This document shows positions 1 through 64,000 of a stretch of DNA of 64,000 bases, piece after piece. The DNA comes from Phyllobates terribilis (taxonomy: Eukaryota). The notes beneath the pieces were generated by a model. That model was not told where the DNA came from, searched no databases, and saw only the letters and a program-made list of their open reading frames with translations. Location of the stretch: positions 367,598,001-367,662,000 of the forward strand of contig NW_027362768.1 of the NCBI RefSeq assembly GCF_046119375.1, given 5' to 3'. The translations under genes and the position numbers were made by a program. The stretch's first letter is position 1, and the number at the start of each line of letters is the position of its first letter.

Positions 1-2835
1 GTGGAGGCGTAGGTTTCCTCCTATCAGAACTCTGCGCTTTCACCAAAATCCCACTGCCACCCTCCGTTACACTCCCCTCTTTTGAGGTGCACTGTGTGCG
101 CATCTATTCCCCCTCCAACTGGCCGTCGTTTACCGACCCCCAGGGCAAGCCACCACCTTCTTAGACCATTTCACCACCTGGCTGCTTCACTTCCTTTCCA
201 CTGACATCCCCACTATCATAATGGGTGACTTCAACATCCCCATTGACACTCCCCACTCGTCTGTCTCTAAGCTCCTATCCCTCACTTCCTCCTTTGGACT
301 CACTCAATGGTCTTCCACACCCACCCACAAAGATGGCCACATACTGGACCTCATCTTCACCCGCTTCTGTTCCCTATCTAACCTCTCTAACTCACCACTC
401 CCTCTCTCTGACCATAACCTCCTCACATTTTCTACCCTCTCCTCTCCGGGTGCACAATCCCCACTCCACAAACTCACACACCCTCGCAGAAATCTCAAAC
501 ACCTTGACCTACACTCTCTCTCTGAATCCCTCCTTCCTCTCACAGACATAAATTCCTTACACGATGCAGACGTTGCTGCTGCTTCATATAACACCACAAT
601 AGCTTCAGCTCTAGACTCGATCGCCCCTCTCACACACACCACACCTTGCACATCCAACAGGCAACCCTGGCACACTAAACTTACCAAAGAACTGCGCCGG
701 GCCTCCAGGGTTGCGGAGCGGAGATGGAAAAGGTCTCACTCCATCGAGCACTTCATCGCATTCAAGCAATCCCTCACTAATTTCAAGTCCGCACTCACTA
801 CAGCAAAACAAACCTACTTCTCATCTCTCATATCCTCCCTATCTCACAACCCTAAACAGCTATTTAACACTTTCAACTCTCTCCTTCGTCCCCCAGCACC
901 TCCTCCCTCTTCTCTCATCTCAGCCGACGACTTTGCCTCATTCTTCAAACAGAAGATTGACACCATCAGACAAAACTTTTGCCTAAAGTCCACACAACCC
1001 CTCCTCATATCTACTCAACCCTCCTCCTCCAAACCCCACTTCTCCACCATTACAGAAGGTCAAGTTTCCTCTTTACTTTCCAAATCACACCTCACCACCT
1101 GCGAACTTGACCCAATCCCATCCCACCTCATCACTAACCTCACCACAGTCTTCATCCCAACCCTAACCCACCTCTTCAATCTATCACTAACAACCGGAGT
1201 CTTCCCCTCATGTTTCAAACATGCCGCAATCACACCCATCCTCAAAAAGCCCTCCCTTGACCCTTCCTCTCTGACTAGCTACCGCCCCATATCACTCCTC
1301 CCCTTTGCCTCAAAACTTCTAGAACAACATGTCCACCTTGAACTGTCCTCCCACCTCTCCTCCTGCTCCCTCTTCGACCGTCTACAATCTGGCTTCCGAC
1401 CGCATCACTCGATTGAAACTGCCCTGACCAAAGTCACCAACGACCTACTAAATGCCAAATCCAAGCAACACTACTCCATCCTCCTCCTTCTGGACCTGTC
1501 ATCTGCCTTTGACACAGTGGACCATTCCCTCTTACTCCAGATTCTCTCATCTCTTGGCATAACGGACTTGGCTCTATCTTGGATCTCCTCATACTTAACA
1601 GACAGGACATTCAGCGTCTCCCACTCACGCACCACCTCCTCATCTCGCCCCCTATCTGTCGGTGTCCCCCAAGGTTCAGTTCTAGGACCTCTGCTCTTCT
1701 CCATCTACACCTTCGGCCTGGGACAGCTCATAGAGTCTCACGGCTTTCAGTATCACCTCTATGCTGATGACACACAGACCTACCTCTCTGGACCCGATAT
1801 CTCCTCCCTACTAACCAGAATCCCACAATGTCTGTCCGCCATCTCATCCTTCTTCTCCGACAGATTTCTAAAACTCAACATGGATAAAACAGAGTTCATC
1901 ATCTTTCCACCCTCTCATTCACATCCCCCATCCGACCTATCCATCAACGTCAATGGCTGTTCACTCTCCCCAGTCCCACAAGCTCGCTGCCTTGGGGTAA
2001 CCCTGGACTCTGGTCTCTCCTTCAAGCCACATATCCAAGCCCTTTCCACCTCCTGCCGACTCCAACTCAAAAACATCTCCCGGATCCGTGCATTCCTCAG
2101 CAAAGACTCTGCAAAAACACTAGTGCATGCCCTCATCATATCCCGCCTCGACTACTGCAACCTCCTGCTCCGTGGCCTCCCTTCCAACACTCTTGCACCT
2201 CTCCAATCTATCCTAAACTCTGCAGCTCGACTAATCCACCTGTCCCCCCGCTATTCCCCGGCCTCTCCTCTCTGTCAATCCCTTCACTGGCTCCCCATTG
2301 CCCAGAGAATTCAGTTCAAAACCCTAACCATGGCATACAAAGCCATTCACAACATGTCTCCACCATACATCTGTGACCTAGTCTCCCGGTACTTACCTGC
2401 ACGCAACCTCCGATCCTCACAAGATCTCCTTCTCTACTCCCCTCTTATCTCCTCCTCCCACAATCGTATACAAGATTTCTCCCATGCATCCCCCCTACTC
2501 TGGAACTCTCTACCCCAACATATCAGACTCTCGCCGACCGTGGAAACCTTCAAAAGGAACCTGAAGACCCACCTCTTCCGACAAGCCTACAACCTGCAGT
2601 AACCACCACTCCACAAATAATGCTGCACGACCAGCTCTACCCTCACCTACTGTATCCTCACCCATCCCTTGTAGACTGTGAGCCCTCGCGGGCAGGGTCC
2701 TCGCTCCTCCTGTACCAGTCGCTGACTCGTTTTGTTAAGATTATGTAAATGCTTTTGTTATGTATATCCCTATCACATGTAAAGCGCCATGGAATAAATG
2801 GCGCTATAATAATAAATAATAATAATAATAATAAT
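1..2835 (+). mobile_element. L2-type (CR1/L2 clade) LINE: partial ORF2 (endonuclease plus reverse transcriptase), 3' UTR and (TAA)n tail; continues off the left edge
   Basis: ORF 221-2602 carries endonuclease motifs ([13 protein letters not shown]) and RT motifs ([36 protein letters not shown]). The 3' UTR has the L2-like TAGACTGTGAGCCCTCGCGGGCAGGG, and the AATAAA(TAA)n tail runs 2811-2835. Upstream coding switches frame near 109-113. Confidence 0.95.
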
Positions 2836-2851
2836 AGTAAAAATGCCACAA

Positions 2852-2975
2852 CCAATATGGCTTCTTAAACAGCAGCCTGACGTCACATCCTGCACAGGCC
2901 TTTGGTTCTACAGATATTTTCTTCCGTCTGACAACTAGGTAAGAAAAGAAAGGTTCCGTTGTCTTACATTCCGAC
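2852..2975 (+). promoter_or_regulatory. Probable DALRD3 proximal promoter
   Basis: CCAAT at 2852-2856, a perfect CRE palindrome TGACGTCA at 2878-2885, TTCCG ETS-like cores, and CpG-rich sequence running into exon 1. The ATG at 2976 has a good Kozak context (GACATGG). Confidence 0.55.
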
Positions 2976-5900
2976 ATGGAGGCTGAGTCCTGCGGTACCG
3001 GACCAGTGTGGGTGTCTGAGGCTCTGCGGGTCCTGGGTAACGCGCTGCTGGGCTCTTGTGCGCCCTCTACTGTATGGTTCAAAGAAAGCAGCCAGAAGAA
3101 CCTTAGGAGTAGAGACTTCCTAGTACCCAGGGGCGCGCTGAAGACAAGCTTCCCGGATGGAGAGGTGCATGCAGGGTGCAGGTCACATGGCTGTAATCAG
3201 CGCGCAGATGCTGCTCGTTTTGAGTTACTGGTGAATGCAGATGTCAGGGTCACGTGTGTGGTCAGAGCTGCACTTTGCACTAGAAGGCGTGAAACGTTTT
3301 GGAATTTAAAATTAACTTCTATGGAGGGAACAGACCTGCGACTTCATCAGATTGTGTAACATTGTGCAGATTTGTTTCCACCTTATCTTAATGTGTTGTG
3401 CTGTCTGCTGAGCCGGTGTATCTAATCTCGCCATATAGGGGGAGACCTTGCATCTAAGCCTATCCTATATGATACAGCTGCGCCAGTGCATCTAAGCCTA
3501 TCCTATATGATACCACTGCGCCAGTGCATCTAAGCCTATCCTATATGATACCACTGCGCCAGTGCATCTAAGCCTATCCTATATGATACAGCTGCGCCAG
3601 TGCATCTAAGCCTATCCTACATGATACCGCTGCGCCAGTGCATCTAAGCCTATCCTATATGATACCACTGCGCTCGTGTATCTAAACTTATACTATATGA
3701 TACCACTGCGCTCGTGTATCTTAGCCTATCCTACATGATACCACTGTGCCCGTGTATCTAAGCCTATCCTATATGATACCGCTGCGCCAGTGCATCTAAG
3801 CCTATCCTATATGATACCACAGCGCCCGTGTATCTAAGCCTATCCTACATGATACCGCTGCGCCCGTTTATCTAAACTTATATGATACCACAGCTCTTGT
3901 GTATCTTAACCTATCCTATATGATACCGCTGCGTCAGTGAATCCAAGCCTATCCTGCATGATACCACTGCGCCCGTGTATCTAAACTTATACTATATGAT
4001 ACCACTGCGCTCGTGTATCTTAGCCTATCCTATATGATACCGCTCCGCCCGTGTATCTAATCTCTCCATATAGGGGGAGACCTTGCATCCAAGCCTATCC
4101 TATGATACCGCTATGTCCGTGCATCTAAGCCTATCCTATATGATACCGCTACGCCTGTGTATCTAAACGTATACTATATGATACCGCTGCGCCCGTGTAT
4201 CTAAACTTATACTATATGATACTGCTGCGCCCGTGTATCTTAGGCTATCCTATATGATACCGCTGCGCCAGTGCGTCCAAGTCTATCATATAGGATAGGC
4301 TTAGATGCACGGTGTATCTAATCCTATCCTACATGATGCCACTGTGCCCGTGTATCTAAGCCTATCTATATGATACCGCTGTGCCAGTGCATCCAAGCCT
4401 ATCCTATATGATACCGCTGTCTGTGTATCTAAGCCTATCCTATGATACCGCTATGCCCGTGTATCTAAGCCTATCCTATGATACCACTATGCCCGTGTAT
4501 CTAAGCCTATCCTACATGATACCGCTGTGCCCGTGTATCTACGCCTATCCTATATGATACTGCTGCACCAGTGCATCTAAGCCTATCCTATATGATACCG
4601 CTGCGCCTGTGTATCTAAACGTATACTATATGATACTGCTGCGCCTGTGTATCTTAGCCTATCCTATATGATACCGCTGTGCCCGTGCATCATACACGGG
4701 CACAGCGGTATCATATAGGATAGGCTTAGAAACACAGGCGCAGCGGTATCATAGGATAGGCTTAGATAGACTTGGATGCACTGGTGCAGCGGTATCATAT
4801 AGGATAGGCTTAGATACACGGTGTATCTAATCCTATCCTACATGATACCACTGCGCCCGTGTATCTAAGCCTATCTATATGATACCGCAGCACCAGTGCA
4901 TCTAAGCCTATCCTATATGATACCGCTGCGCCCGTGTATCTAAACGTATACTATATGATACCGCTGCGCCCGTGTATCTAAACTTATACTATATGATACC
5001 GCTGCGCCCGTGTATCTAAACTTATACTATGATACCGCTGTGCCAGTGCATCCAAGCCTATCCTATGATACCGCTGCGCCCGTGTATCTAAGCCTATCCT
5101 ACATGATACCGCAGCACCAGTGCATCTAAGCCTATCCTATATGATACCGCTGCGCCCGTGTATCTAAACGTATACTATATGATACCGCTGCGCCCGTGTA
5201 TCTAAACGTATACTATATGATACCGCTGCGCCCGTGTATCTAAACTTATACTATGATACCGCTGCGCCAGTGCATCCAAGCCTATCCTATGATACCGCTG
5301 CGCCCGTGTATCTAAGCCTTTCCTATATGATACCGCTGCGCCAGTGCATCTAAGCCTATCGTGTGATACTGCCGAATGTGTATCTAAGCCCATCATATAC
5401 AATGCTGTGTATCTGAGCTTGTACTGGCAGTTCTTGTAATGACTTGTCCCTTACTAATGTTCTTGGATTTTCCAGGTTCCTGCGGATCTTGTACAGACGC
5501 TGACATCTCTGGCTGCCCCGGGTCTCCCGCCGGTGAAGACATGTCTGCAGTCTGAGGCCGGACTAGTCGTTCAGTTGGACAGACCTGCAGTTTTCCATCG
5601 TGTTCTCCGAGACTTCTCTCCATATCTGAAACCTCTTCCCTGTGTAGATGATGGACAGCACATTGTCATCCTGAACTGTGCTCCGCTGCACGGCTGTAGG
5701 AGTCTGGAGACACTGCGACTGAGCCACCTGAGAGCCGCGCTAGTAGCCGATCACCTGGCTAAAGTCCTCACCTTAAAGGGGTCCGTTAATCCCTTATACT
5801 TCATGCACAACTAGAGCTAAATTCAGGACTGGTTTTCTACCTGCAGGAGCTCATAACCTGCATTATTCTTTTCTTTTTTAGAAAACAAGTATCCCTGGTC

Positions 5901-6404
5901 CCCGTCAGGCTCTGCAAGGAGGTGGATGAATTCCTGAGCCAGCTGGGGATCTCATGGCCTTGTGCAGACGCTGCAGCTTCTCTAGAAGAGACTGTTTTGA
6001 GTTTTAAGGACTTCCTAAGAGACTATATCCAACATAGCAGACATGTGGACTCTACACCTGGAGTAATCAGTTTGCAACTCAAAACCTTTGCAGAGAAGCA
6101 CAACATAAGCCTACAAGGATATGACCCAAATCTAGACTTCTTTATTGGTAAACCAAAATCAGATTCGCATATCTGAATTAAATTAGAGATCCTTAAGGGG
6201 GACTTTATCACTCTATTAAAATATGCTTTATCAACCAGTATAACAATAATGATTTTTTTAGCTGATTGCAGTACCAGACACTGCCAGTAGGAGTCTCCTT
6301 TTTACTGTAATTCAGCCCATATTGAACTTTATGCTGTTGTGACATCTGCTGGTCGCATAGAGTACTGCAGCTGCAACTATGAGAGTAATAAACCCCAATA
6401 TGTG

Positions 6405-6446
<42 letters not shown>

Positions 6447-9400
6447 TAAATAATATCCTGGAACTCAGTTTGTCTTCCTGTTAGACCCCTCACTCAGAAA
6501 TATTTTTCTTATGTAGTGAGTGAAGATGATCTACGGCATGTGGCAATGTTGCAGAGATCCGCCCAGGAGGTAAGTAATCCTATAAGCGTCCTCTAGATGC
6601 ACTGTTCTTACCATTCTGAATTTTCTCATAATTATGATTTTTGTACATTTTCAGCAGACGTCCTCCAGTATGGTGTTACACATCGTCGGCTGCGAGGAAG
6701 AGTTCCATCAGCAGAAAGTGGACCTTCTCTGGAGGTTGCTGGTCCCCAGCAATGGAGATGTCACTCAGGTACTCACAAATCTAAGATGCTTACCCTCCAA
6801 AGATGCACAGCATGAATGTTGCAGCAGACTTTTCACTTGCACCCCCAGAGGCCCCATACATACAGCCACAATGGCTTTATAAGTGGCGAGTACAATGCCG
6901 CCATAAATGCCAGCAGAATTTTATCCAATATTTTGCTATGGGTGATTTGTTGATGACCGATTCTCACAAGTTATTGGCTATAAGTATTTGAGAGTCTAGG
7001 CGGCGTTCATCTGGGCCCCCAGAGGGCTGCTGTGTTGTGTCTTATATTCTGTGCTACCTAAGTGTTCCTTTTGTAATTTGTAATCAATCTGGATGAAATG
7101 CATAAAAAAATGAAGCTTGCTGTTGTTCTGGAAGTTGTAGTTCGGACATAGGTTGCAAAGCACTACAGGAATGGGCAGTATTGATGTGTTTTGGCTATAT
7201 AGAAATGTCCATTCTGGAGGCGCGGGGTTAATTTGAGCTGTGGGATGAAACACTTCCTGCAGTTGCAGCTCCTGATCCTGCTCTGAGATTATGGGGGCTC
7301 AGTTTCCTGAGTCAGGTCCCCTGTATTATACTGCAGTAGATAGACCAGATCAGCAGATGTGCCTTGTGGATTATAAGGATCTGTACAAATGTTCCCGCAC
7401 ATTACCAGGACCTGATATGCAGGGAATGTCCATAGTGGGGGGAACGTGCACTAGTAGAGGGGCCTCGCTGTTCTCCAGTCACAATGATGGTCGCTGCTCT
7501 TTTCACAGCTGCAACGTCTACTGGTGTCTGAGCTTGTTTGAAATAACCCTGTGTGTCTCAGGCTGCACTGTCCAACCCTCATACTTTACACTGCAGCTCT
7601 GCTTCTGCAAATTACGAACTGAATAAATGGGTATCATGTTTCAGTTGCCCCTGTGTATTATAGATCTGATGTTACTGTTGCTTATTTTACAGAAGCATCT
7701 GATATGTGGTCCTGTAAAACTTCTCAACTCTGCGACACTCATCAGCTGCTCTCAGTACTTTCAGTAAGTTCTTCTCAGTGTGTCCTCAACACACATCATT
7801 AAACATGGTCCTGTCAGAAGGGAATGATCCATCTATGGCTGCGACAAATGTAAACAGGTTGCCCTCTAGTGGTGGCAAAAAGTAGTTTAGAATTTCACAG
7901 GTACACTATATGCAGAAAAGTATATGCCCCCTCGTCTCACCTCCAGGAGCTTTTCTGACCTTCCTTTCTACACCCTTGGATATTAATAAAGAGTCGTCCC
8001 CTCTGCAGATATAACGGCTCCCGCTGTCCTGGGAGGGATTTCTGCAAAGTTTTGGGGGACTGTTTCCTCAACAATAGTGATGATCGAGCATGCTCGTTGC
8101 TCGAGATTTACGAGCATGCTCGGGCGAGCACCTATTATCTTCAGTGTGCTCGGGCGTTAAGTTTTCATCGCTCCGTGAACATGATTTGTGACTGTTTGAC
8201 AGCTTTAATACATGTGAGGAATGGTGCAAAAATAGGCATTCCTCACATGCATTAAAGCTGTCAGTCACAAATCATGTTCAGGGAGCAACAAAAACTTAAC
8301 GCCCGAGCACGCTGAAGATAATAGGTGCTCGCCCGAGCATGCTCGTAAATCATCACTACTCAACAACCCAGAAGAGCATTTGTGAGGTCAGACCCTGATT
8401 TTGAGGGAAGGGTGGAAGGCCGGGCTCACAATCTCCATTATAGGTATTGGTTAGGGCTGAGGTCAGGGTTCTGTGCAGCCGGTCTTGCTCATCCACCAAA
8501 CTTCCCCCATGTCTGTATGGACCTTGTGAACTGGACATCGGGAACAGAAAAGGGTCTTCTCCAAACTGTTTACTCAAAGCTGGAAGCTACAGTTGTCCAA
8601 AATGTCATGTGCTGAAGAATTAAGAAGAGAAGAGACCGACCCCTACCCCTGATAACAGCCCATAGCTTTATCCTCCTCCATCTGTACAGGGGCACAAAGC
8701 AGTCAGGGGGTAACGTGCTACTGTAATCACCAAACCCAGACTCCATTCGACGCAGATAGAGAAGTGCGATCCGTCACTGCACAGAACACGTCTCCTCCAA
8801 AGTCCAGTGGTGGCGGCTTTACACCACTTCATCTGACGCTCGGCATTGTGCTTGGTGATGTACGGCTGCATACAGCTGCTCTGCCATGAAGCTCCCGGTG
8901 GGGGCGCAGTATTTGTGTTGACGTTGAAAACGGAATTCAGTGGTTAAGACTTGTGGTCCTATACTTTTCTCCATACAGTGTATATGCAAAGAATGCTGCA
9001 CATTATTTAAAATGCTGTTTTTTTTTCTGATATATATTATTGACATGGTGACTCATTGCTGTATCTCATGGTAATTCTTTCCAATTGTCTTCCCCAGGCT
9101 GCGGAAATCTCAAATGCTGGAAGCCTCAGTCATGAAATATGGAGAAAGTGTTCAAGGTTGTGACCTATGCATTTTTCTCTTTGTAAGGCTGCATTCACAC
9201 ATTTCCTTTCTTTAATCTGTCAAAAACAGACTGTTTATCTCTCGTGTCAAGCGTGTACCATCTGTTTTGTTTATCTCATACTTTTTTTTTAAAAAACTGA
9301 AGGTGTAAACTGTGTGAACTTTCTTTTATCCGTTAACTCGCATTGAGTTGAAAACTCACTGATGTACAAAGTTTGTCTTTTGCTTTATACAGATCCCCAT

Positions 9401-12400
9401 AGACTTTACTGGCCGAGTCTGATTCACTGATTAGAATAGGACTCGCTCTGAGTCTCAAGGATCGGAAATGTGGATCCCTTGTTAAAACTGATGTGTGTGT
9501 ATGGATCAGTGACTTTCTCTGGGTCAATGTCCTGCCTGTTTAAAAAATGGATGTGTGAATGCAGCCTAAAGTTTAGTTAAGAAGATGCAGAGAGGCATTT
9601 GTGCACCCTTAGCTCTGCAGGCGACGGGCTGGTAACTTCCAGCAATCAGGTTGATGTTCACTGATGTCATTTGCCGGTGTGGGGCGACGTTGTGCGATGT
9701 CACGGCTCATCATCTCCTCGCTTTATGTCCAGGTGAGAGCTGGGATGAAATTATTAACTCTCTGACCTCGGCTGCAATCAAGTTTGAGTTAATGGCAACT
9801 CCCCATCGCTCCCAGGTAATATAGTCCCAGAAAGCATATATATATATATATATATAATTATATCTAGTGCTAGTGGAGATCCTGCTCTGCCTCTTATTCT
9901 GCTGCTGTCAGGACGTCCTCGGAGTCGTCCCCGTGGAGCCACAGGTTTGAAACGGGAGGGAAAAGAGAAGATGGAGCAGGATCAGACTACACAGGGTTTG
10001 TTTGTAGTCTGTATCTATGGAGACACACAGATCTGAATAGGAGCTGTATGCACAAAATAATACGACATTTTTAATCAAGACTATTTGCAAAGTTGCTTAG
10101 TTTTTTTTATTTTAGATGCAACGGGGAAATACTAAAAGGGGTGGCGAAAGTGTTTATACCTTTTATGAAAAGAGAGCAGGGGTTGGTCTTCATTATGAGG
10201 TCTGTATTACATTTCAGCAAAAAATGGTGACCACTGCTACATACAGTGGTGCGTCCATGGCGGCGGTGTATGGGGACATTCTTACCCATGAGCCCTCACT
10301 ATATTCATGCTTTGGGGTGACCAAAGTGAACAGTGGGACAAGCTGGAAAAAAAACTAATTCCAGTCTGATATATGATCCAATCTGCAGTCATAAATTACA
10401 ATAGCACATTTTTTTTTATACTTTTCCATTAAGGTGAACCTGAACTTGGGGGAGACCAACATCACAACCAAGGGAACGAAAAGTGGCGCATTTGTGATGT
10501 ATAACTGCGCCCGACTGGCCACCATGTTTGACAGCTATAAAGGCGCTGTCAGTCAAGGTACTATATCCGTCAGCTACTTTTGGGCTGCAGACTGTGTTCT
10601 GGTTATAAGAGATATATTCTTCTTTTCTCAGGCACCTATCCAGAGTTCCCACCGGCCGGAGATCTCAACTACTCCAGTCTACGTGAAGAGGTGAGAGAGC
10701 CCTGCTCCATGTCCCATCACAGTAATGAGAGTGGCGCCCCCTGGTGTTTATTATTTATCTGACAAACCATTTATAGGGACCAGAAGTTGTGAAGCAAAGA
10801 TCATGTTCTGTTTTGGACGGTTGCCTGTTAGGGCTTGAACACAACTTCTGTTTCATCACACAGGGAGAATGGCTCCTTCTCTTTAATTATATCATGATGT
10901 TCCCAGAGGTGCTCAGCCAGTCGGCACAGATGTCAGCGACCTCCCCCGGGATCCGGGTCACGGCCAACACCGAGGCGGTAAGATGTCTCCTGGGCTGGTT
11001 TACTATGTAAGGGAAAGAGACCAGGACACTGACAAGTGCATAGAGATGTAGTAGAGCTGAATTTGTCATGAATCTGGCTTTGCTATATCTGTGTCCTATA
11101 TGACTTTCACAAAAGAATTTCAAACTTCTTCTTTAATGCAACTTTAGATTTAAAGCTTTAGTGGTCAGGCTTCCGTTATTGGTGCTCCTGCAAGGGGCGG
11201 GCATAGCTACAAAGTCATCAAGGCGAGGAGTGTTCACACTTACCATGGAGCCCCCACTGACAGGTCACTTGGATGCAGGACCAGATACCTGAGCAGCGGG
11301 AGGCAAGTGGAGGGCACCAGGCAGTGACTACACATGATAAATGTAATGCCCACCAATGGTACCCGCACCTGTCACCAGAACTTGAGGCCCCCCGCAGTCA
11401 CCAGGGATTCAGGCTGAGGATGAGGAAAATGTGGCTGCAATGCTTTCCTTTTACTGCTATAACAAATATGGTAAACAGTCAAGCATGACTAAAAGTTTAT
11501 TCCCCAAAATTGCAAGTTATCCCCGATATGTACAATAGGGGATTAATTACTGATCGCTGCGGACTCTGACCTGTGGGACCCCTGAACAGGGCGGTGGATC
11601 CTAGATCAGAGGTGCATATGGTCAGCTAGGACTACTGGGAAAAGCAGAGCTGCTTTTTTTTGGAAGTCGCATAGATCAGGGTCCCCAACTCCAGTCCTCA
11701 AGGCCCACCAACAGGTCATGTTTTCAGGATTTCCTTAGTATTGCTCAGGGGATAATTGCATCACTTGTGTACTAGTAAGGAAATCCTGAAAACATGACCT
11801 GTTGGTGGGCCTTGAGGACTGGAGTTGGGGAACCCTGCCATAGATGATGAACAGAGCGGAGGTCGAGAATGCGCCACCTTCACTCCGTGCAGAACTGGGA
11901 TCTGCAAAGTCTGGTTCCTGGGATTTATATCCCTGTTCTTGTAACCTTTGGAGGTCCCTGAGGTTGGAACCCCAGTGACTGGTAAATTATCCCCAAATCC
12001 ATAGAATAGGGGGTTACCTTACTATTTTGGGAATAACCCTTTAATTACATGTTTCAGTAACTTCCATAGAAGTGAATGGAGAGAGCTGCATATGTACAGT
12101 CACCTCCTAAGGGCTCATGCAGATGTTATTTGGTCCGAGCACAGACTGACTGTAGGTCTCCCGACCCGTGCGTGACAGCCTCACAGGCATATATCAGGAG
12201 ATCTGCAAACAGTCCATGCTCGGACAGTCGCATCATCAGGGCGTGATGGAAATTATATTATTGCAATAGCCACTAAGCCCCGAATCGGCGCTGACTACAT
12301 CAGAGCATCTCTACAGCTGCAGAACATCCCACTTGTCAGGGCCGATGTATTATACATTGACTATTGGTTTTATTTCAGGTGTGTAAATTCCTTGTCAGCC

Positions 12401-12653
12401 TCAGCATGGATTTCAGCTGTTACTACAACAGGGTGCACATATTAGGGGTGAGTGATATCACACAGCTTTATCTACAGATTGTGAGTTTTTGTTAGTTTGC
12501 AATGAAATAAAACACGTTCCATGCCTTTTGCAGGAGCCGCTGCCTCATCTCTTCAGTCAGATGTTTGCTCGCCTGCAGCTGATGAAAGCCGTTCAGAGCG
12601 TGCTGCATTCTGCATTAAAGACGCTTCATATTTTACCATTGACTCAGATATAG
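2976..12653 (+). CDS. DALRD3: DALR anticodon-binding domain-containing protein 3, 13 coding exons, 541 aa
   Basis: Exons 2976-3164, 5476-5780, 5882-6147, 6517-6569, 6655-6768, 7693-7763, 9098-9156, 9733-9815, 10434-10557, 10632-10690, 10864-10977, 12379-12447 and 12534-12653. All introns are GT-AG, phases are consistent and the total is 1626 nt. Motifs [52 protein letters not shown] and [17 protein letters not shown] match DALRD3 as recalled. Confidence 0.95.
3445..5395. repeat. 38 bp minisatellite in DALRD3 intron 1, about 50 units, with internal inverted blocks
   Basis: Unit CATCTAAGCCTATCCTATATGATACC(A/G)CTGCGCC(A/C)GTG. Reverse-complement units occur at about 4285-4312 and about 4690-4822. 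Confidence 0.95.
8075..8358. mobile_element. hAT-type palindromic MITE
   Basis: Termini TAGTGATGA...TCATCACTA, a perfect 8 bp TSD CTCAACAA (8067-8074 and 8359-8366), and arms complementary almost to the centre. Confidence 0.9.
8370..8945 (-). mobile_element. Degenerate Tc1 transposase fragment
   Basis: Minus-strand peptides [17 protein letters not shown]...[12 protein letters not shown] and [10 protein letters not shown] resemble Tc1 transposase segments, with frameshifts. Confidence 0.75.
9187..9566. mobile_element. PIF/Harbinger-type MITE
   Basis: TIR GGCTGCATTCACACAT...ATGTGTGAATGCAGCC, with TAA on both sides (9184-9186 and 9567-9569). Confidence 0.85.
11491..12044. mobile_element. Old TTAA-type (T2/Kolobok-like) MITE interrupted by a hAT MITE
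   Basis: Left end TTATTCCCCAAAAT is the inverse of right end ATTTTGGGAATAACCCTTTAA. Confidence 0.55.
11677..11837. mobile_element. hAT (Charlie-like) palindromic MITE
   Basis: Termini CAGGGTCCCCAACTCCAGTCCTCAAGGCCC...GGGCCTTGAGGACTGGAGTTGGGGAACCCTG, with 8 bp flanks GCATAGAT and CCATAGAT (7/8 identical). Confidence 0.9.
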
Positions 12654-13090
12654 GACTGAAGATCAGACACTATAGGGCTGATGCATACATGAACTATCTA
12701 TGGTCCTGGTATTAGCCTGTACACCTGGAGAACAAGTGGTCTTATCAGGAGGAATCATATGACACCGACATTGAAAGAACTTTTATATCCATCACCAGCA
12801 ACTGGGATAGGGGATGATGCCATAATACTCATCCAATGGGCCCCTGGAAATAAGCAGCCTCCAATAAGTTTACCAGACACTTCTCTTACTCTTCTTGACC
12901 TGGGACATTCCAGAAATCTATTGAATGTCTTTTATTCTGTGATTTTAGGGAGTGTAGAGAGAATGGCTGATTGGGGATAAAAAATGTAAATATTCTCTGT
13001 CTCCGTTTTAACATATTTATTGTGAGTTATCATCCATGATAACTCGACAGTAATGGTAAATGCTGATAAAATGCACTTTATCTTGAAGAT

Positions 13091-13096
13091 AATAAA
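13091..13096 (+). terminator. Likely DALRD3 polyadenylation signal
   Basis: AATAAA about 440 nt after the stop codon, followed by GT/T-rich sequence. Confidence 0.55.
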
Positions 13097-13244
13097 GTGT
13101 TTTTATTTAAGAAAGATGTGGCTTTACTTTACTTGTGTAGCAGATAAATGTTCTGCATTTATGGGGTATACATCATACAGTATAGGGGACTATTAACCGC
13201 TAAAGAATAAGAATCTAAAGTTATTCAATAGTTTAACTGCTATA

Positions 13245-14692
13245 ATGCTGCCCCCTATGTACAATAATTACTATAATACTGCCCCCTATGTACAAGAATA
13301 TAACTACTGTAATACTGCCCCTATGTACAAGAATATAACTACTATAATACTGCCCCTATGTACAAGAATATAACTACTATAATACTGCCCCCTATGTACA
13401 AGAATATAACTACTATAATACAGCCCCTATGTACAAGAATATAACTACTATAATACTGCCCCCTATGTACAAGAATATAACTACTATAATACTGCCCCCT
13501 ATGTACAAGAATATAACTACTATAATACAGCCCCTATGTACAAGAATATAACTACTATAATACTGCCCCCTATGTACAAGAATATAACTACTATAATACT
13601 GCCCCCTATGTACAAGAATATAACTACTATAATACTGCTCCTATGTACAAGAATATAACTACTATAATACTGCTCCTATGTACAAGAATATAACTACTAT
13701 AATACTGCTCCTATGTACAAGAATATAACTACTATAATACTGCTCCTATGTCCAAGAATATAACTACTATAATACTGCCCCTATGTACAAGAATATAACT
13801 ACTATAATACTGCCCCCTATGTACAAGAATATAACTACTATAATACTGCTCCTATGTACAAGAATATAACTACTATAATACTGCCCCTATGTACAAGAAT
13901 ATACTATAATACTGCCCCTATGTACAAGAATATAACTACTATAATACTGCTCCTATGTACAAGAATATTACTACTATAATACTGCTCCTATGTACAAGAA
14001 TATAACTACTATAATACTGCCCCCTATGTACAAGAATATAACTACTATAATACTGTCTCGTATGCACAAGAATATAACTACCATAATACTGCCTCTAGGT
14101 ACAAGAATATAACTACTATAATACTGCCCCTATGTACAAGAATATAACTACTATAATACTGCCCCTATGTACAAGAATATAACTACTATAATACTGCTCC
14201 TATGTACAAGAATATAACTACTATAATACTGCCCCCTATGTACAAGAGTATAACTACTATAATACTGCTCCTATGTACAAGAATATAACTACTATAATAC
14301 TGCTCCTATGTACAAGAATATAACTACTATAATACTGCCCCTATATACAAGAATATAACTACTATAATACTGCCCCTATATACAAGAATATAACTACTAT
14401 AATACTGCCCCTATGTACAAGAATATAACTACTATAATACTGCTCCTATGTACAAGAATATAACTACTATAATACTGCCCCTATGTACAAGAATATAACT
14501 ACTATAATACTGCCCCTATATACAAGAATATAACTACTATAATACTGCCCCTATGTACAAGAATATAACTACTATAATACTGCTCCTATGTACAAGAATA
14601 TAACTACTATAATACTGCCCCCTATGTACAAGAATATAACTACTATAATACTGCCCCCTATGTACAAGAATATAACTGCTATAATGCTGCCC
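13245..14692. repeat. 35/36 bp minisatellite, array 1, about 40 units
   Basis: Unit AATACTG(CCCCC/CCCC/CTCC)TATGTACAAGAATATAACTACTAT. Confidence 0.97.
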
Positions 14693-14752
14693 CATTAAAT
14701 GAAATGAAATTGTGCATGAATTCATGGCAGGACACTCCTTTATAGCCGCAGT

Positions 14753-17700
14753 TTATTGCAGTTGTCTCATTACCATATACACATATTTCTGACGCTGGAT
14801 CCAGTGTTGGGGACCCTGATGTTGAGGTAACTCAAAGAATGAAAAGCTGAAGTTGCGGCTGAAGTTGAGCTCGGTCACTGCAGGGACTGGAGGTAATTTC
14901 ATATTATGGAATTTATTGAAGGACCGTCTCTTGGTCACTCCGTTTCGGCCCCTGAGCTTAGCTCTGTCATTACCCTTGTCTTTGGATGGCGGCTGTTCAC
15001 AGGGACTTGCCTTCGGGCTCCAGTTGTCCTTGTTGGCAGACTCTCTCTGACTTTGCGGGTAGTCAGCCATGTTGTCAGGGCACGTCTTTGGAGATGGGAT
15101 GCTGTGAAGGAGACACGTCAGCGAGGTCTCTGAAGGAGATGCCCTGACCCATGGGGTCATATCACTGGCAAGGATGGGCTGAGGCTTCTGCTTCCCCCTG
15201 GTTGGTGATGCCTTCAGAGCGGGGATGAGGTTTGTATTCTTGCCAGTATCTCGGATACTTACAGCTGGAGGATACAGTAATATTAGGTCTAAGAACAAGA
15301 AATAACATTCAGATTTGCATGTCTATATCCTCCATTATTATACAAGATCCCATAATGGTTGGACACTGTCCTGTGGTGCACAGCAGAGGACTTAGGGGCC
15401 AAAGACCATCATGGCAGCTGCAATGAGTCTGAGCATCTGACCTCAACCCAATACACAAGAGGATCAACCCATAAGGTCTCTTTATCTTTCTCTGCTTTTG
15501 CGTTCCTGTCTACAGCTATAACAGACAAGCATTTAGTTTTGGACAGGCAAACCAGTTGATAACGGCACGAGCAATGTGTGCAGGGAAGGGAGGGGCAAGG
15601 AATTTACAGCACCCATGGTGCTGGCAGAATGCTGATGAAAAGGAACTGCCCACTTTAAAAAGTAACCTGCAAGTTACAGAGCATGAGGATAGTTACTGGA
15701 CATATTAGACTGGTGTGTTCACCAAAAAAAAAGTTTTTACTTGTGGGGGGATAAAGGCAGCGAGACCATGCTGAACTATAGAATCACTGAAGGTAGCAAC
15801 CTTAATGAGTGAAAAAAGCGTGTTCAAACATTCAGGATTTTTTTGGGATTTCTGCAAAGTTTCCCCTAATGAGAGGGGGGTGATTTAATAATCAAAGATA
15901 GATACCTAAATGTAATGGAGGTAAATGGCAACAGGACAAAGAGACATTTCTTTATACACTCCTCAACTTCAAAAACGCAAAACCAAGAAGGAAAAGTTGT
16001 GGCATTATGGAAGTGACAAGATGGATTGACAGGTTACTGATCTGCAAGTGACAAGAAAGCGTCTGGTGCTGAAATCCCGGCACTTGAAGCCTCGGCTGCT
16101 GTCAGTGAGGTCATTAATGATGGACCGAGGGATGTTCTGCTGCGCTGAATGCACTTAGACAAATCATCAATATCTGTGTAAATGCCGTCTGATGATTTGG
16201 GTAGAGACTGTATGAAGCCTTAGTCTTGGTATGTGATATCTAATTTCATTGGCAATAAAGAAAGGATCAATTGTGGAACCAGTGGTGCGGCCATTTCTCC
16301 AGTGTCCGAGGAGCTGATTCTCGATACAACCCCAGGCCACACATGGCTCGTGCCACTGTGAGCAGTCTGCGTGGCCTGAATGTGCTCCCATGGCGGCAGT
16401 GTCTCCGGACTTGTCTCCTATCGAGCACATCTGGGACGTCATTGGTTGGCAATTGTAAAGGGAGCTGCCAGCAGCGGATTTTGATGATTCCACAGTGTTT
16501 CCTTCTTGGTGTTGCAATTGCAATGTTGAGGACTGTAATTAGGATAGTCCATCAATATGAGATTAGTGAGAGCCCGACACCCTCACTGATCAGCTTTCAC
16601 CAGGTCTCGCTGCAGACTGAAATACACAGACCTGGAGCAGCACAGCGCCATACATTATGTAGTGCTCGTTCTCAGGTGCTGCAGTTTAGATCACATTCAC
16701 TTCAATAGGAAGTGAGCTGCAGTACCTGAGAACGGCCACTACACGGTGTATGTCGGTCTGCTGTTCTGGCTCTATACACCTATTCTATGGATAGGCCATC
16801 AATATGAACGTCCTAGACATCCCCTTTAATAACAAGGTAAAAACTATATTTCTAGCTCCATGGTTCATTTCCATTCGTATTCCTAGACCTGAAAAAATGT
16901 ACTGTTGTCACTGTAAAACAAAATATAATTGTCGGAAATGGGGTTATTTTAGGTAGTATTGTGAGAAAAAAATGTTTTTTTCTACCCGTCACTATTAATA
17001 AGTAACTTACCGTGTATACTCGAGTATAAGAAGAGTTTTTCAGCACATTTTTTGGTGGATAGTGGGGGGGGTGGGGGGGCACACGCAGTAGCGGCTGCTG
17101 CAGCTACCATGTGTACCCGCTGCTAAAGGGAAATAAATATTCTCTCTTCTCCACGTCCATGGGCGTGGAGAAGAGGACATACTCATTCTCTTTAGTATCG
17201 GGCACGGAGGAGCGCAGAGCCACGGCTCCTGCTGTCAGTGCTTGCTGCTAAAGAGAATGCATATTCACTCCTCTCCACGCCCATAGTCCTGGCATGGAGA
17301 GGAGTGAATACGCCGGCAGCAGCTCACATCAGTGTCTATGACGCCATGCGCTCTCAGATGCTGACTTGAGCTGCAGCAGGAGAACAGGACGCAGCGCTGA
17401 AGCAGAGGTGAGGAAGGAAGGTGAGTATAAATGTGTGCAGTGATGGGGCCATACATACCAGGATTGGGGGGGGATGAGGGGTGCCATGCATACCACGATT
17501 GGGGGGGGGGGTGAGGGGTGCCATGCATGCCAGGATTGGGGGGGGGGGGTGAGGGGTGCCATGCATGCCAGGATTGGGGGGGGGGGGGGAGGGGTGCCAT
17601 GCATACTAGGATTGGGGGATGAAGGGGCCATGCATACCAGGATTGGGGGTTAGTGGGCAATACTTACCAGGATGGGGAAATTTACCAGTAGCTGCTGCAT

Positions 17701-20700
17701 TTCCCACCCTAGGCTTATACTCGAGTCAATATGTTTTCCCAGTAAAATTAGGTACCATACATACCAGGATTGGGGGATGAGGTGTGCCATACATACCAGG
17801 ATTGGGGGGGGGGGGTGAGGGGTGCCATGCATGCCAGGATTGGGGGGGGTGAGGGGTGCCATGCATACCAGGATTGGGGGGGATGAGGGGTGCCATGCAT
17901 ACCAGGATTGGGGGGGATGAGGGGTGCCATGCATACCAGGATTGGGGGGGATGAGGGGTGCCATGCATACCAGGATTGGGGGGGGGGGATGAGGGGTGCC
18001 AAGCATACCAGGATTGGGAAGGATGAGAGGTGCCATGTATACCAGGATTGGATGGATGAAGGGGCCATGCATACCAGGATTGTGTGGATGAGGGGTGCCA
18101 TGCATACCAGGATTGGGGGATGAGGGGGCCATGCATACCAGGATTGGGGAGATGAGGGGTGCCATGTATACCAGAATTGGGGGGATGAGGGGTGCCATGC
18201 ATACCAGGATTGGGTGGATGAGGGGTGCCATGCATACCAGGATTGGGGGTTAGTAGGCAATACTTACCAGGATGGGGAAATTTACCAGCAGCCGCTGCAT
18301 TTCCCACCCTAGGCTTATACTCGAGTCAATAAGTTTTCCCAGTAAAATTAGGTACCATACATACCAGGATTGGGGGATGAGGGGTGCCATGCATACCAGG
18401 ATTGGGGGATGAACAGGCCATGCATACCAGGATTGGGGGATGAGGGGTGCCATGCATACCAGGATTGGGGGATGAGGGGTGCCATGCATACCAGGATTGG
18501 GGAATGGGAGGTGCCATGCATACCAGGATTGGGGAATGGGAGGTGCCATGCTTACCAGGATTGGGGGATGAGGGGTGCCATGCATACCAGGATTGGGGGA
18601 TGAGGGGTGCCATGCATGCCAGGATTGGGGGATGAGGGGTGCCATGCATGCCAGGATTGGGGGATGAGGGAGCCATGCATACCAGGATTGGGGATGAGGG
18701 GGCCATGCATACCAGGATTGTGGGTTAGTGGGCAATACTTACCAGGATGGGGAAATTTACCAGTAGCCGCTGCATTTCCCACCCTAAGCTTATACTCGAG
18801 TCAATAAGTTTTCCCAGTAAAATTAGGTACCATACATACTAGGATTGGGGGATGAGGGGTGCCATGCATACCAGGATTGGGGGATGAAGGGGCCATGCAT
18901 ACCAGGATTGGGGGATGAGGGGTGCCATGCATACCAGGATTGGGGGATGAGGGGTGCCATGCATACCAGGATTGGGGAATGGGAGGTGCCATGCATACCA
19001 GGATTGGGGGATGAGGGGTGCCAGGCATACCAGGATTGGGGGATGAGGGGTGCCAGGCATACCAGGATTGGGGGATGAGGGGTGCCATGCATGCCAGGAT
19101 TGGGGGATGAGGGGGCCATGCATACCAGGATTGGAGATGAAGGAGCCATGCATACCAGGATTGGGGATGAGGGGGCCATGAATACCAGGATTGGGTGTTA
19201 GTGGGCAATACTTACCAGGATGGGGGAATTTACCAGTAGCCGCTGCATTTCCCACCCTAGGCTTATACTCGAGTCAATAAGTTTTCCCAGTAAAATTAGG
19301 TACCTCGGCTTATACTCTGGTCGGCTTATACTCGAGTATATACAGTATATTTTCTAGTTCATGCTTTGCTTCTATTTGTATTTTATTAATTTCCTGTTCT
19401 TAGAATACAAAATTCTATCAGATACCGGACACTGGTATCTGATAGCAGCGAGGTGATTAGTGAAGTCTCCGCTATTACGACCGGTGATATAAGAGAGCAG
19501 GTGGCTAAACGTGGATTCGAGGTGTGTAAATTAGACTATAAGCCAGGCATCAGGCGTAGACACCTTTCATGTATTTTCAGTAGATTCCCCTATAATGAGT
19601 GGCAGCGTGATTACCGCCCCCTGACATATAATATGTAAACTATTGCACCGAGGGGCGAGGCTGACACCTACCTTAACGTGCCAAGTGCAGTGGAAGCCAG
19701 GCTTTGTACTGGACTCTCCCCTTTCATTACCTGAACTAGTCATTTATGGCCATTGGCAAGTGCCAGTGATTTTCTTACGTGGCAGATGGAAGATCACAGC
19801 TGGCGGGGCCTGGCACACCCCAATGAGGGCACAATTGTGGTCGGAGCCAGACAAACCTTTGAGAGTGGCGTAAAGTCACGCTTGGCTGGATACATTTCCA
19901 TGCCCCCAACAGCTGCATTTAATAGCCCAACATCTCCCCACGGTAGCGTGTCATAGTCAAAGATGCCCGCCCTACCCATATGCCACCTGCACAGCACGTA
20001 CCTGTGACCTTTCCTGCTCCTTTCTTAATTAACGGCAAAGCAGATACTTTTCCTCTGTCAGCCACGAGTTCATTTAATGCAATGTCCGGGCTTCTGGCAT
20101 CGGTGGGTATCTGGGATAGAAAATAAGACGATGAGTGTGACTCAGTCCATGTAACTTATCACAATCCATTGCAACTTCTTAAAGGTGATGTCTCGTCTTA
20201 TTTAATGGGTAGGTTTGCAAAGCTCTTTAGGTTACTGCTCATTACCTAGGTTACCGGTCACCGCTGAAGTTCATCAGAGGTGGCCGGTTTTCTAGGCAAG
20301 GTGCGTGCTCTTGCAAGTTGTTTGCTATATATATATAGTTAAGAAACACAACTTTGAAGCTGGATAGATGGCTGGATCCTGCCAGCGTCAGTGCTCAGCA
20401 CTACCCCCATGCTGCAGAGGTAAGGCTGCCTCTGTTAGCACAGTTTGGACTAGCGGCTCAGCCAAGCCACTGCTCCGAACTGTCAATCATCAGGAGATCA
20501 CTGCCCGTTGGCAAGCAAGAGTCCAGGCAGCAGGGTAAAGGTGCATTCACGAAAATAGGATCCTGAGACAACCCTGTAAAAGACTATGCACCCCAAATAT
20601 TAGGGAAATCTGGGTCGGACCAACTTGGGTAATGATAAGCGCGCCACCCATATTGGTCATCACCCAGGATTACCTTCAATAAAAAGAAATAGGAAACAGC

Positions 20701-21026
20701 ATGATAGTAGAGGGCAACTCCACCATCACCCTTCTCTCCTCCAATATTTGCAGACGACCACCAATCAAGCTTAATATAAAATTACACATGCAAAATTGAT
20801 CTACCTTCTGTCGGGAATTCTCCTGCCGAGTTCTTCTGTTGTTCTTCCAGTCACTCTGGCTTCTTGGAGACAAAGCTGGAGAATGTTCTGTCTTTAGGCA
20901 AAGTCTGGGGGTCAACGGTGCCACACGTGTACCACCTGCAGCCTCCTGACCAGGCACCAGAACAGTCACCCTCTTAGAGTTCCCTCTATCTGACCTCCGT
21001 TTCTTGGATACATTATTCTGGTGCAT
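14753..21026 (-). CDS. Candidate unannotated three-exon gene, about 271 aa; 5' end uncertain
   Basis: Proposed exons 21026-20805 (donor AAG|GTAGAT, phase 0), 20673-20592 (pyrimidine-rich acceptor, donor G|GTGCAT, phase 1) and 15264-14753 (acceptor TATCCTCCAG, 170 codons including the stop, which lies inside AATAAA). Phases chain without a stop. No homolog recognised. Confidence 0.4.
15957..16535 (-). mobile_element. Internally deleted Tc1 element with an internal inversion
   Basis: TA-flanked imperfect TIRs (CACTCCTCAAC...CCAAGAAGGAAA) at both ends. The segment RPHMARATV...VSPDLSPIEHIWD is on + (about 16270-16480), while the C-terminal VHSAQQNIPRSIINDLTDS is on - (16170-16050). Confidence 0.8.
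16540..16830. mobile_element. TTAA-type (T2/Kolobok-like) MITE relic
   Basis: Ends in CTAGACATCCCCTTTAA and has the central CATTCACTTCAATAGG...GAGCTGCAGTACC pattern. Confidence 0.5.
17010..19345. mobile_element. Non-autonomous Tc1/mariner-superfamily (Tc2/pogo-like) element with internal tandem amplification
   Basis: TA|CCGTGTATACTCGAGTATAAG at 17010-17030 and CTTATACTCGAGTATATACAG|TA at 19325-19345, with 2 mismatches between the TIRs. Four internal blocks each contain a G-rich array plus a roughly 108 bp subterminal segment. Confidence 0.85.
17451..19195. repeat. G-rich minisatellite of about 31-38 bp in four blocks
   Basis: Unit GGGGTGCCATGCATACCAGGATTGGGGG(n)ATGA with variable G-run length. 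Confidence 0.95.
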
Positions 21027-21497
21027 TGCAGAAGGTGGATTCTGGTCTGTTTTGGTCTTCAGAAGACCCAAGCAAACGGTTCAGCATTTTGGGGTCATTG
21101 CTTAGAAAAGTTTGTCCAATGTTCTGCATGGACAACTATCCAAGTGTCACTGGTGAACCATGGAGGTTTCTGCTGAGGGCTCGTATCAACAGAAATTAAT
21201 TATTCATTAAGTCTCTTGGGTTGGGAGTAGATTAGCCTTTCATGGGTGGCAAATACTCAATAATTCAGGCTGGCATTGACAATGCACATTTGTATCCATT
21301 ATAAAAGCTGTAAAGAGAGCAACAGCCAGTGAATGGGAACCAGAAGATCAGATTCAGATCCACATACACAGAGAAGCTCAGGGACTTCCTACTATAAAGG
21401 TCATGTACCTGTTTGCATGAAATCTCCAGAATATAGAATGTGGAAAGTACTATAGAATTCCGATAATCCAGAAATTTCTTTAGTACCAATGGCAGCA

Positions 21498-24400
21498 CTA
21501 TGTACAAGAATATAACGGTCATAATACTGCCCCCTATGTACAAGAATATAACGGTCATAATACTGCCCCCTATGTACAAGAATATAATGGTCATAATACT
21601 GCTCCTATGTACAAGAATATAACTACTATAATACTGCCCCCTATGTACAAGAATATAACTACTATAATACTGCTCCTATGTACAAGAATATAACTACTAT
21701 AATACTGCCCCCTATGTACAAGAATATAACTACTATAATACTGCTCCAATGTACAAGAATATAACTGCCATAATACTGCCCCCTATGTACAAGAATATAA
21801 CGGTCATAATACTGCTCCTATGTACAAGAATATAACTACTATAATACTGCCCCCTATGTACAAGAATATAACTACTATAATACTGCTCCTATGTACAAGA
21901 ATATAACTACTATAATACGGCTCCTATGTACAAGAATATAACTACTATAATACTGCTCCTATGTACAAGAATATAACTACTATAATACGGCTCCTATGTA
22001 CAAGAATATAACTACTATAATACTGCCCCCTATGTACAAGAATATAACAACTATAATACTGCTCCTATGTACAAGAATATAACTACTATAATACTGCTCC
22101 CTATGTACAAGAATATAACTACTATAATACTGCTCCCTATGTACAAGAATATAACTACTATAATACTGCTCCCTATGTACAAGAATATAACTATTATAAT
22201 ACTGCTCCCTATGTACAAGAATATAACTACTATAATACTGCTCCTATGTACAAGAATATAACTACAATAATACTGCTCCTATGTACAAGAATATAACTAC
22301 TATAATACTGCTCCTATGTACAAGAATATAACTACTACAATACTGCTCCTATGTACAAGAATATAACTACTACAATACTGCCCCCTATGTACAAGAATAT
22401 AACTACTACAATACTGCTCCTATGTACAAGAATATAACTACTACAATACTGCTCCTATGTACAAGAATATAACTACTATAATACTGCTCCTATGTACAAG
22501 AATATAACTACTATAATACTGCTCCTATGTACAAGAATATAACTACTATAATACTGCTCCTATGTACAAGAATATAACTACTATAATACTGCTCCCTATG
22601 TACAAGAATATAACTACTATAATACTGCTCCCTATGTACAAGAATATAACTACTATAATACTGCTCCCTATGTACAAGAATATAACTACTATAATACTGC
22701 TCCCTATGTACAAGAATATAACTACTATAATACTGCTCCCTATGTACAAGAATATAACTACTATAATACTGCTCCTATGTACAAGAATATAACTACAATA
22801 ATACTGCTCCTATGTATAAGAATATAACTACTACAATACTGCTCCTATGTACAAGAATATAACTACTACAATACTGCTCCTATGTACAAGAATATAACTA
22901 CTATAATACTGCCCCCTATGTACAAGAATATAACTACTATAATACTGCTCCGTATGTACAAGAATATAACTACTATAATACTGCTCCCTATGTACAAGAA
23001 TATAACTACTATAATACTGCTCCTATGTACAAGAATATAACTACTATAATACTGCTCCTATGTACAAAAATATAACTACTATAATACTGCTCCCTATGTA
23101 CAAGAATATAACTACTATAATACTGCTCCGTATGTACAAGAATATAACTACTATAATACTGCTCCCTATGTACAAGAATATAACTACTATAATACTGCTC
23201 CTATGTATAAGAATATAACTACTATAATACTGCTCCCTATGTACAAGAATAAAACTACTATAATACTGCTCCTATGTACAAGAATATAACTACTATAATA
23301 CTGCTCCTATGTACAAGAATATAACTACTATAATACTGCCCCCTATGTACAAGAATATAACTACTATAATACTGCTCCCTATGTACAAGAATATAACTAC
23401 TATAATACTGCTCCTATGTACAAGAATATAACTACTATAATACTGCTCCCCCTATGTACAAGAATATAACTACTATAATACTGCTCCTATGTACAAGAAT
23501 ATAACTACTATAATACTGCTCCTATGTACAAGAATATAACTACTATAATACTGCTCCTATGTACAAGAATATAACTACTATAATACTGCTCCCTATGTAC
23601 AAGAATATAACTACTATAATACTGCTCCTATGTATAAGAATATAACTACTATAATACTGCTCCTATGTACAAGAATATAACTACTATAATACGGCTCCTA
23701 TGTACAAGAATATAACTACTATAATACTGCCCCCTATGTACAAGAATATAACAACTATAATACTGCTCCTATGTACAAGAATATAACTACTATAATACTG
23801 CTCCCTATGTACAAGAATATAACTACTATAATACTGCTCCCTATGTACAAGAATATAACTACTATAATACTGCTCCCTATGTACAAGAATATAACTATTA
23901 TAATACTGCTCCCTATGTACAAGAATATAACTACTATAATACTGCTCCTATGTACAAGAATATAACTACAATAATACTGCTCCTATGTACAAGAATATAA
24001 CTACTACAATACTGCTCCTATGTACAAGAATATAACTACTACAATACTGCCCCCTATGTACAAGAATATAACTACTACAATACTGCTCCTATGTACAAGA
24101 ATATAACTACTACAATACTGCTCCTATGTACAAGAATATAACTACTATAATACTGCTCCTATGTACAAGAATATAACTACTATAATACTGCTCCTATGTA
24201 CAAGAATATAACTACTATAATACTGCTCCTATGTACAAGAATATAACTACTATAATACTGCTCCTATGTACAAGAATATAACTACTATAATACTGCTCCC
24301 TATGTACAAGAATATAACTACTATAATACTGCTCCCTATGTACAAGAATATAACTACTATAATACTGCTCCCTATGTACAAGAATATAACTACTATAATA

Positions 24401-27400
24401 CTGCTCCCTATGTACAAGAATATAACTACTATAATACTGCTCCCTATGTACAAGAATATAACTACTATAATACTGCTCCTATGTACAAGAATATAACTAC
24501 AATAATACTGCTCCTATGTATAAGAATATAACTACTACAATACTGCTCCTATGTACAAAAATATAACTACTACAATACTGCTCCTATGTACAAGAATATA
24601 ACTACTACAATACTGCTCCTATGTACAAGAATATAACTACTATAATACTGCCCCCTATGTACAAGAATATAACTACTATAATACTGCTCCGTATGTACAA
24701 GAATATAACTACTATAATACTGCTCCCTATGTACAAGAATATAACTACTATAATACTGCTCCTATGTACAAGAATATAACTACTATAATACTGCTCCTAT
24801 GTACAAAAATATAACTACTATAATACTGCTCCCTATGTACAAGAATATAACTACTATAATACTGCTCCGTATGTACAAGAATATAACTACTATAATACTG
24901 CTCCCTATGTACAAGAATATAACTACTATAATACTGCTCCTATGTATAAGAATATAACTACTATAATACTGCTCCCTATGTACAAGAATATAACTACTAT
25001 AATACTGCTCCTATGTACAAGAATATAACTACTATAATACTGCCCCCTATGTACAAGAATATAACTACTATAATACTGCTCCCTATGTACAAGAATATAA
25101 CTACTATAATACTGCTCCTATGTACAAGAATATAACTACTATAATACTGCTCCCCCTATGTACAAGAATATAACTACTATAATACTGCTCCTATGTACAA
25201 GAATATAACTACTATAATACTGCTCCTATGTACAAGAATATAACTACTATAATACTGCTCCTATGTACAAGAATATAACTACTATAATACTGCTCCCTAT
25301 GTACAAGAATATAACTACTATAATACTGCTCCTATGTATAAGAATATAACTACTATAATACTGCTCCCTATGTACAAGAATATAACTACTATAATACTGC
25401 TCCCTATGTACAAGAATATAACTACTATAATACTGCTCCCTATGTACAAGAATATAACTACTATAATACTGCTCCCTATGTACAAGAATATAACTACTAT
25501 AATACTGCTCCTATGTACAAGAATATAACTACTATAATACTGCTCCTATGTACAAGAATATAACTGCTATAATGTATATTGTACTGCTCCCCCTATGTAC
25601 AAGAATATAACTACTATAATACTGCTCCTATGTATAAGAATATAACTACTATAATACTGCTCCCTATGTACAAGAATATAACTACTATAATACTGCTCCT
25701 ATGTACAAGAATATAACTACTATAATACTGCCCCCTATGTACAAGAATATAACTACTATAATACTGCTCCCTATGTACAAGAATATAACTACTATAATAC
25801 TGCTCCTATGTACAAGAATATAACTACTATAATACTGCTCCCTATGTACAAGAATATAACTACTATAATACTGCTCCATATGTACAAGAATATAACTACT
25901 ATAATACTGCTCCTATGTATAAGAATATAACTACTATAATACTGCTCCTATGTACAAGAATATAACTACTATAATACTGCTCCCTATGTACAAGAATATA
26001 ACTACTATAATACTGCTCCCTATGTACAAGAATATAACTACTATAATACTGCTCCCTATGTACAAGAATATAACTACTATAATACTGCTCCCTATGTACA
26101 AGAATATAACTATTATAATACTGCTCCCTATGTACAAGAATATAACTACTATAATACTGCTCCCTATGTACAAGAATATAACTACTATAATACTGCTCCC
26201 TATGTACAAGAATATAACTACTATAATACTGCTCCCTATGTACAAGAATATAACTACTATAATACTGCTCCTATGTACAAGAATATAACTACTATAATAC
26301 TGCTCCTATGTACAAGAATATAACTGCTATAATGTATATTGTACTGCTCCCCCTATGTACAAGAATATAACTACTATAATACTGCTCCTATGTATAAGAA
26401 TATAACTACTATAATACTGCTCCCTATGTACAAGAATATAACTACTATAATACTGCTCCTATGTACAAGAATATAACTACTATAATACTGCCCCCTATGT
26501 ACAAGAATATAACTACTATAATACTGCTCCCTATGTACAAGAATATAACTACTATAATACTGCTCCCTATGTACAAGAATATAACTACTATAATACTGCT
26601 CCTATGTACAAGAATATAACTATAATACTGCTCCTATGTACAAGAATATAACTACTATAATACTGCTCCTATGTACAAGAATATAACTGCTATAATGTAT
26701 ATTGTACTGCTCCCCCTATGTACAAGAATATAACTACTATAATACTGCTCCTATGTATAAGAATATAACTACTATAATACTGCTCCCTATGTACAAGAAT
26801 ATAACTACTATAATACTGCTCCTATGTACAAGAATATAACTACTATAATACTGCCCCCTATGTACAAGAATATAACTACTATAATACTGCTCCCTATGTA
26901 CAAGAATATAACTACTATAATACTGCTCCCTATGTACAAGAATATAACTACTATAATACTGCTGCTATGTACAAGAATATAACTATAATACTGCTCCTAT
27001 GTACAAGAATATAACTACTATAATACTGCTCGCTATGTACAAGAATATAACTACTATAATACTGCTCCCTATGTACAAGAATATAACTACTATAATACTG
27101 CTCCCTATGTACAAGAATATAACTACTATAATACTGCTCCTATGTACAAGAATATAACTACTATAATACTGCTCCCTATGTACAAGAATATAACTACTAT
27201 AATACTGCTCCCTATGTACAAGAATATAACTACTATAATACTGCCCCCTATGTACAAGAATATAACTACTATAATACTGCTCCTATGTACAAGAATATAA
27301 CTACTATAATACTGCTCCTATGTACAAGAATATAACTGCTATAATGTATATTGTACTGCTCCCCCTATGTACAAGAATATAACTACTATAATACTGCTCC

Positions 27401-29429
27401 TATGTATAAGAATATAACTACTATAATACTGCTCCCTATGTACAAGAATATAACTACTATAATACTGCTCCTATGTACAAGAATATAACTACTATAATAC
27501 TGCCCCCTATGTACAAGAATATAACTACTATAATACTGCTCCCTATGTACAAGAATATAACTACTATAATACTGCTCCCTATGTACAAGAATATAACTAC
27601 TATAATACTGCTCCTATGTACAAGAATATAACTATAATACTGCTCCTATGTACAAGAATATAACTACTATAATACTGCTCCTATGTACAAGAATATAACT
27701 GCTATAATGTATATTGTACTGCTCCCCCTATGTACAAGAATATAACTACTATAATACTGCTCCTATGTATAAGAATATAACTACTATAATACTGCTCCCT
27801 ATGTACAAGAATATAACTACTATAATACTGCTCCTATGTACAAGAATATAACTACTATAATACTGCCCCCTATGTACAAGAATATAACTACTATAATACT
27901 GCTCCCTATGTACAAGAATATAACTACTATAATACTGCTCCCTATGTACAAGAATATAACTACTATAATACTGCTGCTATGTACAAGAATATAACTATAA
28001 TACTGCTCCTATGTACAAGAATATAACTACTATAATACTGCTCGCTATGTACAAGAATATAACTACTATAATACTGCTCCCTATGTACAAGAATATAACT
28101 ACTATAATACTGCTCCCTATGTACAAGAATATAACTACTATAATACTGCTCCTATGTACAAGAATATAACTACTATAATACTGCTCCCTATGTACAAGAA
28201 TATAACTACTATAATACTGCTCCCTATGTACAAGAATATAACTACTATAATACTGCTCCCTATGTACAAGAATATAACTACTATAATACTGCTCCCTATG
28301 TACAAGAATATAACTACTATAATACTGCTCCCTATGTACAAGAATATAACTACTATAATACTGCTCCCTATGTACAAGAATATAACTACTATAATACTGC
28401 TCCTATGTACAAGAATATAACTACTATAATACTGCTCCTATGTACAAGAATATAACTACTATAATACTGCTCCTATGTACAAGAATATAACTACTATAAT
28501 ACTGCTCCTATGTATAAGAATATAACTACTATAATACTGCTCCCTATGTACAAGAATATAACTACTATAATACTGCTCCTATGTACAAGAATATAACTAC
28601 TATAATACTGCCCCCTATGTACAAGAATATAACTACTATAATACTGCTCCCTATGTACAAGAATATAACTACTATAATACTGCCCCCTATGTACAAGAAT
28701 ATAACTACTATAATACTGCTCCTATGTACAAGAATATAACTACTATAATACTGCTCGCTATGTACAAGAATATAACTACTATAATACTGCTCGCTATGTA
28801 CAAGAATATAACTACTATAATACTGCTCCCTATGTACAAGAATATAACTACTATAATACTGCTCCCTATGTACAAGAATATAACTACTATAATACTGCTC
28901 CTATGTACAAGAATATAACTACTATAATACTGCTCCCTATGTACAAGAATATAACTACTATAATACTGCTCCCTATGTACAAGAATATAACTACTATAAT
29001 ACTGCTCCCTATGTACAAGAATATAACTACTATAATACTGCTCCCTATGTACAAGAATATAACTACTATAATACTGCTCCCTATGTACAAGAATATAACT
29101 ACTATAATACTGCTCCCTATGTACAAGAATATAACTACTATAATACTGCTCCCTATGTACAAGAATATAACTACTATAATACTGCTCCCTATGTACAAGA
29201 ATATAACTACTATAATACTGCTCCCTATGTACAAGAATATAACTACTATAATACTGCTCCCTATGTACAAGAATATAACTACTATAATACTGCTCCCTAT
29301 GTACAAGAATATAACTACTATAATACTGCTCCCTATGTACAAGAATATAACTACTATAATACTGCTCCCTATATACAGGAATATAACTACTATAATACTG
29401 CTCCTATGTATAAGAATATAACTACTATA
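21498..29429. repeat. 35/36 bp minisatellite, array 2, about 220 units, with higher-order duplications
   Basis: Same unit and orientation as array 1. Marker variants recur at 1704 bp and 1012 bp offsets, and a degenerate remnant lies at about 29590-29635. Confidence 0.97.
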
Positions 29430-29709
29430 TGATGATATCTTACAGATCGAATCATCTTCTCTCTTTTGGTTTAGTAGTTGTTTTATCCACTACCATGGCA
29501 TTTTAAATTCACCAACTAGAGTGTTTCCTTTCACACCAATAAAGAAGAGTTTTTGGGGATTTTCGTGGAGCTGGATTTTTCTTTCTTTGCTATAATACTG
29601 CTTCCTATGTATAGGAATATAACTACTATACTACTACCCTCTAAGCAGAGTATGGATGTAGATTTCTAATTATATTTCATGTTAATAGCTTTTTTTCTTG
29701 AAGACTGGT

Positions 29710-29715
29710 TTTATT
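29710..29715 (-). terminator. Possible WDR6 polyadenylation signal
   Basis: AATAAA on the minus strand about 100 nt after the stop codon; a second one lies at 29751-29756. Confidence 0.4.
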
Positions 29716-29814
29716 AAAACATTACAAAAACTTTGTAATAATCTAGATGTTTTATTTTTCCCCTCACACGCTGTCTTTCTTTAGTAGATATGACAGTACA
29801 TATTTCAGAGATAT

Positions 29815-32800
29815 CTAGTGTTCACACTTCACAATCTCCAGGCCTTGCCCGCAGAGCACATACAGATGCCTTTCATCACGTGTCCAGCAGTCTAGTCCTG
29901 ACACGTCGGCCACGTGACAGAATTTGGTGGCCACGTGTTTAAGATCACTGTCCCCAATATTCCAAAGAGTCAGACGCTGATCCACAGACACCGATACCAG
30001 GAGGTCATCTCGGAGGAGGCGCAGTCCGGTGACATGTGCAGCATGAGCAGAAGTGGCAGAGACTGACCGGAGAAGTTGTGCACCTGGTCCTCTGGGACCT
30101 TTGTCATCCAACAATAACCAACACACACAGATAGAATTGTCATCTCCTCCGCTGGCGACCAGATATTGTCCATCCTTAGTCCTCTGGACGCAGAGACTGT
30201 TGATCCCACATTGGTGAGCGGAGAACAAAAAGCAAACAGATCCCAAATCTGGAAACAGAGGTTCTTGTAAGTTTTCATTATTAGTTACCCCAAATTGATT
30301 GTATACCCCAGGCAAATTGTACACACCGAGTTCTACCAAGTGCCGTTTTCTCCACCCCAAGCGCTGGCTCCAAGTATAAAGTTTTGTCTAGTGTCTTCCT
30401 TTAACTATTTAACGTCTCTGTTGACGTTCCATAGGGCTGTCGTATGTAGCCGAGCGCTGCACTCGGGTATCTTGCAGCCTTATAAGCATTGCACAGAATG
30501 GCGGTGCTACAGCCCTTTACTAATGAGGCATTTCAGACCCTTGTTCTCCGGATCGGTGGGCGTCCCAATCACCCAGTTGTATTTTTTAAGAGCATCATTT
30601 TAGGGGGGGGGGGGTAGATATAATATATTCAATATTTTTTTTAGTGGGATGTGCAATTAATAAAAAGGCAATTTCACTACTGACTTTACAGCTTTATTTT
30701 GTGGGTTCTTAGAATTATGGTGAGATCAATATTTTTTTTTCCATGTTTCTCTACAAAAACTTTTTAGATTATTTGTCCAATTTATTTTGCTACATAAAAC
30801 TTTTTCATTTTTATTCTTTTTTTTGGTGAGGTGGAGCTAAACAAATAACAGCACTTTCTAAAAAAAATAAAATAATAATAAAAAATAAAAAAATCATTTA
30901 CCATGCGGAATAATGTTTATTTTATCATGCCGTACTTTCCTGATGCAGAGAGGATTTTTGTTTCTTTTTATATTGTCCCAGTCGCTGACGTGAACATGCA
31001 ATCCTCGGATTGCTTCTGTAATATATTGTGATACTTTTGTATTGCGGTATGTTATTATACCTGGCAGTGTCACACCTCGATCTGCTAAACGACCCTACAA
31101 TCCCTACTGAAAGTGCCATCTAAGGAATTAACCAGCCAGGAGGTTGGATGCACAGAATCCCCCTTACATTAGCCATATGTTGTTTATGTATCATGGATCA
31201 AATGATCTCTGGGGAAATCACTCAGCACTTAATAAATGTATAATGAGCCTGTTTAATGCATGCTAGTACTCAGGCGCTGTCTCTACCTCCCCTATGAGAA
31301 CGAGTGTGCACTAGAATGACTACTGTAGACCGGCGCCGTACAACCTGCCATCCTCAGAAAAGAAGGCAACCCCCTGCCAAAAGACACTAACAGCCCTCCT
31401 TACTGTCTACTATTCTATGAAGATCTAAATTATGACCTAATGGTTATGAGAAGGCTAATATTAGCCTGAGTTACTGCAATTTCCATAGTAAAATGGCAAC
31501 CACCATGCTTTAGACTGCAGCCTGCATTCTGGAAACAAGTGCAGGATACCTAATGTTTCACAGTGACGTCTACTGTTAATTTATAACTTATGCTTTTATA
31601 TATCGTTTTCTACAACCCCTTTTAAGCTATGGACACCTTTGACATGGCAAAAAAATGAGTTTTACTTATGTACGTATTTACCTTTTGGTAATGAAATGAC
31701 ATTACACGTAGGTTTGCAATCTTCATTTCTTCATTCATTCTCAGGCCCCCTGATATGCAGTTTGTAGCTTGATCCAAGTTTCAGATTTTTATCTTGTGGG
31801 AATGTCTCTCCCAGTAATATAGGCTGTATGTGAGGTCTGTGTCTCTCCCAGTAACATAGGCTGTATGTGAGGTCTGTTTCTCTCCCAGTAACATAGGCTG
31901 TATGTGAGGTCTGTTTCTCTCCCAGTAATATAGATTGGATGTGAGGTCTGTGTCTCTCCCAGTAATATAGATTGGATGTGAGGTCTGTGTGTCTCTCCCA
32001 GTAATATAGGCTGTATGTCAGGTCTGTGTCTCTCCCAGTAATATAGATTGGATGTGAGGTCTGTGTCTCTCCCAGTAATATAGATTGGATGTGAGGTCTG
32101 TGTCTCTCCCAGTAATATAGATTGGATGTGAGGTCTGTGTGTCTCTCCCAGTAATATAGGCTGTATGTGAGGTCTGTTTCTCTCCCAGTAATATAGATTG
32201 GATGTGAGGTCTGTGTCTCTCCTAGTAATATAGATTGGATGTGAGGTCTGTGTCTCTCCCAGTAATATAGATTGGATGTGAGGTCTGTGTGTCTCTCTCA
32301 GTAATATAGGCTGTATGTCAGGTCTGTGTCTCTCTCAGTAATATAGATTGGATGTGAGGTCTGTGTGTCTCCCCTAGTAATATAGGCTGTATGTGAGGTC
32401 TGTGCGTCTCCCCTAGTAATATAGGCTGTATGTGAGGTCTGTGTGTCTCTCCCAGTAATATAGGCAGTATGTGAGGTCTGTGTCTCTCTCAGTAATATAG
32501 ATTGGATGTGAGGTCTGTGTCTCTCCCAGTAATATAGGCAGTATGTGAGGTCTGTGTCTCTCCCAGTAATATAGATTGGATGTGAGGTCTGTGTGTCTCT
32601 CCCAGTAATATAGGCAGTATGTGAGGTCTGTGTGTCTCTCCTAGTAATATAGGCTGTATGTGAGGTCTGTGTCTCTCTCAGTAATATAGATTGGATGTGA
32701 TGTCTGTGTCTCTCCCAGTAATATAGGCTGTATGTGAGGTCTGTGTCTCTCTCAGTAATATAGATTGGATGTGATGTCTGTGTGTCTCCCCTAGTAATAT

Positions 32801-35800
32801 AGGCTAGATGTGAGGTCTGTGTGTCTCCCCTAGTAATATAGGCTAGATGTGAGGTCTGTGTGTCTCTCCCAGTAATATAGGCAGTATGTGAGGTCTGTGT
32901 CTCTCCCAGTAATATAGATTGGATGTGAGGTCTGTGTCTCCCCTAGTAATATAGGCTGGATGTCAGGTCTGTGTGTCTCTCCCAGTAATATAGATTGGAT
33001 GTGAGGTCTGTGTGTCTCTCCTAGTAATATAGGCAGTATGTGAGGTCTGTGTCTCTCCCAGTAATATAGATTGGATGTGAGGTCTGTGTGTCTCTCCCAG
33101 TAATATAGGCTGTATGTGAGGTCTGTGTCTCTCTCCCAGTAATATAGGCAGTATGTGAGGTCTATTGGTCTCTCTCAGTAATATAGGCTGTATGTGAGGT
33201 CTGTGTCTCTCTCAGTAATATAGATTGGATGTGATGTCTGTGTCTCCCCTAGTAATATAGGCTAGATGTGAGGTCTGTGTGTCTCTCCCAGTAATATAGG
33301 CAGTATGTGAGGTCTGTGTCTCTCCCAGTAATATAGATTGGATGTGAGGTCTGTGTGTCTCCCCTCGTAATATAGGCTGGATGTCAGGTCTGTGTGTCTC
33401 TCCCAGTAATATAGGCAGTATGTGAGGTCTGTGTCTCTCCCAGTAATATAGATTGGATGTGAGGTCTATGTGTCTCCCCTCGTAATATAGGCTGGATGTC
33501 AGGTCTGTGTGTCTCTCCCAGTAATATAGGCAGTATGTGAGGTCTGTGTCTCTCCCAGTAATATAGATTGGATGTGAGGTCTGTGTGTCTCCCCTAGTAA
33601 TATAGGCTGGATGTCAGGTCTGTGTGTCTCTCCCAGTAATATAGGCTGTATGTGAGGTCTGTGTCTCTCCCAGTAATATAGATTGGATGTGATGTCTGTG
33701 TGTCTCTCCCAGTAATATAGGCTGTATGTGAGGTCTGTGTCTCTCTCAGTAATATAGATTGGATGTGAGGTCTGTGTGTCTCTCCTAGTAATGTAGGCAG
33801 TATGTGAGGTCTGTGTCTCTCTCAGTAATATAGATTGGATGTGAGGTCTGTGTGTCTCTCCCAGTAATATAGGCAGTATGTGAGGTCTGTGTGTCTCTCT
33901 CAGTAATATAGATTGGATGTGAGGTCTGTGTGTCTCCCCTAGTAATATAGGCTGTATGTGAGGTCTGTGTCTCTCTCAGTAATATAGATTGGATGTGAGG
34001 TCTGTGTGTCTCTCCCAGTAATATAGGCAGTATGTGAGGTCTGTGTGTCTCTCTCAGTAATATAGATTGGATGTGAGGTCTGTGTGTCTCCCCTAGTAAT
34101 ATAGGCTGTATGTGAGGTCTGTGTCTCTCTCAGTAATATAGATTGGATGTGAGGTCTGTGTGTCTCTCCCAGTAATATAGGCTGTATGTGAGGTCTGTGT
34201 GTCTCCCCTAGTAATATAGGCAGTATGTGAGGTCTGTGCGTCTCTCCCAGTAATATAGATTGGATGTGAGGTCTGTGTGTCTCCCCTAGTAATATAGGCT
34301 GGATGTCAGGTCTGTGTGTCTCTCCCAGTAATAAAGGCAGTATGTGAGGTCTGTGTGTCTCTCCCAGTAATATAGGCTGTATGTGAGGTCTGTGTCTCTC
34401 CCAGTAATATAGATTGGATGTGAGGTCTGTGTGTCTCCCCTAGTAATATAGGCTGGATGTCAGGTCTGTGTGTCTCTCCCAGTAATAAAGGCAGTATGTG
34501 AGGTCTGTGTGTCTCCCCTAGTAATATAGGCTGTATGTGAGGTCTATGTGTCTCTCCCAGTAATATGGGCAGTATGTGAGGTCTGTGTGTCTCTCCCAGT
34601 AATATAGGCTGTATGTGAGGTCTGTGTCTCTCCCAGTAATATAGATTGGATGTGAGGTCTGTGTCTCTCCCAGTAATATAGGCTGTATGTCAGGTCTGTG
34701 TCTCTCCCAGTAATATAGATTGGATGTGAGGTCTGTGTGTCTCCCCTAGTAATATAGGCTGGATGTGAGGTCTGTGTGTCTCTCCCAGTAATATAGGCAG
34801 TATGTGAGGTCTGTGTCTCTCCCAGTAATATAGGCTTGATGTGATGTCTGTGTGTCTCTCCCAGTAATATAGATTGGATGTGAGGTCTGTGTGTCTCTCC
34901 CAGTAATATAGGCTGTATGTGAGGTCTGTGTCTCTCCCAGTAATATAGATTGGATGTGAGGTCTGTGTGTCTCCCCTAGTAATATAGGCTGGATGTGAGG
35001 TCTGTGTGTCTCTCCTAGTAATGTAGGCAGTATGTGAGGTCTGTGTCTCTCCCAGTAATATAGGCTGGATGTGATGTCTGTGTGTCTCTCCCAGTAATAT
35101 AGATTGGATGTGAGGTCTGTGTGTCTCCCCTAGTAATATAGGCTGGATGTGAGGTCTGTGTGTCTCTCCCAGTAATATAGGCTGTATGTGAGGTCTGTGT
35201 CTCTCCCAGTAATATAGATTGGATGTGAGGTCTGTGTGTCTCCCCTAGTAATATAGGCTGTATGTGAGGTCTGTGTGTCTCCCCTAGTAATATAGGCTGT
35301 ATGTGAGGTCTGTGTCTCTCTCAGTAATATAGATTGGATGTGAGGTCTGTGTCTCTCTCAGTAATATAGATTGGATGTGAGGTCTGTGTCTCTCTCAGTA
35401 ATATAGATTGGATGTGAGGTCTGTGTCTCTCTCAGTAATATAGATTGGATGTGAGGTCTGTGTCTCTCTCAGTAATATAGATTGGATGTGAGGTCTGTGT
35501 GTCTCTCCCAGTAATATAGATTGGATGTGAGGTCTGTGTCTCTCTCAGTAATATAGGCTGTATGTGAGGTCTGTGCGTCTCTCCCAGTAATATAGATTGG
35601 ATGTGAGGTCTGTGCGTCTCCCCTAGTAATATAGGCTGGATGTGAGGTCTGTGTGTCTCTCCCAGTAATAAAGGCAGTATGTGAGGTCTGTGTGTCTCTC
35701 CCAGTAATATAGGCTGTATGTGAGGTCTGTGTCTCTCCCAGTAATATAGATTGGATGTGAGGTCTGTGTGTCTCCCCTAGTAATATAGGCTGTATGTGAG

Positions 35801-38800
35801 GTCTATGTGTCTCTCCCAGTAATATGGGCAGTATGTGAGGTCTGTGTGTCTCTCCCAGTAATATAGGCAGTATGTGAGGTCTGTGTCTCTCCCAGTAATA
35901 TAGATTGGATGTGAGGTCTGTGTCTCTCCCAGTAATATAGGCTGTATGTCAGGTCTGTGTCTCTCCCAGTAATATAGATTGGATGTGAGGTCTGTGTGTC
36001 TCCCCTAGTAATATAGGCTGGATGTGAGGTCTGTGTGTCTCTCCTAGTAATATAGGCAGTATGTGAGGTCTGTGTCTCCCCTAGTAATATAGATTGGATG
36101 TGAGGTCTGTGTGTCTCTCCCAGTAATATAGGCAGTATGTGAGGTCTGTGTCTCTCCCAGTAATATAGGCTTGATGTGATGTCTGTGTGTCTCTCCCAGT
36201 AATATAGATTGGATGTGAGGTCTGTGTGTCTCTCCCAGTAATATAGGCTGTATGTGAGGTCTGTGTCTCTCCCAGTAATATAGATTGGATGTGAGGTCTG
36301 TGTGTCTCCCCTAGTAATATAGGCTGGATGTGAGGTCTGTGTGTCTCTCCTAGTAATGTAGGCAGTATGTGAGGTCTGTGTCTCTCCCAGTAATATAGGC
36401 TGGATGTGATGTCTGTGTGTCTCTCCCAGTAATATAGATTGGATGTGAGGTCTGTGTGTCTCCCCTAGTAATATAGGCTGGATGTGAGGTCTGTGTGTCT
36501 CTCCCAGTAATATAGGCTGTATGTGAGGTCTGTGTCTCTCCCAGTAATATAGATTGGATGTGAGGTCTGTGTGTCTCCCCTAGTAATATAGGCTGTATGT
36601 GAGGTCTGTGTGTCTCCCCTAGTAATATAGGCTGTATGTGAGGTCTGTGTCTCTCTCAGTAATATAGATTGGATGTGAGGTCTGTGTCTCTCTCAGTAAT
36701 ATAGATTGGATGTGAGGTCTGTGTCTCTCTCAGTAATATAGATTGGATGTGAGGTCTGTGTCTCTCTCAGTAATATAGGCTGTATGTGAGGTCTGTGTGT
36801 CTCTCCCAGTAATATAGATTGGATGTGAGGTCTGTGTGTCTCCCCTAGTAATATAGGCTGGATGTGAGGTCTGTGTGTCTCTCCCAGTAATATAGGCTGG
36901 ATGTGAGGTCTGTGTGTCTCTCCCAGTAATATAGGCAGTATGTGAGGTCTGTGTCTCTCCCAGTAATATAGATTGGATGTGAGGTCTGTGTGTCTCCCCT
37001 AGTAATATAGGCTGTATGTGAGGTCTATGTGTCTCTCCCAGTAATATGGGCAGTATGTGAGATCTGTGTGTCTCTCCCAGTAATATAGGCAGTATGTGAG
37101 GTCTGTGTGTCTCACCCAGTAATATAGGCAGTATGTGAGGTCTGTGTCTCTCCCAGTAATATATATTGGATGTGAGGTCTGTGTCTCTCTCAGTAATATA
37201 GATTGGATGTGAGGTCTGTGTGTCTCCCCTAGTAATATAGGCTGGATGTGAGGTCTATGTGTCTCTCCCAGTAATATAGGCAGTATGTGAGGTCTGTGTG
37301 TCTCTCCCAGTAATATAGATTGGATGTGAGGTCTGTGTGTCTCCCCTAGTAATATAGGCTGGATGTGAGGTCTGTGTGTCTCTCCCAGTAATATAGGCAG
37401 TATGTGAGGTCTGTGTGTCTCTCCCAGTAATATAGGCTGTATGTGAGGTCTGTGTCTCTCCCAGTAATATAGATTGGATGTGAGGTCTGTGTGTCTCTCC
37501 CAGTAATATAGGCTGTATGTCAGGTCTGTGTCTCTCCCAGTAATATAGATTGGATGTGAGGTCTGTGTGTCTCCCCTAGTAATATAGGCTGGATGTGAGG
37601 TCTGTGTCTCCCCTAGTAATATAGATTGGATGTGAGGTCTGTGTGTCTCTCCCAGTAATATAGGCTTGATGTGATGTCTGTGTGTCTCTCCCAGTAATAA
37701 AGGCTGTATGTGAGGTCTGTGTCTCTCCCAGTAATATAGATTGGATGTGAGGTCTGTGTGTCTCTCCCAGTAATATAGGCTGTATGTGAGGTCTGTGTCT
37801 CTCCCAGTAATACAGATTGGATGTGAGGTCTGTGTGTCTCCCCTAGTAATATAGGCTGGATGTGAGGTCTGTGTGTCTCTCCCAGTAATATAGGCTGTAT
37901 GTGAGGTCTGTGTCTCTCCCAGTAATATAGATTGGATGTGAGGTCTGTGTGTCTCCCCTAGTAATATAGGCTGGATGTGAGGTCTGTGTGTCTCTCCTAG
38001 TAATATAGGCAATATGTGAGGTCTGTGTCTCTCCCAGTAATATAGGCTGGATGTGAGGTCTGTGTGTCTCCCCTAGTAATATAGGCTGGATGTGAGGTCT
38101 GTGTGTCTCCCCTAGTAATATAGGCAGTATGTGAGGTCTGTGTGTCTCTCCCAGTAATATAGGCAGTATGTGAGGTCTGTGTCTCTCCCAGTAATATAGG
38201 CAGTATGTGAGGTCTGTGTCTCTCCTAGTAATATAGGCAGTATGTGAGGTCTGTGTCTCTCCCAGTAATATAGGCTGGATGTGAGGTCTGTGTGTCTCTC
38301 CTAGTAATATAGGCTGTATATGAGGTCTGTGTCTCTCCCAGTAATATAGATTGGATGTGAGGTCTGTGTGTCTCTCCCAGTAATGTAGGCTGTATGTGAG
38401 GTCTGTGTCTCTTCCAGTAATATAGATTGGATGTGAGGTCTGTGTGTCTCCCCTAGTAATATAGGCTGGATGTGAGGTCTGTGTGTCTCTCCCAGTAATA
38501 TAGGCTGTATGTGAGGTCTGTGTGTCTCTCCCAGTAATATAGATTGGATGTGAGGTCAGTGTCTCTTTCAGTAATGTAGGCTGGATGTGTGCTGTATGTT
38601 TCTCCCAGTAATATAGGCAGGAAGCAAGGTCTCTGTGACTCTCCTAGTAGTATAGGCTGGATACTAAGTCTGTGTTTTCCTCCCAGTAATATAGGCTGGT
38701 TGTGAGGCCTATGTCTCTCTCAATAATATTAGGCTGGATGTGAGCTGTATGTGTATCCAGGGTGCTGATGTTTACATTAGCACGTTAATCAACACATCTT

Positions 38801-41800
38801 TTAACCTGCACTTTTTCCCCTTTAGCTGTAGCCTGTTTTCTCTGCCCTCCCTAGCACTGTACATGCTTCCTCCCCTTTCCACTGCAGATCTCTGTACAAA
38901 ACTGTCTCTGTTGCTATCTCTAACACTGAAAGAAGGGTAGAGCAGATAGAGTCAAGAAGAGCAGGTGGTTTGATGGGTTTGTAACATTTCTGCAGAGCAA
39001 TGAGCTGGATAAAGGGCTTATGGACAATTTGCAACAGCAAAATGGTTGGAAATTGTTAATGAAGACTATTTAAAAAGTTGCTTAATTTTTCATTTAGGAA
39101 GCAAATAAACAGTAAAGAAAATATCTGTAAAGATTGCAGTATCTGGATTTTAATGCTAGTGATAGCCAAAACTGAAGCACCATATGCATAACATATACAG
39201 ACTCACCCTGCAGAGGACAATCTGTTTGCCCCTTCTCCAGCATCATGTCAGCACCGGACATCATGCCAGATACATCCCACAATGCAATGTGACCATCCGT
39301 AGCTCCACTGCACAGCATGACTCTAAGATAAAGGGAAAACATATTTATCTGGTGGCCGGCTATAATAAAGATACAACATGGAGTAATGGGGAATAATGCA
39401 CATCCTGACATCCTCAGGTGTCCGATGCATCAGTGAGGCCTTTATAATGAGCTGACTTCATCATCTATCCTCATCTATCAGCCACAGCGAAGAACATCCG
39501 ACTTCTGAATATGGAGGACTCAACTACAAATATGTCACATGGTCGCTAATTCATTTCAATGGGGTCCATGTAATACTATATTTCTCCTGTAGAGGTCGCT
39601 GTAGGATAGGATATTTGACTATCGGGAGCTTTCCCAGTTGGTCGCCAGGGATTTTGTCCACTAGAAAGGGTTAAAAAAAAAAAAAAAAAATAGTCATTGA
39701 TATAAGACATACAACATCTTTTTCTGGCATCTTACCTTGATTCGGTGCCAGAAGTATGGACGAACGTCTCTACTTTCAGTACACAGCGCTGGTGGTAAAA
39801 GGACTCTGCTATCAGTCTCATCTGCTGAGAGCTCTCACTCATCACAAAGAATCTACAGAAACATAAAAACCATCAAGTAACTAAATGACATGATGGGTCA
39901 TAAAGAAGCAAGATGGCACAAGATGAACGCACATGACCACTTTATTATGTGTGTCCTCCTCTGTGCAGGTGCAGAAGAGCAGCCGATACCCGTCTGTCAG
40001 TCACAGCTCTGCACAGAAGAGAATGCAGCCAAGGAAGCGACCGTGCGGGCAAATCTAGTGACTGCATTCATACTGACCGCTATGATGCGGGAGCGCAACG
40101 TTGCTGCTGCTTTTTTTCTATTAGAAGGCAAAATGCATGAACACAATGAAAATATTGGATCTAGACTGATTTGTCACTCAATGAAATATACTTACAAAAT
40201 GAAGGTTTTTAGAGCATAATTTGGCTAATTCGTGTGTGCCCATCAACCACGACAAGGTAACCTCCATCTGATGGGTTACTATCTATCTTTTTTACAGTGT
40301 TTGTAGTCATTGCAGAGACTTGCTGGTCAGTTTCTTGCTATATTTAACATTGAGGTTTGACAGCCTCTTTTCTGACCATGCACTCCTCCCACTGAACCAC
40401 AGGTGGTTTTAATAGCCTAAGCAGAGACATGCTGTCCATTTATATAGGCTTATAGCCCAAGAGTGGCATATCCAGTGGTAGAGTAGTTACCCATCAGACA
40501 GAGGTTACCTTGTCATGGTTGATGGGCATACATGAATTGGCAAAATTATGCGCTAAAAACCTTCATTTTGTAAGTATATTTCATTGAGTGACAAATCAGT
40601 CTAGATCCAATATTTTCATTGTATTCGTGCATTTTGCCTTCTAATATAATATATTGCTGCTGCTTTTTCTATCTTTTTTACAGTGTCTGCCAAATGGCAC
40701 CCACCAATACCTAGAATAGGATAAAAAGCACATGCATGTGCGCTACCTCTCTATTGAATGTCTATGGAACTGCCGGAAAGACCCAAGTGCTGTACTCTCC
40801 AGCAGTTACACAAAGCCCAAATGCCACACAAGCACAGCAGTCACCCCATTCCTAGGGATGTCAAACTCAAATACACAGAGGGCCAAAATTAAAAGCTTGG
40901 ACAAAGTCGAGGGCCAACATCCATATAGTATAATGGCCCCACATAGTGCTCCATAAAGTATAATGGCCCCACATAGTGCTCCATAAAGTATAATGGCCCC
41001 ACATAGTGCTCCATAAAGTATAGTGGCCCCACATAGTCCTCCATACAAAATAATGGCTCTGTCTGGCATTGCGGGCCAAATATACTCACCCTGCGGGCCA
41101 GAGTTTGACATGTGTGCTCTAGACCATTTCAAAGCCTCTTTCTAGGCATTGGTGCACCCCCATCTTCACAGATAACTACCTAGCCTTCGATAGGTGATGA
41201 CTTTTAATGATGAGAATAACCCTTTAAATACTCATCAATTAATGGGAACATCATCGTTAATTCACTTTGGTTGATATGCACACACCTGACGGATCCATCA
41301 CTGCAGGCAGCGGCTAGATACACAGAGGAGGACGCAGGTTTCATGCTATCTGGAATCTGGTCCACTGTTGTGACCGACATGTATCTGACAAAAAGAAGAC
41401 GAAAATATGTGATATTAAAAATAGTGGAAAATCTGCATATGCACTGCAGGAAACAGTGAAATGCTGTATAATGTTAAATGCTATCAGTCCCATTGAAGTT
41501 GCATAAAGCAGAGGTGCACATGCTCGCCCTCTGCTCCATTCTTGGGACTGGATGGGTCCCCAGCATTTAGTCCTATGGATAGGGGATAAGTTTCAATCTT
41601 GGAAAATCCCCTTAAATTTAGAGTAGGTATAACCAACACCTCCCCCCATTCCATGCAAATGACAGACCCCCTGTTACGAGAGCGTTACCTGGTTTCCGGA
41701 TCCATCTTCCGCATCCTGTGTTTATTCTTGATTCTATCCCAATGTTCGTCCAGTCGGTGGGAAGCTAAGTGGGTGACTTGACATGTAATGCTGCCATTAA

Positions 41801-44800
41801 TCTCCTTCGATTGAATCGACAACCGATAGACCTCAATCTGAGCTCTGCCCCCGGCGGTGAACAGAAGAGTAGAAAGGACACCATCTTTATATTCAGTCCT
41901 GGCTAAAGCCAAAGTTTTCACACTGGAGAGATGGTCACTTATGGTTGAAAGGCAATAAAATTGTTTGGAACAGAAGGCCCAGATATTGATGGTGGTGTCT
42001 TCACTGCTTGTGATAAGGACGTCAATACAATCCTCAATATAATTATTAACCCTCCCGACATACTTAACACTCGTCAGTTCTCGGCCATGTAAGGGCTCCT
42101 TTACTACATTCTGGATTCTTTCAACCTGTTGACTACGGTGGGCAAACACATCACCAGATTTGATATAGGTGAAAACTTCCTTTGTAGCGTCCTTCTTGTA
42201 GCTCCAAGACCTGTGTCCTCCACCACAAGGAACGCAAAGCAGCTTCTCATTAGTTCTTGTACTCCACACCACAAAGTCTGTGGAGTGGAAACCAAGGATG
42301 TGTAAATCTCCATCGGGGGTAAAGGACACTCTTTCGATCCACTCCATCCCTTTGCAAGACTTGAATTTTCGGAGCAGGAACAACTGGTTTCCTTCCACCT
42401 TCAACTGGCGGCAAGAACCGTCTCGACCACTGCTGTACACAAAGCCATTATGGTACTTCACCGATGTGACACCCAATTTGCCATGAAGGCCAAAGAGAAC
42501 ATGGACCGGCTCTTTTTCATGTCCTTTTGAAGGGTTGTGGGAGCTTTGCAAAACCTGAAAAAGCATTAAGGATCCTCTACGGTCACCACAGACAATCAAG
42601 CCTTCTTTGGGTACAAGGGCAATGCTGGTGTGCCACCTCTGCTTGCAGGTGGGTAGAAGAAACCTACAGTTCTCTGTGACAGATGTGATATCTCCAGACA
42701 CACAGGTGACCTCAAGCCAAACCATTATTCCATTAGGACCAGAAGAAAACAGGCTGCAAGTGTCTAAAGATGGAGATGGAGTAACCCATGTCAGACTGTG
42801 CACTTTACCTTCGTGATGCTTCAACTCTTGGCAAGTCTGAGCAGACGAAAGTGAGAAGATCTTCACACTGCCGGTTAAGTTACCGATGGCACATAAGGTG
42901 GAATCCCCCAACCTGACCACTTCTAGGAGACCGTACGATTTATAGGTCCTATCCTCCAGTACTAAGGTCCATTGCTTGCTGATAAAATCATATGTGAATA
43001 TAAAACCCAAGTTTGTCATGATCATAAGACAATTGATATCCGCCAACATGACTGCCTTGGGGGTACCAACATATTTGGAGGCATCAAAATTTAGATTCAA
43101 TAGGTTGCAAGAGGGGGAAGATTTTTCCTTAATTTGCCAAAGACGGATACCACAGTCTGCTCCACCAGTTGCCACCAAACTAAGCCGATCTTGGATGGCG
43201 ACAGCTCTTATGCCTCGACCTTTGTGTCCTTTGAAGTTATGGATGATATCACCACTGTAGCTCCACACGATACAAGCAGAGTCTTCTCCAATACTGATTA
43301 TGTTGTCTGAGAGGAGTCTGACTGACCACACTCGTGCTTGGTGCCCATACAATACAAGAAGACACTGGACTTCTGGATCGCAGCTAGTAAGGCTGCCGAC
43401 CTTCCACACCCTGAGGCTGCGGTCATCAGAGGCTGAAGCTAAAATACCTCTTTGTGCTTCATAATAAATGCTAAAAATTACACCATTGTGTCCACTTATT
43501 CTCCTCCGAGGTTCTACTGTTCCCTCTTCATTGGTTTGGTCACACATTCCCCATATGACAAGCTGGTTGAACACAGTCCCAGAGATCAACGTAAGCTCTT
43601 TCCAAGTTCTTCCCACAAAATGAGCAGAATACAAGATACATTTTTCCGAGCAGTGAATTTCCTTCAGGACTTTTCCTTTCCTGTAATCATAGTAAGCTAC
43701 AGAGTTGTGACCCAAGGCTATGCCAAGGTAAGCGATGGGCTGAGACTCGTCTCCAAGCCACTGAATGTCCCAGATCCAATCATGCAGCTCTCGGAGCTCA
43801 CAGACTCTGGACAGGCTTATTTCTTGATCTCTGCTGCTGAAATCCAGGACAATAAGACCCTTACTTCCAAAAACACACAAGATGGCGCAGTCTGGGGCTT
43901 CAGTACTGAAGGTCTTTATTCCATGAATGACGTAACCATTGAGTACAGTCTCCTTAAGCCTCCAAGGAGTCAAACTTCTGCTTCTCAAGCTATAAACGGT
44001 CAGATTAGGACCTTCCCCTAGGAAATAAAAGACATAACCTCTATTGTAATACAGCTTTATATTATATGGACATTATTGACTAGTACAGGTCTTTCTAGGC
44101 CCATAAACAGTAAACCTCTCTGACTACACAGCAATAATGGAGCTGGGTTGTATGGTTACAAATTAGGACGATGTGAAAGATAGGTGATAACAAGATGTTT
44201 TCTGGGAAAGCTGCATTGTCAGCCATCACAGTAAGCCAGCGCATTTCAGAGAAAAATATACCTGAATGCAATTGTGCAGCCAAACTAGGATTCATGCAGC
44301 CAGCGGTGTAGGCATCATAAATCATAAGACAGGTTTCCTTTAAAGATCATTAGCTATTGAGTCTGATAGTTTCTGAGACTTTGATAACAGCAACTACTTG
44401 TGATTGACCCTTGCAAACGGTCTTATGCTTTGTTATGTATGTGACTTTCAGACTTTTTTTATGTTTGCCAAAAACTACCAAAAGTGCATTTCAACTGCTA
44501 TAGTACTTGAGCTTAGTGTCTAACATACTCCTGGTATAACTCACTGACATTTGTATGCTGTATTGTCATTTACAGGTTTAGAAAAAAAAATTAGCTAGGT
44601 TTCTGTTTCGTTGAAAACATATTGCATTCCCTGTGCTCTTGAAAGCTAAGTGACATTTGTTGAAGCTTCATTGGCAGCCATATTTGTCACACAGCTGCCT
44701 AAAAACCAAGATGTGGGTAAAGTCAACCAAAACAAACGTTATATTATATATTACAATCTGGATTCCTTATCAGTTTGTGGGAGGAAACAGAAGCAAACAA

Positions 44801-45620
44801 GATCTTAGGATGTATAAAAAGAGAGATAAATTCCCGCGATCCCAACGTATTGTTACCCCTTTATAAATCACAGGTGAGGTCACATCTAGAATAAAGAATT
44901 TAGTTTTGGGCTCCACATTTTAAAGAGGATATTCAGAAGTTAGAGTTAGTTCAAAAGCAGCAACTAGACTATTACAAGGGATGAAGGCCTCTCCTATATT
45001 ACACAGGATGGAGGCCTCTCATATGATGAGAGGTTGGAAAAGTTGGGCTTGTTTAGCTTAGAAAAACGACGCCTCAGAGGAGATCTCATTTACATGTATA
45101 AATATGTGTGTGGTCAGTACAAAGGACGGCACATGACTTATTCCTTCCAAAGACCATACTAAGGACCAGGGGGCGCTCATTAAGGGTGGAAGAAAGGTGA
45201 TTCCAGCACTTAAACAGGAAAGGGTTCTTTACAGTCAGAGCAGGGGGACTGTGGAATACCGACCACAAGAGGTAGTGGTGATTGACACTATAACAGCTTT
45301 ATACAAGGGCTGGATGATTTCCTCGATACACATAACATTGTGGGCTACAGTTAAATTAGACAACATGTACAATTGGGGAAGGAAGATTGAACTTGATGGA
45401 CCGCAGTCTTTATTCAACCAAAGTAACCTGGAGGAAACCCATGCAAACACAGGGAGAACATACAAACTCCCCCTGCAGATGTTGTCACTGCTGGGATATG
45501 ACATATACATACACACAGCATGTATCATACAAACATTATCCTCTAGATCTTACCAGCCAGGAGATGATGACCCACAAACTCCAGTGCAGTAATGGGAGCC
45601 ACCAGTAGCTGTGACTCCAT
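29815..45620 (-). CDS. WDR6: WD repeat-containing protein 6 (Trm734 homolog, FTSJ1 partner), 6 coding exons, 1053 aa
   Basis: Exons 45620-45554, 44017-41689, 41384-41286, 39852-39736, 39322-39207 and 30248-29815. All introns are GT-AG, phases are consistent and the total is 3162 nt. Features include [15 protein letters not shown], many WD repeats ([28 protein letters not shown]), [17 protein letters not shown] and the large exon 2 typical of WDR6. Confidence 0.95.
31622..39090. mobile_element. TTAA-type (T2/Kolobok-like) MITE expanded by an internal 7 kb minisatellite
   Basis: Starts TTAAGCTATGGACACCTTTGACATGG. Sequence on both sides of the array (31626-31800 and 38745-39090) aligns by eye with the reverse complement of 60395-60915. 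Confidence 0.75.
31803..38740. repeat. 37/39 bp minisatellite in WDR6 intron 5, about 180 units
   Basis: Unit CCCAGTAATATAG(GCTGT/ATTGG/GCAGT/GCTGG)ATGTGAGGTCTG(TG)TGTCTCT, with degenerate units at the right edge. Confidence 0.97.
40119..40646. mobile_element. Long-armed inverted-repeat element (MITE-like)
   Basis: Arms of about 165 bp (TATTAGAAGGCAAAATGCA...TGCATTTTGCCTTCTAATA) around a spacer of about 200 bp. Confidence 0.8.
40853..41116. mobile_element. hAT-like MITE with an internal 30 bp tandem repeat (x4)
   Basis: TAGGGATGTCAAACTC...GAGTTTGACATGTGTG, an 11 bp matching TIR core, and internal (ATAATGGCCCCACATAGTGCTCCATAAAGT)n. No clear TSD. Confidence 0.65.
44875..45430 (+). mobile_element. 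CR1 LINE 3' fragment, antisense within the first coding intron of WDR6
   Basis: Degenerate translation resembles VRSHLE...FWAPHFK...[26 protein letters not shown]...KGFFTVRA, and the fragment ends with the CR1-like TGAACTTGATGGAC...TTCAACC. Confidence 0.85.
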
Positions 45621-45640
45621 CTTGGTGTTACCGTGGAGCC

Positions 45641-45673
45641 TCATCCAGAGGGGTCTCCCACAGGTGCCGCCAT
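45641..45673 (-). promoter_or_regulatory. Upstream ORF (MAAPVGDPSG*) in the WDR6 5' UTR
   Basis: ATG at 45673, 4 nt into the exon after acceptor TTTTACTTCTAG. TGA ends at 45641, 20 nt before the main ATG, and is out of frame with it. Confidence 0.6.
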
Positions 45674-46272
45674 TAGTCTAGAAGTAAAAAAAAAAAAGAA
45701 TTTTCTCAACATTGATCCCCTACACGCCACAATCTAGGGGGATCAATGCCCAGATCACAGATTCAAAATTGTATCTACAATCAGATGAGCATTATTTCTG
45801 CACATGTTGCTCAGAGGCTGTGGGTTGTGTGGCTTATTTCTATGGACGTGAATGGAGCCGAGCTGTAATGCCGCATACATCCTGTGGACAGAGGTGGCGC
45901 TGTTATAACCCTGTTATTAATTTATAATATGTATCTGTTAATGGTCAACTTAAGGCTCTTTGCAAGAAAATGCTACTCCAACCCTGCCCTGCTGGGAGTT
46001 GTAGTGTTCTGGCTGGATTGTTCACTACTGCACCACAACATGTAGACCTTCATTATAACTTTGTGAGTTTTGTACGCCCATTAGGAAAGGCAGATCAGGT
46101 GGAGAAACACAAGTCACAGCATGCCTTGTATAGGCATGAGCTTCCCCACTGCTCTGCAGTGTTACTAATCAACATGATTTCTGCTCCTCTTCTGCAGTGA
46201 CACAATTATGGTCCCATGTCTCACATTCACATTGCCATTTGATCCTTGAGCTGCCAGGCTTTTCATACTCAC

Positions 46273-46490
46273 GCGTTTTTTTTCTATAGCTGCACTTCCG
46301 GGTTTGGCACGTGTTTCCGCTCAATCCTTCCATCCTATCACAAAGCAGAATACTCCAGCCTCCAGGAATGTTAGCTGAATGCTGATTGGATGGTTGGTGA
46401 CAGAGCCGGAAAGAATGCCCAGAAGCCGTTGCCAGGTGATGAGTCGCTGGGAGCACGTGACTTGCAGAACCCAATGATTTGAAATGCGAG
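46273..46490 (-). promoter_or_regulatory. Probable WDR6 promoter and non-coding first exon
   Basis: Donor GTGAGT at 46272-46267, CCGGAAGT at 46294-46301, E-boxes CACGTG at 46308-46313 and 46454-46459, CCAAT at 46385-46389 and 46471-46475, locally CpG-rich. Confidence 0.6.
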
Positions 46491-46795
46491 TAGTAATAAG
46501 TGTATAATAGCGGGAAATCACCTGTGATTATTGAGGCTCTTGTCCTAATTGAGTGATTATGTGGCGTACACCTGATTATTCCTCACTGACTGTTTAGTTA
46601 TTTGCAATTTACAGCTACTGATGTCAGCAGTCAGTGCTGCAGTGTAAAGCATGGGGGAAATTATAGATTCAGCAGCCTGAGTCTCTGAAGACGAGCTCCC
46701 TAAGCTGGAGTCACTGATCACAGCTGAGCCCCAAAGTCTGGAGTTTCATGGTTGCATTTTAATAGAACTTTGTTGGGGGTCTATCATTTATTTAA

Positions 46796-47350
46796 CCCCT
46801 TCTTGATGGGGCAATTTTCATTTTTTGCGCTTTCATTTGTTGTCCTCCTCTTCTCCCAAGAGGTTTTAATTTTCCCCTCTACATCACCGTCTGAGGTTTG
46901 TTTTGTTCGGGACGAGTTGTAGTTTAAATGACACCTTTCATTTTACCATATAATGTCCTGGAAAATAGGCCAAAAAATACTAATGGGGCGGAATGATAAA
47001 AAAAGCGATTCCACCATTGTATTTGTGAGTCTAATTTTTACTGCGTTTTGTGCTGTAAAAACGGCCTGAAACGTGACGATTCTCCAGGTCGGTGCCATCT
47101 CGGCCATTTAAACATTTTTTTTTTTTTAATTCTGTAGAAAAAAAAAATAGTGTCTCCATATTTTTGTGACCCATAACTTTTCCATAAATGGAGCTGTGTG
47201 ATTGATACTTTTGCACGCAGAGCTAATAATTGTATTTTTTCCATTTTGGGGTGCATGCCTTGTTTTGATCACTTTTTATTGCATTTTGGAGGGTGAAATT
47301 GCAGTGATTTTTTTTTTTTTCAGTGTTTAACGTACAGGTTAATAATCTTA
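46796..47350. mobile_element. TTAA-CCC-terminated (piggyBac-like) non-autonomous element fragment
   Basis: TTAACCCCTT terminus at 46792-46801 followed by T-rich internal sequence. The other end was not found. Confidence 0.35.
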
Positions 47351-48250
47351 TATATTGGCAGTGGACTTTTACACACACAATGATATCAAATACTGGTTGT
47401 AGACTTTCTAGAGCATTTCTGCACCTATTTGCTATATTTTTTTAATTGCTTTTTTATCACATTTTTGACACTGGTTTTTGTCTCTTTTTGGTATGTCATG
47501 TTTTAAATTCAGCTGCTTCTTTTTTTATGCTTCCTAGTATTTGGCTTTGACAAAACTTTATTGATCCAGTTGTGTGGGGGTTTTTTTTTACATCTAATGC
47601 AATTCTATGGGGAAAATCTGCACATAAAACTCAGTGCAAGAGAATTTTACATGTTGCGGATTTCAAAAACGCTCCGCAGGTCAGTTTACACAGTGTAAAA
47701 AAAACAAACTATGGGCATGAGATTTCTATAAATTCTTCCACTTTCTTGTATTTTTTTGCCTAGCATCAAAAACTCATCATGGAAACATAACCTAAGAAGT
47801 TATTCATGCCGAATAACTATACACATTGAAAACAAATATCAATGGGGTTGTTATCCTCCACAGTTTTTGGGACACATCCACCCATTGATATGACACTTAT
47901 CGAACCAGTTTTGGACATTGCTTCCGACTGAAAAAAAACGCAATGCAAATTTCCAATTGAAAACAGTGGGACTTGTTTTATACGCGTGCGAAAAAAGGAT
48001 GGGGGAACCCTTTTGTGTAAAGATTCGTCATCCCATCCTGCTGGGAGGTTCAGCCAGCTTTGCTCCTCTGTGTATGGCCACCAATTCAATCTTACATTTC
48101 TGAGCTTAATGATAAGCCATAAATATACATAACGGAAAAGAACCCCCTTTTAAGTCGTAATCTTGGTGGCGAGGCCCCAGATCTTCAAACTGCAGCGTCA
48201 GGAAATTAGAACATAAAACCGTAAAGGGGAGTAAGAATTAAAGAACAGAC

Positions 48251-48256
48251 TTTATT
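48251..48256 (-). terminator. Likely SLC26A6 polyadenylation signal
   Basis: AATAAA on the minus strand about 190 nt after the stop codon, followed by GTCTGTTCTTT. Confidence 0.55.
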
Positions 48257-48443
48257 TACAGATCTATACATTTCATCATCGTGACATACGACCAGGTACA
48301 TTCACGCCCGATATACACAATAGTCGTGTCCAGCGATAGGACCAACATTTATTAATGCACAATCATTATCTGTAGAAGATTGAACTATTGTGAATTATAG
48401 GCAGAAAACACACAGTGCTTGCTTCATTCATCAGTCGTATGGA

Positions 48444-51400
48444 TTATAGACTTGTATCTGGATCTTTCTGTAAGAAAGAGGGAGGTTAATAATATATATT
48501 AATCATTAGACCACACAGGGTGAGTGCACTTGATTAAAACAAACAGGGTATGTACACTGTTGTAACCATTGCATACAGAATTTTAAAAAAGAAGCAACTT
48601 TGCTAATAATTTTTATTAAAAATCTACCATTTTGTGCATGGAGCTCCTATGTAGAGCTATGTGTCATTATGGTAACAGACAAACACACTCTGTGTAGTCA
48701 GATCCTGTAGTCATGTATTGCTTCATTTGCACAGTGCAAAGTTACCTTCATTCAGGTGAATGGGTGTTATAGGCGTCTCCGAATGGTGCAACAAAGCATA
48801 AATAATGAGCCCTTGGCTCCACAGAGCCACAATATTACTTGTTAGGAGAATAGAGCGTCCTCCCTGTGATTAGTTTACCTTCCATAGGCCACGTTCACAC
48901 GTTCAGTATTTGGTCAGTATTTTACATCAGTATTTGTAAGCCAAAATCAGGAGTGGAACAATCAGTGGAAAAGTATAATAGAAACACATCACCACTTCTG
49001 TATTTATCACCCACTCCTGGTTTTGGCTTACAGATACTGATGTAAAATACTGACCAAATACTGAACGTGTGAACGTGGCCATAGGGCAATAGCTAAAGCA
49101 GCTCCACAGTGTCAGGACTCTGCAAACAGCACCTCATATCTCGGCTTCCCGGGGTGGAGTATTATACCGCATATACAGACAGTTGAACCCCTCTTCCCTC
49201 ACTCACGTTGGCTTCATGAATGGAAATCTGCTCATGGTCCATTGTCAGATAGGTAACAGCATCGTGGATAGAGGGGAAGATTTGAGACTTGGTGAAATTT
49301 TCATTAAATAGGTTCCCGTCCTCCAGTCCTTTTATCACGGTCGCTGATGGAATAAACATATAGCATTTTATTTAGAACTAGGGACCATAGGGATTTTCAC
49401 CCGAATTTTCCAGACCCCGAAATTACTTATCTGTACAGTTTCACAGTGACGCATCCCCTCCACCATTGCCACACATGACCACCACATAAATTACTATTCT
49501 TATTATTATGTCTTTACCATTGCAGCCAGCCAGGTAGACGTCCACTTCAATCTCTGCAAAATTTTTGAAGATCTGAAAAAGATAAAAATTAAAAAAAAAA
49601 AATAATAATAATAATAATAATAATAATAATTTAGGGAAGCTGAAAAAAGATTTTCTACATCCCTCACAATAGAGTTATGCAAAAAAAAAAATCTACTTTC
49701 TTCATCTACCAAACTAGTGGGAATAGGTGTCTGTAATATGACTGTGAATAAGGCTGTCAGGTCTTGTTCTGGACCATGTAAATAAGGTTGTCAAGTCTCA
49801 TCCCAATTCTGGACTGTATGAATACAGTTTTCAGGTTTTATTTTGGACTCTGTGAATAAGATTGTCAGGACCTTATCCTATTTCTAACATTTTTTCAGGA
49901 CTCTCCTGGACCCTACATGACTTACAAATTCTTAGAAATTGATTGGGATGTCATCTGACAACTCTGTTCGCACATACTTCGCTCTCACGGAGGTTGAAAA
50001 GACCACCACCAACCCCTGTAGCCCCTCTCACTGTATAATAAAACCTGACTTTCTTTTTTTGTTTTTTTTTTTACATAAATTCAATATTCAGTAAACTTAC
50101 TTTTCTTAAAACACTGACACAGACGGTATCCACAAAATTAACCGAAGAGAAATCCAATATTAATGAGTCGAAATCGGGTTTCTCCAGCCCCAGCGACTTC
50201 AGGGTGTTCTTTGCAGAGGTCTCTTCATTGGCAGCGTGACCCGGTACAACTATAATGGATCCCTCAGTCATATCCTGCTCCTTGTGCTATTGGGAGATAG
50301 AATAAATCATGGACTGTAAGGCGTTCCTGACCTTATTTACATCGTTGTAAAACTACAACTCCCAGCATTCAGCTGTCTAAAATGCAACTTTTTACTTGGC
50401 ATAAATGACATAAATGAAAGAAAATGAATAGTTACCTCTTGTATCTCATATTCTAGTTTTCCAAGATCGAGGCGGTCAAAGGCGATGTTGTCATGTCCTG
50501 TTATCTACGAGACAGATGATATATCGGGTTTATGGTAAGAGAAGACGCCATATTCACCAGAAAATGGAATTAGCAATTTTGGTGACTTTAACGCAGCTGT
50601 CATGCAGCAATAGTGGCGTTGCATGGGTAGATTGGTCAGATTTTTGCGAAAGGGGAATGAAGGGGACGCAGCTCAGGGATAGCCACACTCTCACCTTCTT
50701 GGCCTCATTCTCCTTCTTGGCTTTTTTCATTGCTTTAAGTGCTCTTTTTATTGTTTTCTTTATCGCTTTCCTCTTCTTCTCGATCAGCTTCTCCACATCT
50801 ACTCCGCACTATATAGGAGATATGGACAGACAGACATCAGCCGTGTGCCTCACCTATTCATTAGCCTATTCACTAGTACTGCTACAATACACAGTGCCCA
50901 TGCACATAGAGGTAGTGTGCCAATCAGCCAGTTCTGCAACTATATACAGTGCCAATGAACATAGCAGTAGTGTGCAAGGCAGCTCTGCTGTGTATATAGT
51001 GCCCGTGCACATAGCTGCAGCGTGCCAGACAGTTGTGCTGTGTATATAGTGCCCGTGCACATAGCTGCAGCGTGCCAGACAGTTGTGCTGTGTATATAGT
51101 GCCCGTGCACATAGCTGCAGCGTGCCAGACAGTTGTGCTGTGTATATAGTGCCCGTGCACATAGCTGCAGCGTGCCAGACAGTTGTGCTGTGTATATAGT
51201 GCCCGTGCACATAGCCGCAGCGTGCCAGACAGTAGTGCTGTGTATATAGTGCCCGTGCACATAGCCGCAGCGTGCCAGACAGTAGTGCTGTGTATATAGT
51301 GCCCGTGCACATAGCCGCAGCGTGCCAGACAGTTGTGCTGTGTATATAGTGCCCGTGCACATAGCCGCAGCATGCCAGACAGTTGTGTTGTGTATATAGT

Positions 51401-54400
51401 GCCCGTGCACATAGCCGCAGTGTGCCAGACAGTAGTGCTGTGTATATAGTGCCCGTGCACACAGCTGCAGCATGCCAGACAGTTGTGCTGTGTATATAGT
51501 GCCCGTGCACATAGCCGCAGCGTGCCAGACAGTTGTGCTGTGTATATAGTGCCCGTGCACATAGCCGCAGCGTGCCAGACAGTAGTGCTGTGTATATAGT
51601 GCCCGTGCACATAGCCGCAGCGTGCCAGACAGTAGTGCTGTGTATATAGTGCCCGTGCACATAGCCGCAGCGTGCCAGACAGTAGTGCTGTGTATATAGT
51701 GCCCGTGCACATAGCCGCAGCGTGCCAGACAGTTGTGCTGTGTATATAGTGCCCGTGCACATAGCCGCAGCGTACCAGACAGTAGTGCTGTGTATATAGT
51801 GCCCGTGCACATAGCCACAGCGTACCAGACAGTAGTGCTGTGTATATAGTGCCCGTGCACATAGCCGCAGCGTACCAGACAGTAGTGCTGTGTATATAGT
51901 GCCCGTGCACATAGCCGCAGCGTACCAGACAGTAGTGCTGTGTATATAGTGCCTGTGCACATAGCCGCAGCGTACCAGACAGTAGTGCTGTGTATATAAT
52001 GCCCGTGCACATAGCCGCAGCGTGCCAGACAGTAGTGCTGTGTATATAGTGCCCGTGCACATAGCCGCAGCGTACCAGACAGTTGTACTGTGTATATAGT
52101 GCCCGTGCACATAGCCGCAGCGTACCAGACAGTTGTGCTGTGTATATAGTGCCCGTGCACATGGCCACAGCGTGCCAGATAGTTGTGCTGTGTATATAGT
52201 GCCCGTGCACATAGCTGCAGCATGCCAGACAGTTGTGCTGTGTATATAGTGCCCGTGCACACAGCTGCAGCATGCCAGACAGTTGTGCTGTGTATATAGT
52301 GCCTGTGCACATAGCTGCAGCATGCCAGACAGTTGTGCTGTGTATATAGTGCCCGTGCAAATAGCTGCAGCGTGCCAGACAGTTGTGCTGTGTATATAGT
52401 GCCCGTGCACATAGCTGCAGCGTGCCAGACAGTTGTGCTGTGTATATAGTGCCCGTGCACACAGCTGCAGCGTGCCAGACAGTTGTGCTGTGTATATAGT
52501 GCCCGTGCACATAGCTGCAGCGTGCCAGACAGTTGTGCTGTGTATATAGTGCCCGTGCACATAGCTGCAGCGTGCCAGACAGTTGTGCTGTGTATATAGT
52601 GCCCGTGCACACAGCTGCAGCATGCCAGACAGTTGTGCTGTGTATATAGTGCCCGTGCACATGGCCGCAGCATGCCAGACAGTTGTGCTGTGTATATAGT
52701 GCCCGTGCACATGGCCGCAGCGTGCCAGACAGTTGTGCTGTGTATATAGTGCCCGTGCACATAGCCGCAGCGTGCCAGACAGTTGTGCTGTGTATATAGT
52801 GCCCGTGCACATAGCTGCAGCGTGCCAGACAGTTGTGCTGTGTATATAGTGCCCGTGCACACAGCTGCAGCATGCCAGACAGTTGTGCTGTGTATATAGT
52901 GCCCGTGCACACAGCCGCAGCGTGCCAGACAGTTGTGCTGTGTATATAGTGCCCGTGCACATAGCCGCAGCGTACCAGACAGTTGTGCTGTGTATATAGT
53001 GCCCGTGCACATGGCCACAGCGTGCCAGATAGTTGTGCTGTGTATATAGTGCCTGTGCACATAGCTGCAGCGTGCCAGACAGTTGTGCTGTGTATATAGT
53101 GCCCGTGCACATAGCCGCAGCGTGCCAGACAGTTGTGCTGTGTATATAGTGCCCGTGCAAATAGCTGCAGCGTGCCAGACAGTTGTGCTGTGTATATAGT
53201 GCCCGTGCAAATAGCTGCAGCATGCCAGACAGTTGTGCTGTGTATATAGTGCCCGTGCACACAGCTGCAGCGTGCCAGACAGTTGTGCTGTGTATATAGT
53301 GCCCGTGCACATAGCTGCAGCATGCCAGACAGTTGTGCTGTGTATATAGTGCCCGTGCACACAGCTGCAGCGTGCCAGACAGTTGTGCTGTGTATATAGT
53401 GCCCGTGCACATAGCTGCAGCATGCCAGACAGTTGTGCTGTGTATATAGTGCCCGTGCACATGGCCGCAGCATGCCAGACAGTTGTGCTGTGTATATAGT
53501 GCCCGTGCACATGGCCGCAGCGTGCCAGACAGTTGTGCTGTGTATATAGTGCCCGTGCACATAGCCGCAGCGTGCCAGACAGTTGTGCTGTGTATATAGT
53601 GCCCGTGCACATAGCTGCAGCGTGCCAGACAGTTGTGCTGTGTATATAGTGCCCGTGCACACAGCTGCAGCATGCCAGACAGTTGTGCTGTGTATATAGT
53701 GCCCGTGCACACAGCCGCAGCGTGCCAGACAGTTGTGCTGTGTATATAGTGCCCGTGCACATAGCTGCAGCGTGCCAGACAGTTGTGCTGTGTATATAGT
53801 GCCCGTGCACATAGCCGCAGCGTACCAGACAGTTGTGCTGTGTATATAGTGCCCGTGCACACAGCCGCAGCGTGCCAGACAGTTGTGCTGTGTATATAGT
53901 GCCCGTGCACATAGCCGCAGCGTGCCAGACAGTTGTGCTGTGTATATAGTGCCCGTGCACACAGCCGCAGCGTGCCAGACAGTTGTGCTGTGTATATAGT
54001 GCCCGTGCACATAGCTGCAGCGTGCCAGACAGTTGTGCTGTGTATATAGTGCCCGTGCACACAGCCGCAGCGTGCCAGACAGTTGTGCTGTGTATATAGT
54101 GCCCGTGCACATAGCCGCAGCGTGCCAGACAGTTGTGCTGTGTATATAGTGCCCGTGCACATAGCCGCAGCGTACCAGACAGTAGTGCTGTGTATATAGT
54201 GCCCGTGCACATAGCTGCAGCGTGCCAGACAGTTGTGCTGTGTATATAGTGCCCGTGCACTTAGCAGCGATGTACTAGACTGTGATTTTCCACATGGGCC
54301 TGCATTAGTCTCATCCATTTTACAGACAAGACAGAGCTTGTGGAGGCAGCGGCTGCACCCATCCAAGGTGTAGATGAGGACATGGAGCTACACGCAACCG

Positions 54401-57400
54401 GTTACACAACTGAACTGATAATTCTAACGCTCATCTGAACATTGCCAAAGGGCGATTCACACCAGCAGGTAACGTGCCGCAGTTTTTGGCCATGTGGTTT
54501 ATACATTTGTAAGCCCATAATTTCATGGTGTTTTACTTGTTTGTCTAATACCACAGCGCTGTATTTCTGCGCCATTTTTGCCCACGTGACCCATTTTCCT
54601 CATAAGTGAGTTCTGAAACAAGTCCTGCACCTGCGTCAGTTGGACGGGGCAGGGTATCAGTTACTGGATGTAAATAGTGTTTCCAGTCACTGACAGCAAA
54701 TATATCTTATATATAAAAAAAAAGGAAAATTCAAACAAAGTTTAATAAAAAGTTGCAGAAGTTTTCGATCAGCTTTATGGACAGAAAATTTGCAATTCAC
54801 TGAAATTTCCCCCCTACTTTTACCTTCCGGCAGAGCGTCTCTAGATACTGGTCTGCGTTGGCATAATAGACCGTGGAGGACGAGTGGAAGATTTTTATCC
54901 TTGGTATCTCCTTGGCCTGGAATATGGAAATGTATAAATAATAACTGTGTGCAGACGGCTGTACTCTATACGTAAGGTACATAAAATCAAGAACCTTCAC
55001 TAAGTACCAGTGGCTGTAATCTCCCTTTGCTGCAAGGAAACAGTTAACAAGCTTCTGTTGACGGATCTCGGATTAGTACTAGGAGTCCATGATGATGCCC
55101 TGCTGTAAATGGATTGTGGGTATGATTGCTTTACAGGGGATTATTGGGGTGGTCTGATCTTAAATTGGTAAAAAAAATTGCAAAATGCTTGGAAAAATAA
55201 GCAACTTAGCAATTTAAAAATCCTCTCTGTTCTCTTTTTAAACACAATAGTTTACGGCTTGTTGTCCAGATTACTGGCCACCTCTGAAGAGGTGGCCAGT
55301 GTCCTAGATGAGGACTAGATTACCACTTTAGTGCACCCTACAGCCTGGCACACTAGAGTTCCCTATGCAAATACCCAAAAGGTATTCACATGGCTGGAAG
55401 GGCTGAAACGGCTGCCGGGTATATACTCAAACAAGAAGTAAAATCCAAAACGACATCATTGTAAGATCCATCATCTTTTGCTTTCTTGCTTACTGACGGT
55501 CTCCACATAGCATCAGATGTTACAGCACGGAGTATTGTCAGTATTTTATAAGTAACGGTTACCTGATGACATCTTGACACGTCTCTGTAAATACTGGTTT
55601 CATATACTTGGCCCAAGATGGAGTAATTGGATCTGAAATGGCAAAGATTGCACCTCTGATGAGAGATCAGTAATAGACCAACCATGTAACAAAATGTTGA
55701 CGGGTCTCTGCTCCTCCCTACTGAGAATTTCACTCAAACTTATTACCCACCATTTAGTTAATTAATTTTATTATACATTTTTATAGGGGGAACTCTGTTT
55801 TCTCATGTTACAATTCTTTCTGCCTGCAGCCACCAGTAGGGGGAGCTCAATGCATATAATTTATACAGTCATTATACAGATTTATACAGCTCACTACATA
55901 CAGATATATGCAGCCAACATGAGGGGGACCTCACTCCATATTATTTATACAGCAACTATTAGGGGAGCTCACTACATACAGATACAGTATATACATCCAC
56001 CACGAGGGGTAGTTAACTCCATATAATTTATACAGCCACCACTAGGGGGAGCTCAATGCATATCGATTTATAAAGCCACCACTAGAGGGAGCTTGCTACA
56101 TATGATTTATACAACCACCACTAGGGAGAGTTCACTGGATACAGATTTATACAGCCACCACTAGAGGGAGCTGACTACATGTAGATTAATACAGCCACCA
56201 CTAGAGGCAGCTCACTGAATGCAGATTAATACAGCCACCACTAGAGGGAGCTCACTGAATGCAGATTAATACAGCCACCACTAGAGGCAGCTCACTCCAT
56301 ATGATTTGTACAGCCACCATTAGAGGCAGCTCACTGCATACAGATTTATACAGCCACCACTAGAGGCAGCTCACTCCATATGATTTGTACAGCCACCACT
56401 AGAGGGAGCTCACTACATACAGATTTATACAGCCACCACTAAGGGGAGCTCACTCCATATGATTTGTACAGCCACCACTAGAGGGAGCTCACTACATACA
56501 GATTTATACAGCCACCACTAGAGGCAGCTCACTGCATACAGATTTATACAGCCACCACTAGGGGGAGCTCACTCCATATGATTTATACAGCCACCACTAG
56601 GGGGAGCTCACTACATACAGATTTATACATCCACCACTAGAGGGAGCTCACTACATGTAGATTAATACAGCCACCACTAAGGGGAGCTCACTACATGTAG
56701 ATTAATACAGCCACCACTAGGGGGAGCTCACTGAATGCAGATTAATACAGCCACCACTAGGGGGAGCTCACTCCATATGATTTATACAGCCACCACTAGA
56801 GGGAGCTCACTGCATACAGATTTATACAGCCACCACTAAGGGGAGCTCACTACATGTAGATTTATACAGCCACCACTAGAGGCCGCTCACTGCATACAGA
56901 TTTATACAGCCACCACTAGAGGGAGCTCACTACATACAGATTTATACAGTCACCACTAGGGGGAGCTCACTGAATGCAGATTAATACAGCCACCACTAGG
57001 GGGAGCTCACTCCATATGATTTATACAGCCACCACTAGAGGGAGCTCACTGCATACAGATTTATACAGCCACCACTAAGGGGAGCTCACTACATGTAGAT
57101 TTATACAGCCACCACTAGAGGCCGCTCACTGCATACAGATTTATACAGCCACCACTAGAGGGAGCTCACTACATACAGATTTATACAGCCACCACTAGAG
57201 GGAGCTCACTACATACAGATTTATACAGCCACCACTAGGGGGAGCTCACTCCATATGATTTATACAGCCACCACTAGAGGCAGCTCACTGAATGCAGATT
57301 AATACAGCCACCACTAAGGGGAGCTCACTACATGTAGATTAATACAGCCACCACTAGAGGCAGCTCACTCCATATGATTTGTACAGCCACCACTAGAGGG

Positions 57401-60400
57401 AGCTCACTGCATACAGATTTATACAGCCACCACTAGGGGGAGCTCACTCCATATGATTTATACAGCCACCACTAGGGGGAGCTCACTACATACAGATTTA
57501 TACAGCCACCACTAGAGGGAGCTCATTACATATGATTTATACAGCTAGCGTAGAACTGACTGGAGACTATATGACTGCATGCACTGAGGAGATCCCCCTG
57601 GTGGTGGCTGCAGGCAGCTGCTATGATAGTATTATGGCAAGCATACAGGCACCATGTGGGGGGTACTGAGACTTATAATAGACTACTCACAGCTGTGTCC
57701 TGAAAATAACAGTCAGCAAGGAAAATGCAACAGAGACGGCCAGACCAATGTCCATATTGAACAGGATTGTGGCAGCAAATGTCACCAACCAGGTCAGCTA
57801 AACAGAATGCAAGAAATCAGTAAGTGAATAAGCAGAAAACAGTGCATCAGTCTGGAGTCACAGAGAATTGTCTGGTGTGGATTCAGCTGTAACAAAAATT
57901 TCCACTACGAGAAGTGTTCGGTCCATATCAGTATTCTATGGATGCTGGGTGAAGCCCTGCAAACAGCCAACAGCATCCCAACGGCCGGCGTCCCAGCGGC
58001 CGGCATCCCAGGCTTCACTTTTGATTAGTTGGCCTGGTGCAATGTCCTCTAAGCCACGTTCACACGTTCAGTATTTGGTCAGTATATCATATCAGTATTT
58101 GTAAGCCAAAACCAGGATTGGGTGAAAAATACAGAAGTGGTGACGAGTTTCTATTATACTTTTCCTCTGATTGTTCCACTAATAATTTTGGCCTACAAAC
58201 ACTGATGTAAAATACTGATCAAATACTGAACGTGTGAACGTGTCCTTACAGTGTGACACACTCCGCTTTATTTTAAAGGACAGCACCACACCTGTTTCAG
58301 GTTATATGTGGTATTGCAGTTCATCTCCATTCAATTGAATTTCGCCAAGCTGTAATACTAGATACAACCTGTGTACAGATGTGGCACTGTTTTTTGGAAG
58401 AAAGCCAGGCTTTTTATTATGAATAAACCCATTTAAGTTTAGCTACTAATTTCCAGTGGTGGTTAATAGTGTGTAGGAACTTCCATAGTGCACTTTGTGG
58501 GGTGAAGATGGTCTATCGCTCGATCCTCGTCACTCACCATGTCAATTTTGTTGCTTCTCCACAAGACACCAACTTCGGAGAACTGCTTAAACATCCCCTT
58601 TAAATTGACTATGATGACTGAAGCCAAAATGGCCTAAAAAAAAGGGGGAAAATGTGATATTAGGCGACTGCTATCTGAGTAATTGCAATCCCTACAATCT
58701 ATATATCTGATCACACAAAAATGGGAAATTGCTATTTAAACATTTTCAAAACCTATGTTACTAATAGACGTCTGGATCCCGTCACCTGGTGGAATGGATT
58801 GTGGGGACACCTGTAGGTTCGGACGGGAAGGCCCATGTGCAGGTGTGGGCCCCTACATGAGAAGTGTTTCTTCACTAGCCACATATTCCCATTATGCTCC
58901 GTGAACACGGATATACACGGGCGCTGCATTTACCTTTGGCAACTCCTGGAAAAGTTCCCCAGCTCGCAATATGATGACGAAGACAACAAAAGATGCTACT
59001 GCGCTGGCCACCTAGACATAGAAGATGGAGAAGAAATGTAATGAGGTTGTACAGTGTTAGAATAAGACAGCTGATTGCTTCTAAAATTACGCCACCCTTG
59101 TCTACAGGTTTTGAGTGGTATTGCAGGTCAGCCACATTCACCTGAATGGAGTTGGCCTCCAGTACCAAACACTACCATGAAACACCGTTTCTGGAAAAAA
59201 ACCAAAAAAAAACAGGCAGCCATTTTTTTTTAATTGCATCCCTTTTAAGATATAGTAAAATATATTCTAAATCATTGATCTCCCAACATGCAGCTCATCA
59301 TCTGTAGTAAAATGATCACTCCCAACATCCGCCGACAACTTCATGGTGTCAGAACTTGCTGGGAGTTGCATAATGTATGGTGGCCATATTGGTTGTCGTC
59401 ACCCAGCTTTCCCAGGGAGTGGGATAGATATAACTAGATCACACACCTGAGTGTTTCCTCCAGTACTTTCCTGGACCAGAGACCTGGACACAGAGGCACT
59501 AATGGCGAAACACTGGAAAAAGCTGCCAACGAAGTTACTGAAGCCGATGGCAATGAGCTCCTGTAATAAAACAATGGAGAATCATGGGGAAAAACAACAT
59601 ATTTATGCAAGGTCACCCCAAAAATTCAGCAGCCATCTATAACCCCCCCATCATTCAGAAGGTGACTTCTCCGGTGTGTTACAATTGGCTATAATGGCTC
59701 ACCTGGTTACTGTCCACTTTGTAACCGTGCTTTGAGGCAAACACTTTCCCCAAGGAGATGGTTATGGCGTAGCCCACCACGGCAATGGTGAAGGCGTTTC
59801 CAACAATATCTCCCAACAGGCTGAAATCCGGTAACATCGGGAGCTTTAATCTAAAACATATAATGTGATTCAGTGCTGTTTATTTAAAGCGACAATCAAA
59901 TAACAATTAGATAAAAAGTAGTTACTTGCAGTCCAAAATTCTGCACCAATTTCATTTCAAAATATAACAAACTTACTTTTTTCACCTATATAGATAAGTA
60001 AAGGATAAAAAACTGTTTACCTGCAGCCACCACTAGAGGGAGCTTTTGTAAGTTTAATGGGAGCTGTATAAATTCTTGTACACTGAGCTCCCTCTAGTTT
60101 CTAGACAGAAATTAAAGTTTTCTTTAATAAATATTTGCCGGATGATTAGCGGTCATATTTCTATTACTCACCCCACAGGGATGTGCCCAACATTCTCAAT
60201 CCCAAATTTTTTATCAAGTCCAACAGCATATGATACTCCAGTAGAGACAATGAGCTGAAAGTAGCAAGATTTACTAATTACAAGGTTGTGTAAACCTTCA
60301 CGCAGAATTTTTTTTTACTGTTTATTTTCTATTTTGCTAGATTTTACAAGCATTTTGCAATTTTATCCATTTAAGAACATGAGACGACCCTTTTACGCAA

Positions 60401-63400
60401 CCTTCTAAATAGTTTTTTTTCCACGAAAACTATCAATTTGCTGCAGTAGAGTGTATGCAAGTCCTTTATCTAACTCAGTGCTCTGCAAAAAGGTTATGAA
60501 ACCATCAGAGTTCCTGATTTTGACTCGCACTGCTCTCCCCCACCCCCTGTGTCACAGATCTCAAGTGCGGAGAAAGGGAGAAAGCATGTGCAGTCTCAGA
60601 TAGGGCAGAGAAAACAAGTTGTAGATAAGAAGGAAAGTACACGAAGAGGAAATAATTGAAGGATAGAAGCTGTGCTGATATATAAGTTAATGAAGACTGC
60701 AGCACTCAGGATGCACACAGACCCCATATCCAACCTATATTACTGGGAGAGTCACTCCCGCAAGAGAAAAATCTGAAACCTGGATCAGGCTGCAACCTGC
60801 ATTTCAAGGAGGTCTAAAAAATAATAAATTAACGAATGACAATTGCAGTCTTAAAGCTAGTGCTATTTTATTAACTTCTAACATAATTTTTCCATGTCAA
60901 AAGTGTCCATAGCCTTTAAATCATTCTACAGATCTCTCAATAGGAAAATGTCTGTAATAGGGTGCAAGGGTTAAAGGGCATGGCAGGCTATACAGGAATT
61001 TTTGGGTCAGGCCAGTGGTGGGACCCCTAGCAGGTGGAATGTTATCACCAATCAATCGATTTTTTTTTTTTAATCCCGATTGCTTTCTTCCTGAAACAGC
61101 GCCACACTTGTCTACAGGTTGTGTCAGGTATTGCAACCAAGCTATATTTACTTCAATAGAGCGGAGTAGTAATACTTGGACAGTTATGAAGCTACATCTG
61201 GGAGAACGCAGTCATGTTTTTCTCACTTTGTGCCATCCAGTTATTATTCTGGAATCTGAGAAAGCTGGCTGTCAACATGCCAGGGTGAGTGGGAGTATCA
61301 TACTACTTTGTCACCCTACTTTCCCAAAACCAGATAAAAATTAACAAATGAAAATGTAAAGAACTTTATATATGAGATTTACCATGATCAGTTCAATGGG
61401 AACTGGAATAATAAGTTTGGAAGTAAACTTCTCATTCAGAAACTTCATTAGCAAGAGGACGACGATGGCGATGATGCTGGTGACCAATGAGCCGATATTG
61501 GTTTCTGTAATTCTCGAGAAGATCTTAACGATGGTCTAGATAGGAGGGAAGAAAACAGAGAAACCTAATAAAGATTCAATATCAATGTCGTCTTCATTGA
61601 ACGCAATCGAGTCGAGAGGTTGTCTCCAAAGTAGATGTATAAAACAGAATCATTCCCTGTAATATAACTTACATATATTAATGACAACGGCTCCGTCTTC
61701 TGGCTCATTCTAATACCAAAGAGGTATTTCAGTTGGGACACCAGCACGTGGACAGCCGATGCCGTAGTGTAGCCACTTATTAGGGGGTCCGAGAGATAGG
61801 TGACCACACACCCAAACTGAACGAGACCCAGAGCTATCTATGAATGGGAGTAAAGGGTTAATAGAAATCAGCACCAACTATAGATGTAAAAAACATCAAT
61901 ACAATACATTACTTATCCCGTACTCCTGAATTAAAGACAGTATTTTACTCCAGAGCTGCACTCGCTATTCTGCTGGTGCAGTCACTGTGTACATACATTA
62001 CATTACTGATCCTGAGTTACATCCTTTATTATACTCCAGAGCTGCACTCACTATTCTGCTGCTGGAGTCACTGTGTACATACATTACATTACTGATCCTG
62101 AGTTACATCCTGTATTATACTCCAGAGCTGTACTCATTATTCTGCTGGTGCAGTCCCCGTGTACATACATTACATTACTGATCCTGAGTTACATCCTGTA
62201 TTATACTCCAGAGCTGCACTCACTATTCTGCTGGTGCAGTCACTGTGTACATACATTACATTACTGATCCTGAGTTACATCCTTTATTATACTCCAGAGC
62301 TGCACTCACTATTCTGCTGCTGGAGTCACTGTGTACATACATTACATTACTGATCCTGAGTTACATCCTGTATTATACTCCAGAGCTGCACTCACTATTC
62401 TGCTGGTGCAGTCACTGTGTACATACATTACATTACTGATCCTGTACTGATCCTGAGTTACATCCTGTATTATACTCCAGAGCTGCACTCACTATTCTGC
62501 TGGTGCAGTCACTGTGTACATGCATTACATTACTGATCCTTTACTGATCCTGAGTTACATGCTGTATTATACTCCAGAGCTGTGCTCACTATTCTGCTGG
62601 TGCAGTCACTGTGTACATACATTACATTACTGATCCCGAGTTACCTCCTGCATTATACTCCAGAGCTGCACTCACTATTCAACTGGTGCAGTCACTGTGT
62701 ACATACATTACATTACTTATCCTGTACTGATCCTGAGTTACATCCTGTATTATACTCCAGAGCTGCACTCACTATTCTGCTGGTACAGTCCCTGTGTACA
62801 TACATTACATTACTGATCCTGTACTGATCCTGAGTTACATGCTGTATTATACTCGAGAGCTGCACTCACTATTCTGCTGGTGCAGTCACTGTGTACATAC
62901 ATTACATTACTGATCCTGAGTTACCTCCTGTATTATACTCCAGAGCTGCACTCACTATTCTGCTGGTGCAGTCACTGTGTACATACATTACATCTTTTAT
63001 CAGTACAGGATAATTAATGTAATGTCCACCAGCAGAATAGGGAGTACAGCTCTGAAGAATAATACAGGATCTAACTCAGGATCAGTACAGGATAAATCAT
63101 GGAATGCATTTAAAACTTTTGGTGCTTTGCAATTAAACATTAAAATGACAATCAGTTTTATCAAAAGTACACATGAAAATAATTTAAAAAAAAAACGTTG
63201 TAATAAATCTGATTCTTTCTCCTCCTGTACTGATTTTTCACTCTCAACTCATGGGTAAAATGTGTATTCAGTGAAGACGGATTTTCCCATTGCGGAGATA
63301 AGAGATGGCAGTTGGTGCTCATAAGATTCTATGGAGATGGGAGGAGATGGAGGGAGGGCCTAGAGGCAGACACAGACATTCTTCTGCAAGTTTACCTGAA

Positions 63401-63926
63401 ATGACAGCTACACATTAATTTTAGTCTCAGGGGACCTAGCAGCAGAATTCCCCTGGCTTCTCCTTCCCTCTGCATAGAATCTTATGAGCACCAACTGTGA
63501 TCTCCTCTCTCAATAATGGAAAAATCAGTCTTCGCTGAACACAGATTTTACCCATGAATTGAGAGTGAAACATCAGTCCAGGAGGAGAAAGAAGCAGATT
63601 TATTTTATAACATATGTTACAAAGTTTCCTATTTTCATCTGTACTATTGATTTATGGAGAAAATAAATAAATTAAATGACAGTTACTCTTTAAAGTTCAA
63701 AATTATAATTGCAAATTTAGCAAGTACATTATTAGAGTTATTACATAATGATATCTTACTTGAAAGAGTCCTACAAGAAATGCCAGAGCCATAGAGAGCT
63801 CCACTCTCATCAGGTCTCTGGCAGCCAGGTCTATATTTGTTGAGTTGTCTCCAAGTAGGAAGTTTTCATTGGGCGCCAAAGATTCGGTCACACTGGCGAT
63901 CATGACACACACTACCGCAAATGTAC
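48444..63926 (-). CDS. SLC26A6: SLC26 anion exchanger, most like SLC26A6; last 17 exons, 5' part outside the window
   Basis: Exons 63926-63760, 61837-61673, 61535-61383, 60254-60172, 59850-59703, 59560-59447, 59011-58934, 58633-58538, 57797-57691, 55632-55563, 54916-54824, 50808-50695, 50504-50436, 50286-50101, 49572-49518, 49343-49207 and 48467-48444. All introns are GT-AG with consistent phases. Motifs [34 protein letters not shown] and [22 protein letters not shown] favour A6 over other paralogs. Confidence 0.88.
48887..49080. mobile_element. PIF/Harbinger-type MITE, copy 1
   Basis: TIR GGCCACGTTCACACGTTCAGTATTTGGTCAGTATTTTACATCAGTAT, with ATA on both flanks. Confidence 0.9.
50870..54260. 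repeat. 50 bp minisatellite in an SLC26A6 intron, about 65 units
   Basis: Unit GCCCGTGCACATAGC(T/C)GCAGCGTGCCAGACAGT(T/A)GTGCTGTGTATATAGT, with degenerate units at 50870-50990. Confidence 0.97.
55822..57618. repeat. 39/40 bp minisatellite (about 43 units) closed by an inverted arm; MITE-associated
   Basis: Unit TTTATACAGCCACCACTAG(A/G)GGGAGCTCACTACATACAGA. The left GCCTGCAGCCACCAGTAGGGGGAG is mirrored by CCCCCTGGTGGTGGCTGCAGGC at about 57595-57617. Confidence 0.92.
58052..58245. mobile_element. PIF/Harbinger-type MITE, copy 2, inverted relative to copy 1
   Basis: Same TIR family as 48887-49080, the interior is the reverse complement of copy 1, and the flanks are CTA and TTA. Confidence 0.85.
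60395..60915. mobile_element. Unexpanded TTAA-type MITE carrying one copy of the 37/39 bp unit
   Basis: Ends CATGTCAAAAGTGTCCATAGCCTTTAA. The reverse complement of 60714-60751 reads CTCTCCCAGTAATATAGGTTGGATATGGGGTCTGTGTG. Confidence 0.75.
61900..63100. repeat. 86 bp (some 97 bp) tandem repeat, about 12 units, followed by an inverted degenerate unit
   Basis: ORF-track starts recur every 86 bp (61987, 62073, 62159, 62245), and 63000-63095 is a reverse-complement unit. Confidence 0.92.
63165..63694. mobile_element. Long-armed palindromic TTAA-type MITE
   Basis: Arms at about 63165-63335 and about 63470-63648 are complementary (GTTGGTGCTCATAAGATTCTATG / CATAGAATCTTATGAGCACCAAC). The right end is GACAGTTACTCTTTAA and the left terminus is degenerate. 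Confidence 0.7.
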
Positions 63927-64000
63927 CTGGGCGACATAAAAATAAAAATCATGAAATATCCGTTCCAGCTTAATTAAAAAGGGCCACCAAGTCTAAAATC

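What the first reader, a model, noticed from the sequence alone, without database searches (positions are those of the whole stretch)
14753..21026. Candidate unannotated gene hidden between DALRD3 and WDR6
Seen: three minus-strand segments chain in phase (222+82+512 nt, 271 aa). They read MHQNNVSKKRR...NSRQK | VILGDDQYGWRAYHYPSWSDPDFPNIW | AVSIRDTGK...LPPVPAVTELNFSRNFSFSFFELPQHQGPQHWIQRQKYVYMVMRQLQ*. The last segment is the longest ORF in the window not explained by a repeat, a transposon or the three named genes, and its stop lies inside AATAAA. Known: in human, DALRD3 and WDR6 are adjacent tail-to-tail with no coding gene between them. Inference: a lineage-restricted gene with two aromatic motifs in a basic, S/P-rich disordered protein. 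The start codon, the GTGCAT donor and possible extra exons (for example acceptor 15515) are uncertain.
Basis: partly seen in the sequence, partly recalled or inferred. Interest (0 to 1): 0.72.

Follow-up and report, generated by a model that had tools for sequence, protein, structure and literature searches.

The report
Old unnamed vertebrate gene beside WDR6

Summary
A real protein-coding gene lies on the minus strand between DALRD3 and WDR6. The middle segment (20592-20673) is intronic. The true exon 2 is 20002-20110, which gives 222+109+512 nt and 280 aa.

Evidence for the gene:
- The exon lengths are identical to the annotated Dendrobates tinctorius ortholog.
- dN/dS against that ortholog is 0.18.
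- A ranid RNA-derived contig carries the whole ORF without introns.
- The order WDR6, then this gene, then DALRD3 on the opposite strand, holds in Ascaphus and in a catshark.

The gene is not lineage-restricted. An exhaustive profile search finds relatives in shark, coelacanth, lungfish, paddlefish, gar, about 100 teleosts including zebrafish, a salamander, frogs and lizards. All are labelled "uncharacterized" or carry names driven by composition. None is from a mammal, bird, turtle or crocodilian. There is no Pfam family, solved structure or paper.

The protein is basic (pI 10.65) and predicted to be disordered apart from a C-terminal helix. It has three conserved islands. The strongest is LPP....L.F.R.F.FSFFELP, which is invariant from shark to frog.

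Function is untested. My best inference is a short-motif docking or adaptor protein.

The parts
20805..21026 (-). Coding exon 1 (222 nt, 74 codons, ATG at 21026-21024; a phase-0 intron follows).
   Evidence: Reads MHQNNVSKKRR...NSRQK, with donor AAG|GTAGAT. It is 84% identical over 74 aa to D. tinctorius exon 1 and matches Ascaphus at E 7e-8. An in-frame TGA lies 19 codons upstream of the ATG (read directly).
20002..20110 (-). True coding exon 2 (109 nt). It encodes IPTDARSPDIALNELVADRGKVSALPLIKKGAGKVT, including the conserved LPLIKK island, and is followed by a phase-1 intron.
   Evidence: Acceptor tctatcccag|ATA and donor ACAG|gtacgt. It is 83% identical to D. tinctorius exon 2 and matches Ascaphus at E 2e-5. 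Its length equals that of the D. tinctorius exon 10913-11021.
14753..15264 (-). Coding exon 3 (512 nt including the TAA stop). It carries the MTPWV..SPSETS island, the TKRRS basic cluster, the invariant LPPVP....L.FSRNFSFSFFELP motif and the C-terminal helix.
   Evidence: for the sequence. 16 frog orthologs at E 1e-101 to 6e-32. dN/dS 0.11 against D. tinctorius. AlphaFold2 predicts a helix at exon-3 residues 151-168 with pLDDT about 90 and no other regular structure.
14752..14757 (-). AATAAA overlapping the stop codon. It is a possible poly(A) signal, but its use is unproven.
   Evidence: Read directly. The ranid cDNA contig has the same CAATAAA but runs about 220 nt further, so the signal is not necessarily used.
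21244..21321 (-). Conserved non-coding element 220-300 nt upstream of the ATG. It contains a TATA-like TTTTATAA and is a candidate for the gene's own promoter (inference).
   Evidence: 78% identity over 78 nt with Ascaphus truei, at the equivalent place upstream of its ortholog.
20592..20673 (-). It is intron 1 sequence, not coding.
   Evidence: In D. tinctorius it has an in-frame TAA, a 1-bp deletion and a lost donor GT. There is no Ascaphus match, and the segment is absent from every annotated ortholog.
17440..19304 (.). G-rich 32-bp minisatellite (475-bp higher-order unit) inside intron 2. It accounts for the long proline-rich repeat ORFs here.
   Evidence: Tandem Repeats Finder and the ORF list. 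It has no counterpart in the D. tinctorius intron, which is 2.6 kb against 4.7 kb here.
13234..14693 (.). 35-bp AT-rich satellite array that starts 60 nt after the stop codon, between this gene and DALRD3.
   Evidence: The same satellite sits at the same place in D. tinctorius.
21498..29429 (.). 7.9-kb array of the same 35-bp satellite, in the same orientation, between the 3' end of WDR6 (about 29.8 kb) and exon 1.
   Evidence: A 1.9-kb array occupies the same place in D. tinctorius.

Best explanation
Shown: this is the poison-frog ortholog of an old, single-copy, unnamed vertebrate gene, exemplified by Xenopus tropicalis LOC100485975. The gene has three coding exons (20805-21026, 20002-20110, 14753-15264, minus strand) that encode a 280-aa, 31-kDa, very basic protein (pI 10.65). 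It sits just downstream of WDR6 on the same strand and tail-to-tail with DALRD3, and a catshark has the same arrangement. It is under purifying selection, and an ortholog is transcribed and spliced in a ranid frog. Inferred: the protein is intrinsically disordered and acts through short linear motifs. Basic clusters (KKRR at 8-11, TKRRS at 221-225) probably take it to the nucleus or to nucleic acid. Three conserved islands probably dock onto folded partner proteins: LPLIKK at 99-104, MTPWV..SPSETS at 146-158, and the C-terminal module at 234-280. In that module an aromatic stretch, F.R.F.FSFFELP, would fold on binding, most likely as a strand with one all-phenylalanine face, and a basic amphipathic helix follows it. 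The serine- and threonine-rich context suggests control by phosphorylation. The partner is unknown.
For: Gene model:
- The exons join into one 843-nt ORF with a single terminal stop.
- Exon lengths 222/109/512 are identical to D. tinctorius.

Orthologs:
- 16 frog proteins of 142-295 aa match exon 3.
- An exhaustive HMMER profile search gives 41 cluster representatives. Those looked up are from Scyliorhinus, Latimeria, Protopterus, Polyodon, Lepisosteus, Anguilla, other teleosts, Pleurodeles, Xenopus and four lizard genera.
- The word search gives 121 hits, including Danio rerio.

Selection: dN/dS is 0.18 overall and 0.11 for exon 3, at dS 0.26.

Transcription: the 1193-bp Logan contig from SRR13833756 carries the full ranid ORF without introns and has in-frame stops upstream of the ATG.

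Synteny: Ascaphus, D. tinctorius and Scyliorhinus all have WDR6, then the gene, then DALRD3 on the opposite strand. In zebrafish the gene also follows WDR6. In the window, WD40 exons lie at 29818-30360 and 41688-43988 on the minus strand, and a DALR_1 C-terminal match lies at 12489-12650 on the plus strand.

Disorder: two AlphaFold2 runs, with mean pLDDT 59 and 47, give only the C-terminal helix.

Conservation: the invariant columns across 34 sequences from shark to frog are PW and LPP/L.F/F.FSFFELP.
Against: No experiment or paper addresses function. There is no Pfam family, no solved relative and no usable atlas hit, so the docking mechanism rests only on conservation pattern and predicted disorder. 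No RNA data from this species were available, so splicing here is inferred from orthologs and splice signals. The homodimer test of the C-terminal module gave no verdict. Low AlphaFold confidence is not proof of disorder.
Confidence: 0.85

Rival explanations
1. One reading: a 271-aa, frog-restricted protein that uses 20592-20673 as its middle exon.
For: The segment has a usable acceptor and a GTGCAT donor and keeps the reading phase. It is 82 nt and the true exon is 109 nt, so both leave one extra base.
Against: No ortholog contains this segment. In D. tinctorius it carries a stop codon, a frameshift and a lost donor. Ascaphus has no match. Using both middle exons together would shift the frame. 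The family is vertebrate-wide.
Confidence: 0.03
2. The exons are not an independent gene but alternative 3' exons, or a read-through product, of WDR6, which lies upstream on the same strand in every species examined.
For: Same-strand adjacency to WDR6 holds from shark to frog and in zebrafish. One eel prediction fuses a WDR6 C-terminal part to this protein (P0038).
Against: NCBI models in many species keep it as a separate gene with its own ATG. The ranid transcript contig has in-frame stops upstream of the ATG and no WD40 sequence. An in-frame TGA lies 19 codons upstream of the ATG in the window. A conserved TATA-like element lies upstream of exon 1. A 7.9-kb satellite separates the gene from WDR6 here. 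The eel fusion still contains the internal start Met of the fish protein, which fits a gene-prediction merge.
Confidence: 0.05
3. Mechanistic variant A: the invariant S-F-F-E-L-P is an ATG8/LC3-interacting (LIR/AIM) motif, and the protein is a phospho-regulated adaptor or substrate of selective autophagy.
For: The core FFEL fits the LIR consensus [W/F/Y]-x-x-[L/I/V]. It has serine or threonine residues just upstream and a proline after it, and it sits in a disordered region. From my memory, not tested here, this resembles the SWVELP LIR of NIX/BNIP3L.
Against: The LIR consensus is short and matches many sequences by chance. The invariance extends over about 25 residues (L.F.R.F.F before the core), which is far more than an LIR needs. 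No binding test was possible.
Confidence: 0.1
4. Mechanistic variant B: the protein is a functional partner or regulator of its neighbour WDR6, which from established knowledge is the FTSJ1 cofactor for tRNA position-34 2'-O-methylation. On this view the shared function has preserved the linkage.
For: The tandem order WDR6 then this gene is kept in catshark, zebrafish and frogs. The protein is very basic, so it could bind RNA. An aromatic strand-forming motif could add onto a beta-propeller edge (inference).
Against: Adjacency alone is weak evidence for binding. WDR6 works in mammals, where I found no member of this family. No interaction test was run, because the pair exceeds the size limit and adjacency alone did not justify one.
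Confidence: 0.08
5. The ORFs are chance, repeat-derived or a decaying pseudogene.
For: The locus is surrounded by satellites, and the intron holds a minisatellite that gives long spurious ORFs.
Against: The exons lie outside the repeat arrays. Syntenic orthologs with intact ORFs occur across jawed vertebrates. dN/dS is 0.18. A spliced transcript exists in a ranid.
Confidence: 0.01

Closest known systems
Predicted 'uncharacterized protein' orthologs, e.g. Dendrobates tinctorius P0001 (280 aa), Xenopus tropicalis LOC100485975, Anolis carolinensis LOC103277983, Danio rerio XP_017213077, Scyliorhinus torazame XP_072329121
   Same: Same three conserved islands, same C-terminal invariant motif and helix, and same position downstream of WDR6. 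Exon 3 is 93% identical to D. tinctorius, with the same three coding-exon lengths.
   Different: Nothing essential differs, so this is an ortholog. Teleost members are shorter (about 200 aa) and have a poly-proline tract where frogs have a serine- and proline-rich linker. Lizard members diverge in the middle. None has a studied function.
Formin-like, WIPF/WASP-like, AF4/FMR2 and 'C15orf39 homolog' labels given to fish members by automatic naming
   Same: Only proline-rich, low-complexity composition.
   Different: None of 34 family members matches any Pfam domain (no FH2, WH2 or other). The labels disagree among near-identical sequences, so they are artefacts of composition.
LIR/AIM-containing autophagy adaptors such as NIX/BNIP3L (resemblance recalled from memory)
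   Same: A Ser-aromatic-x-Glu-Leu-Pro core in a disordered, serine-rich context.
   Different: There is no sequence homology outside six residues, no transmembrane or BH3 element, and the conserved stretch is much longer. Binding is untested.

Membership tests
Unnamed gnathostome family (LOC100485975-like) | C-terminal LPP-x4-L-x-F-x-R-x-F-x-FSFFELP motif followed by a basic amphipathic helix at the extreme C-terminus | tested here: met
   Window residues 234-280. These columns are invariant in the 34-sequence alignment, and the helix is predicted with pLDDT about 90.
Unnamed gnathostome family (LOC100485975-like) | Central (M/I)(T/A/S)PW-x3-S-x-S(E/D)(S/T)S island and upstream LPLI island | tested here: met
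   MTPWVRASPSETS at 146-158 and LPLIKK at 99-104.
Unnamed gnathostome family (LOC100485975-like) | Significant whole-protein sequence similarity | tested here: met
   Exon 3 against frog orthologs gives E 1e-101 to 6e-32. The frog profile reaches lizards at 1e-29, coelacanth at 8e-24, shark at 8e-13 and teleosts down to 1e-5.
Unnamed gnathostome family (LOC100485975-like) | Genomic position immediately downstream of WDR6 on the same strand | tested here: met
   Window: WD40 exons on the minus strand at 29.8-44 kb and collinearity with D. tinctorius. The same order holds in Ascaphus, catshark and zebrafish.
Unnamed gnathostome family (LOC100485975-like) | Coding-exon structure with one large terminal exon that starts after the LPLI island | tested here: met
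   Exon lengths are identical to D. tinctorius. Ascaphus has its exon 2/3 boundary at the same residue, and the zebrafish last exon covers residues 54-205.
Formin / WASP-interacting proteins (names attached to fish members) | FH2, WH2 or other diagnostic domain | tested here: not met
   No Pfam hit for the window exons or for any of 34 members.
LIR/AIM-motif ATG8 binders | Core [W/F/Y]-x-x-[L/I/V] in a disordered region with acidic or phosphorylatable residues upstream | tested here: met
   S-FFEL-P at 251-257 in a low-confidence, coil-predicted region. The pattern is weak and common.
LIR/AIM-motif ATG8 binders | Physical binding to LC3/GABARAP | not testable with these tools
This needs a bench assay.
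WDR6 (as alternative terminal exons) | Continuous reading frame or splice junctions from WDR6 exons | tested here: inconclusive
   In-frame stops lie upstream of the ATG in the window and in the ranid cDNA, and annotators keep the genes apart. No RNA data exist for this species, and one eel model fuses them.
Repeat or transposon-derived ORF | Multiple copies, or overlap with repeat arrays or transposon domains | tested here: not met
   The exons lie outside the arrays found by Tandem Repeats Finder. There is no Pfam transposon domain. One syntenic copy was found in each species examined.

The most novel reading that the evidence does not exclude
An ancient orphan protein is held next to WDR6 from shark to frog and, as far as annotation shows, lost in mammals and birds. 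It carries a roughly 25-residue aromatic motif that has not changed from shark to frog. It could be an unrecognised regulator with one fixed partner, for example a phospho-switched ATG8-binding adaptor or a cofactor of the WDR6/FTSJ1 tRNA-methylation machinery. Its absence from mammals and birds would explain why it has never been studied.
Probability: 0.12. Interest if true: 0.65.

Novelty: new member of a known kind. Interest (0 to 1): 0.4.

Why it matters
For this genome, the result gives a corrected gene model (280 aa, three exons) at a place where human-based expectation says there is no gene. More broadly, it flags a vertebrate-wide protein family with no name, no Pfam entry, no structure and no literature. 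Its core motif is frozen from sharks to frogs, and it appears to be missing from mammals and birds. Such genes are easy to overlook because they have no human ortholog. Zebrafish and Xenopus both carry this one, so its function is directly testable. It is not a surprising discovery in itself, because automatic pipelines already predict it in many genomes.

Tried and rejected
- Pfam on the three reader segments and on 34 family members: nothing, apart from a sub-threshold Ig_PVRIG match to exon 1 (E 0.099), which I dismissed.
- Profile search of solved structures at E up to 10: no hit.
- ESM Atlas feature search with the Ascaphus ortholog: no usable hit.
- Homodimer prediction for the C-terminal 58 residues: no verdict, score 0.00, controls not run. 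This is no evidence either way.
- Structure searches with the AlphaFold models: not run, because confidence outside one helix was too low to give meaningful matches.
- Literature searches for LOC100485975, for FSFFELP, for WDR6 + DALRD3 + synteny, and for the SRA run id: no papers.
- Synteny look-ups for the two lizard isoforms: not on record, so the amniote position is unverified.
- A PP2A-B56 LxxIxE reading of FFELPE: rejected, because the final Glu is not conserved.
- A FFAT-motif reading of SFFELPE: considered unlikely, because Leu sits where, from memory, FFAT motifs have Ala.
- The joined 280-aa model was not sent to any search, fold or family tool. Those used exon-wise references or database orthologs. 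The join was made only inside scripts, to check frame and length and to compute dN/dS and composition.
- No contig was taken for human, and no human sequence was consulted.
Full report
**Observation**

- Segment 1 (20805-21026) starts at an ATG and ends at AAG|GTAGAT.
- Segment 2 (20592-20673) follows a pyrimidine tract plus AG and ends at GG|GTGCAT.
- Segment 3 (14753-15264) follows tcctccag| and ends in a TAA stop that lies inside AATAAA (14757-14752).

The arithmetic 222+82+512 is in phase. No Pfam family matches any segment.

**What the gene really is**

A word search with exon 3 alone returned 16 frog proteins, with E values from 1e-101 to 6e-32. Most are 268-295 aa long and all are annotated as uncharacterized. 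The closest are dendrobatoid frogs:
- Dendrobates tinctorius, 93% identity
- Anomaloglossus, 91%
- Ranitomeya, 89%

The most distant are Ascaphus, Discoglossus and Rhinophrynus, at 51-53%. So the window comes from a poison-frog relative.

The orthologs begin like segment 1 and end like segment 3. The matching window exon is 20002-20110, with acceptor tctatcccag|ATA and donor ACAG|gtacgt. That explains why the false chain looked consistent.

Joined in a script only, the exons give 843 nt and 280 aa with one terminal stop. The D. tinctorius gene has exactly the same coding-exon lengths, 222/109/512.

- In D. tinctorius it has an in-frame TAA at the seventh codon, a 1-bp deletion and no GT at the donor.
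- In Ascaphus nothing matches it, whereas the true exon 2 matches both species.

**Evidence that the gene is functional**
- Against D. tinctorius, dS is 0.26 and dN/dS is 0.18. Exon 3 alone gives 0.11.
- A 1193-bp contig assembled from the public run SRR13833756 carries the complete ORF of a ranid ortholog with no introns. It has in-frame stops upstream of the ATG, so it is a spliced mRNA with its own start.
- About 220-300 nt upstream of the window ATG lies a 78-nt block that is 78% identical to the equivalent place in Ascaphus. It contains TTTTATAA. I take this as a candidate promoter, which is an inference.
- An in-frame TGA lies 19 codons upstream of the ATG.

**Surroundings**
- WD40-repeat exons of WDR6 lie on the minus strand at 29818-30360 and 41688-43988.
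- The window is collinear with the D. tinctorius WDR6 and DALRD3 flanks.
- A DALR_1 C-terminal match lies on the plus strand at 12489-12650.

The same 35-bp AT-rich satellite brackets the gene. One array runs from 13234 to 14693, starting 60 nt after the stop codon. The other runs from 21498 to 29429, which is 7.9 kb. D. tinctorius has the same two arrays. Intron 2 holds a G-rich 32-bp minisatellite (17440-19304) that D. tinctorius lacks. This minisatellite produces the long proline-rich pseudo-ORFs in the ORF list.

**Not lineage-restricted**

A profile of 14 frog sequences, searched against 1.84 billion cluster representatives, gave 41 hits at E up to 1e-3. Look-ups named them as follows:
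- Scyliorhinus torazame (catshark)
- Latimeria (coelacanth)
- Protopterus (lungfish)
- Polyodon (paddlefish)
- Lepisosteus (gar)
- Anguilla and other teleosts
- Pleurodeles (salamander)
- Xenopus tropicalis LOC100485975
- the lizards Podarcis, Pogona, Anolis and Hemicordylus

A second word search with a 34-sequence alignment listed 121 members, including Danio rerio. Among the look-ups, one teleost cluster member also carries a Mustela putorius furo label, which I take for a mislabelled or contaminant record. Otherwise none is from a mammal, bird, turtle or crocodilian. That is an absence among predicted proteins, not proof of absence from those genomes.

Fish members carry contradictory names (formin-like, WIPF3, AF4/FMR2, C15orf39 homolog). 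These names vary among near-identical sequences, and no Pfam domain supports them. They reflect a poly-proline tract.

The arrangement WDR6, then the gene, then DALRD3 on the opposite strand, is found in Ascaphus, D. tinctorius and the catshark. In zebrafish the gene again follows WDR6. So this microsynteny goes back to the common ancestor of jawed vertebrates. One eel model fuses a WDR6 C-terminal part to this protein. The internal start methionine is still there, so I read that as a merged gene prediction.

**The protein**

It is 280 aa and 31 kDa, with pI 10.65. It has 49 Lys+Arg against 21 Asp+Glu, and a quarter of its residues are Ser, Thr or Pro. AlphaFold2 was run on exon 3 with a 34-sequence alignment and on the full-length D. 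tinctorius ortholog. Both runs give low confidence and no regular structure except one helix over the last 18 residues.

Conservation is concentrated in three islands:
- LPLI(K/R)(K/R), at 99-104
- (M/I)(T/A/S)PW...S.SE(S/T)S, at 146-158, where PW is invariant
- the C-terminal module, at 234-280

In the C-terminal module, L-P-P, L, F, F, F-S-F-F-E-L-P are identical in all 34 sequences from shark to frog. Basic clusters lie at 8-11 and 221-225.

**How it most likely works**

The gene, its conservation, its predicted disorder and its motif layout are shown. The rest is inferred. A disordered, basic protein with a few frozen short motifs is the signature of a docking or adaptor protein whose motifs fold on a partner. 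The pattern of alternating phenylalanines suggests a strand with one aromatic face, followed by an amphipathic helix. The many neighbouring serines and threonines suggest control by phosphorylation.

Two specific readings remain open and are scored as rivals.
- The core S-FFEL-P fits the LC3-interaction consensus. From memory, it resembles the NIX motif SWVELP.
- The fixed linkage to WDR6 could reflect a shared function.

Neither reading could be tested here.

**Comparison with what is known**

The gene is an ortholog of database-predicted but uncharacterized proteins. It has no Pfam family, no solved relative, no atlas neighbour and no paper that I could find. The scan's own index had no note on this gene. 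One note from another piece of the same genome calls it a poison frog, which agrees with the closest orthologs found here.

**Verdict**

Interest is moderate. The value lies in the corrected model and in flagging an old, unnamed vertebrate family that zebrafish and Xenopus make testable.

Noticed in passing
window 13234-14693 and 21498-29429; L002 7632-9523 and 14163-15923: The same 35-bp AT-rich satellite, in the same orientation, brackets the gene on both sides in this frog and in Dendrobates tinctorius. The upstream array is 7.9 kb here against 1.9 kb there. The downstream array starts only about 60 nt after the stop codon, so the 3' UTR is either very short or runs into satellite.
   Followed up: partly
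window 17440-19304: A G-rich 32-bp minisatellite with a 475-bp higher-order unit lies in intron 2. It is absent from the D. tinctorius intron and gives open reading frames of up to 193 aa on both strands (PPILVCMAP... on the minus strand), which could be mistaken for a proline-rich gene.
   Followed up: partly
window 21244-21321 (minus strand): A 78-nt non-coding block is 78% identical between this frog and Ascaphus truei. It lies upstream of the gene's ATG and contains a TATA-like TTTTATAA, so it is a candidate core promoter.
   Followed up: partly
window 221-2602 (plus strand): A 793-aa ORF has a strong reverse-transcriptase match (RVT_1, E 2e-36). This is a retroelement copy at the edge of the window, in a region of strong GC skew.
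   Followed up: partly
window 50866-54366 (minus strand): Three overlapping ORFs of 1078-1166 aa are open in all three minus-strand frames over about 3.4 kb of GC-rich sequence (54%). The longest has no Pfam match. It is probably a repeat array, but I did not examine it.
   Followed up: no
P0038 (Anguilla anguilla, 673 aa) and P0036 (Pleuronectes platessa, 318 aa): Two gene predictions fuse this family's protein to a neighbour: to a WDR6 C-terminal part in the eel, and to an SLC26-type transporter N-terminus in the plaice. They are likely annotation merges, and they happen to record the fish gene order.
   Followed up: partly

Follow-up and report, generated by a model that had tools for sequence, protein, structure and literature searches.

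How did a repeat unit of 37–39 bp come to fill most of the last intron of a housekeeping gene, and where did the unit come from? WDR6, an essential tRNA-modification cofactor gene, raises this question in a 64-kb stretch of Phyllobates terribilis DNA, hereafter called the window. The exons, which were mapped singly against a reference protein, confirm that intron 5 is the last intron and spans 30249–39206 (8958 nt). An array of 181 units accounts for 77.5% of it, in line with the original prediction of about 180 repeats making up most of a 9-kb intron. That prediction held that a segment of a small transposon had seeded the array and that the window contains an unexpanded relative of the same transposon. 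Our analysis supports the origin from a small transposon segment, because the array lies exactly where a paralogue and most members of the family have one unit. We consider it probable that the resident unit of a ~0.6-kb element, inserted at a TTAA target, expanded in place to 181 units in the lineage of this species. The features on which this reading is based are collected in Table 1.

Table 1. Features of the WDR6 intron 5 locus and related element copies (window coordinates)
Feature	Position	Strand	Basis or remark
WDR6 coding exon 6 (last)	29818–30248	-	tblastn, residues 915–1060; acceptor read
WDR6 coding exon 5	39207–39322	-	tblastn, Ranitomeya variabilis WDR6 residues 878–916; splice sites read
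TTAA outside 5' end of copy A, candidate target-site duplication	31622–31625	+	sequence
Left arm of copy A, 177 bp	31626–31802	+	aligns to reverse complement of 60915–60755
Minisatellite array	31803–38744	+	181 units of 37 or 39 bp
Right arm of copy A, 405 bp	38745–39149	+	aligns to reverse complement of copy B
TTAA outside inferred 3' end of copy A	39150–39153	+	sequence
Copy B, unexpanded paralogue, 633 bp	60283–60915	-	alignment to copy A
Copy C, partial, right arm only, in DALRD3 intron	9890–10161	+	nhmmer, E 1.5e-6
Copy D, partial, 3' part only	48545–48637	-	3' end with inverted 5' terminus

Tandem Repeats Finder reports one tandem array at this position, with a period of 39, 181.8 copies and 86% matches. 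Our own division of the array gives 181 units, most of them 39 bp (n = 106) or 37 bp (n = 74) in length, and a total of 6.9 kb. The units fall into four main variants that are arranged in recurring multi-unit blocks. Many units are identical, and about five degenerate units are located at the right edge. The two strands of the array differ in composition: GT dinucleotides occur 6 times on the sense (pre-mRNA) strand vs 1073 times on the other. The nearly GT-free pre-mRNA strand means that the array offers almost no false splice donors, and this scarcity may be the reason that it is tolerated in the intron. A CTCF motif was considered as a reading of the unit and set aside, since inspection by eye showed no core motif, and an Rfam scan of the entire window gave no family match.

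The sequences on the two sides of the array belong to a single element, copy A, spanning 31626–39149. Each flank separately matches the reverse complement of the copy near 60 kb, with E-values of 4e-29 for the left flank and 1e-33 for the right. When the array is collapsed to one unit, the flanks and the unit form one collinear HSP with the reverse complement of 60283–60915 (378/579 identical, E 5e-55), so that the unit is homologous to an internal segment of the element and the arms are collinear around the array. The score of 201 bits compares with a maximum of 26.8 in 100 shuffles, and global MAFFT alignment of collapsed copy A with copy B gives 389/560 identical positions (69.5%). The flank alignment proposed with the original prediction is thus significant, and all of the short shared stretches from which it started are present. 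The lone unit that had been predicted at the array position of copy B is found there, at 60754–60718 on the minus strand. Two dimensions required revision: the element is ~0.6 kb in length (arms of 177 + 405 bp in copy A; 633 bp in copy B) instead of ~0.5 kb, and its homology continues ~60 bp to the right of position 39090, where it had been thought to end. A distance of 57 nt separates the right end of copy A from the splice donor of exon 5.

Copy B lies within a sulfate-permease (SLC26-type) gene, in an intron whose adjoining exon matches PF00916. It contains a nested foreign piece of ~60 bp at ~60331–60392 that matches 55145–55217, and TTAA is found outside its 5' end (60919–60916). Together with the partial copies C and D, there are two full and two partial family copies in the 64 kb. 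The pairing of copies A and B had been described as a before-and-after view of the expansion. Copy B is indeed a one-unit relative of the array-bearing copy, but as a paralogue diverged by 30% it is not literally the ‘before’ state. Better evidence for that state comes from the norm in the family and from contigs of related species that have the same insertion and no homogeneous array.

The ends of the element bear on the type of transposon involved. T2-MITEs, which are non-autonomous Kolobok elements, are defined by a TTAA target and terminal AGGRR and are mobilised by a Kolobok transposase that shares their termini (PMC6004289). TTAA is present on both sides of copy A, whose 3' end was set by alignment with copies B, C and D and partly by seeking TTAA, and on the 5' side of copy B. 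At the 3' side, copy B has TGTA, copy C TTTA and copy D GTTT. TTAA therefore adjoins 3 of the 6 readable termini, and two more differ from it by one letter. At their predicted 3' ends, copies C (p 0.0075) and D (p 0.001) each carry the 24-nt 5' terminus in inverted form. It is not recognisable in copies A (p 0.67), where it is degraded, and B (p 0.69). Fisher's combined p for this position-restricted test is 0.0015; in a window-wide scan, the matches at the predicted ends score 10–12 vs 11–13 in shuffled windows and are not significant alone.

The element is short (<~0.8 kb) and has no coding capacity, and its many dispersed copies have discrete ends. There are no ORFs of ≥70 aa in copy B or in the left arm of copy A. 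Two such ORFs on the right arm of copy A and one inside the array (337 aa, encoding a repeated peptide) look like chance ORFs. The MITE label attached to the element at the outset is therefore plausible, although only moderately shown: TTAA at both ends of copy A agrees with it, whereas inverted termini are seen only in the partial copies C and D. The termini begin with AGG followed by C-T, T-A, G-T or T-T. Because AGG is present but the two purines of AGGRR are missing, we call the element T2-like and do not file it as T2. No autonomous partner was found in the window. A retroposon with a SINE or LINE tail was also considered, as suggested by the 5'-truncated partial copies and by an A-rich, AATAAA-like stretch close to the right end. 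This assignment was dropped once copies C and D proved to carry inverted termini at their 3' ends and copy A to have TTAA at both of its ends.

The form that the family usually takes can be read from contigs built from the read sets of four frog species. Contigs covering arm and unit (region 31712–31842) number 2173–3868 per species. In all four runs, depth rises from the single-copy level in the bin 31600–31675, which holds the 5' end of copy A; we used depth only for the position of this step and for orders of magnitude, not for copy number. Where contigs diverge behind the first unit, they most often run into the start of the right arm (99–141 contigs per run), and in all four species the first letters of the right arm match this most frequent loose end. 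Many of the listed pieces cover 31712–31842 with unlike sequence on either side, as expected for one unit between two arms. One unit between the left and right arms is thus the commonest form of the family in the four species, and together with copy B these contigs establish the unexpanded element as the norm.

The same insertion is present in relatives. Contigs of three of them remain similar to the window as far as 30225–30251, at the edge of exon 6. In one relative (organism B), a single 1907-nt contig includes WDR6 exon 6 and intron sequence together with 50 nt of flanking DNA and the left arm; the match stops halfway through the first unit and gives way to 133 unlike letters. In another (organism D), one contig joins the intron flank to 31622–31840 and continues with 222 unlike letters. 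At this intron site, two relatives therefore have the element but lack a homogeneous array after its first unit, a structure that would still accommodate a short or degenerate array. The presence of the element at the same site in relatives indicates that the insertion is old, and the expansion of the array looks lineage-specific.

These observations are consistent with the following sequence of events. An old, non-autonomous, DNA-transposon-like element of ~0.6 kb would have inserted at TTAA in WDR6 intron 5 before the sampled poison-frog relatives diverged, holding, like most of its family, one copy of the 37–39-bp internal segment. In the family, this unit is bracketed by an imperfect 9-bp direct repeat (its first nine letters and the nine just behind it agree at 7/9 positions). 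Replication slippage or misaligned repair between the 9-bp repeats may have produced the first duplication. Repeated unequal exchange between misaligned units would then have enlarged the array to 181 units (6.9 kb), as suggested by the repeated multi-unit blocks, the many identical units and the degenerate units at the edge. The product would have been carried as inert intron DNA. There is precedent in frogs for such a mechanism (PMC6004289, PMC9659126, PMC10794172). The ~5 degenerate right-edge units count against this account, since they suggest that a few of the units may be old.

In each of the four species, the unit also forms arrays at other sites. These are recorded by tandem joints at which the sequence goes back 39, and summed depth over the unit reaches 46,000–425,000 vs ~10–18 for single-copy sequence. 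These arrays, together with the four distinct unit variants lying in blocks within the WDR6 array, point to possible import from another expanded copy: a resident one-unit element would have been converted by ectopic recombination or gene conversion, with the arms providing homology. No donor is seen, the arms of the family copies in the window are only 65–70% alike and would be poor homology for conversion, and growth in place would equally produce the degenerate edge units and the exactly collinear arms. We therefore regard import as unlikely. The arrays elsewhere, and the TTAA found at either side of the complete 7.5-kb unit, would also fit transposition of an already expanded copy into the intron, so that mobilisation followed expansion. 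This is very unlikely in view of the two relatives' contigs, in which the element has the same site and the same flank but no homogeneous array, and of the age of the arms, which differ from the paralogue by ~30% whereas many array units are identical.

The array length is known from one assembly, and homogeneous 39-bp arrays are difficult to assemble; short-read contigs of another individual end at 31685, ahead of the array. An assembly error in the length or internal order of a genuine array is nevertheless highly improbable, as the variants follow an ordered, non-periodic pattern with unique blocks that can anchor long reads, and the window contains no N runs. Least probable of all is a multi-unit ancestor from which copy B and most other copies collapsed to one unit: tandem arrays can contract and the degenerate right-edge units could be old, but one unit between arms is the commonest form in the contigs of four species, and most copies are unlikely to have shrunk independently to precisely one unit.

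Expansion in place, our preferred reading, makes the WDR6 locus a well-resolved example of minisatellite birth, in which the seed segment, the bracketing repeats, an unexpanded paralogue, the one-unit norm of the family and apparently unexpanded same-site copies in relatives can all be observed. It indicates that a single seeding event can lengthen the last intron of WDR6 by 7 kb and leave the reading frame undisturbed. Together with the other arrays of the window, the locus illustrates how tandem-repeat growth, besides transposon insertion, inflates poison-frog genes. More tentatively, the 37–39-bp segment could be an intrinsically expansion-prone seed. Arrays would then have been spawned independently in at least four poison-frog species, units would far outnumber arms, and the orientation with the GT-free pre-mRNA strand would be favoured in introns. 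The 9-bp bracketing direct repeat and tetramers linked to recombination-rich frog DNA are suggestive of this property. If it holds, the segment would be a measurable, orientation-filtered driver of intron growth in the large genomes of poison frogs.

Transposon-seeded arrays are already well known in frogs, and the mechanism proposed here is not new. A close parallel is in Xenopus, where the Xmix MITE of the T2 family gave rise to the Xstir tandem repeats (Hikosaka and Kawahara 2004, as cited in PMC6004289 and PMC9659126). As these citing papers describe it, that system involves a frog MITE with a TTAA target and an AGG... terminus, an internal segment of which was amplified in lineage-specific arrays while other copies stayed unexpanded; the present element appears to match it in these respects. 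The likeness is one of description. The terminus here is AGG then C or T then T, and that of Xmix/T2 is AGGRR. The host also differs, being a poison frog, as does the setting of the array within a housekeeping-gene intron. The miDNA4 monomer of Xenopus tropicalis, according to the citation of Scalvenzi and Pollet (2014) in PMC9659126, was also born in a MITE and then amplified in tandem; that element is given there as Tc1-mariner, whereas the ends described here point to a TTAA-targeting superfamily. Another counterpart is DTC84 from the clam Donax trunculus, a MITE whose central region varies in tandem-repeat number. That repeat region is short in the description given in PMC3879986, in contrast to the present family, where most copies have one unit and the WDR6 copy has 181. 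Frog subtelomeres contain arrays derived from portions of transposable elements (a 52-bp SINE/tRNA-V minisatellite, CR1 and Kolobok-2), and unequal crossing over in recombination-rich, array-dense regions is their proposed driver (PMC10794172). As in those arrays, a short portion of a dispersed element has expanded at some loci only. The window resembles such array-dense regions in that minisatellites, all arrays taken together, make up 41% of it; the subtelomeric position belongs to the loci of that paper. The complement of the WDR6 array unit holds two of the tetramers reported there as enriched, TGGG and ACAG.

The arms on either side of the WDR6 intron 5 minisatellite belong to a transposon-like element of which an unexpanded relative lies in the same window. 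As originally observed, both flanks of the array match the reverse complement of a copy near 60.5 kb (copy B), the left flank of the expanded copy (copy A) with E 4e-29 and the right with E 1e-33. Once the array is reduced to its first unit, a single collinear HSP of 579 columns (E 5e-55) covers both arms and the unit between them. Globally aligned, the two copies are identical at 389 of 560 aligned pairs (69.5%), and their score of 201 bits compares with 26.8 for the best of 100 shuffles. At the position occupied by 181 units in copy A, copy B has exactly one (60754–60718, minus strand), the single unit that had been noted there. This confirms the observation, and the reading of the array as a minisatellite seeded by a MITE is supported with refinements. 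The size of the element is nearer 0.6 kb than 0.5 kb, and the match continues ~60 bp beyond the right end first assigned. The right arm of copy B also contains a nested piece of ~60 bp (60331–60392) that is missing from copy A. Because this piece starts with AGGG behind TAAA and matches 55145–55217, it is probably a fragment of a different small element.

A profile built from copies A and B identified two further, partial copies within the window (copies C and D; see table). TTAA flanks copy A on both sides (31622–31625 and 39150–39153) and is found at the 5′ side of copy B, whose 5′ terminus is AGGCTATGGACAC. The inverted 5′ terminus reaches the final letters of the predicted 3′ ends of copy C (p 0.0075) and copy D (p 0.001); at those of copies A and B, which are too decayed, it is unrecognisable. 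The combined p for the predicted 3′ ends is 0.0015 in a position-restricted test, and a window-wide scan by itself is not significant. In Xenopus, T2 MITEs, whose movement is attributed to Kolobok transposases, have a TTAA target and a terminal AGGRR motif (PMC6004289). The element recalls them by its AGG... terminus and candidate TTAA target but lacks the two purines of AGGRR, and on these sequence features we would therefore describe it as T2-like without classing it as T2.

Positions of the element copies and of the WDR6 coding exons in the window
Feature	Position	Strand	Description	Evidence
Copy A	31626–39149		expanded, WDR6 intron 5	
Copy B	60283–60915	-	unexpanded	
Copy C	9890–10161		partial, DALRD3 intron	profile match
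Copy D	48545–48637	-	partial	profile match
WDR6 exon 1	45549–45644	-		tblastn
WDR6 exon 2	41688–44018	-		tblastn
WDR6 exon 3	41252–41386	-		tblastn
WDR6 exon 4	39735–39854	-		tblastn
WDR6 exon 5	39207–39322	-		tblastn
WDR6 exon 6	29818–30248	-		tblastn

Tandem Repeats Finder reports a single array at 31803–38744 with 181.8 copies, a period of 39 and 86% matches; the window contains no N stretches. Cutting at a conserved anchor yields 181 units, of which 106 measure 39 bp and 74 measure 37 bp; a single TG where units meet accounts for the difference. Four main variants are ordered in recurring multi-unit blocks, identical units are frequent (the top variant is seen 28 times), and the right edge consists of ~5 degenerate units.

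A first slipped duplication typically arises between short direct repeats around a segment. In this family, the first nine letters of the unit agree at seven of nine positions with the nine letters just behind it, and the unit may first have been duplicated by slippage between these imperfect repeats. Recurring blocks, identical units and degenerate edges are what unequal exchange usually leaves behind in an array that grows and turns over. Because the array combines four variants in recurring blocks, identical units and ~5 degenerate edge units, it would have grown and turned over in this way, its edges escaping homogenisation. Import of the whole array from a different expanded copy by ectopic conversion is a less likely but serious alternative. 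Unequal exchange in situ is our preferred reading. Expansion of frog transposon portions, including Kolobok-derived ones, has been attributed to unequal crossing over in recombination-rich, array-dense regions (PMC10794172).

The host gene is represented by an open frame of 767 aa (41685–43988, minus strand) that matches yeast TRM734 across 608 residues and has frog WDR6 proteins as its closest relatives (92% identity with Ranitomeya variabilis). The R. variabilis protein was used to place six coding exons by tblastn. The splice sites bounding the 8958-nt intron 5 (30249–39206), the donor of exon 5 and the acceptor of exon 6, are canonical, with the frame continuous across them, and the array makes up 77.5% of this intron. 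Between the right end of copy A and the exon 5 donor there are 57 nt (39149–39207), and copy B occupies an intron of a gene of sulfate-permease type, ~27 nt from an apparent acceptor (60256–60283); both full copies end <60 nt from a host-gene splice site. On the WDR6 pre-mRNA (minus) strand, the array has six GT dinucleotides in 6942 nt versus 1073 on the other strand, and one donor-like site versus 345; the remainder of the intron has 53 GT per kb. This scarcity is due to unit composition and array orientation, and at one locus it cannot be called selection.

Contigs from a further Phyllobates terribilis individual and three other species (four runs) extend the comparison. In all four runs, contig depth is single-copy through 31599 and rises in the bin containing the 5′ end of the element, and 2173–3868 contigs per run fall on the arm and unit. 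The most frequent loose end (99–141 contigs per run) lies directly behind the first unit and resembles the start of the right arm, and numerous listed contig pieces span 31712–31842 with unlike sequence on both sides; on this basis the typical family member in all four species consists of two arms around one unit. All four species also show tandem joints (a step back of 39) and a summed depth over the unit that is very high, so arrays of the unit exist elsewhere too. In one related species (organism B), a 1907-nt contig contains WDR6 exon 6, intron sequence, a 50-nt flank and the left arm as far as halfway into the first unit; its next 133 letters do not resemble the following units. In another (organism D), one contig joins the intron flank and 31622–31840 to 222 letters that are likewise dissimilar. 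Through a homogeneous array, a de Bruijn contig could not continue in this way. The WDR6 intron 5 insertion therefore predates these two species. The large array appears particular to the P. terribilis lineage, and organisms B and D may have a short or degenerate array behind the first unit.

Nine unrelated minisatellite arrays (3452–62993) with units of 30–86 bp cover 26.3 kb, or 41% of the window. Two arrays 7 kb apart (13234–14693 and 21498–29429) have a common 35/36-bp unit, its register rotated between them. The larger, with 222 copies over 7.9 kb, ends ~390 bp downstream of the WDR6 stop codon. The flanks of a 40-bp-unit array (55888–57545) match each other inverted within ~70 bp of both ends (76% over 54 bp, E 2e-5), and this array may be a further inverted-repeat element with an expanded interior. 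In WDR6 intron 3, a 130-bp inverted repeat (40116–40245/40520–40649, 94% identical) adjoins a 30-bp minisatellite (40920–41057), and an 86-bp-unit array (61899–62993) lies directly left of another inverted repeat (63160–63347/63459–63651, 81% over 193 bp). The 50-bp array at 50866–54366 (minus strand; 66 copies, 96% matches) has three overlapping open frames of >1000 codons; these long frames are a by-product of the repeat and do not indicate a gene.

The origin of tandem repeats from MITEs is already established, particularly in frogs. Xstir, derived from Xmix (PMC6004289, PMC9659126), and miDNA4 (PMC9659126) are such repeats, and frog subtelomeric arrays arise from transposon portions (PMC10794172). 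The WDR6 intron 5 array is an unusually well documented case of this kind.
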